Shown one piece after another: positions 1-64,000 of a DNA stretch of 64,000 bases; position 1 is the first letter of the stretch, and every line of letters begins with the position of its first letter. The stretch is taken from NCBI GenBank assembly GCA_038496445.1, contig JALMLS010000242.1, positions 1 through 64,000 on the forward strand. Reading direction: 5' to 3'. Under the pieces are notes generated by a model, which saw only the letters and a program-made list of their open reading frames with translations, was not told the origin of the DNA and made no database searches. Both the position numbers and the translations under genes were made by a program. Source of the DNA: Trichosphaerium sp. ATCC 40318 (lineage: Eukaryota > Protista > Tubulinea).

Positions 1-36
1 TTATTCGTAATAAACACAGATCAAAAACAAACTAAC

Positions 37-1944
37 ATGGCTAAAGATACTACCAATAAGTACGTTATACATAGAAAACCACATTTAAAGGGTGTTTTAT
101 AGAATTAACAAAAACAAACAAGCGAATCGCTCTAACTCAGGTACGATTTATTTTCAGCCCTTGTGTTCTACTTTTTTAGCGTTTTTTACCATTTTCGAGT
201 TTAAAAGCTGGTTTGATGGCTTCAAGCACCGTTACATCAGTTTTTTGATTGTATGCCTTATGCTATCTGTGATTGTTTTTATGGCTATACCAGTATTTGA
301 AACTGTCACGTGACTTGGTTTTTCGTAGATCGAAAGAATGACAAAATAATTTACTTCGATTCATTGTTTCCACTTGAGATTTGGGATATTATTGTTAGTT
401 ATCTACCTAAATGCTCTTCAAGTCATTTATCTATGACTTGGGTTTGTAAAACGTTCTTTCAAATGTTTAGTAGTAGAGCACCTGCTGAAGGTACAAGAGA
501 AAGAAAACTAAAATGCTGTTTGTGGTTGATTAGTTTGTTTTTCTTTAGGATGTTACAACATGAGTTTCTACAACTGGAAGTACACTGCCTCTTTAACAAT
601 TATACAAAAAGGTACCCAAGGGAATAAGTTAAAGGGTTTCGGATGATTAATAGCTTTTAGAAAAGTTAGTGGATGTCAAGATGTCACCGAAACTATACTT
701 AAAAAATATTATGCGAAAAGTAATTAAGAAGAAAAAACGTCCAACTCCTGCTTTGGATGTGCTAAAACAACCTGAACAACCAAAAATAAGCAATGTGACT
801 TTTGATTTTCAAGTGATTGTTGTTGGCAATAGAGGGATAGGTTCGTGTACTACAAAAAGACTTAACAAGATCATAAATGTGATAGGAATATCTACTTTTA
901 TCAACAAGTTCACTGGAGATGCTGAACGAATTCCTGCTAATTATATCGGTGACTTTGAGATAGTAAGTATTAATGAAATCAACAGCTTCATATTTTCATC
1001 GACACTAACATTAGTTCTAGGCACTAAAGACAATACAATATAAAGACAATAACTTTGCATTTTTTATGGTGCACTCATCTCTTTTTTTTTACTTTTTTAT
1101 GAGTCCTGTCATTTCTTGTTTTAAACCTTTTGGGCAGGCCCCTTAACATAAACATAAAAGTAGTCTATTGTTGCGAAGAATTAACCTTTACATTTTCAAA
1201 GTATATTACTCCATACTAGACACGTGATTGTTGCAATTTAAATAAGTTGTACAAGTTAGTTTATTAGTTTTTGTAGCATGATTTTGTTGGAGGATACAAG
1301 GAATTTAGACCACCTAGAAGCTATACAAACGCAGACATACTATTAATATGTGAAGATCCAACTGATGGAGGATATTGTACGTAGTATTTTGTGTTTTCCA
1401 CCACGTGGCAAAAGTTTCTTAACTAATACTAGTAAAAAATATCCCAAATTGGATTAATGAAATACAGAGATATGGTAAGGAGGATTATATGATTATGTTA
1501 GTATGTTTAAAGTCTGATTTGCCAGTTGTAAATAGCATTAGGCCAAAACTAAAGGTAAGGACGTCACTTTGACTTCCTCTTTTTTTTACTTTTTTGTACT
1601 TCAATGCTCAAAGAAATTGGTCTTTACTACCTCTTACATTTACAACACATGAGGTCATTGTGTTTTTACAAATACAACCACGTTCCGTGTTGTAGGATAC
1701 TTTCTCAACATTAATCTCTCTTTTCTTATGATTCCGTTCAAGTGAAGCTTACTGGTTTTTTTATAGGACGCTTGTGAAAAATATAATTTGTGCTGTATAG
1801 AAGTCAGTGGATTAACAGGAAAGAACATTGACAAGTTATTCAATTACATAGCGAGGCAGTACTTAAATAAGCAGATTATGGGAAACGATGAGGACAACCA
1901 CATAGATGGTTTTGATAGTCACTTGTTTCGATGCGAGTATTGAA
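37..1944 (+). CDS. Multi-exon F-box + Ras/Rab-like small GTPase fusion protein (degenerate P-loop)
   Basis: F-box motif FDSLFPLEIWDIIVSYL...MTWVCKTF (~355-470). GTPase exons follow: DFQVIVVGNRGIG|ISTFINKF, NWINEIQRY...IMLVCLKSDL (G4-like), CIEVSGLTGKNIDKLFNYIA (G5). Stop TGA at ~1944. GT-AG introns between exons. Confidence 0.75.
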
Positions 1945-2872
1945 AATAAACGATAGTAAACAAATTTTAACTTATGGACTGTATATGTGTTACTTCACTT
2001 TTGTATGCTATTCTAAAGCAGTAAAGCGAATTAAGCGCATAGTACTTAAACACTTGTGAACATGCTCATGACGCTACCCAAAATTATGGGCCTTAAATGT
2101 ACTTGATAAACAAAACATTCATTCATGCTCATGTGCATTGATGTGATATGTTTGTGAATACCTTCCAAATCAGAAACCTGGCAACGCTAAGGCATGTCAA
2201 GGATCCATTCTTCAAGTGTGCCCAACATGCTTCACAAAGTGTCAAATAACATTCCCTAGGTGTTGTCTTCCATTGGTTCTATGTCAGTTGTCATGTACAT
2301 TAACCTTATCTAACGTTAGATAAGCAAGTACAAGTTAACAACACCTAGGACAAGTACAACAATGTTTGACGTTAAAGTTAGTGATAGACACTACTTTTAA
2401 TAAGTAGTCTGCTACTCAGTGCTCAAGAAACAAATTGGTTGTAATGAAAGTTTTGCCACAATTGCAACAAGTTCTTCTGGGTTCTCTTTAAAGAATGTGA
2501 GTGCTTGGTCTATTGGTACACCGGAGAAACTCATGATTTATGCAAGAGGGGGGTTATGTGGTAATTTACTGTGAAGAGGACTATGAATACGTATGTCTAA
2601 CCATTAACTACCAACTTAATAAAATTTGTTAAGAGATGATCCAGAATGCAAGCTGGTGTCTATTTGTCTCTCAATTAATAATTGCCAAAAAAAAGGGTAA
2701 TAGATTTATTGTTTTTAAATGTGTGATGTTATTGAATTATTTTGTACATAAGCGTTTGGTGTAGGTAGCAATCTTTCATAAAGAGAAAAAAATTTTTTGA
2801 TAAATGTTGGGTTAATTTTGGGAATCATAGTCTCCTTCACGTGGTTTTTTTGGGTTTTAATGGTGAAGACCA

Positions 2873-5233
2873 TCACTCATCAAATTCATGGTTTTTTCCA
2901 GGTAGAGATTGTGTTACTGAAGCAAGGTAACATCCGGAAGATGCTGATCTTATAAGTTGTCGTCTTCTTGCACGATTACGCCTCTCAGTCTGTTTCAAAA
3001 TATCTGAAAGTGCAACATAGATAAAGTTATACTGATCTTTGTTTTGCACCATACCTGTTTTGAAAAAAACACAATCAATATCAAACACATAAAAAACAAC
3101 CAAGCACATAATGTAAAAAAAACACAAAAAGAGAAAAAAAGACAACCACCCACAGCAACAAAGAATCAAAGAAAAAAAAAAAATTTTGTATTTTTTTTTC
3201 AATGTGAGAAAAACAAAGCAGGTGTAAAGGACTAAGTTAAACGTACCAACACGTTGACTTCGTAGATGTAGCACAGTATCTTTAACGTCTATTTTGGCAC
3301 CTCTTTGGGCTTCATGTACAAGCATGTGTATAGCTACAAATGTACCAGTACGTCCAATCCCAGCGCTGCAATGACAAACAACAGGTCTCTTTTGTTCACG
3401 TCGGATATCCAACTCACGTATTAGACTATAAATAACATTTGTATCAGTAGGTACGCCAAAATCTATATAACACAGTTAAACAAAGAGTAACAGTTTAAAA
3501 CAACAAGACACCCAACACACGTGCATGCAGATAGTTCACTGAAAGGTAACTTTCAAAAAGCCATTTTTAGTAATTTTTTTTGTTACTCGATTGAATACTG
3601 CACGTGTTTTTTTCAAGTAGTTGGATAATAGAAAAAAAAAAATGAGATTTCGGGTTTATGTACCTGGCCACCCTACAAATTGAATTTGTGTAGCTTCATG
3701 TGCGGTAATAGGGACGGTTTCAGTCAGTTTAAACTAAGAAAAAAAAAGATTTAGATTCATGAACCGTTAATAAAATACCCACTACTCAAACATAGTTACG
3801 CGCTAAAAAATATAAAATTGCACTACGCGAGGACATGGCTAGAATTCCACAACCTCCCAGAAAGCCGTTTCATTGAATGTTTAAAAAATTAAACTAGCGT
3901 GATCAAAAACAAATATAATCGTGTACCTCTTCGTCTTCAGATTCGCTACTAGAAAGTGCGTCTTCTGAAAACGCACTAAGATCCTCTTGATAATAAATGA
4001 GGAATTTCCTTACAATGATCAAATCACCACGCTTCTTTACGCTTGTACATTGAACTCTCATTTTACCATAGGTTTGTGTTTTACCTTCTTCAGGCCAATA
4101 AACATGTGCCTAAAAAAACAAGTAAATTACATCATACTACGCGAGCAAGTAGCCAAAAGGATTAGAAAAAATCTGTTTGTTATATACCTTTACGCGGTTA
4201 CCACGCTCAACTGTTTTAGTTAACATAAGAATCACCGAAGCATTTTGTTCCCATACCTATTCAACTACTCAGAAAAATCACTACGCGCTTTACACGCTCC
4301 AAAAGAAACAAAAAACGCGCCACAACTGGTAGAAGCCACTTATTGGTCTGGTAACCAGTGTTGCAATTAAATAAAATACTAACTCACCATGCGCCAGAAA
4401 TCACCAAATGTCTTAGGTAATGGAGCTTGACAGCATATGTAGCATTGATCTTCTACACCAAGTTTACTTGCTTTACCCTTTACGTGACTTGCATTTATGT
4501 ACTCGGAGCCTTTATGCCCATCATTCTTTAGTTTAACCTACGAAATAGAACTGTCAGACGGAGAAAAACAGTATGACGACACTGCAACCCGATAAGTTCA
4601 AAAAAAAAATTGGGTAGGGAGTTTTATCGATAAAAACGTAAAATACTATTGCGTCAATGCAGTGGTAAGTATCAAAACTGCAAAAACTATCTTTTTTTTT
4701 GAGCATTCAGCAAAAAAGTGGGTTCTGCTGATTGTCTTGTGGATGGAATCAAGGCGTTTAAAAGGGTCGTACAGCTGTTTTTTCAAAGGGGATAACGTTG
4801 CCGTATCTATTTGTTCGTTAATACGGCCAATCAAGTAAGTCTTGAATGCAATGAAAATGGAGGTGGATATTACCTGTTTTTACTCTTATTAGGGGATTTC
4901 AAAGCGTCTTCAGCGAAATCCTTCCTTTCGCAATATTATAAGCTGTATACGTATAGAAATGATTGTTTGGGGTGTTGACAATACTTTTTGATCATTTTCA
5001 AAGGCAGACGTATTGGCCAATACGACTACGAAGAGGAAACGGACAATTGCCAAAAATGAAGCTAAATAATACTCTATCGTACTCGATGTGTCGCTTGCGA
5101 ACTTCTCTAAACTCTGAATAGATCTTTTTCATGTCTTGCTCGCTCAAAGTAACCATATTTTCGTCCTTTCTCATCTTCTTGGCGTGTTGCTTCGCGACGG
5201 TAATACCACCGCATGATTGAGCGAGTTCTCCAT
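2873..5233 (-). CDS. Classical protein tyrosine phosphatase (multi-exon)
   Basis: Signature VCHCSAGIGRTG, KNR|YGNV, YINAS, YICCQAPLPKTFGDFWRM, GWP|DFGVP (WPD loop), MVQNKDQY (Q loop). The 5' end is uncertain (5156-5233). Confidence 0.92.
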
Positions 5234-5498
5234 GTGCTATTTGATTACGTTATAATTTTTTACTACAAAGCAGTTATTTGTAATGCGTACTATTCAGGGA
5301 CACCGAGCGAGTTGCTATTGACATGTTTTAACTACTTGTTTACTAAATATAGGCAGTCTACGAAAGTCTTACTCTTTTTTTTTTTTTTTTTGATCATCTT
5401 TTTGCCATTCTGCTTTGACAGCTAGACTATTCTACAAAAGCGGTTAATTTGATTACCAACTACATAACGATATAGTTTTGAACTGAAATACATATAAC

Positions 5499-7915
5499 AT
5501 GGCAGCAGAAGGTTTATTGGCAAGCCTTGGTGTCGCTGGGATGGCAGGTACACGCTAACGATATCTTGTGAGTTTAGTATCCTCAATTACAGTAGGAAAT
5601 CCCCTATTTGGTGCTGGTGCTGGTTTACTTGTACTTGGCTTCGGTCTAACTACTCTTGGTCGCGTATGTCAAGTATAATTATTTGTTACGCCTAAACAAT
5701 GCGTAGGCGTCTAGAGTTGGCGTTCAGCTGGCCAAACGCAGGTTTTTTGTGTCTCTTGAAGTACGTTTTATTTATCTTATCTAAACCGCTTCAAAATGAA
5801 TGCATTGAAGTCACAACTGGATTTATGAGCGTCGTAGGTAACTAGAAAGGACCCAGCTTACCCATGGGTTCTAAAGTGGATGGCAAAGAACAATACGCAT
5901 AGTAGACACTTGAGTCTAACCACCACGTAATCGTCAACTCAATCAAATACAAAAAGCAGCGAACCATTTTCTCTAAAACGAGTTTAACGGTCATATTTGT
6001 TTTTATTTTTCGCCTTTTTTGTTCGAAATTTTTTAGTACTGACGTGTTTTTATTTTAGTGTTAAAACGCTCAACAATGGTACTGTACGTTTAAAGTTATG
6101 AGATTTCGATATAAAAAAATATCTCGTTTTTATGTACAGGAGTATTAATTGGGTGTAGCAATTGGCTAAGTATGATTTTTTTCCAAATGTCGGAAGACAT
6201 TTTTTCCAGTTCAACAACACGTGGCTACAAGTAGAGAGGCTAAGAGAATCAGGATCAGTAGATAGGGAAGGACATGCATGGGAAACTGTGAAAATAACAA
6301 CATTTGGTACGAGTGACAGGCAACAACAAAATCCGTGATGTTTGATTTTTTTCTAACTTCCCAAAAGCTTCACAGAAGGATACAATCTTTGAGTTACTAG
6401 ACTTATCAAGGAAGGCAGCTGTTCGAGAATTACAAGGTAAAATGATTGTTTATCAAGCAAGAGGACCTGAGTGGTTTGAATTTGGTAACCCAAGAAAGTA
6501 AGCCATGAAGCGCTTAAAAATATTTTTAATTTGGTTTTTTTAGTAAGAGACCTTTTAAGTCAGTTCTCTTAAAGGACGATGATGCAAACGAACTAAAAGA
6601 GGATGTTGAAGCGTTTTTGCAAAAATCTGAAAAATATCATGCTAGGGGAACCCCATACAGAAGAGGTTACTTACTGTATGGTCCACCTGGATGCGGAAAA
6701 ACAAGTATGTTTTTTTTTATTGGTCAATTCAATGGAGCGCTGACTGATTTTCTCTTAGGTTTCATACAGGCACTTGCTGGAGAACTTAATCATAATATTT
6801 GCATTATGAACCTTGCTGATCGTACTCTAAGTGATGAGACTCTATGTTTGCTTCTTTCTACAGCACCAGAGAGGAGTATTATTTTATTGTACAAATTTTT
6901 TCTTTTGTGCTTTTCTTTTTGAGTGAGTCTGCTTGTCCTCGCAACTGACTGCCTGTGACAAATGATCAACCTGAAAGACCATTTAAAATGGTGTTATTGT
7001 CAATGACAGTATACACATTATGAGATCTGACACTCAGTCAAAAACTACTTTATTTGGATTTATTCTCATTTTTTTCTTAAAGGGAAGATATTGATGCTGC
7101 ATTTGCAAGTCGTGATGTTGCCAGAAAAATTGATGATGGTCCTCACGCACGCTTCTTAAACTTTGTCACTCTTTCAGGCCTTCTAAATGCATTGGATGGA
7201 GTTCCAGCAACAGAAGGTCGTATTGTATTTATGACAACAAATTACCCAGAGGTACAACTCCACAATCATCTCGCACAGCGCAAGCACTATTATTTTATAC
7301 ATTAAAATTAAAAAGTACACATGGGGTTGCAGTTGAATAACTGCACTTGACATGGAGTGTTGTCTTTCTTTCTTTCTGAGAGAAAACGTGTTTCAACTCC
7401 AGTTTTTTTTTCAACGAAATTTATGCCTTGTACGATATTTGATACTGATGTATTATTGTTTAGCGGTTAGATCCAGCTCTTGTACGTCCTGGACGTGTAG
7501 ACAAGAAGAAAAAGCTTGGATTAGCTATGAACTCACAAATTTCAAACTTGACTCGTCGATTTTATCCAGATGCAACTGATGACCAAGTACAGGCATTTGT
7601 TGATAAGGTATGACAGCCCTCTATGATATTTAGTTCTTTTACAATATTTATTTCAATTTTTGGTTTATAAACACGTGATTTAGAGACGTTTTGAGAATTT
7701 TTCTGCTTTTTTTCCGTTTTTTTGATGTTTTTTGATGTTAGGTTCCTGAAGACACAATGAGCCTTGCTCATCTTCAAGGTTATTTCTTGACTCACGAAGA
7801 TGACTTGAAAAAAGCTACAGATGCTTTTGATGATTACTTTAAGAGTGAATTCAAAAATGATCAAAAAGTAGCACAGGATCAACAAGAAAGTGTTCAAAAC
7901 AATATTTACAAATAA
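5499..7915 (+). CDS. BCS1: Mitochondrial AAA chaperone BCS1
   Basis: N-terminal [12 protein letters not shown] segment, [31 protein letters not shown] (Walker A), EDIDAAF (Walker B), [19 protein letters not shown]|[13 protein letters not shown]. Confidence 0.95.
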
Positions 7916-8274
7916 TATTTTTTTCGAACAATACTCTTGGCTACTACCCTCCTTCCTTGTTTGGTAAACAGTTCAATACTGTATACATATGCCTGAGCAC
8001 ACCACAAAGTAAAAGAGCCATTCAACATATATACCCCTTTGGTATACATACATGCATGTTATTTATTGTAGAACAACAAGCAACAGTTTGCTAAAATAAA
8101 ATCTTGTTTTATTGAACCTTTGCTCATAGCACCTATAGTTATCACAATTATTAAAACCTATTACCTACTTTTAAAACTAAACTTTTTGTAGTGGTAACTG
8201 TTACTTTATCAATGGTACGTGTACCGCCACCAACAGTATTGATCGGCAAGAAATGTTGTATCATTCAGATCTTC

Positions 8275-10097
8275 GTAATTGTATAAGAACGCAGAATGTA
8301 CACCCCTAGAGCCAGCGCATACTATAGAACAAGGTGGTGTCATTAACTTAGGTGTATTCGCTACAATAAAAATAGTATAGTTCGTTAGAAGCTTTAGGAC
8401 AATAAAGAAACTACGATCTAAAAGATAATTTGTTTATTCTGACAAATATTGTCTTCTCGATTTGTTATCTATTCTAATACCAAGAGCACTGCAATTCTTA
8501 CTTGAGTTCTCCAATTCTAGCAATACAGCCCTTGATAGCATGCGTCCATTCTGCTTCCTTAGGTCCACCAGGTTTCGCAACAGCTTTGTGCCATATTGGC
8601 TTTGCAATGTGCCCATTGTCAGCATAACGGCAGCCAGCAAACTTCGAAACAATGTCACCTTCTGTCAAATGCACTTCATATCTTATCACGCCAGCATACT
8701 TTTTGCTTTCACCGCACAGATTAAACAGATTGAACCAAGAATACACTCCAGGTGAATTAAATGAAGCGCCAGGGAGTGGTATTTCAGAAGCTACCATTTC
8801 AGCAAGAGCTCCGCCAAGTGAGTGACCTTAAGGAAAACCAAAGTTAGTTTTTTTTTTGTTTCCAATTTCACTCTTGTTGTTTTTGTGTACCTGTAATAAA
8901 GTCAGGTTTCATGTCAGATTTCTTTGCTATGTCCACTGCACATGTTTTAGCCTTGCTGATTGTAGGTCCTGAGTAAATCAAAGAGAAATCTTGTACAACA
9001 CCTACAAAGTATTTGAGTACATCAATTTCTTAACCAAAAATCAGAAAAAAACTCACCAAATAGCGAATCCGTTCCTCTGAGTGCAAGTATCCTCTTGTTC
9101 TTGTACTTGCCCTTTAGAACCAAGTACAATCCATATTGAATAAAGTTACCACTTGTAAAATACTCAGTCTGTTTTTTTAGGTTCCTCAAATGATCCTTAA
9201 ACTTGCCCTCCTCTTTGAAGTCGTATACGTCTTGTGAACATGCCAGCAATAATTGTCTAATATTGTCATCTTCCAAAGGAAGTGTGAATTTAGCAGGATG
9301 CTTGTCTTTAGGTTCTTTTTTGAGGATATCTTTCAAGCTTGGTGCTTTCTTGTCGGGGTTTATCCACTCCTTTAGATTTGCTTTCTCTCCGCTGTCCTTC
9401 TTTGTTGGTTTAGACTTTGGGTCATTCTTCTTAGGTGCTTTAGACATTTGGTTTTTTAGTTGTTGTTGTTCTAGTGGTTGTGATGTTTGTGATGATTGAG
9501 ATTTATACTTGCTTGATGAATTGTTGTTTTTTCCCGGTGAACTGCTCACGTGACATTTCACGTGAACAGATAAATCTACCTATGATCGAGTCAGGGTAAA
9601 GCTAACTATATTAATATGTAATTTTTGGGTGGTGTTACCAACTTGAACAATTTTCCCGCAAAAAAAAATAGTTTTCCCGTAGAAATGTTTGTACCCCGTT
9701 TTGGCTAACCAGCTAAAGTAATCCTAAAAAATTATCATTTGTCACCTTTAAATCAAGACCTGTAACGTTTTGACTGTAGCCCTTGTAATAAGACCACGTC
9801 GCTTTTGTATTCTTTAAGTATGTACGCAAAGATAGAAGTACAGTTTGTATTTTTATTTACAGGGGAGTTATTTTCCGTGAGATCGTTAAAATCTCAAAGA
9901 AAATTTCAAGCCCTTCCAAAGTATCTTGCGTTGAGTGTATGGTATTAGTAGCGCAATAGTACATTTTAGAGTATAGGAGACAACTGATGGACATTATAGG
10001 ACGTCAACAGAACTGCTAACAATGTACAAAATAAAATAATGGTTAAAAACACGTGGATTTAGTTGTTCCAGAACTGACAAGATCCGTCAGATCTTGA
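8275..10097. repeat. Left arm of a ~1.7-1.8 kb inverted duplication (partner 23845-25531)
   Basis: Reverse complement aligns by eye with 23845-25531 across the lipase gene, its introns and both flanks. About 150 bp (~9690-9830) is present only in this arm. Confidence 0.93.
8498..9447 (-). CDS. Class-3 lipase-like alpha/beta hydrolase, copy 1
   Basis: LALRGT oxyanion motif; nucleophile elbow TG|HSLGGALAEM; ASFNSPG; GDIVS (candidate Asp); C-terminal His. Two short introns. Confidence 0.8.
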
Positions 10098-10369
10098 CTA
10101 AACACTAAACCAAAAGTCACAAACAGCAAAAAGTAGCAAAGTTTTGCAAACTTGAATGATACGGACAATAAAGATACAAACATAGATTGCTTTTGTATAT
10201 TTCACAAAACGTCCCAATGTCAGGTGACCAATAATCGCACCACGCATACCTACGCACATGTACCAATCGCCAAAGTCTTAACGGCAACTTTAAGTATTAC
10301 AAATTGAAGAATAGCAGCCTGAAGACGTGAGCTGCTAAATCATAATAGGACACTAGGTCTCAGTGTTGG

Positions 10370-10585
10370 TGGTAAAAAAGAAGGACATGTCACAAGTTTT
10401 TACAAAGGTGTCAAGTATGGTACACTTGTAACTATGTAAATGACGATATAGAAGGAGAGTATAAATAGTTGTGGGAGGATGGTGCAGTCTTATAGGTGTA
10501 TTTATGCCAATGGTATACTTCATGGAGTGTACAACTGGTCTGGCAATGGTGAATTAACCGAAGAATACCACTATACCAATGAGCG
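10370..10585 (+). pseudogene. Degraded MORN-variant repeat remnant
   Basis: Translates piecewise to TCNYVNDDIEGEYK*LWEDG and RCIYANGILHGVYNWSGNGELTEEYHYTN, with a stop and frameshifts. Confidence 0.5.
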
Positions 10586-10892
10586 CGTTCTTTAGTTTGA
10601 TATGTACGCGCAAGTAATTCGCTTTGTCAGAGCTCCGGGTGAAAATAGTGGCGTAGTAGAACGTAAATGACACCACACTAGGATGAAAAAAATACCGCTA
10701 GATCCGGTTCTTTTTTTTTCCTCAATTATCACGTGATACTTATCGCGTAATTTTTGAGCGCGTGAGTATTTATTGAAGATTCCATGGTTTTTATTATTCT
10801 AATCGAGTGATAACCTAAAATAAATCACGTGTACACCAAAAAAAAAAAATGACTTATCGAACTTTGTTATTCTCTTTTGTGGCAACGAAACC

Positions 10893-12905
10893 ATGATTCT
10901 TTGGCTTTGTGTTATTCTGTGCGTAATGTCATGTACAGCTACGCAAATATCGTCTTGTAAGTGGCATAATAAAGTCTACTACCTACACGATTCTACAAAT
11001 AATACGAATACTTCATGCGCAGCAGGTAAGCATCGAATGGGGATCACAAGGGACAAAAAAATAAAATCAAAAACAATTTCATTTTCGACCCAAACCATTT
11101 CGCGTTTTTGTATCTTGTTAATAGTATCCAGGCTCGCATCCTTTGGTCATTGATTCAATTATGGAAGCTTCTGTTATTTCGCTATTCAAGGTACCATCGG
11201 GTTTTTTTCGTTTACCACGTGCCTAAGACAATACGAAGGACATTAAAGTGATGTTAACAAGAAAGAACTCAAAATTTTATTGGTCTGATGGCTCAAGCGT
11301 TTCTCCAACTCTATTCAAGGGAAATTTTGGAGTAAATAGTAAATCAGGTATTGGTGGTTGCGCTACTTTCAAAGGAGGGGTACGTACAGTGTGGGTACAC
11401 AAAATAAACCTAATAGATCTTTCACTTTTTTTTTTTGTAACTTTTTTTTCTAAAAGGCACTCGTTCCTGGATGTGCTCCAAATCGCTTTATTTGCGAAGC
11501 AATTCATAACGCAAATATATCAGTAGATAAAGAATGTGTTGTGGTACCTGACGAGGTACCTTGCGATCACGTACTAGCGGGTACATTTTTAGCAGCAAAC
11601 TTGACATTTTTATTTCTGAAAAACAGATCCTTTGCCATTTTCGACTTCAGGCATTTCTTCGTTTTAGATAACATGTCATCTTATTGACTTGCATTATAAT
11701 AGGTCACTGCTACAACGGTATCAAAAAAAGGTTGACTTGGATAGAAGCACAAGGTAAGTTGTATCACAAGTATAGCACTTTTTTTTTAAGTAACGGCTAT
11801 TGTTTCTAGGGCAATGTATGAAACAGGGTGGTTATATCGCTACGATTACAACTGCTGATGAGCAAACTTTTGTCCATAGTGTAAGAAAACAAGAGTTCAA
11901 CAGAGAAGGTGTATGGATAGGGCTTACGAGTGGATTTAGTAGTAATCACTTTGATTTTAAATGGGTACCTTTTCATTAATTATTTATTAACTAACACGTG
12001 ATACTCACTTAGGTTGCAACAAAAGAAAAGAGGGAGTTTGGTAGAACAATAAAGAAATATCCTTGGTCTAGCCGAGAACCAGAAAACAGAAACTTGCCAG
12101 GTTCAGTCAAAGAGAACTGTGTTGTTTTGTGCGTTTTTTTTTCTTTCGCTTTTCTTTTTTCAGAACGAGCACGTGTCACACACGTGCTTTGTTTATTGCA
12201 TTTTCAAGCCGTGTTAGTTCTTCAAAAGCATGTCTTTTAATAGTTGAGTATAGGGGTTCTGTCCAAAGGTGGGCTGATTATCGTTGTGATACTGTCGGAG
12301 CAATAAACGTTATTTGCGAGATTGAAAATGATCCAAGAACAAGAGGTAACAAATAGATTCCTGCTTTTTTCTTATAGTATTAAAAAAAAATTAGAAAACT
12401 TGGAGAGCAACGCTCCAGTAGTGGTTGTCAATTCAAATCTATATGTACCTGGTACGTACCTATAAAATAGCGTGTATTGTATGCTAACTATATTATTTCT
12501 AAAGGAAATATAAGTATCAACGTAGGAAGTGTTTTACAAATTAAAAAAGATACAGCAGTTGTTGATGTTTCAGAATGTTTCACAGGTTCGTTCACCATAG
12601 ACTCGAAGAATATAGAGGTAAATCATATCATTACTTAACAATACAGTTGTAGACTAATTAAATTTATTACTATAAAGTCAACAACAGCGTTAATTGCTCA
12701 ACGAAAGAATTGTGAAGAGATTAGCCCAGAAGTAAACAAAGATTATACTCAATGTGTCAGAAAATCAAGAAAAAACCTAAGAACCTCCTCAATTCTACGT
12801 CTTCAAATCACTAAATGTAGAGAACCTATTAACAATGGAAATATTTTAAAAATAACCTTTGAATCGATAATAACAATGATTGTAGTACTATGGTGTACAC
12901 TGTAA
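10893..12905 (+). CDS. Secreted/surface C-type lectin domain protein (probably two CTLDs, hydrophobic C-terminus)
   Basis: Signal peptide MILWLCVILCVMSCTA; first domain includes FYWSDGS. Second CTLD: TWIEAQGQCMKQGGYIATI, VWIGL, WSSREPE, ENCVV, WADYRC...VICE. Ends with IITMIVVLWCTL*. Confidence 0.85.
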
Positions 12906-12929
12906 ATAATATAAGAAAAAAAACTTTAC

Positions 12930-13600
12930 ATCTTTCAAGCTGGGTATAGGTATGAATCGCTCTATCTCCATTTTGTTGAGCCATCCCATCCGATACATTC
13001 CATTAAAGCATTCTCATATTCAAATGCTTTTAAAATAATGCCTTGCTTTCCTCTTATCTCATAATGAACATCGGGATAGCACTTCAATGCAAGTCCTTCA
13101 ATATCTTTACAAACTTCTGCCAAACCTGATTACCCATATCATCAACAAGAGTGACACTTATTTTGGACATCTAACCGGTTTTATTGTCATTAATCAGGAG
13201 GATGAATTGATTTGGAAAAATGATAAGCAGAAACTCTATCTATTTCCGATTTTCTTGAATTTTGTCTTCCACAATAGATTAAATGTGTTGTTATCTTCCA
13301 GGTACTTGTACATGCAATCTCTATTGATAATGATTAAGTAATCACCCTGACCAATGGCTTGTCTTACATCCTCAACATACACAGAGCGCTTAATACCAAT
13401 TTTTCCCATTAATAACTGTTGTTCGGGTGTCAACTATACATCCAAGCTCAACTTTTCAGCAATATCCAACAGAATTTTGGAACTGTCCGCTTCCATTTTG
13501 GCTCAAAGCCATACTTGATGGCCAAAATCTTCCTTTGCGACAGTGGCCAATATGCATATTGCGCAAGATCAACGCAATATTCAAAACACGTGTCATGAGG
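12930..13600 (-). pseudogene. Degraded coding remnant, family unknown
   Basis: Protein-like stretches switch between frames (ORF 13236-13433; KDIEGLALKCYPDVHYEIRGKQG) with stops. No recognisable motif. Confidence 0.25.
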
Positions 13601-14100
13601 CGTCACCAATAGAAAAGATCTTTCGAATGAATAGTAGTAATGTAAAGGTCAAGTCACAAAGCTACGTTTTAACAGCAAAAAAGGGTTGGTAGCCAACTGA
13701 CATGCCAAGCGCCTTTCGTAGATACAAGAGAAAGCAAAGTACACGTCATCGCTTTAATTGTTTATTTCTCGACACTAGGCCCTTGATAGCATCACGTGTA
13801 ACTTGGTAAAGGTGTCGCAATATGACCATAAGCATATACAGTGAATGGAGTGGTGCACAATCCTGTTTTATATTTTTTTAAACCCTAACTTACACGCTGT
13901 TGCTTGAGGTTTTATGTCCATACTATGGTAGTTATATGGCCCATATTTAAATATAGTGCTGGAATAGCCCGAGATAAGAACGTGGTATCAAGAGCGCTTC
14001 GAGATTTAAGTGAAAAGGAGTTAAGGTCATAACTTTACGTCTACTTAAACCATTCTCAATAACAACCAACAACAACAACTACCACTACTAAATCAACTAA

Positions 14101-14832
14101 ATGTCTGACTCTGAAAACGTATGCGCTGATTATTTTGTCTGGCAGTAAACTTAACACGTGATTTTTAGACAATCAAAATTAAAGGACACTACTTCGGACC
14201 AACTGCCATTGGAGGTGTTCAATCCGACTTAAAATCACTTCAAGAAGAGATAAATAACGCTGACACTATCATATCTCCTATAGGTTATTGGTACTGTACA
14301 ATGAAAACTGTGTCACGTACTTATTCTGTTAGGCCATTCCATATGTTCAAAACAGCAAGTCGTGCCAAACCAACACCTTGTTTCATTATGGCCTACGTTC
14401 AAAAGGAAGACGAGAGAGTTCAGAATGCTCTTCTTGTCTTGTATGAAGAAAGCAGAGGTACACTTTGACAACTTTTTGAAAAAGTTGTCCTTATTCTTGC
14501 TCAGGACCTATTGGACAACCTAATCACTGTATTCCGCTTGTACTTGGCGGAGATAAGCAATGGACAATGGGCAAAATCACTAATAAAACTTCTAAAGATC
14601 AAGTGAGGCTCTATGCACGTGATCCAGACGGCAAAGGTACTGTCTTTAAAAATACAAAACCTAAATCTAATGGTTGTTAGGGACTACACCTTGCTTTGCA
14701 GTTGGAAGGAAGAGCTTGAATGATTTTGCGAAATTACTAAAACCTTATGTTCGAGTTATTACTAAGGATAGAAAAAAGAAACTTGGTGTTGCACTTGAGG
14801 CTTTTGATGATCCTTCACTTCTTTCCGATTAA
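14101..14832 (+). CDS. Small multi-exon hypothetical protein
   Basis: ATG at 14101. Four short GT-AG introns join an open frame (MSDSEN|TIKIKGHYFGPTAIGG...GVALEAFDDPSLLSD*). AATAAA follows the stop. Confidence 0.6.
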
Positions 14833-14939
14833 TCTTTGTATCAATAAATTGTATATTTCGAAGACAAAGAAAATACATAGTTTTTCAAGTACTAGCACTA
14901 GTTACTAGTTTTTGTGTCCTTACCTTTAATCACTCAAAC

Positions 14940-15360
14940 TTACTCTTGGAAAAAAACTTCAGTATAATGTTGAGGATAGTAATAACTCAGTAAGAGGCCA
15001 ACAGTGTTTTTTAGATATATCAAAATAAAACTTGTAATCCTTTTTTTCACAAAAAGATAGGCCGAGCAGACATCCTCTCCTTAATAACCCACAGAGCGCC
15101 CCACTCCATTGACAACGGCGTACACTGGAACACCGGCCAAAGGACGCTCGAGACCAAGGAACTGTACCAGTTCATACCAGTTTCTCTCAGTCTAACATGA
15201 TCCTAGATTGATGTTTGTGTTGAGAATCAGGTACGATACCTCGAGGCACTGAATTCTCATCAACTTCAAATCATGTCGTTATTTTCTATTTAGAAAGCGC
15301 CAAGAGAACACACACTCCTTTTGCTTTCCATTATCTTGGAAATCCAGAAATCCTTTTGTA
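14940..15360 (-). pseudogene. Possible degenerate TIR-like domain remnant
   Basis: After removing a 37-nt GT-AG intron (15203-15239) it reads KECVFSWRFLNRK*RHDLKLMRIQCLE|DHVRLRETGMNWYSSL...SMEWGALWVIKERMSARPIFF, with one in-frame stop. TIR resemblance is by eye only. Confidence 0.3.
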
Positions 15361-16191
15361 CATTCAAGTTTATCCACAAAATAAATTGTGGGATATCACA
15401 AAGTTGTAGCGTTTGTCGTGCTGTTTAGAGGTTCGTGGTTTTGGATTGAATTGACCCACGTTGAGGCGAGATATTGGAGGTATAGTGAAAGAAATGATAA
15501 TGCACACGCAGTAGAGGTAACGGCACCTATCGACAAGCAACTTTTATTTCATTTGTTCGTTTTCAAATTAGTAATTTATTAAACACTGTTGGAAGGGCTA
15601 CAACTCTCGTGTGTATACCTCTAACGCTCCGAAGCGTTTACTTCAGTTGGATATTTAACGGTTAAACTGAAATTCAAAAAATGGATACCGCTCGAATTCC
15701 ACCTTACTTTCGAACCGTATTGGTGTAATACTATTGCTTTTATTGATGTGAAGGAAGGAAACTGCATTTGTAAGCGGTTAGGTTGAACAGGCTTCTACAA
15801 CCTTAAATAGGTGTTTTGAATAGAGAAACATTAAGAACCACGCGTGGAACAGAGAAATTCGATATAGAAATCAGTTTTTGTAGCGATAGCGAAACGATTT
15901 TTTAGATCACGTTTTTTAACCGAATTTTACACAAAAACTGTTCAAAATGTTATAAATCATATATTTACACTCCTGTTGTTTTCGTACCGGTGCATTTTGA
16001 GTGATACAAACTAGAGTATGTGTAAAATCTCTTTTTGGCTCTTTTCTAAGCTCAAACACTTCGTGACGCCTGAATAACACTGACGAATTGCTCCAGTTCG
16101 CTTACGACAGAAGCCATTGTATTTTCACTTAATTCGACTAACGATTTTCAACGTGTCTTTATTGTTTTGTTTCTCCAAGTGACGTGCAAAA

Positions 16192-16655
16192 CAGAGGTAT
16201 TGCAATCCGTCAAAGTCAGAGACGCATTTTTGTGGGCCATTCGGGCCATAAAACAAGGGATTGGCCCATTTCGCTTTAAATAATTGTTTTGCAGACTTTC
16301 GAGAACGTATTACGTCACGGCATGCTGTCTATGAGTGCTGGAGAAGGCTATAATCGCTTTAAAATTGTTTGGTTGCTCCATTACTGCCAAAAGTATTTCT
16401 GGTCGGTTAGGAAGCCCAAATATCTCTGATTTAAATACATCGTATGTCATATATGGGCTGAATAGGCTACAAGCCCTTTTTATGAGCCCTAAACTGTCTC
16501 AATTAATATTTATATGCAATGTGATGCTATACAGAAAGGTTTGAAGTTAAACAGACGGCCACATTGTTCTGTAGGGTGTTTTTGTAAAAGTCCGAAAATT
16601 CATATTTTTTTGAAGGTTAGAACTTTTTTTAAAGTCGTAGTTGCAAACATCTATG
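16192..16655. mobile_element. Candidate degenerate non-autonomous DNA transposon (MITE/hAT-like)
   Basis: Imperfect terminal inverted match CAGAGGTATTGCAA ... TTGCAAACATCTA and clustered GGGCC/AGCCC motifs in non-coding DNA. No target-site duplication found. Confidence 0.25.
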
Positions 16656-16696
16656 TTGATTTAGAGGCTCTTGTTAGAGTTCAAACAAATATATTT

Positions 16697-17457
16697 ATGT
16701 TCTTTCTTTCTTGGGTTGCATCAGGAAGAAACCAGAAGCTCTTAAGAAGGTATGAAGGTCAAATAAGCACGTGATATGTAGTTTGACAAACATAGATATT
16801 AGATCAGATGTTTGGTCCTACTCAACAAGATATAATAGCTATTGTTGGTAAATCAGAGGTTGCAACTATTGAGGTATCACGTGTAGCTATTGTATTGGTA
16901 GCAGCATTAGAAGTTGACATAGAAGAACAAGTTATCTTTGATTTTAATACAGGCGGTATTTCTCAGGTTATAAAAGCACTTCCTGATGTTTCTCAAGAAC
17001 ATCGAGGTACCCCTAGCAAATATTCTTTAGGTATTAGCGTATTCTTATAACCGATAGTGGCTATGATGTCAAAATCTTTTGCTTATAGTAGAGCTGCGTT
17101 TGGATATCGAGACGCGATTGTTTTCATATGGTACTTATCTCAGTTTTTTTTGTACAAGCTTCTAACTACAGCAGCACCAACTACGGATGCTCCTACTACA
17201 AAAGCTGCAACAACAGAACGGCCAACTACAGACGCAACAACAACAGGCGCTCCTAAAACTGGTACTTGAGCGATTTATTAGACTTTATTATCATCTTTTT
17301 CAACTTAACAGTATTAGATGCGCCAACAAACAAAGCTCCATCAACAGAGGCACCAACAACAGAAGCTCCTACCTCTCTAGCGCCAACAACTGAGGCTCCA
17401 ACCGAGGCACCTGCAACTATAGCGCCACCATTGAGCTACACAGGCTTTGATTGTTAG
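16697..17457 (+). CDS. Thr/Pro/Ala-rich (PTTEAPT) mucin-like protein, probably partial or degenerate
   Basis: Repeats APTTDAPTTKA and APTTEAPT at 17165-17430, split by a short intron. Upstream exons are uncertain. Confidence 0.45.
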
Positions 17458-17640
17458 ACAGCACAAAATAACGACTCCTAGAGCCAAGCAGAGCATTCTT
17501 TCAGCCTCTCAAGTGTATTTAGTAACAACAGTATAGCCAAAATTTCCAAAAAAAAAAACCATTTAGTACAGACGCCGTGTAGCTTGTACTGGATTGTGAA
17601 TATTTTAATTACTGTGTGGGACACGTTATTGTCTGTGTGC

Positions 17641-19941
17641 TTATTTGGATGTTTTCTTTGTTGAAGGATAATCTGTGTCTTGTAGCTCCAGAACAGTTTG
17701 ATCTAAGAGATGTTTTACTGCAACAGTATCCTTGTGTTTGTTAAGAAACATATTTAGCTTTTTAGATTCCTGACAGAGAAACCAGGAAGTTATATTGTTT
17801 ATGATGAACGAGTTGCATCCCAATAATCCATATCAAGAAATTCGCTCATTTTTGAAAGATAATAATCTTTGTCACTGTCAGTAATCTTATCACGTGTACT
17901 ATGATTAAATACATAGAATATCACAACAGATTGTAGAGAATCTATACAATACTTATCTGAGAATTTTAAGAGCTTCAATAGAGTATCCAAATCAAGATTA
18001 GGAGGTATGTCATCAAAGTATGCAAAGTGAATAAAAGTTTTGATAATGAACACATCTCCTTCTAAGCTAATGCTTGTATTGTCGTCACCATTTGTCCCAA
18101 GATTGTTAGAAAGAATAGCTCCTTCAAAGAATGTAGCTCGGCACATCAATATCGCCTAGTTGAATTACATAAGTAGAAGCATAAAAAAATGAGGGACTAA
18201 CCTTGTGACATTTAATACAATCTGTTCCAGTATTAATATCAAAGTCTTGAGTGTTTGATTTGTACAGCTTTTTGAGGGATTTTAGAAGTTTGCTTCTATG
18301 TTTGCAAGATCCGTATTTGCGTAAGGAACAAATAAAGGCATTATCTTCGTTCATGTTGGCATATATTTCTTGGCTTAATTTTGCAACATCAAGTAACAGT
18401 GTTGATGTTTTTCTTGGAAACATGAAAGGTTGGATGGATGATACTATGGCATGATTAGTGTGTTTATGTAAGGTTTAGGATTATACATACATGACGAAAA
18501 TTCTTTTTCTCTGTCACTACCGACGTCTCCTTTCCCTGAGGTTTGTCTTAAAACATATGATATCACATTAGGATTTTCTATCAAGGATGTAAAAGTAGCA
18601 CCAAGAAAACATGCTGGGTTATCTAGTCTTGAACAAATGACATTGAACACGTGCATAGCGCAATCGTATGCATTCATTGTTGTTCCTATCGTATATGTAT
18701 AAGCTACATGGGTAAACAGGTTGGTACCTTTGTAATCAGGGAAGAACTCTCTAAACTTTTCCGGATGGTTTTGTAACTCTTCCTCAAACAAGTCAAGTTT
18801 TGTCAATACAAGGACAATAGGAGCATTGACATGAGAACGTTGTATTATATCTTGAAGTGATTCCAATGACTCTTCAAACGCATTACTTGTATCATCTTCA
18901 CAAACGTACAAGTAACTTTTTTGAGAGAAGGGTTAATTACATAAACACAATATGACACTCACCTATCAAGAGATATACAATAGATTAAATAATCTATGCC
19001 ATCTAAAACATGTACCCACCGTCTTCTCTCACTACAACTTCCTAGAAGGATTTGACATACAGAAAAGAAAAAAGTCGAAAACACAAAGACTTGCAAAAAC
19101 AAACCTCCAACATCCCCCAATCTATATTCAGTACCATCAACTTCACCTTCTAAGTCAAAAATGTTGAAAGAACGTGAATAGTAGTTAAGCCTTTGTTCAT
19201 AAGTCACAACGAAAGAATCTGCAGTTTGAGAGCAAATTGAATCAATGAAACTTAGAAAAAAAAAAAGTTAAAACAAAGGTATCATAAGGTTAACAATCCA
19301 CTCACGCTTTCATGTTTTTCTTACAGGATAAAACGATACTTTTAAAGTCAGTATACAAAATCATGTTCATGAATTCTTTGTTGTCTTTCAACCTAGCCCA
19401 AGGGTTAGGTCACAAAGAGATTGACTTACAAAATAAAAATATGAATACTGTTTTAAAGCGTCAATGTGTTGTTGTGTCCATGTGTCATCAGTCATATCTA
19501 CAAACGACTTCACCATATCTTGTGTCGTCTATTTTATGTCATATATTACTAATTAGTGCTTTAGATGTATCTTACGCTGTCCAGAGTTGAAAATTCAGGT
19601 TGTGCAGATAAAACTCGTAAGAACCATTGTACAAAATATATACCCTTGCTACTGTAATACCGATGGTACCAAGGAGTTAATTTTTCCTCTTTTAAGAGTC
19701 TAAACTGCAACAGAAGCTTGGATTTCCCTAAACACTTTTTCAGTAAATCGCATTAACTCCGATTCTGAACAGTACCACTCATGCTAGGTCCTAAGTTTTG
19801 ATGTTATTTCGAATGTCAACAAAAATTGTGTAGCTATCTATAAATAGTTACCACTGTCATACCTACGACTAGTACATGTTTCTGCTTCTCTTTACGATGT
19901 ATTTGATTTAAAGGCTTTTTTTTAGATTTGAAGTTGCCCAT
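17641..19941 (-). CDS. Heterotrimeric G-protein alpha-like subunit fused to a C-terminal BTB/POZ domain
   Basis: MGNFKS N-terminus; HVLVVG|PSMSG|KSKLLLQF (G1); DVG|GSCSERRRWVHVLDGIDYLIYCISLD (G3); FEESLESL; VLVLTKLDLFEE (G4); FPDYKG. An in-frame splice leads to BTB (DFDINTGTDCIKCHK|AILMCRATFF...FIHFAYFD...LLKFSDKYCIDSL). Probable 1-nt frameshift near 17820. Confidence 0.85.
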
Positions 19942-20002
19942 ACTGTGCTCACGCTATCCGCAAAAAAGTTGTGAACCTAAGTTTGACCACCGTAAAAAAT
20001 TC

Positions 20003-20880
20003 ATGAAATAAATTTCTGCAGCAGGCAGCCCATCAATATGTGTTAGTCTTAGAAGAACAGTTTTTCCTATTTTCTACGGTGGTAGTTGGTCTTATAGCCT
20101 TAATACTGGCAACATGGATGTTCTTGATTCTATTCTTCTACAGAGACATGACAGACTTTTCCACGCGTCTACTATTGTATTTATCGATTGTAGATTGGGT
20201 ATTATGCCTTAACGAAATAATATTCGCTCTATCCTCCCTATTAGTCCGCACAAAACGAAGCAACATTATAAACCAATACTTATTTGAAAGCCTGAAAGTT
20301 TTGCTAAAGACACTTTAGAACCGTTTTGCTCCTTGGCAGCTTATTTCGCTGTTTATACTCACTTGACAGTATTGTTCGTAGTCAGCAATTTCTGTAAATA
20401 TTCTTCTGCATCAAGTACAAGTACGCTATCTATCGGTGTACATAAATCACGTGATCCTTTTTTTTATTTTTTTTACCTTTGTAAAATCACGTGCTCGCAC
20501 ATGTCAAAAAATTTATCACGGCTATTTAAGTTGACTGTTTTGCACCAGGAAAACAGTTGTGGTTGCGGAGCCTTTTATACTATTCTTCATTTTTGTGTTC
20601 CTTGTCATGGCTCTGGCACCTTTTGCTACAAGAACTTATGGTCGAGAGCCTTGGGGTGGGTAAGTGACGTGATATCAAAGATGTTACTAACAGCTGTTAA
20701 TAGATGCTTCATGAGGGGTCAGTCCCTTTTAGATAAGTTGTACGTTTGTACCAAAATCTCGCTGTCATTAACTCGATAGATTATTTGGGCTTGTGTCTGT
20801 ATTCCCGTTCTTTATTTCATTCATATTTATTGCTGTACTCAACGCATTGTCAATATACGAGCTATTTTTCGTTGTGAACT
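20003..20880 (+). pseudogene. cAMP-receptor/GCR1-like GPCR, truncated after TM5
   Basis: TM1; FSTRLLLYLSIVD (TM2); PFCSLAAYF (TM3); TM4 then TYGREPWGG|CF loop; TM5 FPFFISFIFIAVLN. The sequence then switches to mucin repeats. The start codon context looks frameshifted. Confidence 0.65.
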
Positions 20881-21230
20881 TCAGAGGCTCTAACTACTGC
20901 TACACAAACAACTGTTGCTCCTACAACAGGTGCACCAACAACAGAGGCTCCTACAACGGCTGCTGCAACAACAAACGCTCCAACCACTGAAGCTTCAACC
21001 ACAGATGCACCTACAACTGGTACTTGATCGATATTATTTTTACCTATCTCCACCTAACTACAGTAGATGTGTCAACTACAGATGCACCTACAACTGCGGC
21101 GCTCCACCAACCGATGCGCCTACTACAAGTGCTCCAACCACTGAAGCACCGACTACAGCAACACCAACTACGGATGCTCCAACAACAGAGGCTACTACTA
21201 AATCTCCAACTACAAGGCTCAACAAATGGT
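20880..21230 (+). repeat. PTTEAPT mucin-repeat gene fragment, paralogous to 17165-17430
   Basis: Same coding repeats and a similar intron (GGTACTTGA.CGAT.TATT...) as in the 17.2 kb copy. Confidence 0.7.
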
Positions 21231-21397
21231 ACTTCCTACTTTACTTTCTAGAACTAACTTTATTTATGGAGCGTAAATATAAAATGTAAAATTGTTTTGT
21301 ATTCAAAAGGCTGCACAATTCGGCAAATGCAAGGCAAAGAATTTGGCTGTTTTCTTGGTTTTTTCTATTTTTTTTGTAGCTCTTCTAATATGTTTAG

Positions 21398-21490
21398 GTA
21401 TTGGTGGTGGTATGATCCAAGCACCACTTATGCTTGAACTAGATATATTACCTCAAGTTGTTACAGCAACATCAGTGTTTATGGTGGTAC
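21398..21490 (+). pseudogene. Isolated exon of a TauE/SafE-type (sulfite exporter family) transporter
   Basis: GIGGGMIQAPLMLELDILPQVVTATSVFMV flanked by AG and GT. No other exons nearby. Confidence 0.6.
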
Positions 21491-21584
21491 ATCACAAAAA
21501 ACAAAGATAAAATTGATTTCAAGCCCTGTGTCATGCTGCCAAGGCAATACAGCTCAAAAGTCAGCTCAGGAGATGAAGATGATG

Positions 21585-23328
21585 TTATTCAACATATGAG
21601 ACAGATACGATAGAACCAACTGCAATAATCTATTGTAGTCTATGAGGATTGGCCTAAAAAAAAGGAGGAAATACTGTGGATTACCTGATGCTGTCCTTCT
21701 ACTCTGAGAAACAGACTTCCGAAGTAATTTGACTCCTTTTTTGTACAACAGTACATAGGAGAAGATGGCTTTATCCGTATGATGCCAATTTCATCATTTG
21801 ATAGTTTTTTTGGTTGCTTTGGTTCAACCACTTCATGTGTTTCTACTTTCAAACACCCAATAACTTTAGTTACTGAACATTTCTTCTTTGCAGACTTTGT
21901 GTGCCCTACCAAAAGTTTGTTAAACTAGAGTACACAAAACTTATGTGTGGTAGAAAAAACACCGACAAGAAGATGTCAGTTTTCAAAAGAAATGTAATGT
22001 AATGAATGCTGATAAGTATCATGTGTTGACATAACCTTTTGGATTTTTTTTTTGATTTTTTTTTTGAAGGGTTTTGTACCGAAGCGTAACATGTTGCCCT
22101 CATAAATATGATTTGATGTGCTAATAACATGTGCTGTAAACTCAGAAACTAAAATCTGTTGTTTCTTATTTGGGATTAATGCAAGAATGACATATCCGCG
22201 TTTGACATTTTTTCTTGATACACCTTCTAACAAACATCCAACATGAGTACCTTTATGCGCTTCTTTATGCTTGGTATGTTCATATTCCATGTCCATAACC
22301 TTTGTTTTTAATCCAGTAGGAGCGATGATAACGTTGTCTCCTACTCGCAAGCACCCTGACATAACGGTTCCTGCTACAACAAATCCTACATCTTTAACTG
22401 TCAAGGTGAAAGTGACGGGCATTTTCAATGATGTTGTTACTTCACGATTCTCGCCAATAGTATCAAATGCTTCAAGTAATGTGTATCCTTTCCACCATGG
22501 CATGTTACTTGATATATCCACCAAATTATCTCCAAGGGCTCCAGAAACTGGAATAAACAAAACATCTTCAATGTTGTAGTTTATGCTAAAAACAAGAGGT
22601 TACTTTTGACCTACGAGTTGATAAACGAAAGGAAATGACGTACTTTCTCATTATCTTTTGGATTCCTGACACTACTTCAATGTACCTCCCTTTATCATAT
22701 TTAACACCAGTACTAATACTATCCATATACGTAACAGCAACAATTATGTTTGAAAATCTGAGTATCTTGGCAGATGATAACAAATGTATTATTGTACCAT
22801 GACGAGCTATTGATGATTCAAACATTCCTTGAGCTGCAGAAACAACCAATAAAATGCAATCACATGATTTAGCCAATGTTGTAATCAATGGTTCGGTGTA
22901 TGTATCTGCTGCAGTAATAGACACCTTGACAAAAAATAAAGTTAGTTATATGGCAACTAAAATATTGTGTCATCACGCAACACTTGTACGTGGCGGGTCT
23001 TTCTATAGAATCAAAAAACACAATGTCGATTCTGTCTTGGTTCGCATTTTTTGACAAAACGTGGGGCTTTGTAATGACGTACGTTGCAGTTATTGGTGGC
23101 AAGTGAATAATAACAGTTTCGCAATGGATTTGCGAATGTATTGAAACAAAGTAATGCGGAAGCATACTCCTGGCTTGGTCTGGTTGACCTCTTTCTCATC
23201 CTTTGTATTGTTTGTTCCCTTATTATACCACATTTATACAACAAGTGGCCCAGGAGGGTTGATGTTCCGTTATCAACGTGACCATGAATAAAAACATTAA
23301 TAGTCTGTTTCTTGACCGTTTTAGCCAT
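21585..23328 (-). CDS. Highly divergent EF-1alpha/HBS1-like translational GTPase paralog (pseudo-GTPase)
   Basis: INVFIHGHVDNGTSTLLGHLLYKCG; DCILLVVSAAQGMFES; IIVAVTYMD; FIPVSGALGDNLVDISSNMPWWKGYTLLEAFD; domain II LKMPV...VGFVVAGTVMSG; domain III ending IIAVGSI. A frame change is needed near 23050-23085. Confidence 0.85.
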
Positions 23329-23844
23329 TGTACAAAGCAACAGATAACGTTCCAGTGAGAATCAAAACGTAAAAGCCTAATTAAAGTCTGTGTCAGTGGT
23401 TTTGCCTTTGAATGTATTGGTACTGCGTAGTTCTTACGTATTTGAAGTATAATAAAACAAATTAATGATTTGACGCCTGGCGTCTCTAAACGTTTTTTTG
23501 TGTTAGTTAAGTTCGCTACTTAAGTCTTGCTTGAAGTAAGTAGGCCCTATCATTTACAGTAACTGTAATGGACACTGCTGGCAACTCATTGGATAATGAT
23601 GATACCACAATAAAAATCATGGATTCTTCCTTAACGAGAAGCACAGGCTTTTCTGCTCACGAATTCACTGATGTTGGAGCTGCAATTAAAGCATGTAGCA
23701 AGATGTACGCTACATCGCGTTGGTGATAATTGGTGAATGAGTCGTAATACTGGTTACCATGATACTTTATAGTTTGGGTATTATAGCTCCGTTAAAAACT
23801 ACAAGATCGATCTTGTTAGTTCTTGCAAGATCTGTTAAAAACTA

Positions 23845-25531
23845 CAAGATCTTACAGATCTTGTCAGTTCTGGAAAACTACATCCACGTGTTTTTAACCA
23901 TTATTTTATTTTGTACATTGTTAGCAGTTCTGTTGACGTCCTCTAATGTTCATCAGTTGTCTCCTATACTCTAAAATGTACTACTACGCTATACTAATAC
24001 CGTACACTCAACGCAAGATACTGGAAGCGCTTGTAATTTTCTTTGAGATTTTAACGTTATCTCACCTTTAATACCTCTTGTAAATAAACTGTACTTCTAC
24101 ATTTCTACGGGAAAACTATTTTTTTTTTGCGGGAAAATTGTTCAAGTTGGTAACACCACCCAAAAGTTACATAGAAATATAGTTAGCTTTACCCTGACTC
24201 GATCATAGGTAGATTTATCTGTTCACGTGAAATGTCACGTGATTTGTTTTGAGCAGTTCACCGGGAAAAAACAACAATTCATCAAGCAAGTATAAATCTC
24301 AATCATCACAAACATCACAACCACTAGAACAACAACAACTAAAAAACCAAATGTCTAAAGCACCTAAGAAGAATGACCCAAAGTCGAAACCAACAAAGAA
24401 GGACAACGGAGAGAAACCAAATCTAAAGGAATGGATAAACCCCGACAAGAAAGCACCAAGCTTGAAAGATATCCTCAAAAAAGAACCTAAAGACAAGCAT
24501 CCTGCTAAATTCACACTTCCTTTGGAAGATGACAACATTAGACAATTATTACTGGCATGTTCACAAGACGTATACGACTTCAAAGAGCAGGGCAAGTTTA
24601 AGGATCATTTGAGGAACCTAAAAAAACAGAAGGAGTATTTTACAAGTGGTAACTTTATTCAATATGGATTGTACTTGGTTCTAAAAGGCAAGTACAAGAA
24701 CAAGAAGATACTTGCACTCAGAGGAACAGATTCGCTATTTGGTGAGTTTTTTTTTGATTTTTGGTTAAATAAATAATGTACTCATGTACTTTGTAGGTGT
24801 TGTACAAGATATCTCTCTGATTTACTCAGGACCTACAATCAGCAAGGCCAAAAGATGTGCTGTAGAAATAGCAAAGAAATCTGACGTGAACCCTGACTTT
24901 ATTACAGGTACACAAAAACAACAAGAGTGAAATTGGACCGTTGTAAAAACAAAAAAAAAACTAACTTTGGTTTTCCTTAAGGTCACTCACTTGGCGGAGC
25001 TCTTGCTGAAATGGTAGCTTCTGAAATACCACTCCCTGGCGCTTCATTTAATTCACCTGGAGTGTATTCTTGGTTCAAACTGTTTAATCTGTGCGGTGAA
25101 AGCAAAAAGTATGCTAGCGTTTTAAGATATGAAGTGCATTTGACCAAAGGTGACCTTGTTTCCAAGTTTGCTGGTTGCCGTTCCCCTGACAATGGGCATA
25201 TTGCAAAGCCAATATGGCACAAAGCTGTTGCGAAACCTGGTGGACCTAAGGAAGCAAAATGGAAGCATGCTATCAAGGGTTGTATTGCTAGAATTGGAGC
25301 ACTCGAGTAAGAATTGCAGTTCTTGGTATTAGAATAAAAAGACATCGATTTGTCAGAATAAACAAATTACCTTTTTAGATCGTAGTTTCTTTATTATCCT
25401 CCTAAAGCTTCTAAGGAAACTATACAATTTCAATTTTTATTGTAGCGGATACAACTAAGTTAATGACACCACCTTGTTCTATAATATGCGCTGACAACTA
25501 GGGTGTACATTCTGCGTTCTTATACAATTAC
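23845..25531. repeat. Right arm of the inverted duplication (partner 8275-10097)
   Basis: Reverse-complement match to the left arm. Short local repeats (AAAACTACAAGATC) sit at the inner boundary, 23795-23860. Confidence 0.93.
24351..25310 (+). CDS. Class-3 lipase-like alpha/beta hydrolase, copy 2
   Basis: Same exon structure and motifs as copy 1 (LALRGT, GHSLGG, SFNSPG, GDLVS). Confidence 0.8.
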
Positions 25532-26014
25532 TTTTACTTTTGTTCGCAAAAAACCCTAAATAGTTCACTCTTGGTTTACGTCACAACGACAATAAAGACA
25601 AAGGGCATCGTTGGAAAATTGAGCAGTACCTAAAGTAGTGTAGTTAGATATCTCTCATGTACCAGTTCAATTGTATAGTCCAGTGTTAGATGAAGTATAT
25701 TGATCACAAAGTATTGATGCATCCTTATTCCAAAACGAAAAAAACAGCTTCTTTATTAGGAAAGTACACGTGTACTTTCAACATGCTTTACTCAAAGGTT
25801 ACATGACACTTGTTCTCGTTGTCTCGACACCTTACTAATACAATAACATTGACGTAGATCAAATTAAACAACAGTGTGCGCTTGATTGAGCTAGCGGTGA
25901 TGTTGTGGTTATCTTTTAGAACAATACTCTGAACTCCCGCTAAAGGAGTGACACCATTCTAAGTATTATCAAGACAAGCTATAAACAGCGTGTCCCAGCA
26001 AGAAATGACATCAA

Positions 26015-26080
26015 GAATAATAGCATGGAAACCAGCAAGTGCTTTAACACCTTATCAGTTAATGAGACAAATAGTACTTT
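26015..26080 (-). pseudogene. LRR repeat remnant
   Basis: Reverse strand reads TDKGVKALAGFHAIIL, the unit seen in the F-box-LRR genes at 36 kb and 46 kb. Confidence 0.55.
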
Positions 26081-27157
26081 CGATGTACGTAGCTTATGAC
26101 AAGGATTTAGCGAAGCTGTCAGTTTCGAATAAAAATACAACTGCAGTGATTATCTTGTCTTGGAATTGACTTAGACTATCGTTGCTACAACGAAACAAAT
26201 TGCATAAACTCGACCAAAAATACCTTTAGATAACACTTTTCTCCTCATTAGTATATCTTGACTTGCAAGTACACCTAATATTCACCTTTGGTGAACGCTA
26301 TTTTGTACTACAATCTATTCACCACACCACAAAAGGTCACTCTTATTTTCCATTAAACTTTTATTGTACGGATTTGACATGAAATAACGATTTTTTAAAA
26401 GACCACCCCCGAGTAGCTTTCTTTCTTTTGTACATGTTAAGTACTCTATACTTATACACTAATGTTATCTTGCAGAGTTTCAAAAGGCTACGTAAGTAGT
26501 AACGTTCTCAAACTCTGGAATTCGAATATTGTAATAATACACGTATAAAGATTTTATTAATAAAAATAGAACAAACAAAAGTGCTATTTTGGTGTGCAAC
26601 AATGAAAATAGGATAGTATTATTCCGTTCTCAAAGCGGCAACAATATGTGCAGTAGCAATTTCTCCGTGATTGACCAAACTGACTTCCATTTTTGCAATT
26701 TGAACCACCCTTAATTGAAGGCTTTGAACACATCTATGTGTACGTAATTGACATTTACAGCCTTTGGGGGTATAAAAAACGCCACAAACATATGTGGGGT
26801 CAAGGAAAAAGCACTAACAGAAACGACAACTGTAAAGTTGAATCTTTTTGGTATTCGTTTTATTCAAAACTGCAAATAATTCCTAATTTGAGAACGCTAC
26901 TATGTAGTTAAAAATACAAACCCCAACACCCCTTGAACAATTACAATGGCCTCTAAAAATAAACTCATTCCGAGATTTCTGCAAGAAATTTACAATTTTT
27001 GCAATTTTGAAGTTAAAAAGGTGGAGAAATGTGTAAAAAAAGCAGCTCAAAAAACCTCTCTTCTCACCCACTTAGACCATGTTTGCTGTCAAGCCTCCAC
27101 AAAAATTCTTGTATTTTCTCATCTTGCGCTAAAAATAACAAATCAGACTTTCATACA

Positions 27158-28324
27158 ATGATTAAAGCACTTGCGATTCTATTTACTCTAATTTCCTTGA
27201 CGCACTCACTAAGTAAGTCAATGATGTTTTAGCTCTACCATTGTGTTAAACGAAAAAGAGAAATAAATGTATGGAGGCTGAAAACTAAGTATGTGGTAGG
27301 TGTAGGCGATAGAGGAGCTTGTACGATAACACATTAAATGACCAATCTCTTGGCACCGTCTGCCCTAGTAAACAACCCTGATTTTATTGTTAACGATACA
27401 GCAATAGAATATCGTAACGAGTTTGTCTCAACTATAGTTGTTGATATAAACACAGACTCGTTTCAATTAACCATGTCATCAATGTTTCGACAAACTACAA
27501 CCGACATCTTTTTAATTGCATGTGTTATGGAGCAACCAGTTATTGTTGAAGGTACGGTGTTAAAAAAGTAGGATGAACATTAAAATAGAATTTGTGTTCT
27601 ATTTTTGTGTCATAGAGGCTATATATACCATTTTTTTTCGACTTTGTTTTTGTAACTATTTGAAAACTAAAATCTGAGACTTCGCTCAAGCTAATGACGT
27701 GTGACTTAAGTTGATCGACTTAGCTTCTTTTTTTTTTTTTGATTGAAAACGTTTGCAGTCACAGTGATAATAGTACTATATCTAACGCTTTAACTACAGG
27801 TATATCATTGGTTTCTTCTAATTTCACCAATAATCCCGTAAATCCTTCCTTCAATCAAACAACATTCAGGTGTGTAATTATCAAATTGAGACTGTTGTTT
27901 TAACTTTTTTAATAGTTTCGTAATACCCATTACAGACTTTCCTCCAGGTTTGTATGAACTGGAATATAGCATAGCTTCATCAAGAGCGCCAACGACACTA
28001 CCACCTACAACATTACCTCCTACGACACTACCACCTACAACATTACCACCTACAACACTACCTCCTACTCTAGCTCCTACAACTCTAACTCCTACTCTAC
28101 CTCCTACAACAGCGCCTCCAACAACACTGCCGCCAACAACACTGCCGCCAAATATGCCACCTTCAAACGTATTTCAATCAACTCCAACTCCTACAACACA
28201 AGAACCAACTGCCGTTCCAACACAATCTCCTGTAACTCAGCTGTGTTCTTCGTCACAACAATTGAAGTCTATCAATCTTGTGTTTTACGTTTCTTTTGTA
28301 GCACTGTTATGTTTACTTTTGTAA
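27158..28324 (+). CDS. Secreted, probably GPI-anchored mucin-like protein with TTLPP repeats
   Basis: Signal peptide MIKALAILFTLISLTHS; globular N-terminal exons; (TTLPP)n at 27990-28160; hydrophobic C-terminal tail. Confidence 0.8.
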
Positions 28325-28419
28325 AGCATGTGTATTTGAATTGAATAAAAATTAATGAGAAAATAGATCTCTATCACATTCCTATTAAATATCTAGATAA
28401 TATGTTAAACAATGGCACG

Positions 28420-28480
28420 TGGTTAAGCAAGTAGTATGAACATGTTTGAGTGCTTTAACACCTTCATCTGTGCATGAAGT
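28420..28480 (-). pseudogene. LRR repeat remnant
   Basis: Reverse strand reads TDEGVKALKHVHT. Confidence 0.5.
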
Positions 28481-28560
28481 TTACTGGTGTCGCCTTCATC
28501 TATTGTTCAAAGAATTGAGTTGATTATAGTTGTTGTGAAGTGTACTCTATTTGTTTAATT

Positions 28561-29968
28561 TTACTTTATATGTACACTTGAAGATGCAGCATCCCTTCTT
28601 ACAACATTGAGTTCAATAAAGTATGCATACTGTGATAGAATAATAAAAATTCTTCTATACCAAACAAATTGAGATTTATGTTTTGTCATCGCTCTCCAGC
28701 TACGCCATGGCGTCTTACTTGCCAAAACAAGATGTGAATTTAATCTATAATAATATATTAATAATGTTTTATACAAAATATACATCATATGGTTGGTACC
28801 TATGAGATGGCTTGAAGTCAAGTAAAAGTCTTAACCAAGATGTAAATTTCATGAAAAAAGATTGTGTTTTTAAAGTGTAGTAACTAATCTTGTTGTATAA
28901 ATGTTCTTGTGAATGACATATAACCCCATTATATGTATCAATATGATTTGGATGACCTGAAACACCTATAAATAGCGTAAATTGACAGGACTCTCAGAGA
29001 ACTTCAAAATTCAGTTAAAATAAAATATTTTTGTTACAAACCTCCTTTATCAAACGTCACAATAACTGTGCATTTTAGTTCTTTGGCTATGTCTTCTATA
29101 CGCTTAGATATTTCAAAAGCGTCCCATTTCTTATCGAAACCATCTGGAAAGTTACCAAGACGTACTCTAAGAGGTACGTCAAACAACAACGGAACAGAAA
29201 AATATGACTAAAAAAACGGCAAAAAAAAACCACAAAAGAACAGCCAAGAAATCAACAACATCTCTATGTGTGGCCATTAAATGACGCTATAAACATTCAA
29301 AATATACTAGAGATAATCTCTAGACTTCCAAAGCTTCGTCTCAAACAGCTTTTTTGATGAAGGCAAAAAAAAATGTTCAGAGTTTAAACTTTTGTTTCAC
29401 ATTACCTGTCTGGAGTTATTCCCCATGTTGTCGCTGCGTTATATAATTCTACGTTCCTTCTTGGTTCTAATCCAACACTCAGACACAATATAACTGTTAT
29501 TTAAAGTCAGTAATCCGAAGAAGAAAAAAACCACGTTGTGCGCGTTTTACGATGTCAAAAACCGACGTTACGTACAAACGCGAGACCCATAGAGCTCTAG
29601 AAGGGGAGAAAAGAACATTGACTCGTCATCAGGATGAGCCTAAAAGTCTGTTTAAATAATAAATCATGTACATTTGCGTTGTTTAGAGAGTATTGGAGCA
29701 GTGTAGAGTGAAAACAAAAGAAATGAGTGACGTTTAATCTGTTTGATGTAAAAAGCGTACGGTTACTAGCAGTATAGTATCTCCACGCATTAAAAAGGTG
29801 TTTGACGCAGTATTATGCTTTGCAAGGCGTAACAATCTGAAATGGTACTACAAATAGGTGTGAATACGCGGGTACGCCGCTAGCGCGTTGGTAGCGTACA
29901 CCAAACCATCCAAAAGCCAAACAAATACAAATTGCAATTATCTCGCTAAGAAGTAATACTGATAACAT
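28561..29968 (-). CDS. PIGL: N-acetylglucosaminyl-phosphatidylinositol de-N-acetylase (GPI biosynthesis)
   Basis: N-terminal TM; ILLVT|AHPDDESMFFSP; VCLSVG; FPDG...W; IVTFDKGG|VSGHPNHID; AMTKHKSQFVWYRRIFIILSQY. Confidence 0.92.
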
Positions 29969-30171
29969 TATGGTCCTCAGAGCGGCGCCAGCCGAAAAAT
30001 TGCCGATAAGCGCCTGTTTATGTAGTACTGGAACAACGCATTAATCTGAAGCCATCCAAGGGCTGTAAGGTGGCCGTAGTCGTAAAACGAGTTGAAAAGG
30101 TAGTTAAGCCAATATGATGAAAAGCGGTCAATCCTCCGCTTTATCCGCAATCAAATACACCTTGCTACGCT

Positions 30172-30426
30172 ATGGAGAATCAAACTAACACTACAAACAT
30201 AGCGAAAGACACCACAGTCGTAGCTCCCGCTAAACCAAAGCTTAAGATTTGCTGTGCATGCCCAGAGGTACTTTAAAAGCGATTTGTATGCAAAGTCGCG
30301 ATTCTTACGAGTATTCAGACAAAAAAAATACGAGATAACTGTATCGTTATGAACGGCGAGGAACAGTGCGGTGATCTCATCGAGAACCATAAACAATGCC
30401 TAAGAGACGCTGGTTTCATAGTGTGA
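30172..30426 (+). CDS. COX17: Cytochrome c oxidase copper chaperone
   Basis: Two exons giving ...KPKLKICCACPE|TKKIRDNCIVMNGEEQCGDLIENHKQCLRDAGFIV* (CCxC plus twin Cx9C). Confidence 0.96.
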
Positions 30427-30768
30427 GTTTACAACTTTCATAACAACGCAAAAAATGCACTTGACGCTCTCTATACACCCGTAACGTATTAAACAGGCGT
30501 TTAAAAACAATTTTTTTCCATTACTCGCCTAAACCATCACCTTGTATACATAAACGTGTATTCTATTATACTATTAGTACTACAAACGTCTAGCACTCAA
30601 TAACGGCTTTAACAACGAAAAATGTTTTGCTTTTTTTTTTCAATTTCGCGACTTTTTGTTGACCGACACAGAAAAAGTCGTACATTAGTATTATGTTCGC
30701 CTTCTAGCCCGCGGCAACTCGTTCACACGTATATTACGTCATAGGGTTTATACTACATTGATTCTATA

Positions 30769-33700
30769 ATGAATAATCGCCTACAGGGCTCAACAATCAA
30801 GCGTATCGAAGCAGGTGTTAAAAAACTATGTAATGATATTGTTGCGACATGCAGGTAACTTTATAAACCACGTGTGTTCTATTTCGAAATATTTTTTTTT
30901 GGCTCTTTTTTTTTTTTTTTTTTTCAATCATTTCCTAATCGTAACCTCTCTTGTTCTGGATTTTATTACCTTTTAAACAATTATAGGGGTGTTATTGTAT
31001 CTCTTACGGATAAATCAGCTTTGGAAAAGTACACTACTCTGTACGAGACGCGCATCACATCAACTTTTTAGGCTTTTTTCTTTTGGTTATTTTTTGGAAG
31101 TCGCTTTCGCTGTTGGTTGAACCCGTGTGTCGCTCGTCTCACTTTTTATAGGGGATTGAGACAAGTACAGAAACTTAGTTCTATGACAAATACTCTGAGA
31201 AATATAAATGACAAGAAAGGGACTCAGGCCGCTCCTGCATTGCTTGAGTTTTCAAAGACAATAGATAGTTTGAAACAAACTGTACTTAAGCTTATAAACG
31301 CTGCAAGCAGAGTAAGTGTAGCTACAAATGGAAGTAGTAACTTAGTCAATAACGAAAGAAATGATCTAGTAGCTATTAGAGAGCACGTGGTACGTAATCA
31401 CAAAAGCAAACAATTTTTTTTCGCAAATAACAATTTTTTTTTTTCAAAAGGTAATGGCAATGGCGATTGCTTCAGCGCTTAAAGATCAAGCTTGTAGAGT
31501 ATTCTCAGAGAAATTCTGGGTAACAAAACCAAATAGAGTAAGTTTGACAAATCACGTGACTGTTAATGCTAAAATTTGTTTGACAGTCTAAATCTGTGCC
31601 GCCAAAATTTCAAAGATACAACCGTATTCGCACCATCGCTGGTAGTACTGTTTCAGCGAAGAGGCCTAATTTATACCCTAAAAAGAGTCCAGAGTCAGCG
31701 CGTAGGCGTTATAATGGGGAGCAAAGTGTTAATTTAGCCAAGAGTCGCATCAACCATAGCAACAGAGCTCCATCTAAAAGCAATAAAGCGCCACCTAAAA
31801 CATCATCGATAACGAAAAAAATACCAACAATCAAAGAGCCTAAAATTGCTATCAAAGCGGAGACACGTGAAGATATAGAAAAGATAGAAGAGGTTAATTC
31901 AAAACACGTGATTAATTTATTTTTAAATAATCGTTCGTTCTAGATCACTAAGAGGCTACGAGACGGAAAATCTGGTATTGTTGTTAAGAACCACAAGCTT
32001 TTGTATAGGTGCATTATCTATTTTTTTTTTGAAACAGTTTTAGCTAAGTTCGTTTTGGCTTAACTCCTTTGTTTTGGACGCTGGAGATTTGTTTGAGTGT
32101 TTATTTTATTTAGGACATATAAGGAATGCTTTAAAGGATCTGAATTAGTTGATTGGATGGTTAATAAAAACTTGGCACCTTCAAGAGCTCATGCTGAGTT
32201 TTTCGGAAATAAGCTTTTAATAGAAAATGTAATCCAACATGTCACGAAAGGTAAGGAACTACTTGTAGGTTCTACTTAAAACCTTTGGTTTAATTGATTG
32301 TTATTATTACAGATAATATATTCAAAGACAGGGATATTGCATTCTATAGATTTACAGAAGACGTCCCGGATATGGTAAGTTTCTTGCAACTGTGTTCAAC
32401 TCTTTTTTTTCTTTTGCGTTTTCTTTCATGATTGTGACACCCATTCGCTTAAATCTTGTTTGTATATCCATATGAGCCATATATCGCCATAAACATTTAG
32501 TGTTGTAAAACAATATAGAGACCCTTGAACTTACAAACAACCGAACCTTCTTTTTTTTTTTGACACATTTTATCTAATGTTAATTTTTTTTGTTGTATCT
32601 TAGTACGCCTTGGCAGATGTCATGAAAGTTTTGGACGCGTATTTTAGTAAAGATATGAGAACTACATGGTATATAGGTATTTAGAAAACTTGAAAAAATA
32701 TCACGTGTGAATATTTATAAATATTATGTGAAAAGATACAAAGAAAGAGCTGGATCCATATGGATTTATAATACCTGAACAAGTACTTTGAAACTTGGTT
32801 TTAATTTTTTTTTTAACTGACGCCCTTTTTAGTTCCAAAAAAAGACGAATTCGTTCTTACCAAAATACGTTGAAACTATGGCTAACATGCATGACAAATG
32901 GTAAGTAAGAGAATGAGGCAAGACTCGCATAAAAGAGAATTATAAAAAACCTAAAATTTTGTGGTTTTTTTTTCTCTCTTTATGAGTTAAGTTTTTTTTT
33001 ACTAACAATTGAAATCAAGGGCAGCGTTTCATAATAGAAATATCAATAGAAAACTATTTGCAGGAACAAACCTTACTCATTCTGAACGTCATCAATTTAA
33101 ACATTTAGCAAGACTTGGATTTCCAGCGCAAATACGCGGTACTGTATGAAAGCCATCCAAAAAAAAAAATCCAAAAAAAAAAAATCCTTTAAACCTTTCT
33201 GCATGCGTTTTAAGTTGATTACTTTTAGTTTTGGACGTTATGCTCAGGAGCTGATAAAAAGCGTTCTCAGAAGAGTAATAATTATTATAAACAAATTTTC
33301 CAGAGAGAGAAAGTATCAAAAGCGAACGCACAACAAATCTTGAAGGCACAAAAAAAAAAAAAAATCAGACACCAGTTTCTTTCGAAAAGTCTTGTTTTTT
33401 GTTTTGTGGTACAACCACTGAACTTCTTTATTGCCAACAATTAATCTTTGATAACTCTTTTAACAACTAGATCGAAATATTTTTAATTTTGTGAGCAGAG
33501 CACCAAAGTGTCATGCCGCAAAGAAATTTCCTTATTTTTTTGAAACAAACTTGCTTTTGATCAAACCAAAAGAGTCTTTGTCGATATGTCTCACATATCT
33601 CCTTTAGGATATAACAAGAACATTCCCAACTAATAAAAGATTTGATAAAAAGCGCCAACAACAACTAAAAAGAATACTTGAGGCATACAGTTGCCATGAC

Positions 33701-34584
33701 AAAGAAATAGGTAAGACAAAGAAAAAAAAAAACCCATAAAACAACTTTACCTACAACTTAACTTATTGATTCAAAAGGCTACTGTCAGGGAATGAACTTT
33801 ATCGCTGGTATGTTACTTTTATTCTTTAATGATGAAGAAGATGCATTTTGGGTACTAGCAGCGATTCTAGAGGACATACTACCAGGATCATACCATGCCA
33901 AAGTAAGCTTGCTTTTTTTTTTTTTCATGGCGGCTATATTTATTGTTCGTGCTTATGCTGAACTCTAGGGTATGGCTGCATTGAGATGCGATGTTACAGT
34001 ACTTCAAATACTTGTCAGAAAAGAGCTTCCACGTGTTTACAACCACCTACAAGCGAATGATGTGCCATGGATGCTTGTTGGTAGTAAATGGCTTATGCCT
34101 CTTTTTGTACTTGGATTACCAACTGAGGCACGTGATTACATGATTTTTTAGCTATCTAAAATTTTCACGTGATTATTTGGTGTTTTTTTATTAATACACG
34201 TGATATTTAGAGCCTTTTACGAGTATGGGACGTATTTTTTCTTGAAGGTTCTCAAGTTTTATTGGGCGCTGCTTTGGCAATTTTAAAGATTTGTAAAGAT
34301 GATATCCTTGCAGCTACTGATCAAACTGAGTTGTTCGCAATGATTGCTAATTTGCCAAATACTATTTATGATTGTGAAGAACTATTAAAGGCACGGTAGT
34401 TAATAGAGATTCTTTAAACAAGTTTCAAGCATTGAAAAAAGTTCTTTTTTTTGTTCTAATAATAACTTTCTTCAACAAATAGGTGTGCATGTCCTTTAAG
34501 TTAAAGAAAATCGATAAAATGAGGAGACAACAGCTAGCATCTTACATTGATGAACGGGGAGAGTCAAGTTCAAGAAAATCCTAA
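30769..34584 (+). CDS. DEP-domain + TBC (Rab-GAP) protein with helical N-terminus
   Basis: DEP: TYKECFKGSELVDWM...SRAHAEFFGNKLL...IQHV...FKD...FYRF. TBC: DITRTFP (Arg finger), GYCQGMNF (Gln finger), EEDAFW, LRVWDVFFLEG. Confidence 0.9.
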
Positions 34585-35708
34585 CAAATGACAACTGCTC
34601 AATCAATAAATTATCAAAATCCTTCTGACTGGAGTAGTATGGTAAAATTTGTTACTAGAATCTATCTCAGAAAGCCTATGCAAGCATACTCTTGAGATTC
34701 ATCAGAAAACATACCTGTTCACGTGTCTTTTTAAAACATATTAGGTAGGTCACAATGATGTTGAACACTTGCCACTTTTTTAACTGTAACTTAACAACAT
34801 TGTTTTGTTCGTCTAGATTCTTGCGGATAGGCAAATTCTTTTGCAATATCCACCCAAAGTCCAATAGCTCGTACACGCAATGCTCCTTGTTTTGTGAATC
34901 CTGCGTACACTACATATGTTTTACATCCCAAGTTACGTTGTCACTGTACGTTTTCCGCCCAGCACACAGCGATAAACAAAGATCAGTTCAACGATAAAAG
35001 AAACACTATTTGAGCATCCCTACTGCCCTAAACACATCTAAAAATGCGTAATACATGTCCTTTTGTTTCTAGTTTGGGTTTTTAATTGTACATGGCACAA
35101 AGAATTGTTATTAGTATTATTTATAACGTGTACCTTGTGGTGGTAAAATTTTGGGGAGTAAAAGTGACTTGTGCCTGATTTAGGTTTTTGTTACAAAGTT
35201 ACGTGAAACCACAAGTCTCATACTAGCGTACAACAACTGACCTGTAACTCCTTAAAACCATTCTATTAGCTAATGTAGATGTAATTGGAGTGTGTCAGTA
35301 CAAAAGGTAGAGTTTACACTATAAAACAAGCAAAGTTCCTCCCAACCACATTACTTACGCATAAGAAACGTCACCAAATAGTTTTGATTTCCAGAGATAG
35401 TTTTTTTGGATGTTTACAGCGTACTGGCAATGGTTTGGAGCCAGTACGACCATACATATGCACTTTTTTCCCAGTGGGGCCAATAAGACGCACGTACAGA
35501 GATAATTTTACCCTCAGGAGCTACAAAACTTCTGCACATAGCGATATAGGCACTTAGAGAGCAGTGGAGTACAAGGAAACTTTGTGTTTGGAAAATACCA
35601 TGAACGATTTTGACTATCTGCGCATATCTCGAAGTTTGACAATTGCTTGACTTGACTTGCTTAAACACGTGGCAACTTTTTTAATACATACACACAACGT
35701 AATAAATC

Positions 35709-37194
35709 ATGAGCTTCACAGGTATTTCAATTGATGAAGCATTCGACTACTATCATACAAACCATTCAGAAGAATTCAACAAGGTTATGTCTGAACAAAG
35801 CCAGACATTCATAAAACGACTTGAAACAACGTTAAATATCGTAAACGATAGCATTGTAAAACAACTCGATAATATCCTGTTGAAACAAACAGATACCTCC
35901 TTGAAACGACCTAATCATGTAACTCTTGTGGAAAATGATGTTTCGTCATCAAAACGAAAACAGCTTCAAGAGTAAGTCGTTCTTTTTTCATTAAATTAAG
36001 GCTCTCTTCAGAGCTCGTTCAGAAAAATTTTGGCAATTGCTTATTTCTAAGAAATCACGTTATTGTGTTTCGAGATGCCGTTTTTTTTTTGTTTCTTGTA
36101 TCTTTGTGCTAATGACCATAGTATACAACCTACATTGGCGCTCAAAGAACCAAGTATTGTTGATTTTCCACCAGAGGTTATTTCAAATATCTTACGTCAA
36201 ACAGAAGCAAAATCAAGATTCAGTGTTGCTCAATCATGTCACTTGATGGCTGACATCATCCATGACATTGTTGGATATGACATAGTTTATCTTAAAAGTG
36301 TTTCTGATGTTTTACGGATAAGAGAGTACAAGGGTATCATGAGAAACACTACAATTGCATTCAACACCTTACTTAACTCAAAAACTTTATATTCACTATT
36401 ATCTGGTTGTAAATACCTTAATATATGGAGTAAATATCACAAATGTCATATAACTGATGAAAATCTTGTAGAGCTTGCAGGTGTACATACAATCACCCTT
36501 AATGGTAGTGCTATAACAGACTATGGTATTGAACAACTCAAAGGAGTCCATACAATTAATCTTGAGAATTGTTATGGTCTGAAAGGTGAAGGTATCAAAG
36601 CACTTGAAGGTGTTCACTCAATTATCCTTAAAAGTACATTGATTACAGATGAAGGGATAAAGGAGTTACACAATGTGCATACAATCAATATCAGTAATAC
36701 TTCAGTTACTGATGAAGGTATCAAAGCTTTAAAAGGTGTACATACCCTCGAGCTTCAAAGCACTCATGTTACAGATGACGGCATTAAAGCACTTCAAGGT
36801 GTTCATACAATTGATCTTCGTGGGTGAATCTTTTACGGATGAAGGAATCAAAGCGTTAAATGGTGTGCATATAATCAACCTCAGTAAAAGTTCAGTTACA
36901 GATGAAGGTGTCAAAGCACTCAAAAATGTTCATTCAATCAACCTCAGCTGTACTTCAGTTACAGATGAAGGTGTCAAAGCACTCAAAAATGTTCATTCAA
37001 TCAACCTCAGCTATACTTCAGTTACTGATGAAGGTGTCAAAGCACTCAAAAATGTTCATTCAATCAACCTCAGCTATACTTCAGTTACTGATGAAGGTGT
37101 CAAAGCACTCAAAAATGTTCGTGCTATCTCTCTTTTTCGTTGTAAGAATGTGACATTTGAATATGTTCAATCACTAAAGATACCTAAATTTTAG
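35709..37194 (+). CDS. F-box + 22-aa LRR protein (frameshift at ~36822)
   Basis: Probable exon 1 at 35709-35971; F-box SIVDFPPEVISNIL; repeats ITDEGIKALKGVHTINLS. One extra G in CGTGGGTGAA splits the ORF. Confidence 0.8.
36885..37120 (+). repeat. Near-perfect 66-bp coding tandem repeat (~3.5 units)
   Basis: TCAGTTAC(A/T)GATGAAGGTGTCAAAGCACTCAAAAATGTTCATTCAATCAACCTCAGC.. repeated. Confidence 0.92.
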
Positions 37195-38004
37195 TTTACT
37201 AGCAAAAGAAATCTAGAGCAATGATGACAAGAACTTGTTAACCAAATTGATGAATTGTAACTTGAGAGAGAGAACACATTGCTAATTCATCACCAACTCA
37301 ATAAATAAGCTTTTATTTGTCCAAGCGTTACGGTTCTGGTTTTGTGTGTACTGACTAATTAAATAAAATTGGTTGTGCCTTGTCAATCGATAAATATTTC
37401 GTAGCTTGGACAATTGCGTGGATGACCGCACTTCACGTGTACTACTAAGAAATACATCTGTGGTGTTATTAACTAAAGAGCAGAGGAGCAATACTTAGAC
37501 GACTGAAGCGAATCTTGCTCACTTGGGATTTGAATCAGTGCCAAGTGATTGTCAGTTTTGTGGAAATGCATGTTGTAATGCGACAAAAAGACATAGTGAA
37601 AAAATGGTTCTTAGTTTTTTCGTAGTTTTTGCCTTTCAACATCGTGATTTATTCATATTTACCTGTTACATTACCTGTATTATGAGGGATACACAGTCTG
37701 AATATACAGTGGAGTCTAGAAAGGAGGAACAAAGGCTATAAAAAAAGTACAAAGTACACAATGCCTTGTTTTACTTCAGTAAACGTCAAAAATCAGCTAA
37801 AGTTCCCTTTTTCATTGGGAACCCGTAACTCTTTGCAAATTTCTCATCACATTGACTACGCCAAGAACGAGATCTGGATGACCTTAAGCAATGGCAGCCG
37901 CCATTCACGCAATCAATTGGGAAAAGTGGTTGAAAATTTCTTTTGTTGACTTAATTCAAAGTTTAAGTCTGGTAGTCGACAGGAAGCTTTACAATCGACA
38001 CATT

Positions 38005-38782
38005 ATGACTTTCTTAGGCTTCACCAATACCGAAATGTTCAATATAACTCATTTGGCACTAATTCCATGGCTTACAATGGTTTTTTTGCCTAGATGGCGT
38101 TATACACGTCGTATTGTGTTTAGCTTTGCTCTTTTCTTCTCTGTGTGCTATTTAGTGCTTATTGGAAACGTTTTCATGCAAGGAGGCATTGAGAAGTTTA
38201 CAAGCATGATGCAGGACTTCACATCGCTCAAAGTACGACAAAAACAAGGTAAAACGATAAAACCCACAAGCATTTTAGGGAATCTCAGCTCTATTCAAAA
38301 ATGAGGACGTCGTATTCATTGGTACGTATAATAGACACTAAAACTAGTAGTTTTAAACCAAAAAGAATCAAAAAGGTTGACGTTTAGACTAAATATGCTT
38401 ATTTACAAAAAGGTTGGCTTCATTACCTCGCCTTTGATCTTTGGACAGGTGTTTGGATTTTATTCGATTCTCAAGCAAACCAGATCCCTCATCTACTCAC
38501 TGTCGTGTGTTTGTTCTTTACTCTCATGTTTGGACCTGTTGGATTCGTACTTTACGTAGTACTAAGGTAACAAAGGAGTAAACTTTTTGATTTTTTTTTC
38601 TTCGAGAAAAAAACGAGAAAAATTGATGATCGTAAAACGTTTTTTTTTTTTTGGACTTTTTTTGCGCCTTAGGTTTAGTGTGTTTCTCTGCTTTATGTTT
38701 TTGATGAAGCTGTTTATGTTATCTTACTAACTTATATAGATTCTTATTTGGCAGTCAACCTATGAGAACTAAACTTGAATAA
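38005..38782 (+). CDS. ABA4-like (DUF4281) membrane protein
   Basis: PWLTMVFLPRWRYT; FTSLK|GISALF; GWLHYLAFDLWTG; TLMFGPVGFVLY. Confidence 0.88.
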
Positions 38783-39503
38783 CTCCTAAAAAAAAACTTG
38801 TAAGTTTTTGAGTTAATTAATAAACACGTGATCGAAATGAGTCTTTTTTTTGAATTTCGTTTATTATTCGCTAGATATTGATAACAACTTAGTACATGTA
38901 CAAGTTAACACTATATTTTTGTAAGTCCATCAAACCAAAAAACAAATTTTATTTATGTTCCGTACAACAACCATTGAAAAGAGGTTTTCAGACTCCTTTG
39001 GGAATTACAAAGAAAGTGTCAACTTCTTATTGACAACCAGTTGACTTGAATTGTAACTTATTCAACTCCAACGACCGTCAAAGAAGAATGAAAGAAGGAT
39101 TTTTTTCTGAAATTAGTACTTACACATTTTAAGTTCTCCTATCAATGTCAGGACTGTTTTAAAGAAAATGCTTTATTGTTTATCTCGATTACATTGATAA
39201 ATGTGGTGTTGTGTCTTGTATTGTCTCGTTTATGCCCATACCAATATGAAAAGTAGGTCGGTTGACGATATCTAGCAAATTGTTTGCCTTTTGTAGCTTT
39301 GGAAATTTCGGTAGTTTTGCACTCCGCACCTCACGATAGAGCCTTGATGCCAGCAAAACTAGTGTGTAAAATTGAATTTACCATGTAGCACTAGTTGCAA
39401 CAGCCTACTCTTTGAAAAAACCTTTGACTCATAATGGAAAAGCGACGTCGCTTTTTCAGTTAATGGAAAAACGTAAAAATAAACTCAACACAAACTGTGT
39501 ACA

Positions 39504-40829
39504 ATGGGAAGCTCTATTGCCAAGCTTTTTGAGCCTGAACCATCTAGAATATACATGACAGGCTTAGATGCTGCTGGAAAGGTAATAATAACTAATTCTG
39601 CTGCAAATAACTCATTATACGTAGACTACTATCCTATACGCGATGAAAGTATGTTTAGGGAGTATAAAGACAAAAATAACAATTTTATAGCTTGGTGAGA
39701 TAGAAACGACAATACCTACTATTGGTTGGAATGTAGAGAGCGTAAAGTACAGGAATACACAGTTTATGGTTTGGGATTGTACGTTAACGAAATGTTTTGG
39801 TTGAAATTGATTTAAAACACCTTTATACGCTTGATATATGTTTATTTATTCTGTTTTAGGCGGAAGAACACCTGTACGTGTATTATTAACAGAGTTTGCT
39901 TGAAAAATCCAAAAAAAGAACCCCGCTTGGTTTTGTTGATTCGTATTTTTTAGATGCGGTACTTATGGAGAACCGAGTATAGAAAAGGTACTTTTGTGGA
40001 TTTTTGTGGATTATAAGTAGTTTTTGTGTGGATTTTCGTTTTCGTTTTTTTCTTTGTTCAGCACGTGCTGTATACACTCTTTATCAAATTGAATTGTGAA
40101 AATAGATTTATTACTTGCACCTTGAGTGTTATTTGTGAAACTGAATCCCATGAGTTGCGGGGAGTGAAGAAAACAAACACTTCCATTTTTTTTTTCGCAT
40201 TTTTTTTGTTGGTTTGTACATTTAGTAGCTGCAAGTGCGTTTAATCTAAAACAATTGTAGGTGTTTCTGCAGTAATTTACGTCATTGATTCAAATGATAG
40301 ACACCGTATTGATGAAGTCAAGTCGATGATACAACAAGATGCAGAGTATTTTAAAGAAGAATTTAAAGATGCTCCGATGCTCTTTTTCATGAATAAGCAA
40401 GGTATATACCAACGTCTTATACACCTTAAAAACTCATTAATTCATGTGAATAGATTTACCAAATGCAATGAGTCCAGAAGAGGTAAGGGCGGTGTTGAGA
40501 ATCAGAATTTTCATGGTTTTTTTTTCGTGGCCGTTTGCTAAAAGTCTGTCAAGGTTGCTAAGGCTGTTGGTCTAAATGAGGTAAAAGATAGAGTATACAG
40601 AGTTCAAGGTTGCTGTGCTACAAGCCGTAAAGGCATATACGAGGTACGCTCAGCGATAAAATGATAGGAATTGGCAACCATCAAACATATTGTTATTTTC
40701 AACGAGCTGTATGACGCTGTTGTGATTATATTATTATATTACTCTGTTTTTTGCGATTTTCTCATGTTATTATAGGGCTTAGAATGGCTTAGCGATGTAC
40801 TAAATAAGAAAGAAAATGTTCATAGTTAA
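39504..40829 (+). CDS. Arf-family small GTPase with divergent switch II
   Basis: MGSSIAKLF; GLDAAGK|TTILY; [13 protein letters not shown]; VWD; VIDSND; MNKQ|DL; [11 protein letters not shown]|GLEWL. Confidence 0.92.
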
Positions 40830-40865
40830 TAGTAAGATGTATTGTTACTTTCAATAAAAAGTATA

Positions 40866-43352
40866 TTAGTTAGTATTTGTTACAACTGGCTGCTTCTCAC
40901 ATGCCTGCTTCACTAAAGTAACCGTCATGTGAAGTTACCAGCCTTTCAATTTGTAGGCATTGTGTGGGATACCCTCTCACAATAATACTGAGATAATTCA
41001 CCACACCGACTTTATTTAAAAATGGGCATTTGCTACTTATTTCCACCAATGAAATGTGGGAATAAGTGCTCATTGATGATATATCATCAATGTACTTTGG
41101 TTTTTGTTGTTGTTTTTACTAAACAGAATGTTCGAATATAGATTATTTCGAGCGTACTCTGATCTCAACAAATTGACTTTAGCAAAACGATTAACTATGG
41201 CAAGCAACAAAACAACCAAAACTACACGAGTATTATAGTACAAGGGTGCGTTAGAGCCACTAGATGTTGATTTCTTCCTCCTAATCGCGTATTTTGAGAT
41301 GAGGTGTTAGGGAACGAATGATCTTATGTGAGGGATCTACGTACAAAATCGTAGTACTTCATGACAACAAGCAGTTATTGCTGCCAAAACAAGACACCTG
41401 TAAGTGAAATCACTAAAGAAACTACTACAAAATCAAGTTTATTGTGATAATCTTCTTACACAACGTTCTCTATCAACAAACGCTGGTGCTGGAGGATTGA
41501 AATTAAAAGCAGATAAACCAAAGCTTACTGGAGCATCAATAGCCATCACAGTTACAGCATCCGTACTGATATCAACAGAGATATAACGTCCATCTAGGCA
41601 TGATCCGATTAAAGTACTTGTTGATACTGATGTTAAACCTAGACAAGAAGCAACCCATGAGTTACAGGCAGATCAAGCTTTTATGACTTACCTACGATAG
41701 CACAACCCTGTGTATCAATTGTGCGTTGTGATGCACATGATCCAGAAAGAAAATCAGGCAATACTTCCAAAAAAGGAGAAGGAAGGTATAGAACACCATC
41801 AACAATTTCTCCTGTTGATAAAAAAACAAAGTTAGAAAAAACAAAAACTAAAACAAACAATAGAAAAACACGTGCCACTTATCCCAACAGATGGTTCATC
41901 ATTGCAAACAAAACTAAATTTACATGTTTCTAAATCAAATTCGTAAGCAAATGGTCCTGGAACCTCTGCGAATATTCGACCACTCTCTTTATCTATCATC
42001 AGCGCATCAATTCGAAGACTGCTCGTACATCTTTTGTCCTAAGAATGGAAAAAACTAAGAAATCTATGTGGCTTTTAAAAGTATGCTATCGTACAATTTC
42101 ACAAGTGTAAGGATTGATTGAAAATAGCTCTTGGTTCATATTAACATACAATACTCTATCGAATACAGTACTGTACTCCATTGCTGATGGCTGTGTCATC
42201 AATTCTGGGATATCACATGCTAATACTATGTTTTAGTGGATGTTTCATTTCAAATCAAAGAAATTCGTGCTTTGTATAATCTCGTTTGTGTTTGAAAGTA
42301 ATCGATAGTCAAAGCCTGGCAATGGATGTTTTGATGTAATTAGAGTATCAATCACACCTCCTTGAGGAGCTATTGTTGGAGGTGGCGTTGGCATGACTGG
42401 TGCAACAGGTGGTGTTGTTGTTTCATCTGGAGGTGGTGGTGTTGCCTCATAGAATATTGTAGTAATGGCGTTAGTTAGAGGTAATGATGTTGTAAGCACA
42501 GTCATTGTTGAGGTAGCAATGTCTAGACTAAAATAGCTACCAACAGGGGTAGACGAGCCAATAATTTGATTATCTGATACTGCGGTAATATCTAGGTAAC
42601 AGATACTAAGATAAAAACAACTAGTAAATGTTATGTACCAGCAAAAAAAGCTAGTAATGTTAAAGGATATTCCACGAATTGAGTGGCAATGCAAGATGAA
42701 GGGCCTGTCAAAGGTAATAGCCATTCTCACAAATCCTAGAACATATATTGTATCCCCAATGATCTCAACTATGCAACAATTGAATTAGGAAAAAAGAAAA
42801 CGATAATCAACAAAAACTCACTGCCACTAGCAAAACCTCCAAGATTTGTCAAGTCTACCCGACAAAAATGACAAAATGAGCAATCTGTTGGATCTATCTG
42901 TGCAATATCACCGTTCATAGTAATGCCATATAGTACTTGTGTCACCTTATCAAGAGCAATGTGTTGAAAGTCAAAGGGCAAAGCACAAGAACTCTACAAA
43001 AGTAATAAAAAAGACTTCTCTGTTACAATCGGTACCTTTACTCCACACGTGCGTGGATCTACCTCAAGCAAGCTGAGTAGCTCTTTTATAAATATTGTAC
43101 GTGTTGAAGGAGAATAAGACATAGATACTGGCGACTGAGTAAAGGTTGGGATGCCACAGGCTAAACAAAGAGATTAGATTAAGCGAGTTTCGAGAAATCG
43201 TCTGTACTGCGTAGAACATCTGTTGGATCAGCTATTGACCTTATTTCAAACCCCGCAGTCTGACCGTTGATGACATACGCGTTGATCTCTTGGCAGAGTG
43301 TGTATGGCAAAAATAAGGATAGAACGAGGAATAAGAAAGGTGTTGCGTTCAT
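40866..43352 (-). CDS. Multi-exon secreted protein with beta-rich repeats and a Pro/Thr linker; function unknown
   Basis: Signal peptide MNATPFLFLVLSLFLPYTLC; propeller-like segments (IALDKVTQVLYGITMNGDIAQIDPT); PPPPDETTTPP linker. The 3' end is approximate. Confidence 0.6.
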
Positions 43353-44011
43353 TGCGTTTGTTTGCGTAAGCCTTCATTTTTGACCATTCTGTTAACAACA
43401 AATCTCTAGATGTCACGTGATTTATTTTAAACCGAGAAACAGCTCGCAAATTAACCAAGATCTCTAGCAATCACGTAAATTGTTTTAACGAAGTGCATCT
43501 AGTGCCTTTACAAATGAGTGTCGCGTACTAACCACTACGCTATACAAAACGTATTAACACACTCACTCTGGAGTATGGTGGAACCTTATACGACATGAGA
43601 AACGTCAAACGAGAATGTCCTGCAGGAATCAATCATGTAATATAAACCTTCAGTTACAAATGATTAAGGCTTTTAGCTGGTGTTCACACACTAAATAGTG
43701 GTTGCCTTGTCTCTGATGATGGTGTTAGTGCAATTCTTGGCACTCATACTTAACTATTAATAATACAAGTGCGGATGTAATTATGGGAATACTTCGACGC
43801 CATAGAATTTGTGACACAATAGCTACGTTTAACTGGAGATTTGAGATGACTCCAGTAGTCTCTAGAAAGACGGACAGGTGAATATAAGAGCCCGTAACCT
43901 GACCTCGAGCTGTATTTAATAACAAGTGTCATTGGCTTAACTTAAGTTGATTTTGATTAAGGTGTTCACGTGATTTACAAAAACTACATAACTTGGTTGG
44001 TACAGAGTAAA

Positions 44012-45754
44012 ATGGAATTATTAGAATCGCAAAACGTTCTTCCACCTATTTATTCTCTTCCGCTTGAAATTCTGGTAGAAATAGCTTGTTTATTAAAACT
44101 AGAAGAGCTCATTACACTACGACTTGTATGTAGGGTTTTACTAAAGTCAGCAGGGTTAACAAGTGTAATGAAGGCACGTGCAGTTCAAAAAAAAATAAAA
44201 CGCGCTTTGATTTTTTTTTAAGAAGGAACTGACGAGGATTTCTTGTTTTTAGGACTATTTGACGACATTCAAGGTTGAATTTCTGCATGAAAACCTACAA
44301 GACTCTGGAGATTCTTTGACAGGTCTTGCAGTGAGGAAAAACGGCGACGTAAGTCATTCTTTTACAAAAAAAGGAAAAAAAACAAACTTGTTTTTTTTGT
44401 AAGATCTATGCTCGTTGTTACGAGTATAATTATCAGTACAAAAGGTCTATATTTTATGCTTTCGTTATTAATAGGTTTTATCATCGTTAGGTCTACTGGG
44501 TAGATGCTACACATCATAGGATTTTTAAATTTTGTATTAAAACGTGGAAAACACTTCTTGTCACTGGTGAGCGCGATTATAAGCATACAGGCACGTGATG
44601 GTGTTTTTTTTTCAAGAATTCGAAACGTTAAAAATTATATAATTTCAACACGTGACATCTCACGTGAAATGTTCGAGCGATAATTGATGTTTTTGTTATT
44701 TTCTTTAAATTGTGTTAAGATAGTTGACAGGTTTGCAAAACGGTCCTCTGGAGCAAGCGACGTTTCGAAATCCTAATGCATTGATATTTGATAAAGATGA
44801 TAACTTACTTGTTGTTGACTACAGACATCATCAAATACGCAAGATAAACTTCAAAACTGGAATGTGCGTTTTGTTTTGATGTTCATTTTTTTTTTTGCTC
44901 TTTATAGACTCGCATGGCATCATGTATTTTACTGAGTGTTATGGTTCCTTAACATATAAATTTATAGGGTCGAATCATTAGTTGGAAGCGACTCAGGTTA
45001 CCTAAACGGTAAAAGAGAAACAGCTTTATTGAATGGTCCAGAAAGTTTTTGTTGGGACAGCAATGGCAACTTAATTATTGCCGATAATGGCAATGGGTGC
45101 ATACGCCAAGTACGTGATTATATAATCCAAACAATCACATACTCATTATTTAAAACTATCACATGCTTAGCACGTGTTATATATAAGTTGTATTCGACAC
45201 TTCTGATATCTGTGTAGCTCTCAAACAATGGAGTTGTTTCAACAATTGCAGGGAATCCAGGGAAGGATAGGACACACCTTGATGGGAAAGGTCAACACGC
45301 TGAGTTCTCATTACCTCACTCTATAACATGCGATTCAAGAAAAGGATCTAATAGACTTTATATACTAGATACAGTCCGTATAGCTAAAAAGAAGAGTCTT
45401 TGTCAAATCAATACTTCAGGAAATGTTAAAACAGTTGTTAACGGAAACTCTCACCCGGACTTTTGTTGGCCTTATGACGTCACTTGTGATGATAAAGGGA
45501 ACTTATATATAGGTGAGAGTACAGGTGTATGGAAGTATTATACAGAAACAGGAGACTTATTCAGACTACGTACAAGTGTGCAGATTTATTCGATTTATTC
45601 GATAGTTTATTTTCCACCTAAAAAAAAGATTTATCTTTCTGGTACAAAGACAAGGGACGGTGGTGCTTACTTTTTAATGACTATTGATGTCAGCCATTAC
45701 AAACGAAATGAAGAACGTCTAGATTTTGGTAAGAAACGTGAAGATGATCGTTGA
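44012..45754 (+). CDS. F-box + NHL-repeat beta-propeller protein
   Basis: F-box IYSLPLEILVEIACLL...LRLVCR; NHL repeats NGPLEQATFRNPNALIFDKDDNLLVVD, LNGPESFCWDSNGNLIIADNGNGCIR, VSTIAG, DGKGQHAEFSLPHSI. Confidence 0.9.
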
Positions 45755-46333
45755 ATAGAGATCACGTGTTTTTTTAACTGGTTAAAAAAAGCAAGACCAA
45801 AAAAGTTTGATGGACTAAGTGTCGACTTTGTAATTGTAGTGTTGATGTTATACACAAAATAAATCAGCCCACATTGTAGAAGAGATCTAGAATTCATTTT
45901 TTTGCGTTAATTTGGTATCCACTTTTCCTGCGCAACAGCTCAGTCTTTACCAATAAATGTAGTGAAATTAAGGTTCTTATCACAGCGTAGTTACTGGTGT
46001 TAATGAACAATAATGGAATAGTCTGTGTTACATCCATGTTATCAATGGTTATCCTTTGATAAGCAAAGAGCAACCTATTAATGTGTACGATTTTACTATG
46101 CATCTTTTACTTTATTTATTTCAAGCACTTAGTGGTATGAATTGAATGACACTATTAGGAATACTATTGAGGACAAATATCTTGATTATTTATTGAAGTC
46201 ATCTATTTTCGAATCTGAGGTTGAGAAGTCGCTTTTGTACCGGTCAAATAAAGTAAAATCACGTGGACTTACTAATTACGCACTAACATTCCTGTATCCC
46301 ATACAAAACGATTAAAGCCATTATTGTATCAAA

Positions 46334-47158
46334 ATGGAAGAAAATTACACCGAAGGCGTTAATCTGTACTTATTCGACCTGTTGGCGCTACCAGTTGAAG
46401 TAATAGTTCATATTCTTAAACAAGGAACTTATACGCTCCACTCAGCTCAAACATGCCGTCTGATGAGAGATATTGTAAGAAACCATGTTGGATATGGTCA
46501 TATCACTATTACCAACAAAAGCCAATTGAAGATGCTTTCAGGGAGTCCTTTATTGAAGAATACAGCCATCTGTTTGAATGATCTACCAATATATGATTGC
46601 CACTTGCGTTTACTTTCAGGTGTCCAAAGTATAAACTTGAGTGGTACATCAATAACTGATGAGGGCTTGAAGGCATTGTCAGGTGTACACACAATCAACC
46701 TTTCTAAATGTAAAATAACAGATGAAGGTGTCAAGATGTTAATAGGTGTACATACCATTAACTTGCATGCTTGTAAATTGATAACAGGTGATGGTATTAA
46801 AGCATTGGCTGGTGTACATACAATTAATTTGGGATCTACATATGTAACAGATGAAGGTCTGAAGTCATTGTCAGGCGTTCATACAATTAATTTGAGTGCT
46901 TGTAGATTGATAACAGATGAAGGTGTCAAGGCGTTGGCAGGTGTTCACACTATCAACTTGTTTGCTTGTAATTCAATAACAGGTGAAGGCATCAAGGCAT
47001 TGGCAGGTGTGTATGAAATTCGTTTGTCAGGTAAAGCTGGGACAGACGAAGGTTTAAAGTCTTTGGCAGGAGTGCACACTATCTTTATTTATAACCATTC
47101 AGTTACAAAAGAACATGTTAAGGCATTAACAGGTGCAACCAAAATACATTGTTTTTGA
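46334..47158 (+). CDS. Intronless F-box + LRR protein
   Basis: LLALPVEVIVHIL F-box; about 8 repeats of ITDEGxKALxGVHTINL. Paralog of the 36 kb gene. Confidence 0.88.
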   Translation: MEENYTEGVNLYLFDLLALPVEVIVHILKQGTYTLHSAQTCRLMRDIVRNHVGYGHITITNKSQLKMLSGSPLLKNTAICLNDLPIYDCHLRLLSGVQSINLSGTSITDEGLKALSGVHTINLSKCKITDEGVKMLIGVHTINLHACKLITGDGIKALAGVHTINLGSTYVTDEGLKSLSGVHTINLSACRLITDEGVKALAGVHTINLFACNSITGEGIKALAGVYEIRLSGKAGTDEGLKSLAGVHTIFIYNHSVTKEHVKALTGATKIHCF

Positions 47159-48907
47159 ATTGTAGCTCCCCACCTTTCACTTCAATAAACTCTTAATTAC
47201 TTCACGCTGTCTAACAATAGTTTTTTGGTACTTGGTAACTAACCATTTCCTTTTGCCCTTTTTAAGCAAGAAGTTTTATAATGTTGATCTCTGACGCCAA
47301 AGCATCATTCAGGTGACCCTAAATGACTTACATCAGGTGATATATAAAAACAGACAAAGGCTTTAAAAAGGAATGACATCGCATTGTAAAGCACTAAAAA
47401 TGTTGCCTGCTGTTGTTCTTTGTTTTGACAAAAAGTTTGTTTGGTTTCTTTTTTAGTAATATGTACATAACTGATACAAGCGACTATGTCTTCCCGTATT
47501 GCTGGTTATATGTTGAAGTTCTAGTATGGTTGCGTTTGTGGTTGCTTTGTAGTATTCAGAGCTTGAGGAAACTTGTGTTATTCTTTACTTTTGTTTGCAC
47601 AAGGAACCAGTTAGCGTCTTCAAAGTTATGTTGGCCCTTTACCTACATCTTCTACAATTGAGTTAGCCCTAGTTATCACAAAACGGCTGTTTTTACAACG
47701 ACGTTCAAGGACGCTATAAAGCGTAAAAACGTGATTTGAGAAAAATACATTGGAAAATAATCATTGATGCTGTCTCTTTGTGAACAGTTCTCATACAACA
47801 ATGACTAAATATGGCATGCTTTATTAGCAAACCAACAACGCCTTTTAAAAAACACTTTGAAAAAGTCTGTACACTTCAAGCCTAAAAACAACGCACATCA
47901 TCAACAGTTTTTTTGACTATAAATAATTTCTTAAGAGCATACACATAGTGGGTAGGGTAATGGAAATGACTGGACGATCTTTGTGACAGCGGACCGTATG
48001 GACCGTTTACGAACTGTTTTTTCGTTTCAGTCTGAGACCGTTATATTCTGATAACAGCTCTAAACCAGATGTCCAGTCAATAGCCATTTTTTAAGTATGA
48101 ACCAGTTCAGACCGTATTGTTCCAGTATTTCTTTGAATCGAACTTCTACTTTCGCTAAAAATTCAAAGGAAAAGTCAACCTTAATAAACACTCTCGTTTC
48201 ACCTTGTTCGTTGAACTATTTACAGTGTAACTAACTCTCGTACAACATTCTTCTTGGATTATTCTACAAAAAAAGAGACGATTATTGGCTATTGTACCGG
48301 TATTGTTATTTAATAGCACTTTCTTTGCGTTTGCATGGTTTAAGCTTAACTTTTCAGTTTTAGTTCGAAAATATCTCGAACTCGGTTTAATCTACCGTTC
48401 TGCGTTTAAATATGGCCAACATTGATAGTACAGACAACGGTAAGTGAAGCTCCTCAATTTTCAGCTCCATAAAAAAAAAAATTTGTCACGTGCCATTACG
48501 ATTTTCACGAGAAACGTTTCCGCTTTTCGGCGTGGGTTGCCCATTGCGAGAAAAATTCGCTGTAGCGTTTTTTGCACACAATTTTGGCGCTGTCACTAAA
48601 CAAACAAAAGTGTTTGGTTTAGTATGTCCGTGCATAGGCAAGGCAACCCACAAATTATTAAATCTTTTTGTGTAAAGACTTTTGAAAAGTCCAAAGAAGT
48701 TTTCTCACTGAAAAAAACCAATTAAAAACATTGTTTGGCATCACTTCGCGTAGAGGATGCTACATAGGCATTTTTTCAACTTTTTGCACAAAGTGAGGGA
48801 ATCGCAAGAAACTCAAAAGTACTTTTTCGTAACCCATACTTTTTCGTGATATATTCAAAGCCTAAAAGATTTTTCTTTACTTAGTTGTGCTTATTTTACT
48901 CACAAAG

Positions 48908-51900
48908 GTTTGGACATAAAAGAAGAGTATGAAGTAGGAGGTCATCTCAGATATAGGGGAGAGGTAAAGAATGGCAAGCATGACGGTTTTGGTGAGCTGT
49001 ATCATATAAAAGATATTGGCGAAATCAAACAAGGCGATACTCTCGAATACAAAGGTCAGTTTAAGGACAATAAGTTTCATGGTGATGGCGAGCTGTATCT
49101 CTCAGATGGTACTCTCGAATACAAAGGTCAGTTTAAGGACAATAAGTATCATGGTGATGGTGAGCTGTATCGCACAAATGGTACTCTCGCATACAAAGGT
49201 CAGTTTAAGGATGGTGAGGTTCATGGTGATGGTGAGTCTTATGTCTCAAATGGTACTCTCGCATACAAAGGTCAGTTTAAAGGCGGTTTATATCATGGTG
49301 AGGGTGAGTTTTATTTACATGGTAGCCTCTATTACAAGGGTCAGTTTAAGGACCATTACCGTGATGGTTTTGGTGAGCTGTATCATATAAAAGATATTGG
49401 CAAAATCAAACAAGGTGATACTCTCAAATACAAAGGTCAGTTTGAGGCCAATAAGTTTCATGGTGATGGTAAGCTGTATCACACAAATGGTACTCTCGAA
49501 TACAAAGGTCAGTTTAAGGACAATGAGTATCATGGTGATGGCGAGCTGTATCTCTCAGATGGTACTCTACAATACAAAGGCCAGTTTAAGGACAATGAGT
49601 ATCATGGTGATGGTGAGCTGTATCTCTCAGATGGTACTCTACGATACAAAGGTCAATTTAAGAACAATCAGTATGAGGGTGTTGGAGTGTATTTTTATCA
49701 AAATGGTACCAAGTACATTGGGCAATTTGACAACAACAAGATTCAAGGTATTGGTGAGAAGTATTTGGCAGATGGTCGCAAATACATTGGTAAATTTGAG
49801 AATGCTAAGGCAGTAGGTAAAACACAGAAAAGTATTGCTGGAAAACCAGACCAGGCTGCCTTTTCTAACAACATGGATAAAACATTCTGTGAAGAATCCG
49901 TTTTTCCTAGCAATGATGTACAAGAAGATATAACACCAGTTACTGTGTGTTCTGATGGCACTACAGATGAGAGAGATCTCAAGAAATTGTTTCCGAATCC
50001 AGATAATACTATCCTTGATATCAATGATCCAACTGTACAAGGTATACCAGATGGAAAAAGAATGGTATTTGAATTTTATTCTAAAAGACGCTACCAATAC
50101 TGTAACAGTATTATTTTGAACCACCAAGATAGCTTTGAATCAGGTCTTTATGGTGATATTGTATTTATCTATGACCTTTGTAAAAAAGATCCTGAGATAT
50201 CACTTCATGAAGGTGCGGTGTCTTTTATACCACTACCTTTATACTTATTGATTATTTAAATAGTAACAACTATGGCACGTGGTCTTTCTGGAGTACGTGT
50301 GATACCCATAAAAAAGGACAAAATATCAGACAAAATGATACAACAGTTTAAACACATTTATTGGAGTGACCTCAGTAGTTTAATGAGACATCACATTGCT
50401 GATGGAGTGAGTCATAACAACTACGATTTTGTTGAGCAATTAGAAGCCAAAATAATGGTTGTAGGCCATGAAGGATCAGGTATTTAAGCTTGGATGAGTG
50501 ATACACTAAATATTTATTAGGCAAGACAACACTTGTGAGGACATTGGCAAAGGAAACAAATATAATAGCGGATTCAACTATTGGTTTTGATACATCACAT
50601 CTCTCGTATGTTTAACTACTTTAGCGCTTGGGTTTAATGTGCTTTAGGTTCCAGGGCGTATCATTCACAGTGTTAGACTTTGCTGGACAGACGGAATACA
50701 AAGGATTACATAAGTACTTTTTAGCAAAGCAACTTACAATTTACATCATCGTTGTAAGTTCATAGTACACCAATATCACACTTGTTTCCTTATCATTCAT
50801 CTTAGATTGACTTGTCAACATCAATCAAAGAGCAGCAGAAACACCTTAAATATTGGTGTCGGGCTTTAAATGAGATACTACATGATCAAGACCCAGAGCT
50901 ATACTCAGTGATTGTATTTGGATCCAAGTTAGATATCTTTTTAGGCGATATCAAGGCCAATAAACAATCACTGCTCCCTATCGGACTATCACTAGTACAG
51001 TACTTGTGCTTAGACGGTACCACCTTTATAACTTTTTTACAATCGCTTATTCTTTGTTGTTTAGGAACAAGTGCTCTTGTCAAATTATTGGATCAGCAAG
51101 CCAAGTACTTGAAGGCCCAATATCCAAAAGTACCATTGATCTACATTGACATAAAAAAAGCACTTGAGAATACAATCACAAACAAGGATACCCTAAAGGG
51201 TAACATCATATCAGTGTACGTTGTGTTTTAGCTGTAGTGGGTCTTGCTTTTGCTGATCAAGTATTTAATTAGGAGGAAAGTAGTAGAACTGATACCCAAG
51301 ATATGTGCAATGTCTCCAATAGAGTTGATTGCCGCATTAATTACCTTCATTCCATTGGTAGCATCATGTTTGATGAGGTGTGCGCTTCTCAAATGAGTAA
51401 TATGCTTGCTTAAACAACTGACTTGTCTGCGTTTAGTCATCGTACACGCCATGTTTGAACCCTCCTATTCTATCTCGTATCATGAGTGCTTTTTTAGCAC
51501 CCAAAGAACATCTTGATAGATTGATCAAAAACAACACTCATAGTCATCACGCTGTATTCACTGACTCAGAAGCTAAATCTCGAATCTCAAAGCTATTTCC
51601 AAAATGCACTAAACGTGAAGTGAAGCAGGTGATGAAATTCTTGGTACAAATGTCGTTCTGCGTTCGCTTGACAGAAGAAGAAAAGGTAACAGATAGTGTA
51701 TGTACTCTATAACTCATTGTCAATGTATTTATTCAGGTTGTGTATGGCGCTAATGGATACCTTATTATATCGCTATTACCTAAAGCTGATATGTTTTACT
51801 TTCCTCCATTGACCCAAAAGGAGCAAAGTATTACGTTAGTTCAGACAAAGAACAAGTACCCACATGAGTTACCAGAAGTATTCTCTTTATCTAAATCACC

Positions 51901-54390
51901 AACAAAGTGGAAGATATTATCGTACACACCTACAACAGACTCTAAAGTTGAACATAAAGTGGTAGAAATAGTCACCATAAACAAGGAAACCAATAAAATA
52001 GTACGGCGTATTTCATATTCCATAACAATTCAAAACTAACAATATCACGTGTTAGTCACTACCTCATCAATATGAGGTCATACCACATGTTTCAAAGTTC
52101 TTGGCATACACCTTTAACTCACAAGATCTACCTATAGACATATTTAATGACTTGCAGAGAAGACTGAGAAGTACGCCAACATGAACGGTTTATGATCAGA
52201 TACTAAACGCTAAAAATAGAGTTCCAAAACAAAGAGTTTCGTTTGTTTTCAAACTTGATTGTACTCTCTGATTTCTATGGCAATATCATCACATTGTATT
52301 ATGTTGATCATAGCATCAAAATTGTCATTAGAGGCATAGTACCACAGCTATGGATGGTAATAACATGAACAGAAGTTTAAACATTGACATTTTTAGGAAT
52401 CTCTTGATACATACCTAAAACCTTTGGACATCACTCCAATTCCGCTATGTCCAGTCAGCATACAATTTGGAGAGTTTGTTGAGGTCACAAACAATTTGTA
52501 TGAGTGCAAGAAGATAAGTGAGTGTATTAGGCATACATTTATACACGTGTAGTTGTCATATATTATACAACTAGATGGCATATTTCCAAGTTAACAAACT
52601 GATTATTTCTTAGAACATGTTGTCACTGAGACTCATTTAAAAGAAGGATTTCCTGTACTCAAACATGCGAGACATAATCTGTGGGGTAGCTTGCATGGAG
52701 AAAGATTTCTAAAAATGGGTGACTGGGAAACACCTCAACAGTATCCTGGGTTACGAATCACGTTTCTCACAAAAGATGAAAAAAACAAAGTACAACCCAC
52801 ATTTGAATACCATGACTTTCTTACTAAAAGCATTGATAAGGAACGTTATGATGAGTATTTGAGAGCTAGCAACATGTTTTATGAGTTCATGGGGACTGAC
52901 AGTGCTTCATTTTATGAGTTGGAGAAGATTGCGTTCTTGAACAATCCAAAACTTGAAGACAAATTTGAGGAGCAATACAATACTTTTGTCAAGAAAGTAC
53001 TTCAATCCAAAAAATCAGGCAAGTCACACCCTTGGTCAGCTTTTTCTAATAGTATAGATGTGAATGATGATTCTACTGTGGATGAAGATACACATAAATT
53101 ACAAGAACGGACTTTGAATCATTTGAAGAGCCATGTGATGCGTGTTTCAGGCAATGAGCAAATCAACCTCATACCTGGATTACACGGTACATCAGAGGTA
53201 TATCACATTTATTCTCATTAGTACCAAGAAATAGTTAACCTTAGATTTTAGGATTCTAGTTTTAAGATCGCTTGGAACAACTTTAGAGAACCACATGAGA
53301 ATACAAACAAGAAAGATGGAGGATACTTTGGTATGGCTTAGTAATAAGTTAGTTTAATTAACTAAAAACTTACAAAGGAGCTGGTATTTACTTCACTCAA
53401 TACCCTGATTGTGGTAAGTCATTTTATACAATCAAAGCTCTCTCACTCAACCAATTTTGTATTCTTGTATTAACAATTGAGGTAGGAAGGAAGTATGCTG
53501 AATGGAACGGAGAGAAGAAACCACGCATGTTGATATCATGGATAATGATGGGAAAACCTTATCCAGTAACAGAGAAACCCATACCAGGTCCCAACTCTCT
53601 TTATGGCAAAGAATGCAAGGTACAACTCTTTTTTTCTTTATGTGACTGCTTATAGTTTTGTTTTTAGAAAGGTTATGATTCTCACTATGTCCTCACTAAA
53701 TCATCAACTGGGCATCCATGTGGCATTGATGATAAAATAGATCAAAACGAGATTGTTGTATTTTCAAAAAACCAAGTATGTAGACATCACCACGTAGCCT
53801 TTCTGCCATATTACAATGTGTTCTTATTTAATGATCTAGATTCTTCCACGATACCTTGTGTACTACAAAGCAATAGACAGTACCAATATAGACTCATATG
53901 AACTCAAGTACAGGGATGCTAAATGTCTTGTTTTGTGGGTTGACGCTAATCTATCAGTTGAAAACAAGAAGATTATGGAAATGCTTAAAAACAGGCCAAA
54001 GAAGACAGAGGTACACAAACCAAATACAGCCATTCATCTAAAGAAATACAAAGGTGTTGGTGATGAAGTCATCATCTGCGGTTTTGGCATGGATCGATAA
54101 GTTCAAAGGGTTCTGTAACAACAGATTACATATCATCACAAATAGATATCGAAAAGGTGATGGAGATGAGCTAGCAGCAGAGAAGTTGATAAAGAGCATA
54201 AGAAAAATTAAAATATGTGCCAAAACACCTATTCTTGTTTTTTGTGGTATGTCAACTACCCCTTTATTAATCACGTGATTTTTTGTTAACACACTGTTTG
54301 TTAGGAGACACGTCAAAGGCAAAATACCTCAAGAAAAAATACAAAAAGGTTTCCATCACGAATAAAGTTCAAGATGTATTGGAGATGTAA
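48908..54390 (+). CDS. Roco-family multidomain protein: MORN repeats - degenerate GTPase - Roc - COR - PARP-type ADP-ribosyltransferase - pseudo-receiver
   Basis: MORN units YKGQFKDNxxHGDGELY. Roc: AKIMVVGHEGSG|KTTL, STIGFD, LDFAGQTEYKGLHKYFL, LKYW, VFGSKLD. COR-like region includes LLP. ART: NNPKLEDKF, LHGT, GYFG|AGIYFT, YDSH, NEIVVF, Q|ILPRYLVYY. REC-like: LVLWVD...IITN...TPILVFC. The first exon was not located. Confidence 0.85.
48940..49810 (+). repeat. Coding tandem array of ~69-bp MORN units
   Basis: Repeated TACAAAGGTCAGTTTAAGGACAAT...CATGGTGATGG.GAGCTGTAT...GGTACTCTC, about 12 units. Confidence 0.93.
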
Positions 54391-55386
54391 GAATAGCTTA
54401 CATCTTTCCTCAAAAGTTTACTATTACGCAAGCTATGTAGTTCAGACATTGCTTCTTGCTTCTACCAACAATGTTAATAAATTAAGAACGCACTACTGTT
54501 GAAACGGTACTCAAAATGTAATAACATAGTTGTCAACGAACAAATGCCACTTTTATACAAGCTTGTCTTTTTGGTGCTTCAATGAGAGACGACACGAGGA
54601 GCTAAACGTTAATCCCATTAAATAAGTACATCACCTTTTTATGGAATGACGTTATTGTAAAATGTGAAAATCCCTACTCCCAAACTTCCTGTGATGTATA
54701 TAGTGCCTACGCCATAGCGTATTCAACCGCGCAGCGAAAATTTCTCTACTTCTCGATTGGAACACCGGAAAAGGACAAAGTCGCGAAATGTTGTTCGGCG
54801 GATTGTTTGCATAGTATACCGCCTTGTTATCAAGAGTCGTGATGTTAATTAAACGAGTTTCGGCCTAAATCATGGTCGATTAGTTCAGAAAGACAAAAAC
54901 CAAATCAAAACCATCTATTATGCGGCTACATGACAGAGTTTATCACATACAGTTGTTTATTGGTGCTACCTTCTAAACTTGCTTCCAAAAACAGCAAAAC
55001 GCGAATAAATACACGATATCCACTACGCATACGCATTAAAACACTGTAACAGACGAATACTAGAATTATACTAATTAGGAAACCAGAAATGCGCTTTTTT
55101 TATAAAAATAAAGTAATTAGATCTCGACGCGTAAAGAGTAGTATCTAGACACTTTATGTAGTGATCCAAAAACAACAGAAAACTAAAAAATTTCATATTT
55201 AGCGAAAATAGGTCAATAATTAACGACAACTATCGTACACCGTCATAGCTCTAGTTTTAATGCAAACATAGGGGTTGTAGCGGATCCGAAGCGAAAACCG
55301 AAAACCTGAAATTGTTATTTTTAATTAGCTAAAAAAATCAAATAAAGTCAATAGAGGAGATTATTTTCTGCAACTATTTGACAAAC

Positions 55387-56726
55387 ATGCAACACGTACA
55401 AGCTGTCATATATTTCTGTTTTTTAGTCTTATTCGGACAACTCGCAGTCGGTCAGACTCTAGAATACGAGTTTAACTTTAATGGAAATCTATTAGATGAC
55501 GTTGGTGACGGGTACCCCTTTTAGGTGTTCCCTCACATGATTATTTACTTTTTCTCAAATAGAAACTTAACAATAGGCATACCAGAGGTCTATAACATGA
55601 CAGAGGGCTGTCTAGAGCTACCATTGAACACAAACCCTTCGTTGGTACTAAACAACCCGGACATTCTAAAAAACGCACCATACACTGTTATACTTCAAGT
55701 CCAAGTACTACAAACAAGTTCTTTCGGGAGAATCCTTGGATGGGTACCTTCCAGTGACAGTGGCTTGCTCTTTCAAGGAAATACCATTGATTATTTTGGA
55801 TTTTCTGGTAGAACTGATTCCTACAATGTGCTTGATGATATCAGCTTGATCTTTTTCTCGTACGCCAAAGAAATTTGAAACTTAAAAGAAACGAACCTTT
55901 ACTTCTTGTTTTTTCTTACTCTTTCATTCACAGGTATGACCCTACAACAAAAAATGCTACGTTTGGTCTTGTGGATAATTCAACAATACGGTCATCAAAC
56001 ATTGTATCAACTGGGGCCCCAAATATTGTGGATACAGTACGAATAATGACAGATAATACTGGAAGCTTCGGAAATGAGCATTACAAGACATGTCTTTATA
56101 AAGTGATGTTCTATTCCGGAGCTTTTATTCCAACATCAATCGAGCCACCTACATTACCACCACCAACAACTACAGCACCAAGTACAGTGTCTCCAACAAC
56201 TTTACCTCCAACAACGCTACCTCCAACAACTGTGCCTCCAACAACTGTATCTCCAACAACTATGCCTCCAACGACTGTGCCTCCAACAACGCTACCTCCA
56301 ACAACTGAGTCTCCAACAACTGTGCCTCCAACGACTGTACCTCCAACGACACTACCTCCAACAACTACAGCACCAAGTACAGTGTCTCCAACAACTTTAC
56401 CTCCAACAACGCTACCTCCAACAACTGTGCCACCAACAACTGTATCACCTACAACACCTACAACGCTAGCTCCAACTGAAGCACCAACAACTGTATCACC
56501 AACAACGCTAGCTCCAACTGCACCTCCAACGACTACAGCTCCAACGACTGAAGCACCAACAACTGCGTCTCCAACAACTGCATCTCCAACAACGATGGCA
56601 CCTACAACTGAAGCTCCAACAACTGATCAACCAATCACTCTGGGATTAGCATCTAGCACATTTTTTACGCTACCTTCGTTAGCTTTGTTTGTTGTTACAA
56701 CAGTTGCATTACTTGCAACACAATAA
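55387..56726 (+). CDS. Secreted/GPI-anchored protein: LamG/concanavalin-like domain + TTxPP mucin stalk
   Basis: Signal peptide; YEFNFNGNLLDDVG start typical of LamG-like domains; YTVILQV...RIL; long 15-bp-unit repeat at 56150-56630; hydrophobic tail. Confidence 0.8.
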
Positions 56727-57288
56727 AACTCAAGAGATAATATGATTTTAAATTTCAGCATGTGTAGCTTCGGGAAGCGCCAATAAGTTAACAATAAGCA
56801 ATACCCAGCTGGCACGTGGCTACATTAAAACTTGGCCATGTACCTAGGTTCTTTCACGTAAACTACACTCAATTTTCTCTTTTAGAAATGTAGCTTTTCA
56901 GAAAACAAAGAACAAATTAAAGACGCACTTCGTTAGCAAGAAAGTGGTTTTATCAAAAAAAACAATATTTATAAAAAAATCTAAGAGTAACATGTAATAT
57001 TGCATGCTGTTACATATCCCGAAGATAGTATTTATCAGACATTTTCTCACAGCGCCCATCACACTTTTCAAGTTGACAATCAATGACTCGTTTTATCCTG
57101 GGTTTGAAAATAAGCACAACACGGCTTAACTTTTATCTACATTCTTTAGCAAGAAACTGTATTTTTAGAGTCCACGTGACTTGGGTTTTTTGAGTTTTCA
57201 AGCCAAGCTACTGGATTTCTTTGTTAAACTTTTCTGAAACGGGCGTGCGAAATATGTTTATGTAATATAGGCAAGAGCTATCGTACAA

Positions 57289-60200
57289 TTACAGTACACA
57301 GTTGCTAGCAACCAGTTTTAAAAGCGCTGCTTTAAAACCCTTATAATTCTGGGTAGCAGCTTTGAGATAGCACTCAATATACTTGCTGCCAGTCACAACA
57401 TCCCACGTCTTTTTAAGTATGGCAAGATTATCGATACTATCCTGTACCACCCAGTTGTTGTATGCAGTATCAATTGAAGTCTTCATGCGATGATAACTGC
57501 AAGTATACAATGACACAAAGAAAGGAATACAAATCGCCAAATTGATTGTAGACATCGGTATCAGCTGATATTCTAGATTCTTTACCGTACATATATGCCT
57601 AAACTTCCATCCCTCACGTCTTTTCATTTTTGTACCATCGCCTGAAGCACTTCCCCAACAGGTCAAGACATAGCGTGGATTTGTGGTACCACAGCTCTCC
57701 ATAATGGCTTTCTCTGTTATATTTCTACAACAAGAAGTTTAGTTCTTGGAAAAAAAACTGTAAGCGGTACCTGTGAACAATACCCCGCTTGTGCACTTCT
57801 TCTAGAGTATCAATGAGTTCCAATGCTTTTGTTATGTTGAATGTAGTTTCATCAGGTTTTACTAGATACTCCATTGTAATACCAGTTGATGCAATATGAT
57901 ACTAGTAAGAGAATGAGTTTTGTTTCAAAGCTCTTCAAACGTACAACTTTGGGAACTCCAGGGATATTCACCAAGCGACTCAATACTTCTATTTCATTAG
58001 TGCCCAAGGATGCAGTTAAGTACTGTTTAAATGCCACTGGTTGTGGACTGCTACGAGTGCTGATGTCCACCTTGTAAATGGTAGCATTGAAACCTACTCC
58101 AAGTACTTCTGTAGGTGTATATTGCTTACCCGCAATTGTACATAATATTGGAGTATACCCAAGGTTTTCTAATGTTAGGCTTAGCAGGTGTAACAACTGC
58201 ATTAGTCCCTCATCCGCAGTGTGAGAGATATTCAGCGCTCTGTACATAGCTGTAAAAAGAGATGTTATGTATTCAACACCTTTAGAGCCTAAAGCGTCAC
58301 CAGGCGTGTCTGCTGTTTCTACCGTTTTCTTAAAAACGTCCATTACGTTTGTTTCAGTATAGCTGTATGATGGTCTCGAGGAATCATCCTTCAAAAGTGT
58401 CATTTTGAACATTTTAATTTTTACCATATTCTGAAGAATACCGTATACGTATTTGCGATGAGGTTGTGCTTCCATAATTGAATGCATATTTTGCCATACT
58501 CTACCTTCCTCATCTGGAGTGAAATTATCTTCTAAACAATTCAATATGTAAGTCAAACTGGCTCAAGTTTGCGTACTAGAACAAAAAACAATATTCCATG
58601 TCAACACGTGATGGTGCCACGTGAGTTCTCCATGTTCAGTATTTTGAAGCTGTTTTGGTACTACGACTATACCGGGGCTTGAAACAAAGGTATCATCTGG
58701 CCGGAGAAAGGCACTGAGGGTTTCAGTAATGGGTATGCATGTATCTTTATTTTCAACGGAGTTTCGAGGGTTCTTGGAACGAAAGAATGTGAATACCTCT
58801 AAGCAACGTTAGATAGTGCACCTTTGATACCTGTACCTTTTAATTTGATTTTATCAAAGAAGTGTTGATTTCTCTTCTTGGCACCGGTGCAAACATACGC
58901 AGTATCTTCCAATCCTTGTATTTCTTAGCACGTGTATTTTCAGAAAATTACAAAAAAACGTACTCATCTTCAGTTTTTCAGCTAAGTACTGCTGTTTGCA
59001 TTGGCGCTCTAGTTCTTTATACACTCTAGTTTCCTTTTTTTGTGTAAGTGGATTAGATCTTGTTGTTTGTTTTACTCTTATCAGCTTTACTCTATCATTG
59101 CATGTGCATAGAGAAGGAAACTTTTTACATTTCTTGCAACGATTGTCAGCTGTACTTGAAATACAATTGAGGATTTCATTTAAAACACCTTTGTAGTCTA
59201 TGGCATCTGCTCGTTGCAAACAACGTCTCCAATTGAAGGGAAGAACCCTTGCCCAAACCTTTTCTAGAGCTTCAGCGCGCACTCTTTTGAAAACCTGATT
59301 CCCCCTTGCGTGTGCCTCCAGAAAACCCTCATATGCTAAGTCGACTTTATCCTTGTTTTGTTTCGACATACAATAGTATGCCATCACAAAAATGAATGAG
59401 TACAAGTCATCCTTTGGTGTGTATGCATTACTGGAGAGGTACTAGCCCACGCTTCATACAATTGTGGAGCGAACATGAGACCCCCACTTAAACTAATTCG
59501 TCCAGTATCTGTTGTGGCGGCTCCCCAATCAATCAACATGTACCGTGGTTTTTCTTCTTTGCAAGTTGGTGGTAGTAGCATGATATTCGAAGTAGATATG
59601 TCTCTGTAGAAAATAAGAATGAGTTGTAAAAGGAATAGATAATATGTGGTTACTTGTGGATAACACCTCTACTGTGAACAATCTCAAGAGTTTCAATTAT
59701 GTGTTTTGCAAGTAACTCAAAGTCAAACTCAGCGTCTCTGTAGCTTTGACAAATACAATCCATTGCAAATCCTACACCTGGGCTTCACCAACCTAAACAG
59801 CTTGAATAAAGTAGTATTGGTTGATTTGGAAAGAAATCGTTGATAAACACGTACAACTTTTGGAACACCAGGAACATCTTTGAGAAGATGTAATATTCTC
59901 ATTTCTCGATCCATTTTTGGCTTTATTGGGTCACCCTTATTAAAGTAATTCTTGAACGCAACATACTTTGGAGGATCATTGTTGGACAAGTATATCATGT
60001 AGACTGCTCCATGAGCACCTGTACCAAGCACTTTTCGAGGTACATACGCAAACCCATTGATTGTAAATACTTTCGAAATATATCCAAGATCGCCAAGCTT
60101 GTAATTTAACAAACTTACCAAATGCTTTAGCCCTTCACCTGGAGCATCTGAATCAATTAAATCCATTTCGGGCGTCGAATAATACATGGGTTTGTATAGA

Positions 60201-61112
60201 TGTCCTTGTGGCAATCTTGAAAAATTGAATTTTCTGATAATTTTGAAGTATTCCATACACAAATTCACGACGAGGTTGGGCTTTAAGGGTTCTATGCATG
60301 GCACTCCATATCATGCCTTTATCATGTGCGGTGAATGAAGCTAATAACACAATAATAAGCAACAAATAAACCAGTCATTTGCATACCGTTGCCTTCCAAT
60401 ATGTCCCAAGTTAACACGTGATGATACAATGTACAATCTCTTTCACGAATCGTTTTGAGTTGTGGTATGATTCGAAAACAATTTGGAAGAAATGATTTGG
60501 CATCTGGAACAACATTTGCACGAATATTTGGACAAATATCATCACGTGATAAAAATGATGCGAAATCAGCAGTGTATTTGTCAAGAGAACATGATTTGAG
60601 CTTTAACATCATCAATTGAAATGTTTGACATGACTCAATGTATTGCTTAGACGTTTCAGGATGACAAAATGAGTGTTGATATTCTGTTTTCTCAGCAATG
60701 GAATGTGCAATGGCAGGATACCCTTACGAAAACAATTAGAAAAAAAAATCAAACAGTAAAAGGTCATACCTTGCATCGTCCTCTGCCTCAAGGATGTATC
60801 TCTCAATAAATTCAAGTACAGCTGCTCGTTCTCATTTTCCATCACTCTTTGGCGTTTGTGTTCGTATTCATTTTCTTCTTCAGCACAATGCTGTCTTTTG
60901 TTTTGAAGAATTCGTAATTCTGCTTTTATTTCTTCAACTTCCTTGCTCAGTTTTTTTTTGAGCTCTTCAGATATGATACTATCGCCAGGTCTTTCGTTTT
61001 TGGCTTCTACTAATTCATGAGTTGAAACCTTGCTGTGTATTTCGGTTTGTTCAGTACCAGTGGTCTGTTTGTTGCAAGCATCAAACACCATATCAATCAT
61101 TTCTGCCGTCAT
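57289..61112 (-). pseudogene. Crinkler-like tandem (restriction-endonuclease-fold + protein kinase) x2 gene with several frameshifts
   Basis: Two homologous modules each carry HHVLTW, AQP.R..VYGILQN, GL..L..LL...L..LGY, VLGxG, VAFK, GVPKV. Kinase 1 has VIHK|DISTSNI and LIDWG; kinase 2 has IVHR|NIT and LTCWG. Frameshifts near 60200, 59780, 59418 and 57860. Confidence 0.7.
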
Positions 61113-62385
61113 TATGCTGTGCTAATAAAGTAAGCAAACAAGCGATTTAGAAAGTAGGTATTGCAGAAAACTGGATCTTAAATAAAATACTGATAATTGC
61201 TTATACTGTAGTATGCACGCGCAGGTGCAGTGATTAAAGCGATTTAATTGTTGTGTAGATTGAAATTATTAAAAACAACTCAAAATAAGGTTTTTAGGTT
61301 TACGCCATAAGGACACGCACAAAGAAACCTGTTAGGCTAAAATTATCTATTATAAGACGTTTCCCGACTGTTCTAACTTGCTTGCTTCTGTGTACTTTAG
61401 CTGACTTGTCGAATTACGTAGAAGGTTGTTTACCTTTTTAAGTAAGGTCAGAACATCACACAAAAACCACCAAGGTTTTTTTCCAACGTTCTGTAGGCAC
61501 ATGCCTCTTTTGGAAACCTTAGTTACCACTATTTTAATGGAATGTGATTCGATGTTGGGGTTATCGGAATTGACCTGGAAAATCGACAAAAAAGATTACT
61601 GATAATCACGTTTTCATTAGTTCGTCGGTAGTCATAACCTGAACATTCTATGGCTCAATATTTGATAAAATGGATCCAGGTGAATCAAATATTTGTGGCT
61701 TGTTACAATGTACTGAATGCTTATTGTGATTAGATTAGGCAAAAAAATGAGATTATCAATATTCTTTTTGGTCGATAATCCTCAATTCCTTCCTTTAGTT
61801 TACATTTGAAATATCCGCGCTGCATTGTTGTATTTATTAGGAGCAGTTGAGCATGAGCAGCAAGACTGGACACTTGTAGATATATCACAAAGTGCAAAAT
61901 TCACAGATCTTAGGTTCCCTTGGAAAGTTTCAAATCCGTCAAATCTGACACATTAGGGAATGACACGTACGTCAGGAATTGACTCATAATATTGATAGTG
62001 TCAAAGCCAACAGTTCTGGGATCTTAATAATTTGAACTTGCAGCTTTATTTGTCGACCTCATATCCACTCCCTCCTACACTGGCTAGTTGTTCATTCCCA
62101 ACTATCTTATAGACAGCTATACTTCTGTATAGAGTTACACAAAGTTTTCAACGCCTACTGGTAAGCATGCGAGAAGTTTCGTTTCCGTGTGTTGTACCAG
62201 ATCTCTAATTGCTAGTAAGATAGTAAAGACGCGCAGAATAGGGTTTTAAGCGCATTGAAAGTAAAATATCTCAACGCAATGCAAGTAAATCATAACACGT
62301 ATCAACTCAAACGGATACGCTGGTGGTTTTATTTAAGTATACAACGTAGGTTTCGTATCGAATACATATCTATAAGCGTGAGCAT

Positions 62386-62625
62386 TCAGATTACTCTAGC
62401 ACGCCAATTTCGCCATTCCCAGGTCGTGCAATAGCCCATTGCTTTTCCTGTAATCTGCCTCCACCACAAATTCCTGCAATTACGAGTGTAAAAAGGGCGA
62501 TACCTACTCAAGCATATCCTTTCGTTGTTACTACAACAGCAAACAGGTGATCTTATGAAACTTTGCACCTCTACAGCAACAAAAGCGAGCACTACTAACG
62601 CAAGGAGAAGGTGAGCTAAGCGCAT
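62386..62625 (-). CDS. Small secreted cationic Cys/Trp-rich peptide (antimicrobial-peptide-like)
   Basis: Intact 79-aa ORF with a clear signal peptide MRLAHLLLALVVLAFVAVEVQS. The mature part has 6 Cys, 10 Arg and 5 Trp. Confidence 0.7.
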   Translation of the reverse strand: MRLAHLLLALVVLAFVAVEVQSFIRSPVCCCSNNERICLSRYRPFYTRNCRNLWWRQITGKAMGYCTTWEWRNWRARVI

Positions 62626-64000
62626 TGTTGATAGTATTTTATGGCTAGAAAAGGGCGAAAACGACCCGATTTGACATCAAAGAAACCTAAAAAAGGAAGC
62701 GATCTTTCCCAACTAGCGCCTACCTAGAGAGAGTTAGTTAGTTATCATTGTTGGCCGCTACGCGTAGTAGATATTTACTTGACAACTAAAAGCAAAAGAA
62801 CTGCTCTATCAAGGACATCCTGAGTTTAACTACGTGGGCCACAACGTTATACTAATTGCGTAAAAGTTTCATCATGCTGGGACTATTGGACAATCTTTGC
62901 TGATTAGCGTTTGTTTAAGTGTGCAACGATGTTCATGAGCACTCCTATAACATTTGCAGCGCTTACACGTTTATCTATCTTTTATTTTTGTTCTCAACAA
63001 TCGTTACAATTGACTGCAACAGTATACCCGCGCGTAGAGTTATCTATTTTTTAGGTTTAAAGCTGCGGAAAAAACCCTGGAAGCGACTTTAAGATCAAAA
63101 CAAAGAAATATCTCGACAAGGCGACCTTCTAACATTGTGACCTTCCTCAAAACCTTTTCAATACCTCATGTTATACGTGATGGGGCGCTATACTCTCACA
63201 GTGACGGACAAAATGAGTTTACGACTATAAGCCAAAGTCAACCACAAATTTGTTTTTGGAAGACTTCTAGTGCGCTAGTAGACTCCACAACGACAAAAAT
63301 CGGAGATTGATATGTCTATTTTGAGTAAGTCTAGAAAATTAGGGAAACGAAAGTAAATTTTTAATTAGTCGCTGCCACGTTAAACTGGAACATACGATTC
63401 GATAAACTTGACATGCTTCGAATTGACTTGAACACCAAAAAAGGAAAAACTGCGTACTGTCTAAAACTAGCGTTACACACTCAATAACGAAGCGCAGGTA
63501 CGTCTGACTTTAACGTCCTATAAAGCTATAACTCGCTAGTAAGTATTAACACGCCTTAGAAGCAATACAAGACAGTACAATTCGCTATGAAGCTTTTCGT
63601 ATTTGCTCTTTGCTACATAGCTGTTATTCACTGTATTATCTCCGTTGTGGGCTGTACTGTAACGCCAGATACTGAAGTTGAAGACACAAGCAGCGCTGGC
63701 TTTACCGTTTGCGGTAAAAACCTTGGTACGTAAACAACAGCATTGTAACGCAGAAACACTCGAAACAAATAATCTCAGAAATTCGCGGAAAGGCTTGTTA
63801 CGCTCAAGTGGCGATTGTAAATAAAATTGCGGGCATTGTAAGGTACCAATCTAGCAATGTAAATTAAGATGTCTCTTATTGCTATTTAGAACACAAATGC
63901 CTGGTTTTCTAGATAAAGCATCTATTGTTATTTCTGCTGGAGTGACAGGAGGCGTGTATTTTCATGGCTCAGGAATAGTATCAACTGCTGTAAGCAATAA

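What the first reader, a model, noticed from the sequence alone, without database searches (positions are those of the whole stretch)
17641..19941. Myristoylatable G-alpha lacking catalytic residues, fused in frame to a BTB domain
Seen: a complete G-alpha with MGNFKS, intact G1 (GPSMSGKS), switch II DVGGS instead of DVGGQ, eroded switch I (YYSRSFNI vs RxxTxGI) and TKLD, spliced in frame to a BTB domain. Established: loss of this Gln and the switch-I Arg impairs GTP hydrolysis; BTB domains recruit Cullin-3. RhoBTB is known, but I do not know of a G-alpha-BTB. Inference: a GTP-locked G-alpha acting as the substrate receptor of a membrane-bound Cul3 ligase.
Basis: partly seen in the sequence, partly recalled or inferred. 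Interest (0 to 1): 0.75.

Follow-up and report, generated by a model that had tools for sequence, protein, structure and literature searches.

The report
Dead G-alpha fused to BTB domain
This protist gene really does join a lipid-anchored G-protein alpha subunit that has lost its GTP-splitting residues to a BTB domain of the type that recruits Cullin-3 ubiquitin ligases; I found this layout in no paper or protein library I searched, but the copy in this window carries a one-base deletion near its end and may be a crippled allele.

Summary
A 10-exon minus-strand gene (19941-17799) has nine GT-AG introns of 46-72 nt. It encodes MGNFKS plus a polybasic patch, a P-loop GPSMSGKS, switch I with Tyr/Phe in place of Arg/Thr, DVGGS in place of DVGGQ, and TKLD. 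A 47-nt intron then joins it in frame to a linker and a BTB domain.

The fusion is real at gene level:
- At least 10 paralogous loci in the same 70-Mb genome keep the same exon order at 40-98% identity.
- In two paralogs one open frame runs from G-alpha into the BTB exon.
- Both halves show dN/dS below 1.

Four paralog BTB exons pass Pfam's BTB cut-off, and a model of the last exon best fits SPOP BTB/3-box. A Cullin-3 orthologue exists on contig C86.

It stops the frame at 17799 and cuts off the C-terminal helices; 17641-17798 is out of frame. The haplotig C194 is intact. Three sister loci are also damaged, and dN/dS in this young clade is 0.6-0.8.

"GTP-locked" and "Cul3 receptor" remain inference. 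No relatives with this layout turned up in 1.84 billion proteins or in the papers searched. The scan had already flagged this architecture on other contigs of this genome.

The parts
19863..19941 (-). Exon 1: ATG, MGNFKSKKK (N-myristoylation-type motif plus polybasic patch), and the short stretch before the P-loop
   Evidence: model. The MG[NS]xx[ST]+basic start is conserved in paralogs. It matches PROSITE PS00008 G-{EDRKHPFYW}-x(2)-[STAGCN]-{P}, a pattern quoted from my own knowledge.
19776..19790 (-). Exon 2: 15-nt micro-exon encoding the middle of the P-loop (G-PSMS-G)
   Evidence: AG/GT flanks. The same micro-exon is found in all eight paralogs inspected.
19576..19727 (-). Exon 3: GKS of the P-loop and the start of the helical insert
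19449..19528 (-). Exon 4: helical insert. The donor is GTATTC, the only one that keeps the frame.
   Evidence: The exon is conserved in paralogs.
19306..19392 (-). Exon 5: helical insert
19105..19250 (-). Exon 6: degenerate switch I (LNYYSRSFNI) and DVGG
   Evidence: alignment to PDB 8vga: Arg to Tyr and Thr to Phe.
18963..19041 (-). Exon 7: switch II, with Ser where the catalytic Gln should be (DVGG-S-CSERRRW)
18491..18915 (-). Exon 8: C-terminal half of G-alpha (TKLD = G4, G-A-T = G5 remnant, alpha5) and the start of the linker
   Evidence: Pfam PF00503 E 2e-12. PDB G-alpha hits at E 2e-5.
18444..18490 (-). Intron 8, 47 nt, GTATGT..TAG: the splice that joins G-alpha to the BTB part. If the intron is retained, the frame stops at TAG 18444-18446.
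   Evidence: Donor and acceptor are conserved in six copies. In C45 and C18 it is 51 nt, open and in frame.
18202..18443 (-). Exon 9: linker of about 65 residues, then the first BTB strands and helix start (DFDINTGTDCIKCHK)
   Evidence: The next exon starts at BTB profile position 28-29 in paralogs.
17799..18155 (-). Exon 10 as it reads in this allele: BTB core from profile position about 28, then 10 frameshifted codons and TAA
17832..17833 (-). Site of the 1-nt deletion: GA-TATGG here against GATTATGG, GACTATGG or GAATATGG in five other copies
   Evidence: alignment A2.
17641..17798 (-). Out-of-frame remnant of the C-terminal 3-box/BACK-like helices, with the ancestral stop TAA at 17641-17643
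   Evidence: It is in frame in C194, C45, C26 and C513.

Best explanation
The window holds one haplotype copy of a member of a lineage-specific gene family. Each member encodes an N-myristoylated, polybasic, catalytically dead G-alpha-like domain. Its alpha5 C-terminus is not free but runs through a linker of about 75 residues into a classical SPOP-like BTB domain, followed by 3-box/BACK-like helices. Shown here: the fusion itself, the loss of catalytic residues across the whole family, conservation of the P-loop, the (T)KxD motif and the lipid-anchor motif, purifying selection on both halves, and the presence of a Cullin-3 orthologue. Inferred: the protein sits on a membrane, holds a nucleotide without hydrolysing it (or ignores nucleotide altogether), dimerises through the BTB domain and docks Cullin-3. 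On this reading it works like RhoBTB built on a G-alpha scaffold, and the faster-evolving G-alpha-like domain is the only candidate target-binding or regulatory module. Likely partners are proteins that normally read G-alpha, such as RGS proteins, effectors or G-beta-gamma. The window allele itself has a 1-nt deletion that removes the last ~62 residues, which form the 3-box/BACK-like helices. If the deletion is real, this copy is probably impaired.
Confidence: 0.5

Rival explanations
1. This particular copy is a decaying or null allele in a birth-and-death family. The architecture is real, but the C206 gene makes a truncated, non-functional product or none at all.
For: The window has a 1-nt deletion not seen in five other copies. 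Only C194 of the six close copies is fully intact across the exons examined. dN/dS is 0.6-0.9 within the clade, and window against C194 shows 9 non-synonymous to 3 synonymous changes. Intron-retained reading also stops at 18444.
Against: The deletion may be an assembly error, because a single missing base cannot be checked without reads. The other coding length differences between the two haplotypes, 3 nt and 9 nt, preserve the frame. The truncated product would keep G-alpha and the BTB core. Deeper paralogs show clear constraint, with dN/dS of 0.2-0.4.
Confidence: 0.35
2. The BTB domain acts only as a dimerisation or oligomerisation module with no cullin involved. The fusion would cluster a nucleotide-insensitive G-alpha-like domain at the membrane as a decoy or scaffold for G-beta-gamma, RGS proteins or receptors.
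Against: Pfam matches the classical BTB family PF00651, not the K-tetramerisation type. Helices after the BTB core align with the SPOP 3-box and C-terminal region and are conserved across paralogs. The genome has a Cul3 with a conserved N-terminal BTB-binding region.
Confidence: 0.25
3. The G-alpha-like domain still cycles. It would bind and release GTP as a self-activating switch and be switched off by a partner that supplies catalytic residues in trans, so BTB/Cul3 engagement is nucleotide-regulated rather than locked.
For: The P-loop, the DxxG Asp and Gly, and the (T)KxD Asp are kept in most members. Self-activating G-alphas are known in protists (abstract of PMC9283941, listed).
Against: Arg, Gln and the Mg-binding Thr are all replaced. 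The replacements differ between paralogs (S, T, F, R) as if unconstrained. One paralog has lost DxxG.
Confidence: 0.1
4. These are two separate adjacent genes, a G-alpha ending at 18444 and a BTB gene starting at Met 18423, wrongly joined.
For: A stop follows exon 8 if intron 8 is retained, and an ATG (MFPRK) lies 20 nt downstream.
Against: About 20 nt of spacer is implausible. The intron has the genome's standard size and conserved GT/AG. In C45 and C18 the same stretch is open and in frame. The two parts stay adjacent in every paralog down to 40% identity.
Confidence: 0.03

Closest known systems
RhoBTB1/2/3 (atypical Rho GTPase + tandem BTB; Cullin-3 adaptors)
   Same: An N-terminal GTPase-fold domain with crippled catalysis sits on one chain with a BTB module. 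RhoBTB delivers targets to Cul3 (PMC10413933, PMC3812982). The overall logic and domain order are the same.
   Different: The GTPase here is a heterotrimeric G-alpha type with a helical insert, not a Rho type. This subfamily has one BTB domain, not two. The N-terminus has a myristoylation-type motif plus a polybasic patch. No sequence kinship beyond the shared folds was found. Cul3 binding is untested.
Canonical heterotrimeric G-alpha subunits (Pfam PF00503, e.g. G-alpha-i1)
   Same: It has the P-loop GxxxxGKS, an insert of about 110 residues between G1 and switch I, DVGG, ERRRW, (T)KLD and N-terminal lipidation. PDB G-alpha chains are the only significant hits.
   Different: The catalytic Arg, catalytic Gln and Mg-binding Thr are replaced. 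The P-loop starts at residue 27, against about 40 in G-alpha-i1 (my own knowledge), so the N-helix that holds G-beta-gamma is short. The C-terminal alpha5 tail that enters receptors is not free. Exon 8 scores 47.3 bits against the 48.8-bit cut-off.
SPOP / MATH-BTB adaptors
   Same: The BTB core is followed by 3-box-like helices, and SPOP is the best structural match. The family has expanded, with a more conserved BTB part and a faster-evolving partner domain, as described for MATH-BTB expansions (my own knowledge).
   Different: The partner domain is G-alpha-like and lies N-terminal with a long linker. There is no MATH domain.
KCTD5/Cul3 ligase for G-beta-gamma
   Same: It is a known link between a BTB-Cul3 ligase and heterotrimeric G-protein components (PMC10348674).
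   Different: KCTD5 has a pentameric T1-type BTB and binds G-beta-gamma through its own C-terminal domain. Here a G-alpha-like domain is built into the adaptor.
Plant extra-large G proteins (XLG)
   Same: They are G-alpha-like domains with degenerate catalytic motifs fused to extra sequence (my own knowledge).
   Different: The XLG extension is N-terminal and is not a BTB domain. This comparison was not tested here.

Membership tests
Heterotrimeric G-alpha (PF00503) | Profile match over Pfam's gathering score | tested here: inconclusive
   Exon 8 alone scores 47.3 bits against a cut-off of 48.8. The genome scan gives the C206 exon 46.2 bits and the C194 allele 49.2 bits. The joined protein was not scored because the joined step was left out by rule.
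Heterotrimeric G-alpha (PF00503) | G1 P-loop, G3 DxxG, G4 NKxD and G5 motifs in order, with a helical insert between G1 and switch I | tested here: met
   GPSMSGKS, DVGG, TKLD (Asn to Thr) and G-A-T occur in the right order, with about 110 residues between G1 and switch I.
Heterotrimeric G-alpha (PF00503) | Catalytic Arg (switch I) and Gln (switch II), and the Mg-binding Thr | tested here: not met
   Tyr, Ser and Phe occupy those positions in the alignment to 8vga. Gln is absent in all paralogs.
Heterotrimeric G-alpha (PF00503) | Free C-terminal alpha5 tail for receptor coupling | tested here: not met
   The chain continues into the linker and BTB domain.
BTB/POZ (PF00651) | Profile match over the gathering score | tested here: inconclusive
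   The window's exon 10 alone gives no hit. Last exons of C99, C348 and both C13 genes, 50-61% identical to it, score 21.4-24.9 bits against a 20.5-bit cut-off. The domain is split by an intron, and the joined sequence was not scored.
BTB/POZ (PF00651) | BTB fold | tested here: met
Cullin-3 substrate adaptor | Direct binding of the BTB/3-box part to the Cul3 N-terminal domain | not testable with these tools
   Only the preconditions were checked. 3-box-like helices are present in intact copies, and a Cul3 orthologue exists at C86. The window allele loses those helices.
RhoBTB | Rho-family GTPase domain | tested here: not met
   The GTPase part matches G-alpha only.
RhoBTB | Two tandem BTB domains plus a C-terminal domain | tested here: not met
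   This subfamily has a single BTB domain followed by four helices.

The most novel reading that the evidence does not exclude
G-alpha-BTB proteins are a new class of membrane-tethered Cullin-3 substrate receptors in which a nucleotide-holding but non-hydrolysing G-alpha fold serves as the variable recognition module. The family would evolve by birth and death, with gene conversion keeping the BTB half uniform, in the manner of MATH-BTB expansions. Its role would be to target G-protein signalling components or foreign proteins for ubiquitination.
Probability: 0.2. Interest if true: 0.8.

Novelty: new variant of a known kind. Interest (0 to 1): 0.6.

Why it matters
G-alpha subunits are textbook stand-alone switches, and a G-alpha permanently wired to a ubiquitin-ligase adaptor domain would be a second, independent invention of the RhoBTB idea. 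It would link heterotrimeric G-protein machinery directly to Cullin-3. The family keeps its lipid anchor and P-loop while discarding every catalytic residue. That makes it a natural experiment on what a G-alpha fold can do without a GTPase cycle. The claim is directly testable: nucleotide binding, Cul3 pull-down and partner identification are all ordinary assays. The specific copy in this window is of less value than its intact haplotype (C194) or the better-constrained paralogs (C99/C348, C13, C45:89k).

Tried and rejected
- **Intron bridging to the 17641 frame.** No phase-compatible GT..AG exists. The paralog alignment shows continuous coding and a 1-nt deletion instead.
- **Two separate genes.** Rejected on the evidence.
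- **Relatives elsewhere.**
  - HMMER over 1.84 billion representatives, queried with the junction-spanning C18 open frame, gave 11 weak hits. All were plain G-alpha or a repeat protein, and none had a BTB domain.
  - The word search with exon 8 gave nothing.
  - The metagenome protein scan and an exact spliced-junction pattern gave nothing.
  - The ESM Atlas returned only plain G-alpha clusters, all scoring below 0.9.
- **Processed or cDNA-like copy in the assembly.** None was found.
- **PDB sequence search with a profile of the last exon.** No hit.
- **Papers.** No text contains a G-alpha-BTB phrase. A survey of G-protein domain architectures never mentions BTB.
- **Head-to-head neighbour at 20040+ as a GPCR.** By reading the sequence it looks like a TauE/SafE-type membrane protein with a Thr/Pro-rich stretch, so the idea was dropped.
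- **Joined steps.** The spliced exons were joined only once, in a local script, to check phases and print the translation.

Full report
**What is there**

The window is low-GC (about 36%) eukaryotic DNA. On the minus strand between 19941 and 17799 I built a 10-exon model. All nine introns begin GT, end AG, and are 46-72 nt long. The exon phases close into a single frame of 553 codons.

The frame starts MGNFKSKKK. The P-loop GPSMSGKS is spread over three exons, including a 15-nt micro-exon (19790-19776). An insert of about 110 residues follows. Next come LNYYSRSFNI, DVGG then Ser, ERRRW, LTKLD and a G-A-T remnant of G5.

Pfam G-alpha matches exon 8 alone at E 2e-12, with 47.3 bits against a cut-off of 48.8. 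PDB G-alpha chains are the only significant sequence hits. In the HMMER alignment to the solved G-alpha 8vga, three substitutions stand out:
- Tyr lies on the switch-I catalytic Arg.
- Phe lies on the Mg-binding Thr.
- Ser lies on the switch-II Gln.

**Is the fusion real?**

Intron 8 (18490-18444, 47 nt, GTATGT..TAG) joins exon 8 to exon 9 in frame. If it were retained, the frame would stop at 18444.

Three lines of evidence from the same 70.3-Mb assembly support the join.

First, the same exon order (G-alpha exons, linker exon, BTB exon, C-terminal helices) recurs on other contigs. The identity figures are to the window gene's exon 8:
- C194: 98%
- C45:195k and C18: about 70%
- C26 and C513: 80% over the first half of the exon, about 60% over the rest
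- C99 and C348: 46-55%
- two genes on C13 and one at C45:89k: about 50%

Second, in C45 and C18 the intron-8 equivalent is 51 nt, open and in frame. Single open frames of 270 and 282 aa therefore run from the G-alpha G4 region into the first BTB strands, with or without splicing.

Third, a more distant set at C36, C270, C294 and C459 has G-alpha hits 1.1-1.3 kb upstream of BTB hits that start at BTB profile position 28. This is the same intron position as here.

I put the gene-level fusion at about 0.9.

**The BTB part**

The domain is split by intron 9 right after DFDINTGTDCIKCHK. The window's exon 10 alone gives no Pfam hit. The homologous last exons of C99, C348 and both C13 genes are 50-61% identical to it and share 46 invariant columns. 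Each of these passes the PF00651 cut-off at 21.4-24.9 bits against 20.5, covering profile positions 28-109 of 110.

Taken together, this is a classical, divergent BTB domain followed by four conserved helices.

Aligned with C194, C45, C26 and C513, the window lacks one base at 17832/17833: GA-TATGG here, against GATTATGG, GACTATGG or GAATATGG in the others. As written, the frame runs 10 altered codons to TAA at 17799 and loses about 62 residues of conserved C-terminal helices.

C194 is the syntenic haplotig. It is 93-99% identical over more than 35 kb, and the 8.3-24.1 kb segment that holds the gene is inverted between the two. C194 is intact at the deletion site. I cannot tell a real allele from an assembly error without reads.

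Sister copies are also damaged:
- C18 has a 1-nt deletion in the BTB exon.
- C26 and C513 share a 2-nt deletion in exon 8.
- C45:195k lacks the MGN start.

**Constraint**

I computed Nei-Gojobori dN/dS on exon-wise codon alignments.

| Comparison | G-alpha part | BTB exon |
|---|---|---|
| Within the young clade | 0.6-0.8 | 0.1-0.6 |
| Deeper pairs | 0.3-0.47 | 0.2-0.4 |
| Intact pair C99/C348 | 0.18 | 0.17 |

One pair in the young clade does not fit: for the window against C18, the BTB-exon estimate was 2.19, based on only 10 differences in the 78 codons left after C18's frameshift. Otherwise both halves are under purifying selection in the family, the BTB half more strongly. The window's own clade looks relaxed.

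**Family-wide features bearing on mechanism**

- Every paralog inspected lacks the catalytic Gln, carrying S, T, F or R instead.
- Some deeper members keep R-T-T-G-I in switch I.
- All keep GxxxxGKS, encoded by the conserved micro-exon.
- Nearly all keep (T)KxD.
- One C13 gene has AIGR where DVGG should be.
- All but C45:195k start MG[NS]xx[ST] followed by a basic patch. This fits the N-myristoylation pattern, which I quote from my own knowledge.

The P-loop sits at residue 27, so the N-terminal helix is short. The alpha5 tail is not free. Canonical coupling to receptors, and probably to G-beta-gamma, is therefore unlikely; this is inference.

The genome also has a very large G-alpha repertoire, with 152 exon-level hits on about 60 contigs. 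It has several cullins. One of them, on C86, has an N-terminal exon that matches only Cullin-3 in the PDB (E 1e-10), and a C-terminal piece that scores best on Cullin-3.

**Most likely mechanism**

I read this as a RhoBTB-like design on a G-alpha scaffold. The protein would be membrane-anchored and BTB-dimerised, and would dock Cul3 through the BTB/3-box part. A non-hydrolysing or nucleotide-indifferent G-alpha-like domain would then be the only available target-binding or regulatory module.

This rests on analogy with RhoBTB-Cul3 (PMC10413933, PMC3812982) and with KCTD5/Cul3 acting on G-beta-gamma (PMC10348674). Nothing here shows GTP binding, Cul3 binding, a substrate or expression.

The rivals are:
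- a null allele in a birth-and-death family;
- a BTB domain used only for oligomerisation;
- a switch that still cycles;
- two separate genes, which is essentially excluded.

**Novelty**

- No close relative and no BTB-bearing relative appeared among 1.84 billion protein representatives. There were 11 weak hits, all G-alpha-only apart from one repeat protein.
- Nothing appeared in the word search, in metagenomes or in the ESM Atlas.
- No paper in the library uses any G-alpha-BTB phrase, and a eukaryote-wide survey of G-protein architectures does not mention BTB.
- These searches were made with pieces, not the joined protein, and only weak G-alpha hits passed. They do not exclude a G-alpha-BTB built on a canonical G-alpha elsewhere.

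The scan itself has already flagged this architecture on other contigs of this genome. Earlier notes call the organism a marine amoeba, which I also could not check.

**Limits**

By rule, the spliced model was searched exon by exon by reference. The exons were joined only once, in a local script, to check the frame. No whole-protein family scan, fold prediction or exact-protein transcript look-up was run.

Noticed in passing
window 8275-25531 vs G000:C194:38175-57866: The two haplotigs are collinear except that the segment holding this gene (window about 8.3-24.1 kb) is inverted. It is bounded by inverted repeats of about 1.4 kb (window 8275-9720 against 24099-25531), which suggests an inversion polymorphism or an assembly flip.
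   Followed up: partly
L011/L012 (G000:C13:470430-473648 and 485508-488711); also C194 vs C26 and C45: The linker and BTB half of paralog pairs has far lower synonymous divergence than the G-alpha half. In the C13 pair, dS is 0.03-0.10 against 0.36. This suggests gene conversion or exon shuffling that keeps the BTB half uniform.
   Followed up: partly
G000, about 60 contigs: The G-alpha repertoire is very large, with 152 exon-level Pfam hits. Several loci have open frames of 530-716 aa running on from the G-alpha C-terminus (C91, C126, C112, C80, and C128/C182/C221), so other G-alpha fusions are likely.
   Followed up: no
G000:C86:193340-195847 (L013): A Cullin-3 orthologue. Its N-terminal exon hits only Cullin-3 chains in the PDB and keeps the NAIQEI..SGLSFEELYR stretch. 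C66 holds a Cullin-1-like gene.
   Followed up: partly
window 20040-21510 (+): A multi-pass membrane protein gene lies head to head with the G-alpha-BTB gene, with start codons about 100 nt apart. It has a Thr/Pro-rich APTTEAPTT stretch and a GIGGG..P motif like TauE/SafE transporters. Similar Thr/Pro-rich ORFs lie at 17057-17457. This is from reading the sequence only.
   Followed up: no
P0004 (public library, 196 aa): An unrelated degenerate G-alpha fragment from another source has VDWSRR where DVGGQR should be, so catalytically dead G-alphas occur elsewhere too.
   Followed up: no
L004 (C18), L005/L006 (C26, C513), L003 (C45:195k): Sister copies of the window gene carry disabling changes: a 1-nt deletion in the BTB exon, a shared 2-nt deletion in exon 8, and loss of the MGN start.
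   Followed up: yes

Follow-up and report, generated by a model that had tools for sequence, protein, structure and literature searches.

A gene of the amoeba Trichosphaerium sp. ATCC 40318 brings together a MORN repeat array, a Roc-COR GTPase module, a PARP-type ADP-ribosyltransferase (ART) domain with an H-Y-E triad and a C-terminal receiver-fold cap. We tentatively propose, at slightly less than even confidence, that the GTPase switch of its intact relatives releases ADP-ribosylation, likely in defence against intracellular invaders; the defence role, held at about the same strength, is argued by analogy with Kaur et al. 2021 and Zambounis 2012. Because the copy at hand is frameshifted in COR-A, the discussion concerns the protein as intact relatives, or a corrected assembly, would encode it. 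The window is the whole 64,000-nt stretch that was analysed. Contigs from two public, small-share runs, X1 (RNA by guess only) and X2 (kind unrecorded), represent relatives in both cases. The features are as follows:

48412..48439, + strand: exon 1, with the ATG, 9 codons (28 nt), 5′ of the start noted earlier and followed by a 468-nt intron
48908..50212, + strand: exon 2, 1305 nt without an intron, holding 12 MORN-type repeats and most of the pre-Roc segment
49900..50430, + strand: unassigned pre-Roc segment, ~155 aa (aa ~345-500), matched by X1 and X2 contigs at 50153-50211
50431..51091, + strand: Roc GTPase, aa ~501-660, exons 3-7, with K518 in G1, the G2 Thr, DFAGQ as G3 and SKLD as G4
51092..51827, + strand: COR-A, aa ~660-850, directly after Roc, with the frameshift inside it; holds only if the frameshift is read through
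51337..51339, + strand: 1-nt frameshift, one base fewer than in relatives; the frame as assembled stops at aa 743
51828..52697, + strand: probable COR-B, aa ~850-1060, assigned by position only; relatives' spliced contigs extend over much of the region
52614..53197, + strand: exon 14, a single open frame with the end of probable COR-B, a linker and the ART's N-terminal half up to the triad His; matched by X1 and X2 contigs
52907..53867, + strand: PARP-like ART, aa ~1130-1355, exons 14-19, with H1222, Y1257 and E1337
53918..54390, + strand: C-terminal pseudo-receiver and stop codon, aa ~1372-1494, its fold taken from the AlphaFold model of the paralog P0002

The spliced model (48412-54390, + strand) consists of 21 exons separated by 20 GT-AG introns and encodes 1494 aa if one extra base is read at ~51338. 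Its domains follow the order MORN (12 repeats), unassigned segment of ~155 aa, Roc, COR, PARP-like ART and receiver fold. The first-pass annotation had described what appeared to be one spliced gene containing these parts, which agrees with the domain order, the splice model and the spliced relatives; its frame, however, is closed as assembled, and its start lies further 5′, at the ATG at 48412. The motifs which that annotation had singled out (GHEGSGKT, DFAGQ, SKLD, LHGT, GIYFT and NEIVV, plus the receiver-like tail) were all located where it had placed them, and profiles, Pfam and the paralog model uphold the calls of MORN, Roc, COR-A, ART with H-Y-E and receiver fold.

Contigs from relatives in the two runs support 17 of the 20 introns, and one X1 contig passes from exon 1, past 48441, into exon-2-like sequence. 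The COR-ART junction is free of any splice assumption because both parts lie within exon 14, in one open frame. Among the matches listed from X1 and X2, none spans MORN to ART and 49826-50140 has no contig cover, so a MORN-Roc fusion in relatives is putative. The missing MORN-Roc bridge, together with introns 3 and 10 lacking contig support among the listed matches, would suit an arrangement in which MORN and Roc-COR-ART are separate genes, or in which splice sites were chained into a model by chance. We nevertheless consider this highly improbable: a single frame without stops (48850-50259) runs through the MORN array and the pre-Roc segment, a relative's contig joins exon 2 to exon 3 by splicing, and P0002, a Trichosphaerium transcript protein, is collinear with the model across exons 14-21. 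The pre-Roc segment itself gave no meaningful match in a Pfam search. The idea that aa 336-500 form a degenerate second GTPase found no support, the bacterial Roc profile scoring -1.6 bits there with 243 of 500 shuffles as high.

All 12 MORN-type repeats, counted by their motif starts (about 48952-49852, aa 25-325), reside in exon 2, which the Pfam MORN model matches in 8 stretches (E 2.5e-27). An internal block duplication (48981-49280 and 49362-49661, 88.7% identity) is visible within the array. In the 6 units of exactly 24 aa, 13 of 24 columns are invariant, and changes fall in columns 6-10, 15-16, 18-20 and 24. With pN at 0.129 and pS at 0.127, the ratio on these 6 units is about 1, which does not demonstrate positive selection and is at most suggestive of diversification. 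As for differences from X2, 12 of 30 codons were silent (37 differences, from the best 40 rows of 136); these rows mix paralogs, and no selection estimate was drawn from them. Scanning with the MORN array returned no locus in viral contigs and 3 weak Bacteroidota MORN loci in genomes.

The Roc motifs are found at 50464-50528 (G1, GHEGSGKT, split before its KT by intron 3), 50571 (G2, DSTIG), 50676 (G3) and 50923 (G4). Roc scored 64 bits with the bacterial Roc profile, a value reached by 0 of 500 shuffles, and a Roc-COR-A profile built from 18 bacterial Roco ORFs aligned continuously over aa 501-850 (73 bits, E 1.5e-22; best of 200 shuffles, 5.8 bits). COR-A alone reached 15.9 bits, above every one of 500 shuffles (highest, 10.0), and probable COR-B gave -0.2 bits, with 171 of 500 shuffles as high, in a comparison of a bacterial profile with a eukaryotic model. 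GTP-dependent Roc-COR dimerisation, as invoked in the first-pass annotation, represents one side of an open debate, in which the GAD model stands beside a newer model with a monomeric GTP-bound Roco (PMC6337361).

An open spliced frame, as that description implies, was not borne out: with the 20 GT-AG introns, translation stops at aa 743, ahead of the ART, unless an extra base is read near 51338, and the copy as assembled cannot make the ART. That base is present in an X1 contig and in an X2 contig, the relatives' frame is open there, and only the frame that includes it brings the COR-A motif into alignment. Since relatives of both runs keep the frame open at the lesion, this copy is either a pseudogene or an assembly error, and we rate the two about equally. 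A true pseudogene, or a gene making only a 742-aa MORN-Roc protein whatever the family does, has an evenly balanced case: the stop and the relatives' intact frame speak for it, as does similar disruption in at least half of the Ectocarpus ROCO loci (PMC3341825), whereas no catalytic motif and none of the 20 splice pairs is damaged, the lesion is the single one found in 4.5 kb of coding sequence, and the missing base adjoins a short A run. An in-frame exon 8 variant using a weak donor near 51214 would avoid the stop; it was rejected, as the COR-A-aligned helix is lost and the relatives' contigs disagree. A second 1-nt shift occurs in an LRR gene near 36820; such shifts could be assembly indels or, equally, gene decay.

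The ART triad motifs lie at 53180 (LHGT), 53383 (GIYFT) and 53746 (NEIVV). P0002, 64% identical to the model over aa 1199-1494, matches Pfam PF00644 with 38 bits (cut-off 26.7). It keeps H, Y and E, the last of which is also kept in P0001 and P0004. In an alignment with three bacterial PARPs (L025-L027), H and Y fall on the HG and G-x-Y motifs, and E is placed by motif order only; the hhalign comparison of the ART with bacterial PARPs was weak (E 0.026), and a 3-sequence bacterial PARP profile did not match the model. Nor was there a PARP match for single ART exons in Pfam or PDB sequence searches, or for P0002 among PDB sequences. Structure prediction was of low confidence here, with pLDDT <50 over most of residues 1-171 in the ART half of the P0002 AlphaFold model and 36.5, with <50 throughout, for a single-sequence fold of exon 14. 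Neither WGR nor PRD, which precede the catalytic domain in clade 1 (DNA-dependent) PARPs (PMC2964712), was detected by Pfam at E<=1 in exon 14, where the entire stretch preceding the ART lies. The ART of intact relatives would likely use NAD+.

In the P0002 AlphaFold model, the C-terminal part (residues ~181-302) is predicted at pLDDT 80-96 as a five-stranded alpha/beta receiver fold, with Foldseek pointing to RcpB (E 1.4e-4) and VIA giving Z 13.4 (rmsd 2.7, 119 aligned). The receiver-like tail of the first-pass annotation therefore stands as a fold; the phospho-acceptor Asp at the end of beta-3 and the Lys at the end of beta-5 are both absent, which makes it a pseudo-receiver. Thr/Asn is opposite the RcpA Asp and Ser opposite the RcpA Lys, which we take to be the phospho-acceptor and the conserved receiver Lys, respectively; Thr/Ser-Asn occupies the acceptor place in the gene of the window and in 9 of 9 true homologs. 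Compared with viral structures, the P0002 model retrieved only generic receiver and histidine-kinase matches. In Nolandella the same receiver-like tail is joined to a RhoGAP (P0010), and a Clydonella protein carries it twice, an occurrence that suits general signalling. No Pfam or NCBIfam model matched the tail family, and the cap defines an amoebozoan pseudo-receiver family without a model in either collection.

Instead of modifying proteins, the ART might be an NAD+ glycohydrolase, or a scaffold binding NAD+ or ADP-ribose, with the nucleotide product bound or processed by the cap along the lines proposed for cREC domains. For receiver folds that lack a histidine kinase, binding or processing of ADP-ribose derivatives has been predicted (PMC9503650, PMC8195603), and the cap family keeps a T/S-N-x-x-R...D-G motif of its own. 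We find this improbable in view of the full H-Y-E triad, which is typical of transferases (PMC2964712); moreover, none of 12 members matched cREC in Pfam at E<=10, and of the two active-site aspartates that mark cREC (PMC9503650), the beta-3 Asp and the second are both absent from the cap.

At some places each run offers at least 2 different contigs, and P0001 is only 64% like P0002; we therefore assume a small multi-copy family. Sequence searches among 1.84 billion representatives yielded 10 matches at E<=0.001, 2 of them close, which suggests a narrow range; one of the 10, a plant formin (P0009), was dropped as a chance match. Within the 64-kb window, tblastn of the model revealed no second copy. 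Word-index protein searches found nothing among 382 + 32 candidates for exon 14 and 20 for the tail exon, and metagenome scans with both exons, phage tblastn with exon 14 and PADLOC were likewise negative. ESM Atlas offered only leads <0.9, which were set aside: exon 14 pointed to unnamed bacterial clusters and the tail to AIG1.

How might such a protein work? The MORN array would bind a protein or membrane ligand, and the Roc-COR nucleotide cycle would shift the dimer-monomer state, which in turn may lift a restraint on the ART. Since PRD is absent from that place, the non-phosphorylatable receiver is a candidate latch. Once released, the ART could transfer ADP-ribose to itself or to targets, or drain NAD+, so that an infected cell would arrest its growth or shut down locally. 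The same biochemistry could also serve a housekeeping role, that is, GTP-switched ADP-ribosylating signalling in membrane traffic, the cytoskeleton or cell fusion and division, in place of an LRRK2-type kinase output. MORN repeats occur widely among proteins of membranes and the cytoskeleton, the pseudo-receiver is also found on a RhoGAP, positive selection on the MORN repeats is not clear, and group 2 Rocos of amoebozoans and animals carry a signalling kinase in the C-terminal slot (PMC6337361). We regard this role as possible though doubtful, as birth-and-death evolution accounts better than a single housekeeping gene for the several divergent paralogs, the recent repeat-block duplication and the broken copy, and as the suggested range is narrow. 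A bolder version of the defence reading, which we consider rather unlikely, would make the protein an NLR-like amoeba immune receptor, with variable MORN repeats sensing the invader, Roc-COR switching and a pseudo-receiver-latched PARP-type enzyme firing ADP-ribosylation or NAD+ depletion. Its MORN repeats possibly stem from the pool of giant-virus-like MORN repeats reported for Trichosphaerium, which has many giant-virus-like genes (PMC10521059).

If true, this bolder version would make the protein the first PARP gated by a GTPase and give amoebae a concrete defence against giant viruses. DNA breaks, nucleic acids or polymerisation activate the known PARPs, and one wired to a Roc-COR GTPase would represent a new control of ADP-ribosylation. 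It would also let the disputed dimer-monomer mechanism of Rocos be read out through something other than a kinase. Giant viruses and intracellular bacteria have amoebae as hosts, few amoebal defence effectors have been tested, and the ART-plus-cap unit of ~360 aa is small and expressible. The value is lessened by the fact that swappable Roco effectors are already an established theme, that this copy is broken as assembled and that the immune role is putative.

Indeed, swappable effectors on Roco proteins are known; the MORN-Roc-COR-PARP-receiver layout we could not find in print. The first-pass annotation had known of no Roco with MORN repeats and a PARP effector, in line with our literature search, which found no description of a Roco-PARP or a MORN-Roco. 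The prokaryotic AP-GTPase (Roc)-COR conflict proteins (Kaur et al. 2021, PMC8195603) share a repeat array, Roc, COR, an enzymatic effector and the presence of several paralogs per genome, whereas the amoeba gene is eukaryotic and intron-rich, with MORN instead of LRR and a PARP-like ART plus pseudo-receiver as effector. The bacterial LRR-AP-GTPase-COR proteins have at least 24 swappable C-terminal effectors, with no ART named in section 15 of that paper; its supplement file 6 has 0 occurrences of "PARP" and of "MORN" and lists ACYC, ARSR-HTH, PNPase and REase7 in the COR+A, COR+P and COR+R rows.

The LRR-ROCO candidate receptors of Ectocarpus and other brown algae (PMC3341825, PMC11378527) have in common the repeat-Roc-COR order and frameshifted copies; in Ectocarpus they form a pseudogene-rich family of proposed pathogen, and hence immune, receptors (PMC3341825). 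They carry LRRs and no known enzymatic effector, unlike the ART after COR here, and the Ectocarpus hallmark, a separate exon for each repeat, together with exon shuffling, is missing from our gene, whose 12 repeats share one 1305-nt exon. LRRK2 and the Dictyostelium group-2 Roco kinases (PMC6337361) likewise have Roc-COR, then a catalytic output domain, with a C-terminal domain as cap; in the amoeba gene, an ART replaces the kinase, a receiver fold the WD40 and MORN the ANK/LRR repeats. With the PARP-like ARTD family (PF00644), the gene shares the H-Y-E triad and the motif order, and its close paralog passes the Pfam cut-off; it differs in that no WGR or PRD was found before the catalytic domain and in the fused Roc-COR, the family survey containing 0 occurrences of Roc, GTPase or MORN (PMC2964712). 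Finally, the tail has the five-stranded alpha/beta fold of receiver domains (RcpA, RcpB, Rcp1 and CheY-like; Z up to 13.4), and departs from them in having neither phospho-acceptor Asp nor beta-5 Lys and in carrying a conserved motif of its own.

Reading 46000-57000 in three forward frames yielded a plus-strand gene of 21 exons that runs from an ATG at 48412 to a stop at 54390. Each of its 20 introns is of the GT-AG type; the first measures 468 nt and the other 19 are 40-96 nt long. Spliced, and with an unknown base inserted after 51338, the gene encodes a stop-free protein of 1494 aa, and no second copy lies within the 64-kb window. As independent evidence on the splicing, we used contigs from two public sequencing runs, X1 and X2, each of which holds a small share of the window's words. 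Because they resemble the window at mostly 80-99%, these contigs represent relatives or paralogs rather than the locus itself. They are spliced, and the missing introns suggest that they stem from mRNA, though neither run is recorded as RNA; several variants are seen among these relatives.

Among the matches listed, contigs support at least 17 of the 20 introns. Splice joints were found for introns 8, 9, 11, 12, 13, 14, 15, 18, 19 and 20, plus 6 and 7 (the latter placed only to within one codon), while loose contig ends run on into the neighbouring exon at introns 1, 2, 4, 5 and 16. For intron 17, support comes from the collinear proteins P0001 and P0002, both matched by the tail exon. For introns 3 and 10, the X1 and X2 matches listed offer no support, and completion of the P-loop requires intron 3; the stretch 49826-50140 is without X1 or X2 cover at 80%. 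The link between COR and the ADP-ribosyltransferase (ART) is independent of splicing, because exon 14, in a single frame, holds both the last part of the probable COR-B and the ART as far as the triad His. The first-pass annotation had proposed that one spliced gene joins all these domains, which the 21-exon model and its contig-backed introns uphold in part, but none of the listed X1 and X2 pieces spans the whole gene and the frame as assembled ends at aa 743.

An X1 contig has one base more than the window behind 51338, the L-N-Y-L-H-S frame of an X2 contig continues through the same site, and a conserved COR-A helix and the next 'ylh..G' motif align with the Roco profile in the extra-base frame only. 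The window alone thus carries this lesion, which adjoins a short A run. A second 1-nt shift, near 36820, lies in an intronless F-box/LRR-like gene (36051-37191, plus strand) and bears on assembly indel errors; together, the A run and this shift fit either assembly indels or gene decay. We consider a pseudogene and an assembly error equally probable, a question separate from what the gene does.

The MORN repeats on exon 2 were borne out, with a Pfam E of 2.5e-27 and 12 motif starts. The array contains a recent internal block duplication (88.7% identity) and is intron-free over 1305 nt, versus 6 introns per coding kb in the rest of the gene, consistent with recent addition or recent expansion of this module. 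Between MORN and Roc lie ∼155 aa (49900-50430, plus strand) without type assignment, of which 50153-50211 is conserved in X1 and X2. A degenerate GTPase in this segment is not supported, as it has no score against the Roc profile.

A Roco profile built from 18 of 21 bacterial COR-A loci (L014, L018 and L019 were excluded as short, broken or weak) reaches 73 bits over aa 501-850, as against 5.8 for the highest of 200 shuffles. Roc alone scores 64 bits (0/500 shuffles as high), confirming the GTPase domain. The COR-like region holds up in its COR-A part, at 15.9 bits (again 0/500), but COR-B in the window model has no score against the bacterial profile and COR-A carries the frameshift.

Single ART exons are too short and hence gave no Pfam match. 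The tail exon, used as query in a full HMMER search against 1.84 billion proteins, brought up 10 at E<=0.001. One of them, P0002, bears the source label Trichosphaerium sp. ATCC 40318 (taxon 498012), is 64% identical to the window model over aa 1199-1494 and scores 38 bits against PF00644 (cut-off 26.7). With Trichosphaerium as its nearest named relative, the window probably comes from this genus or one close to it. The H-Y-E triad falls where the first-pass annotation had placed it, at H1222, Y1257 and E1337, and its H and Y show a weak alignment to the corresponding motifs in three bacterial PARPs (E 0.026, versus 0.45 for the reversed control). The three-sequence bacterial PARP profile alone misses the window model, and the predicted P0002 structure is unreliable in its ART half.

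AlphaFold modelled P0002 confidently over approximately residues 181-302. The tail of this model matches RcpB (Foldseek E 1.4e-4) and receiver domains (VIA-align Z 13.4, rmsd 2.7, 119 residues), with a profile match of the tail to RcpA (E 0.011). Opposite the beta-3-ending Asp of RcpA, the window and 9/9 true homologs carry Thr/Ser-Asn, and the beta-5 Lys is likewise absent from all of them; in receiver domains these two are the phospho-acceptor and a conserved Lys. The tail described as receiver-like therefore retains the fold without these residues and, judging from the predicted structure, is a pseudo-receiver; it has a motif of its own and no meaningful match in Pfam or NCBIfam. The domain comes after an ART-like region in P0001, P0002 and P0004, which cover the C-terminal end only, and all the homologs are too short to tell whether Roc-COR lies upstream; it follows a RhoGAP in P0010 from Nolandella and is doubled in P0006 from Clydonella. 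All three named sources are amoebae. In amoebae and in environmental data (P0003-P0008, P0010), the pseudo-receiver makes up a separate family.

Other genes in the window are as follows.

2876-3475, minus strand: tyrosine-phosphatase-like ORF (by eye)
6530-6919, plus strand: BCS1-like AAA ORF (by eye)
8275-9688 and 24099-25531: lipase-like gene with GHSLGG motif, inverted duplicate, 92.5% identity
9833-10096 and 23845-24099: further shared block of this duplicate
18447-19267, minus strand: G-alpha-like ORF (by eye)
20894-21286, 27890-28321 and 55839-56726, plus strand: three Pro/Thr-rich mucin-like repeat genes with hydrophobic tails, ~73% related
21979-23361, minus strand: divergent EF-1alpha/eRF3-like translational GTPase (by eye)
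44724-45754, plus strand: NHL-repeat-like ORF (by eye)
46316-47158, plus strand: another F-box/LRR-like ORF without introns, immediately upstream of the Roco gene (by eye)
57289-61121, minus strand: long ORFs with two tandem kinase-like domains behind a coiled-coil-like stretch

By eye, the kinase-like ORFs are reminiscent of Crinkler-type conflict kinases, and the mucin-like genes probably encode surface proteins. The NHL-repeat-like, G-alpha-like, tyrosine-phosphatase-like and BCS1-like ORFs are unremarkable neighbours without apparent connection to the Roco gene.

According to the covered text of PMC10521059, the Trichosphaerium genome has short introns and harbours many giant-virus-like genes, most often of the F-box and MORN types. 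A viral origin of the MORN array is a possibility only, because the viral contigs scanned with it gave no match. The main text of that paper has no occurrence of PARP, ADP-ribos or Roc; the covered part of its supplement has at least 176 of 'MORN' and at least 36 of 'ADP-ribose', and neither 'roco' nor 'COR domain' occurs in it. Row 4053 of its Table S2, also within that part, labels TRSP14875.t1 (1538 aa) only as 'MORN repeat protein'; similar in length to our model, it may be a family member.

That no Roco with MORN repeats and a PARP effector was known agrees with the full-text literature as far as covered (subscription journals and InterPro architecture tables fall outside its scope), which describes no Roc-COR fused to PARP or MORN; automated annotation may already include fusions of this kind. 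PARP, ribosyl and MORN are absent from PMC6337361 and from PMC11378527 with its supplement, as are Roc, GTPase and MORN from PMC2964712. The covered text of PMC9334734 gives Roco-TIR and PARP genes separately, and neither of the 2 PARP rows examined, of 19, in supplement file 4 of PMC8195603 has a GTPase. This Roco protein, which joins a PARP-type effector to a pseudo-receiver from a new family, thus has a real and apparently undescribed architecture; the window copy is broken as assembled.

As to function, the MORN array would bind a ligand, Roc-COR would act as a nucleotide switch, and the ART would be freed from its pseudo-receiver cap, leading to ADP-ribosylation or NAD+ loss; a role of the ART as NADase or scaffold seems improbable. 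Two Roco models, GTP-dimer and GTP-monomer, are opposed in the covered text of PMC6337361, and the switch could run in either direction. By analogy, the protein could serve in defence, to which we give slightly less than an even chance. Counting against it are the absence of exon shuffling at the gene, a pN/pS near 1 in the MORN repeats (6 repeat units only), no match in PADLOC, and a tail shared with a RhoGAP protein. This last point speaks for housekeeping signalling, which we hold to be rather unlikely. In favour of defence stand, in the covered parts of each source, the bacterial Roc-COR proteins with at least 24 swappable effectors (PMC8195603), the pseudogene-rich ROCO family of Ectocarpus, proposed as receptors (PMC3341825), the LRR-ROCO of Acanthamoeba among candidate pattern receptors (PMC4053784), and the ADP-ribose-processing domains encoded by amoeba-infecting giant viruses (PMC9503650).
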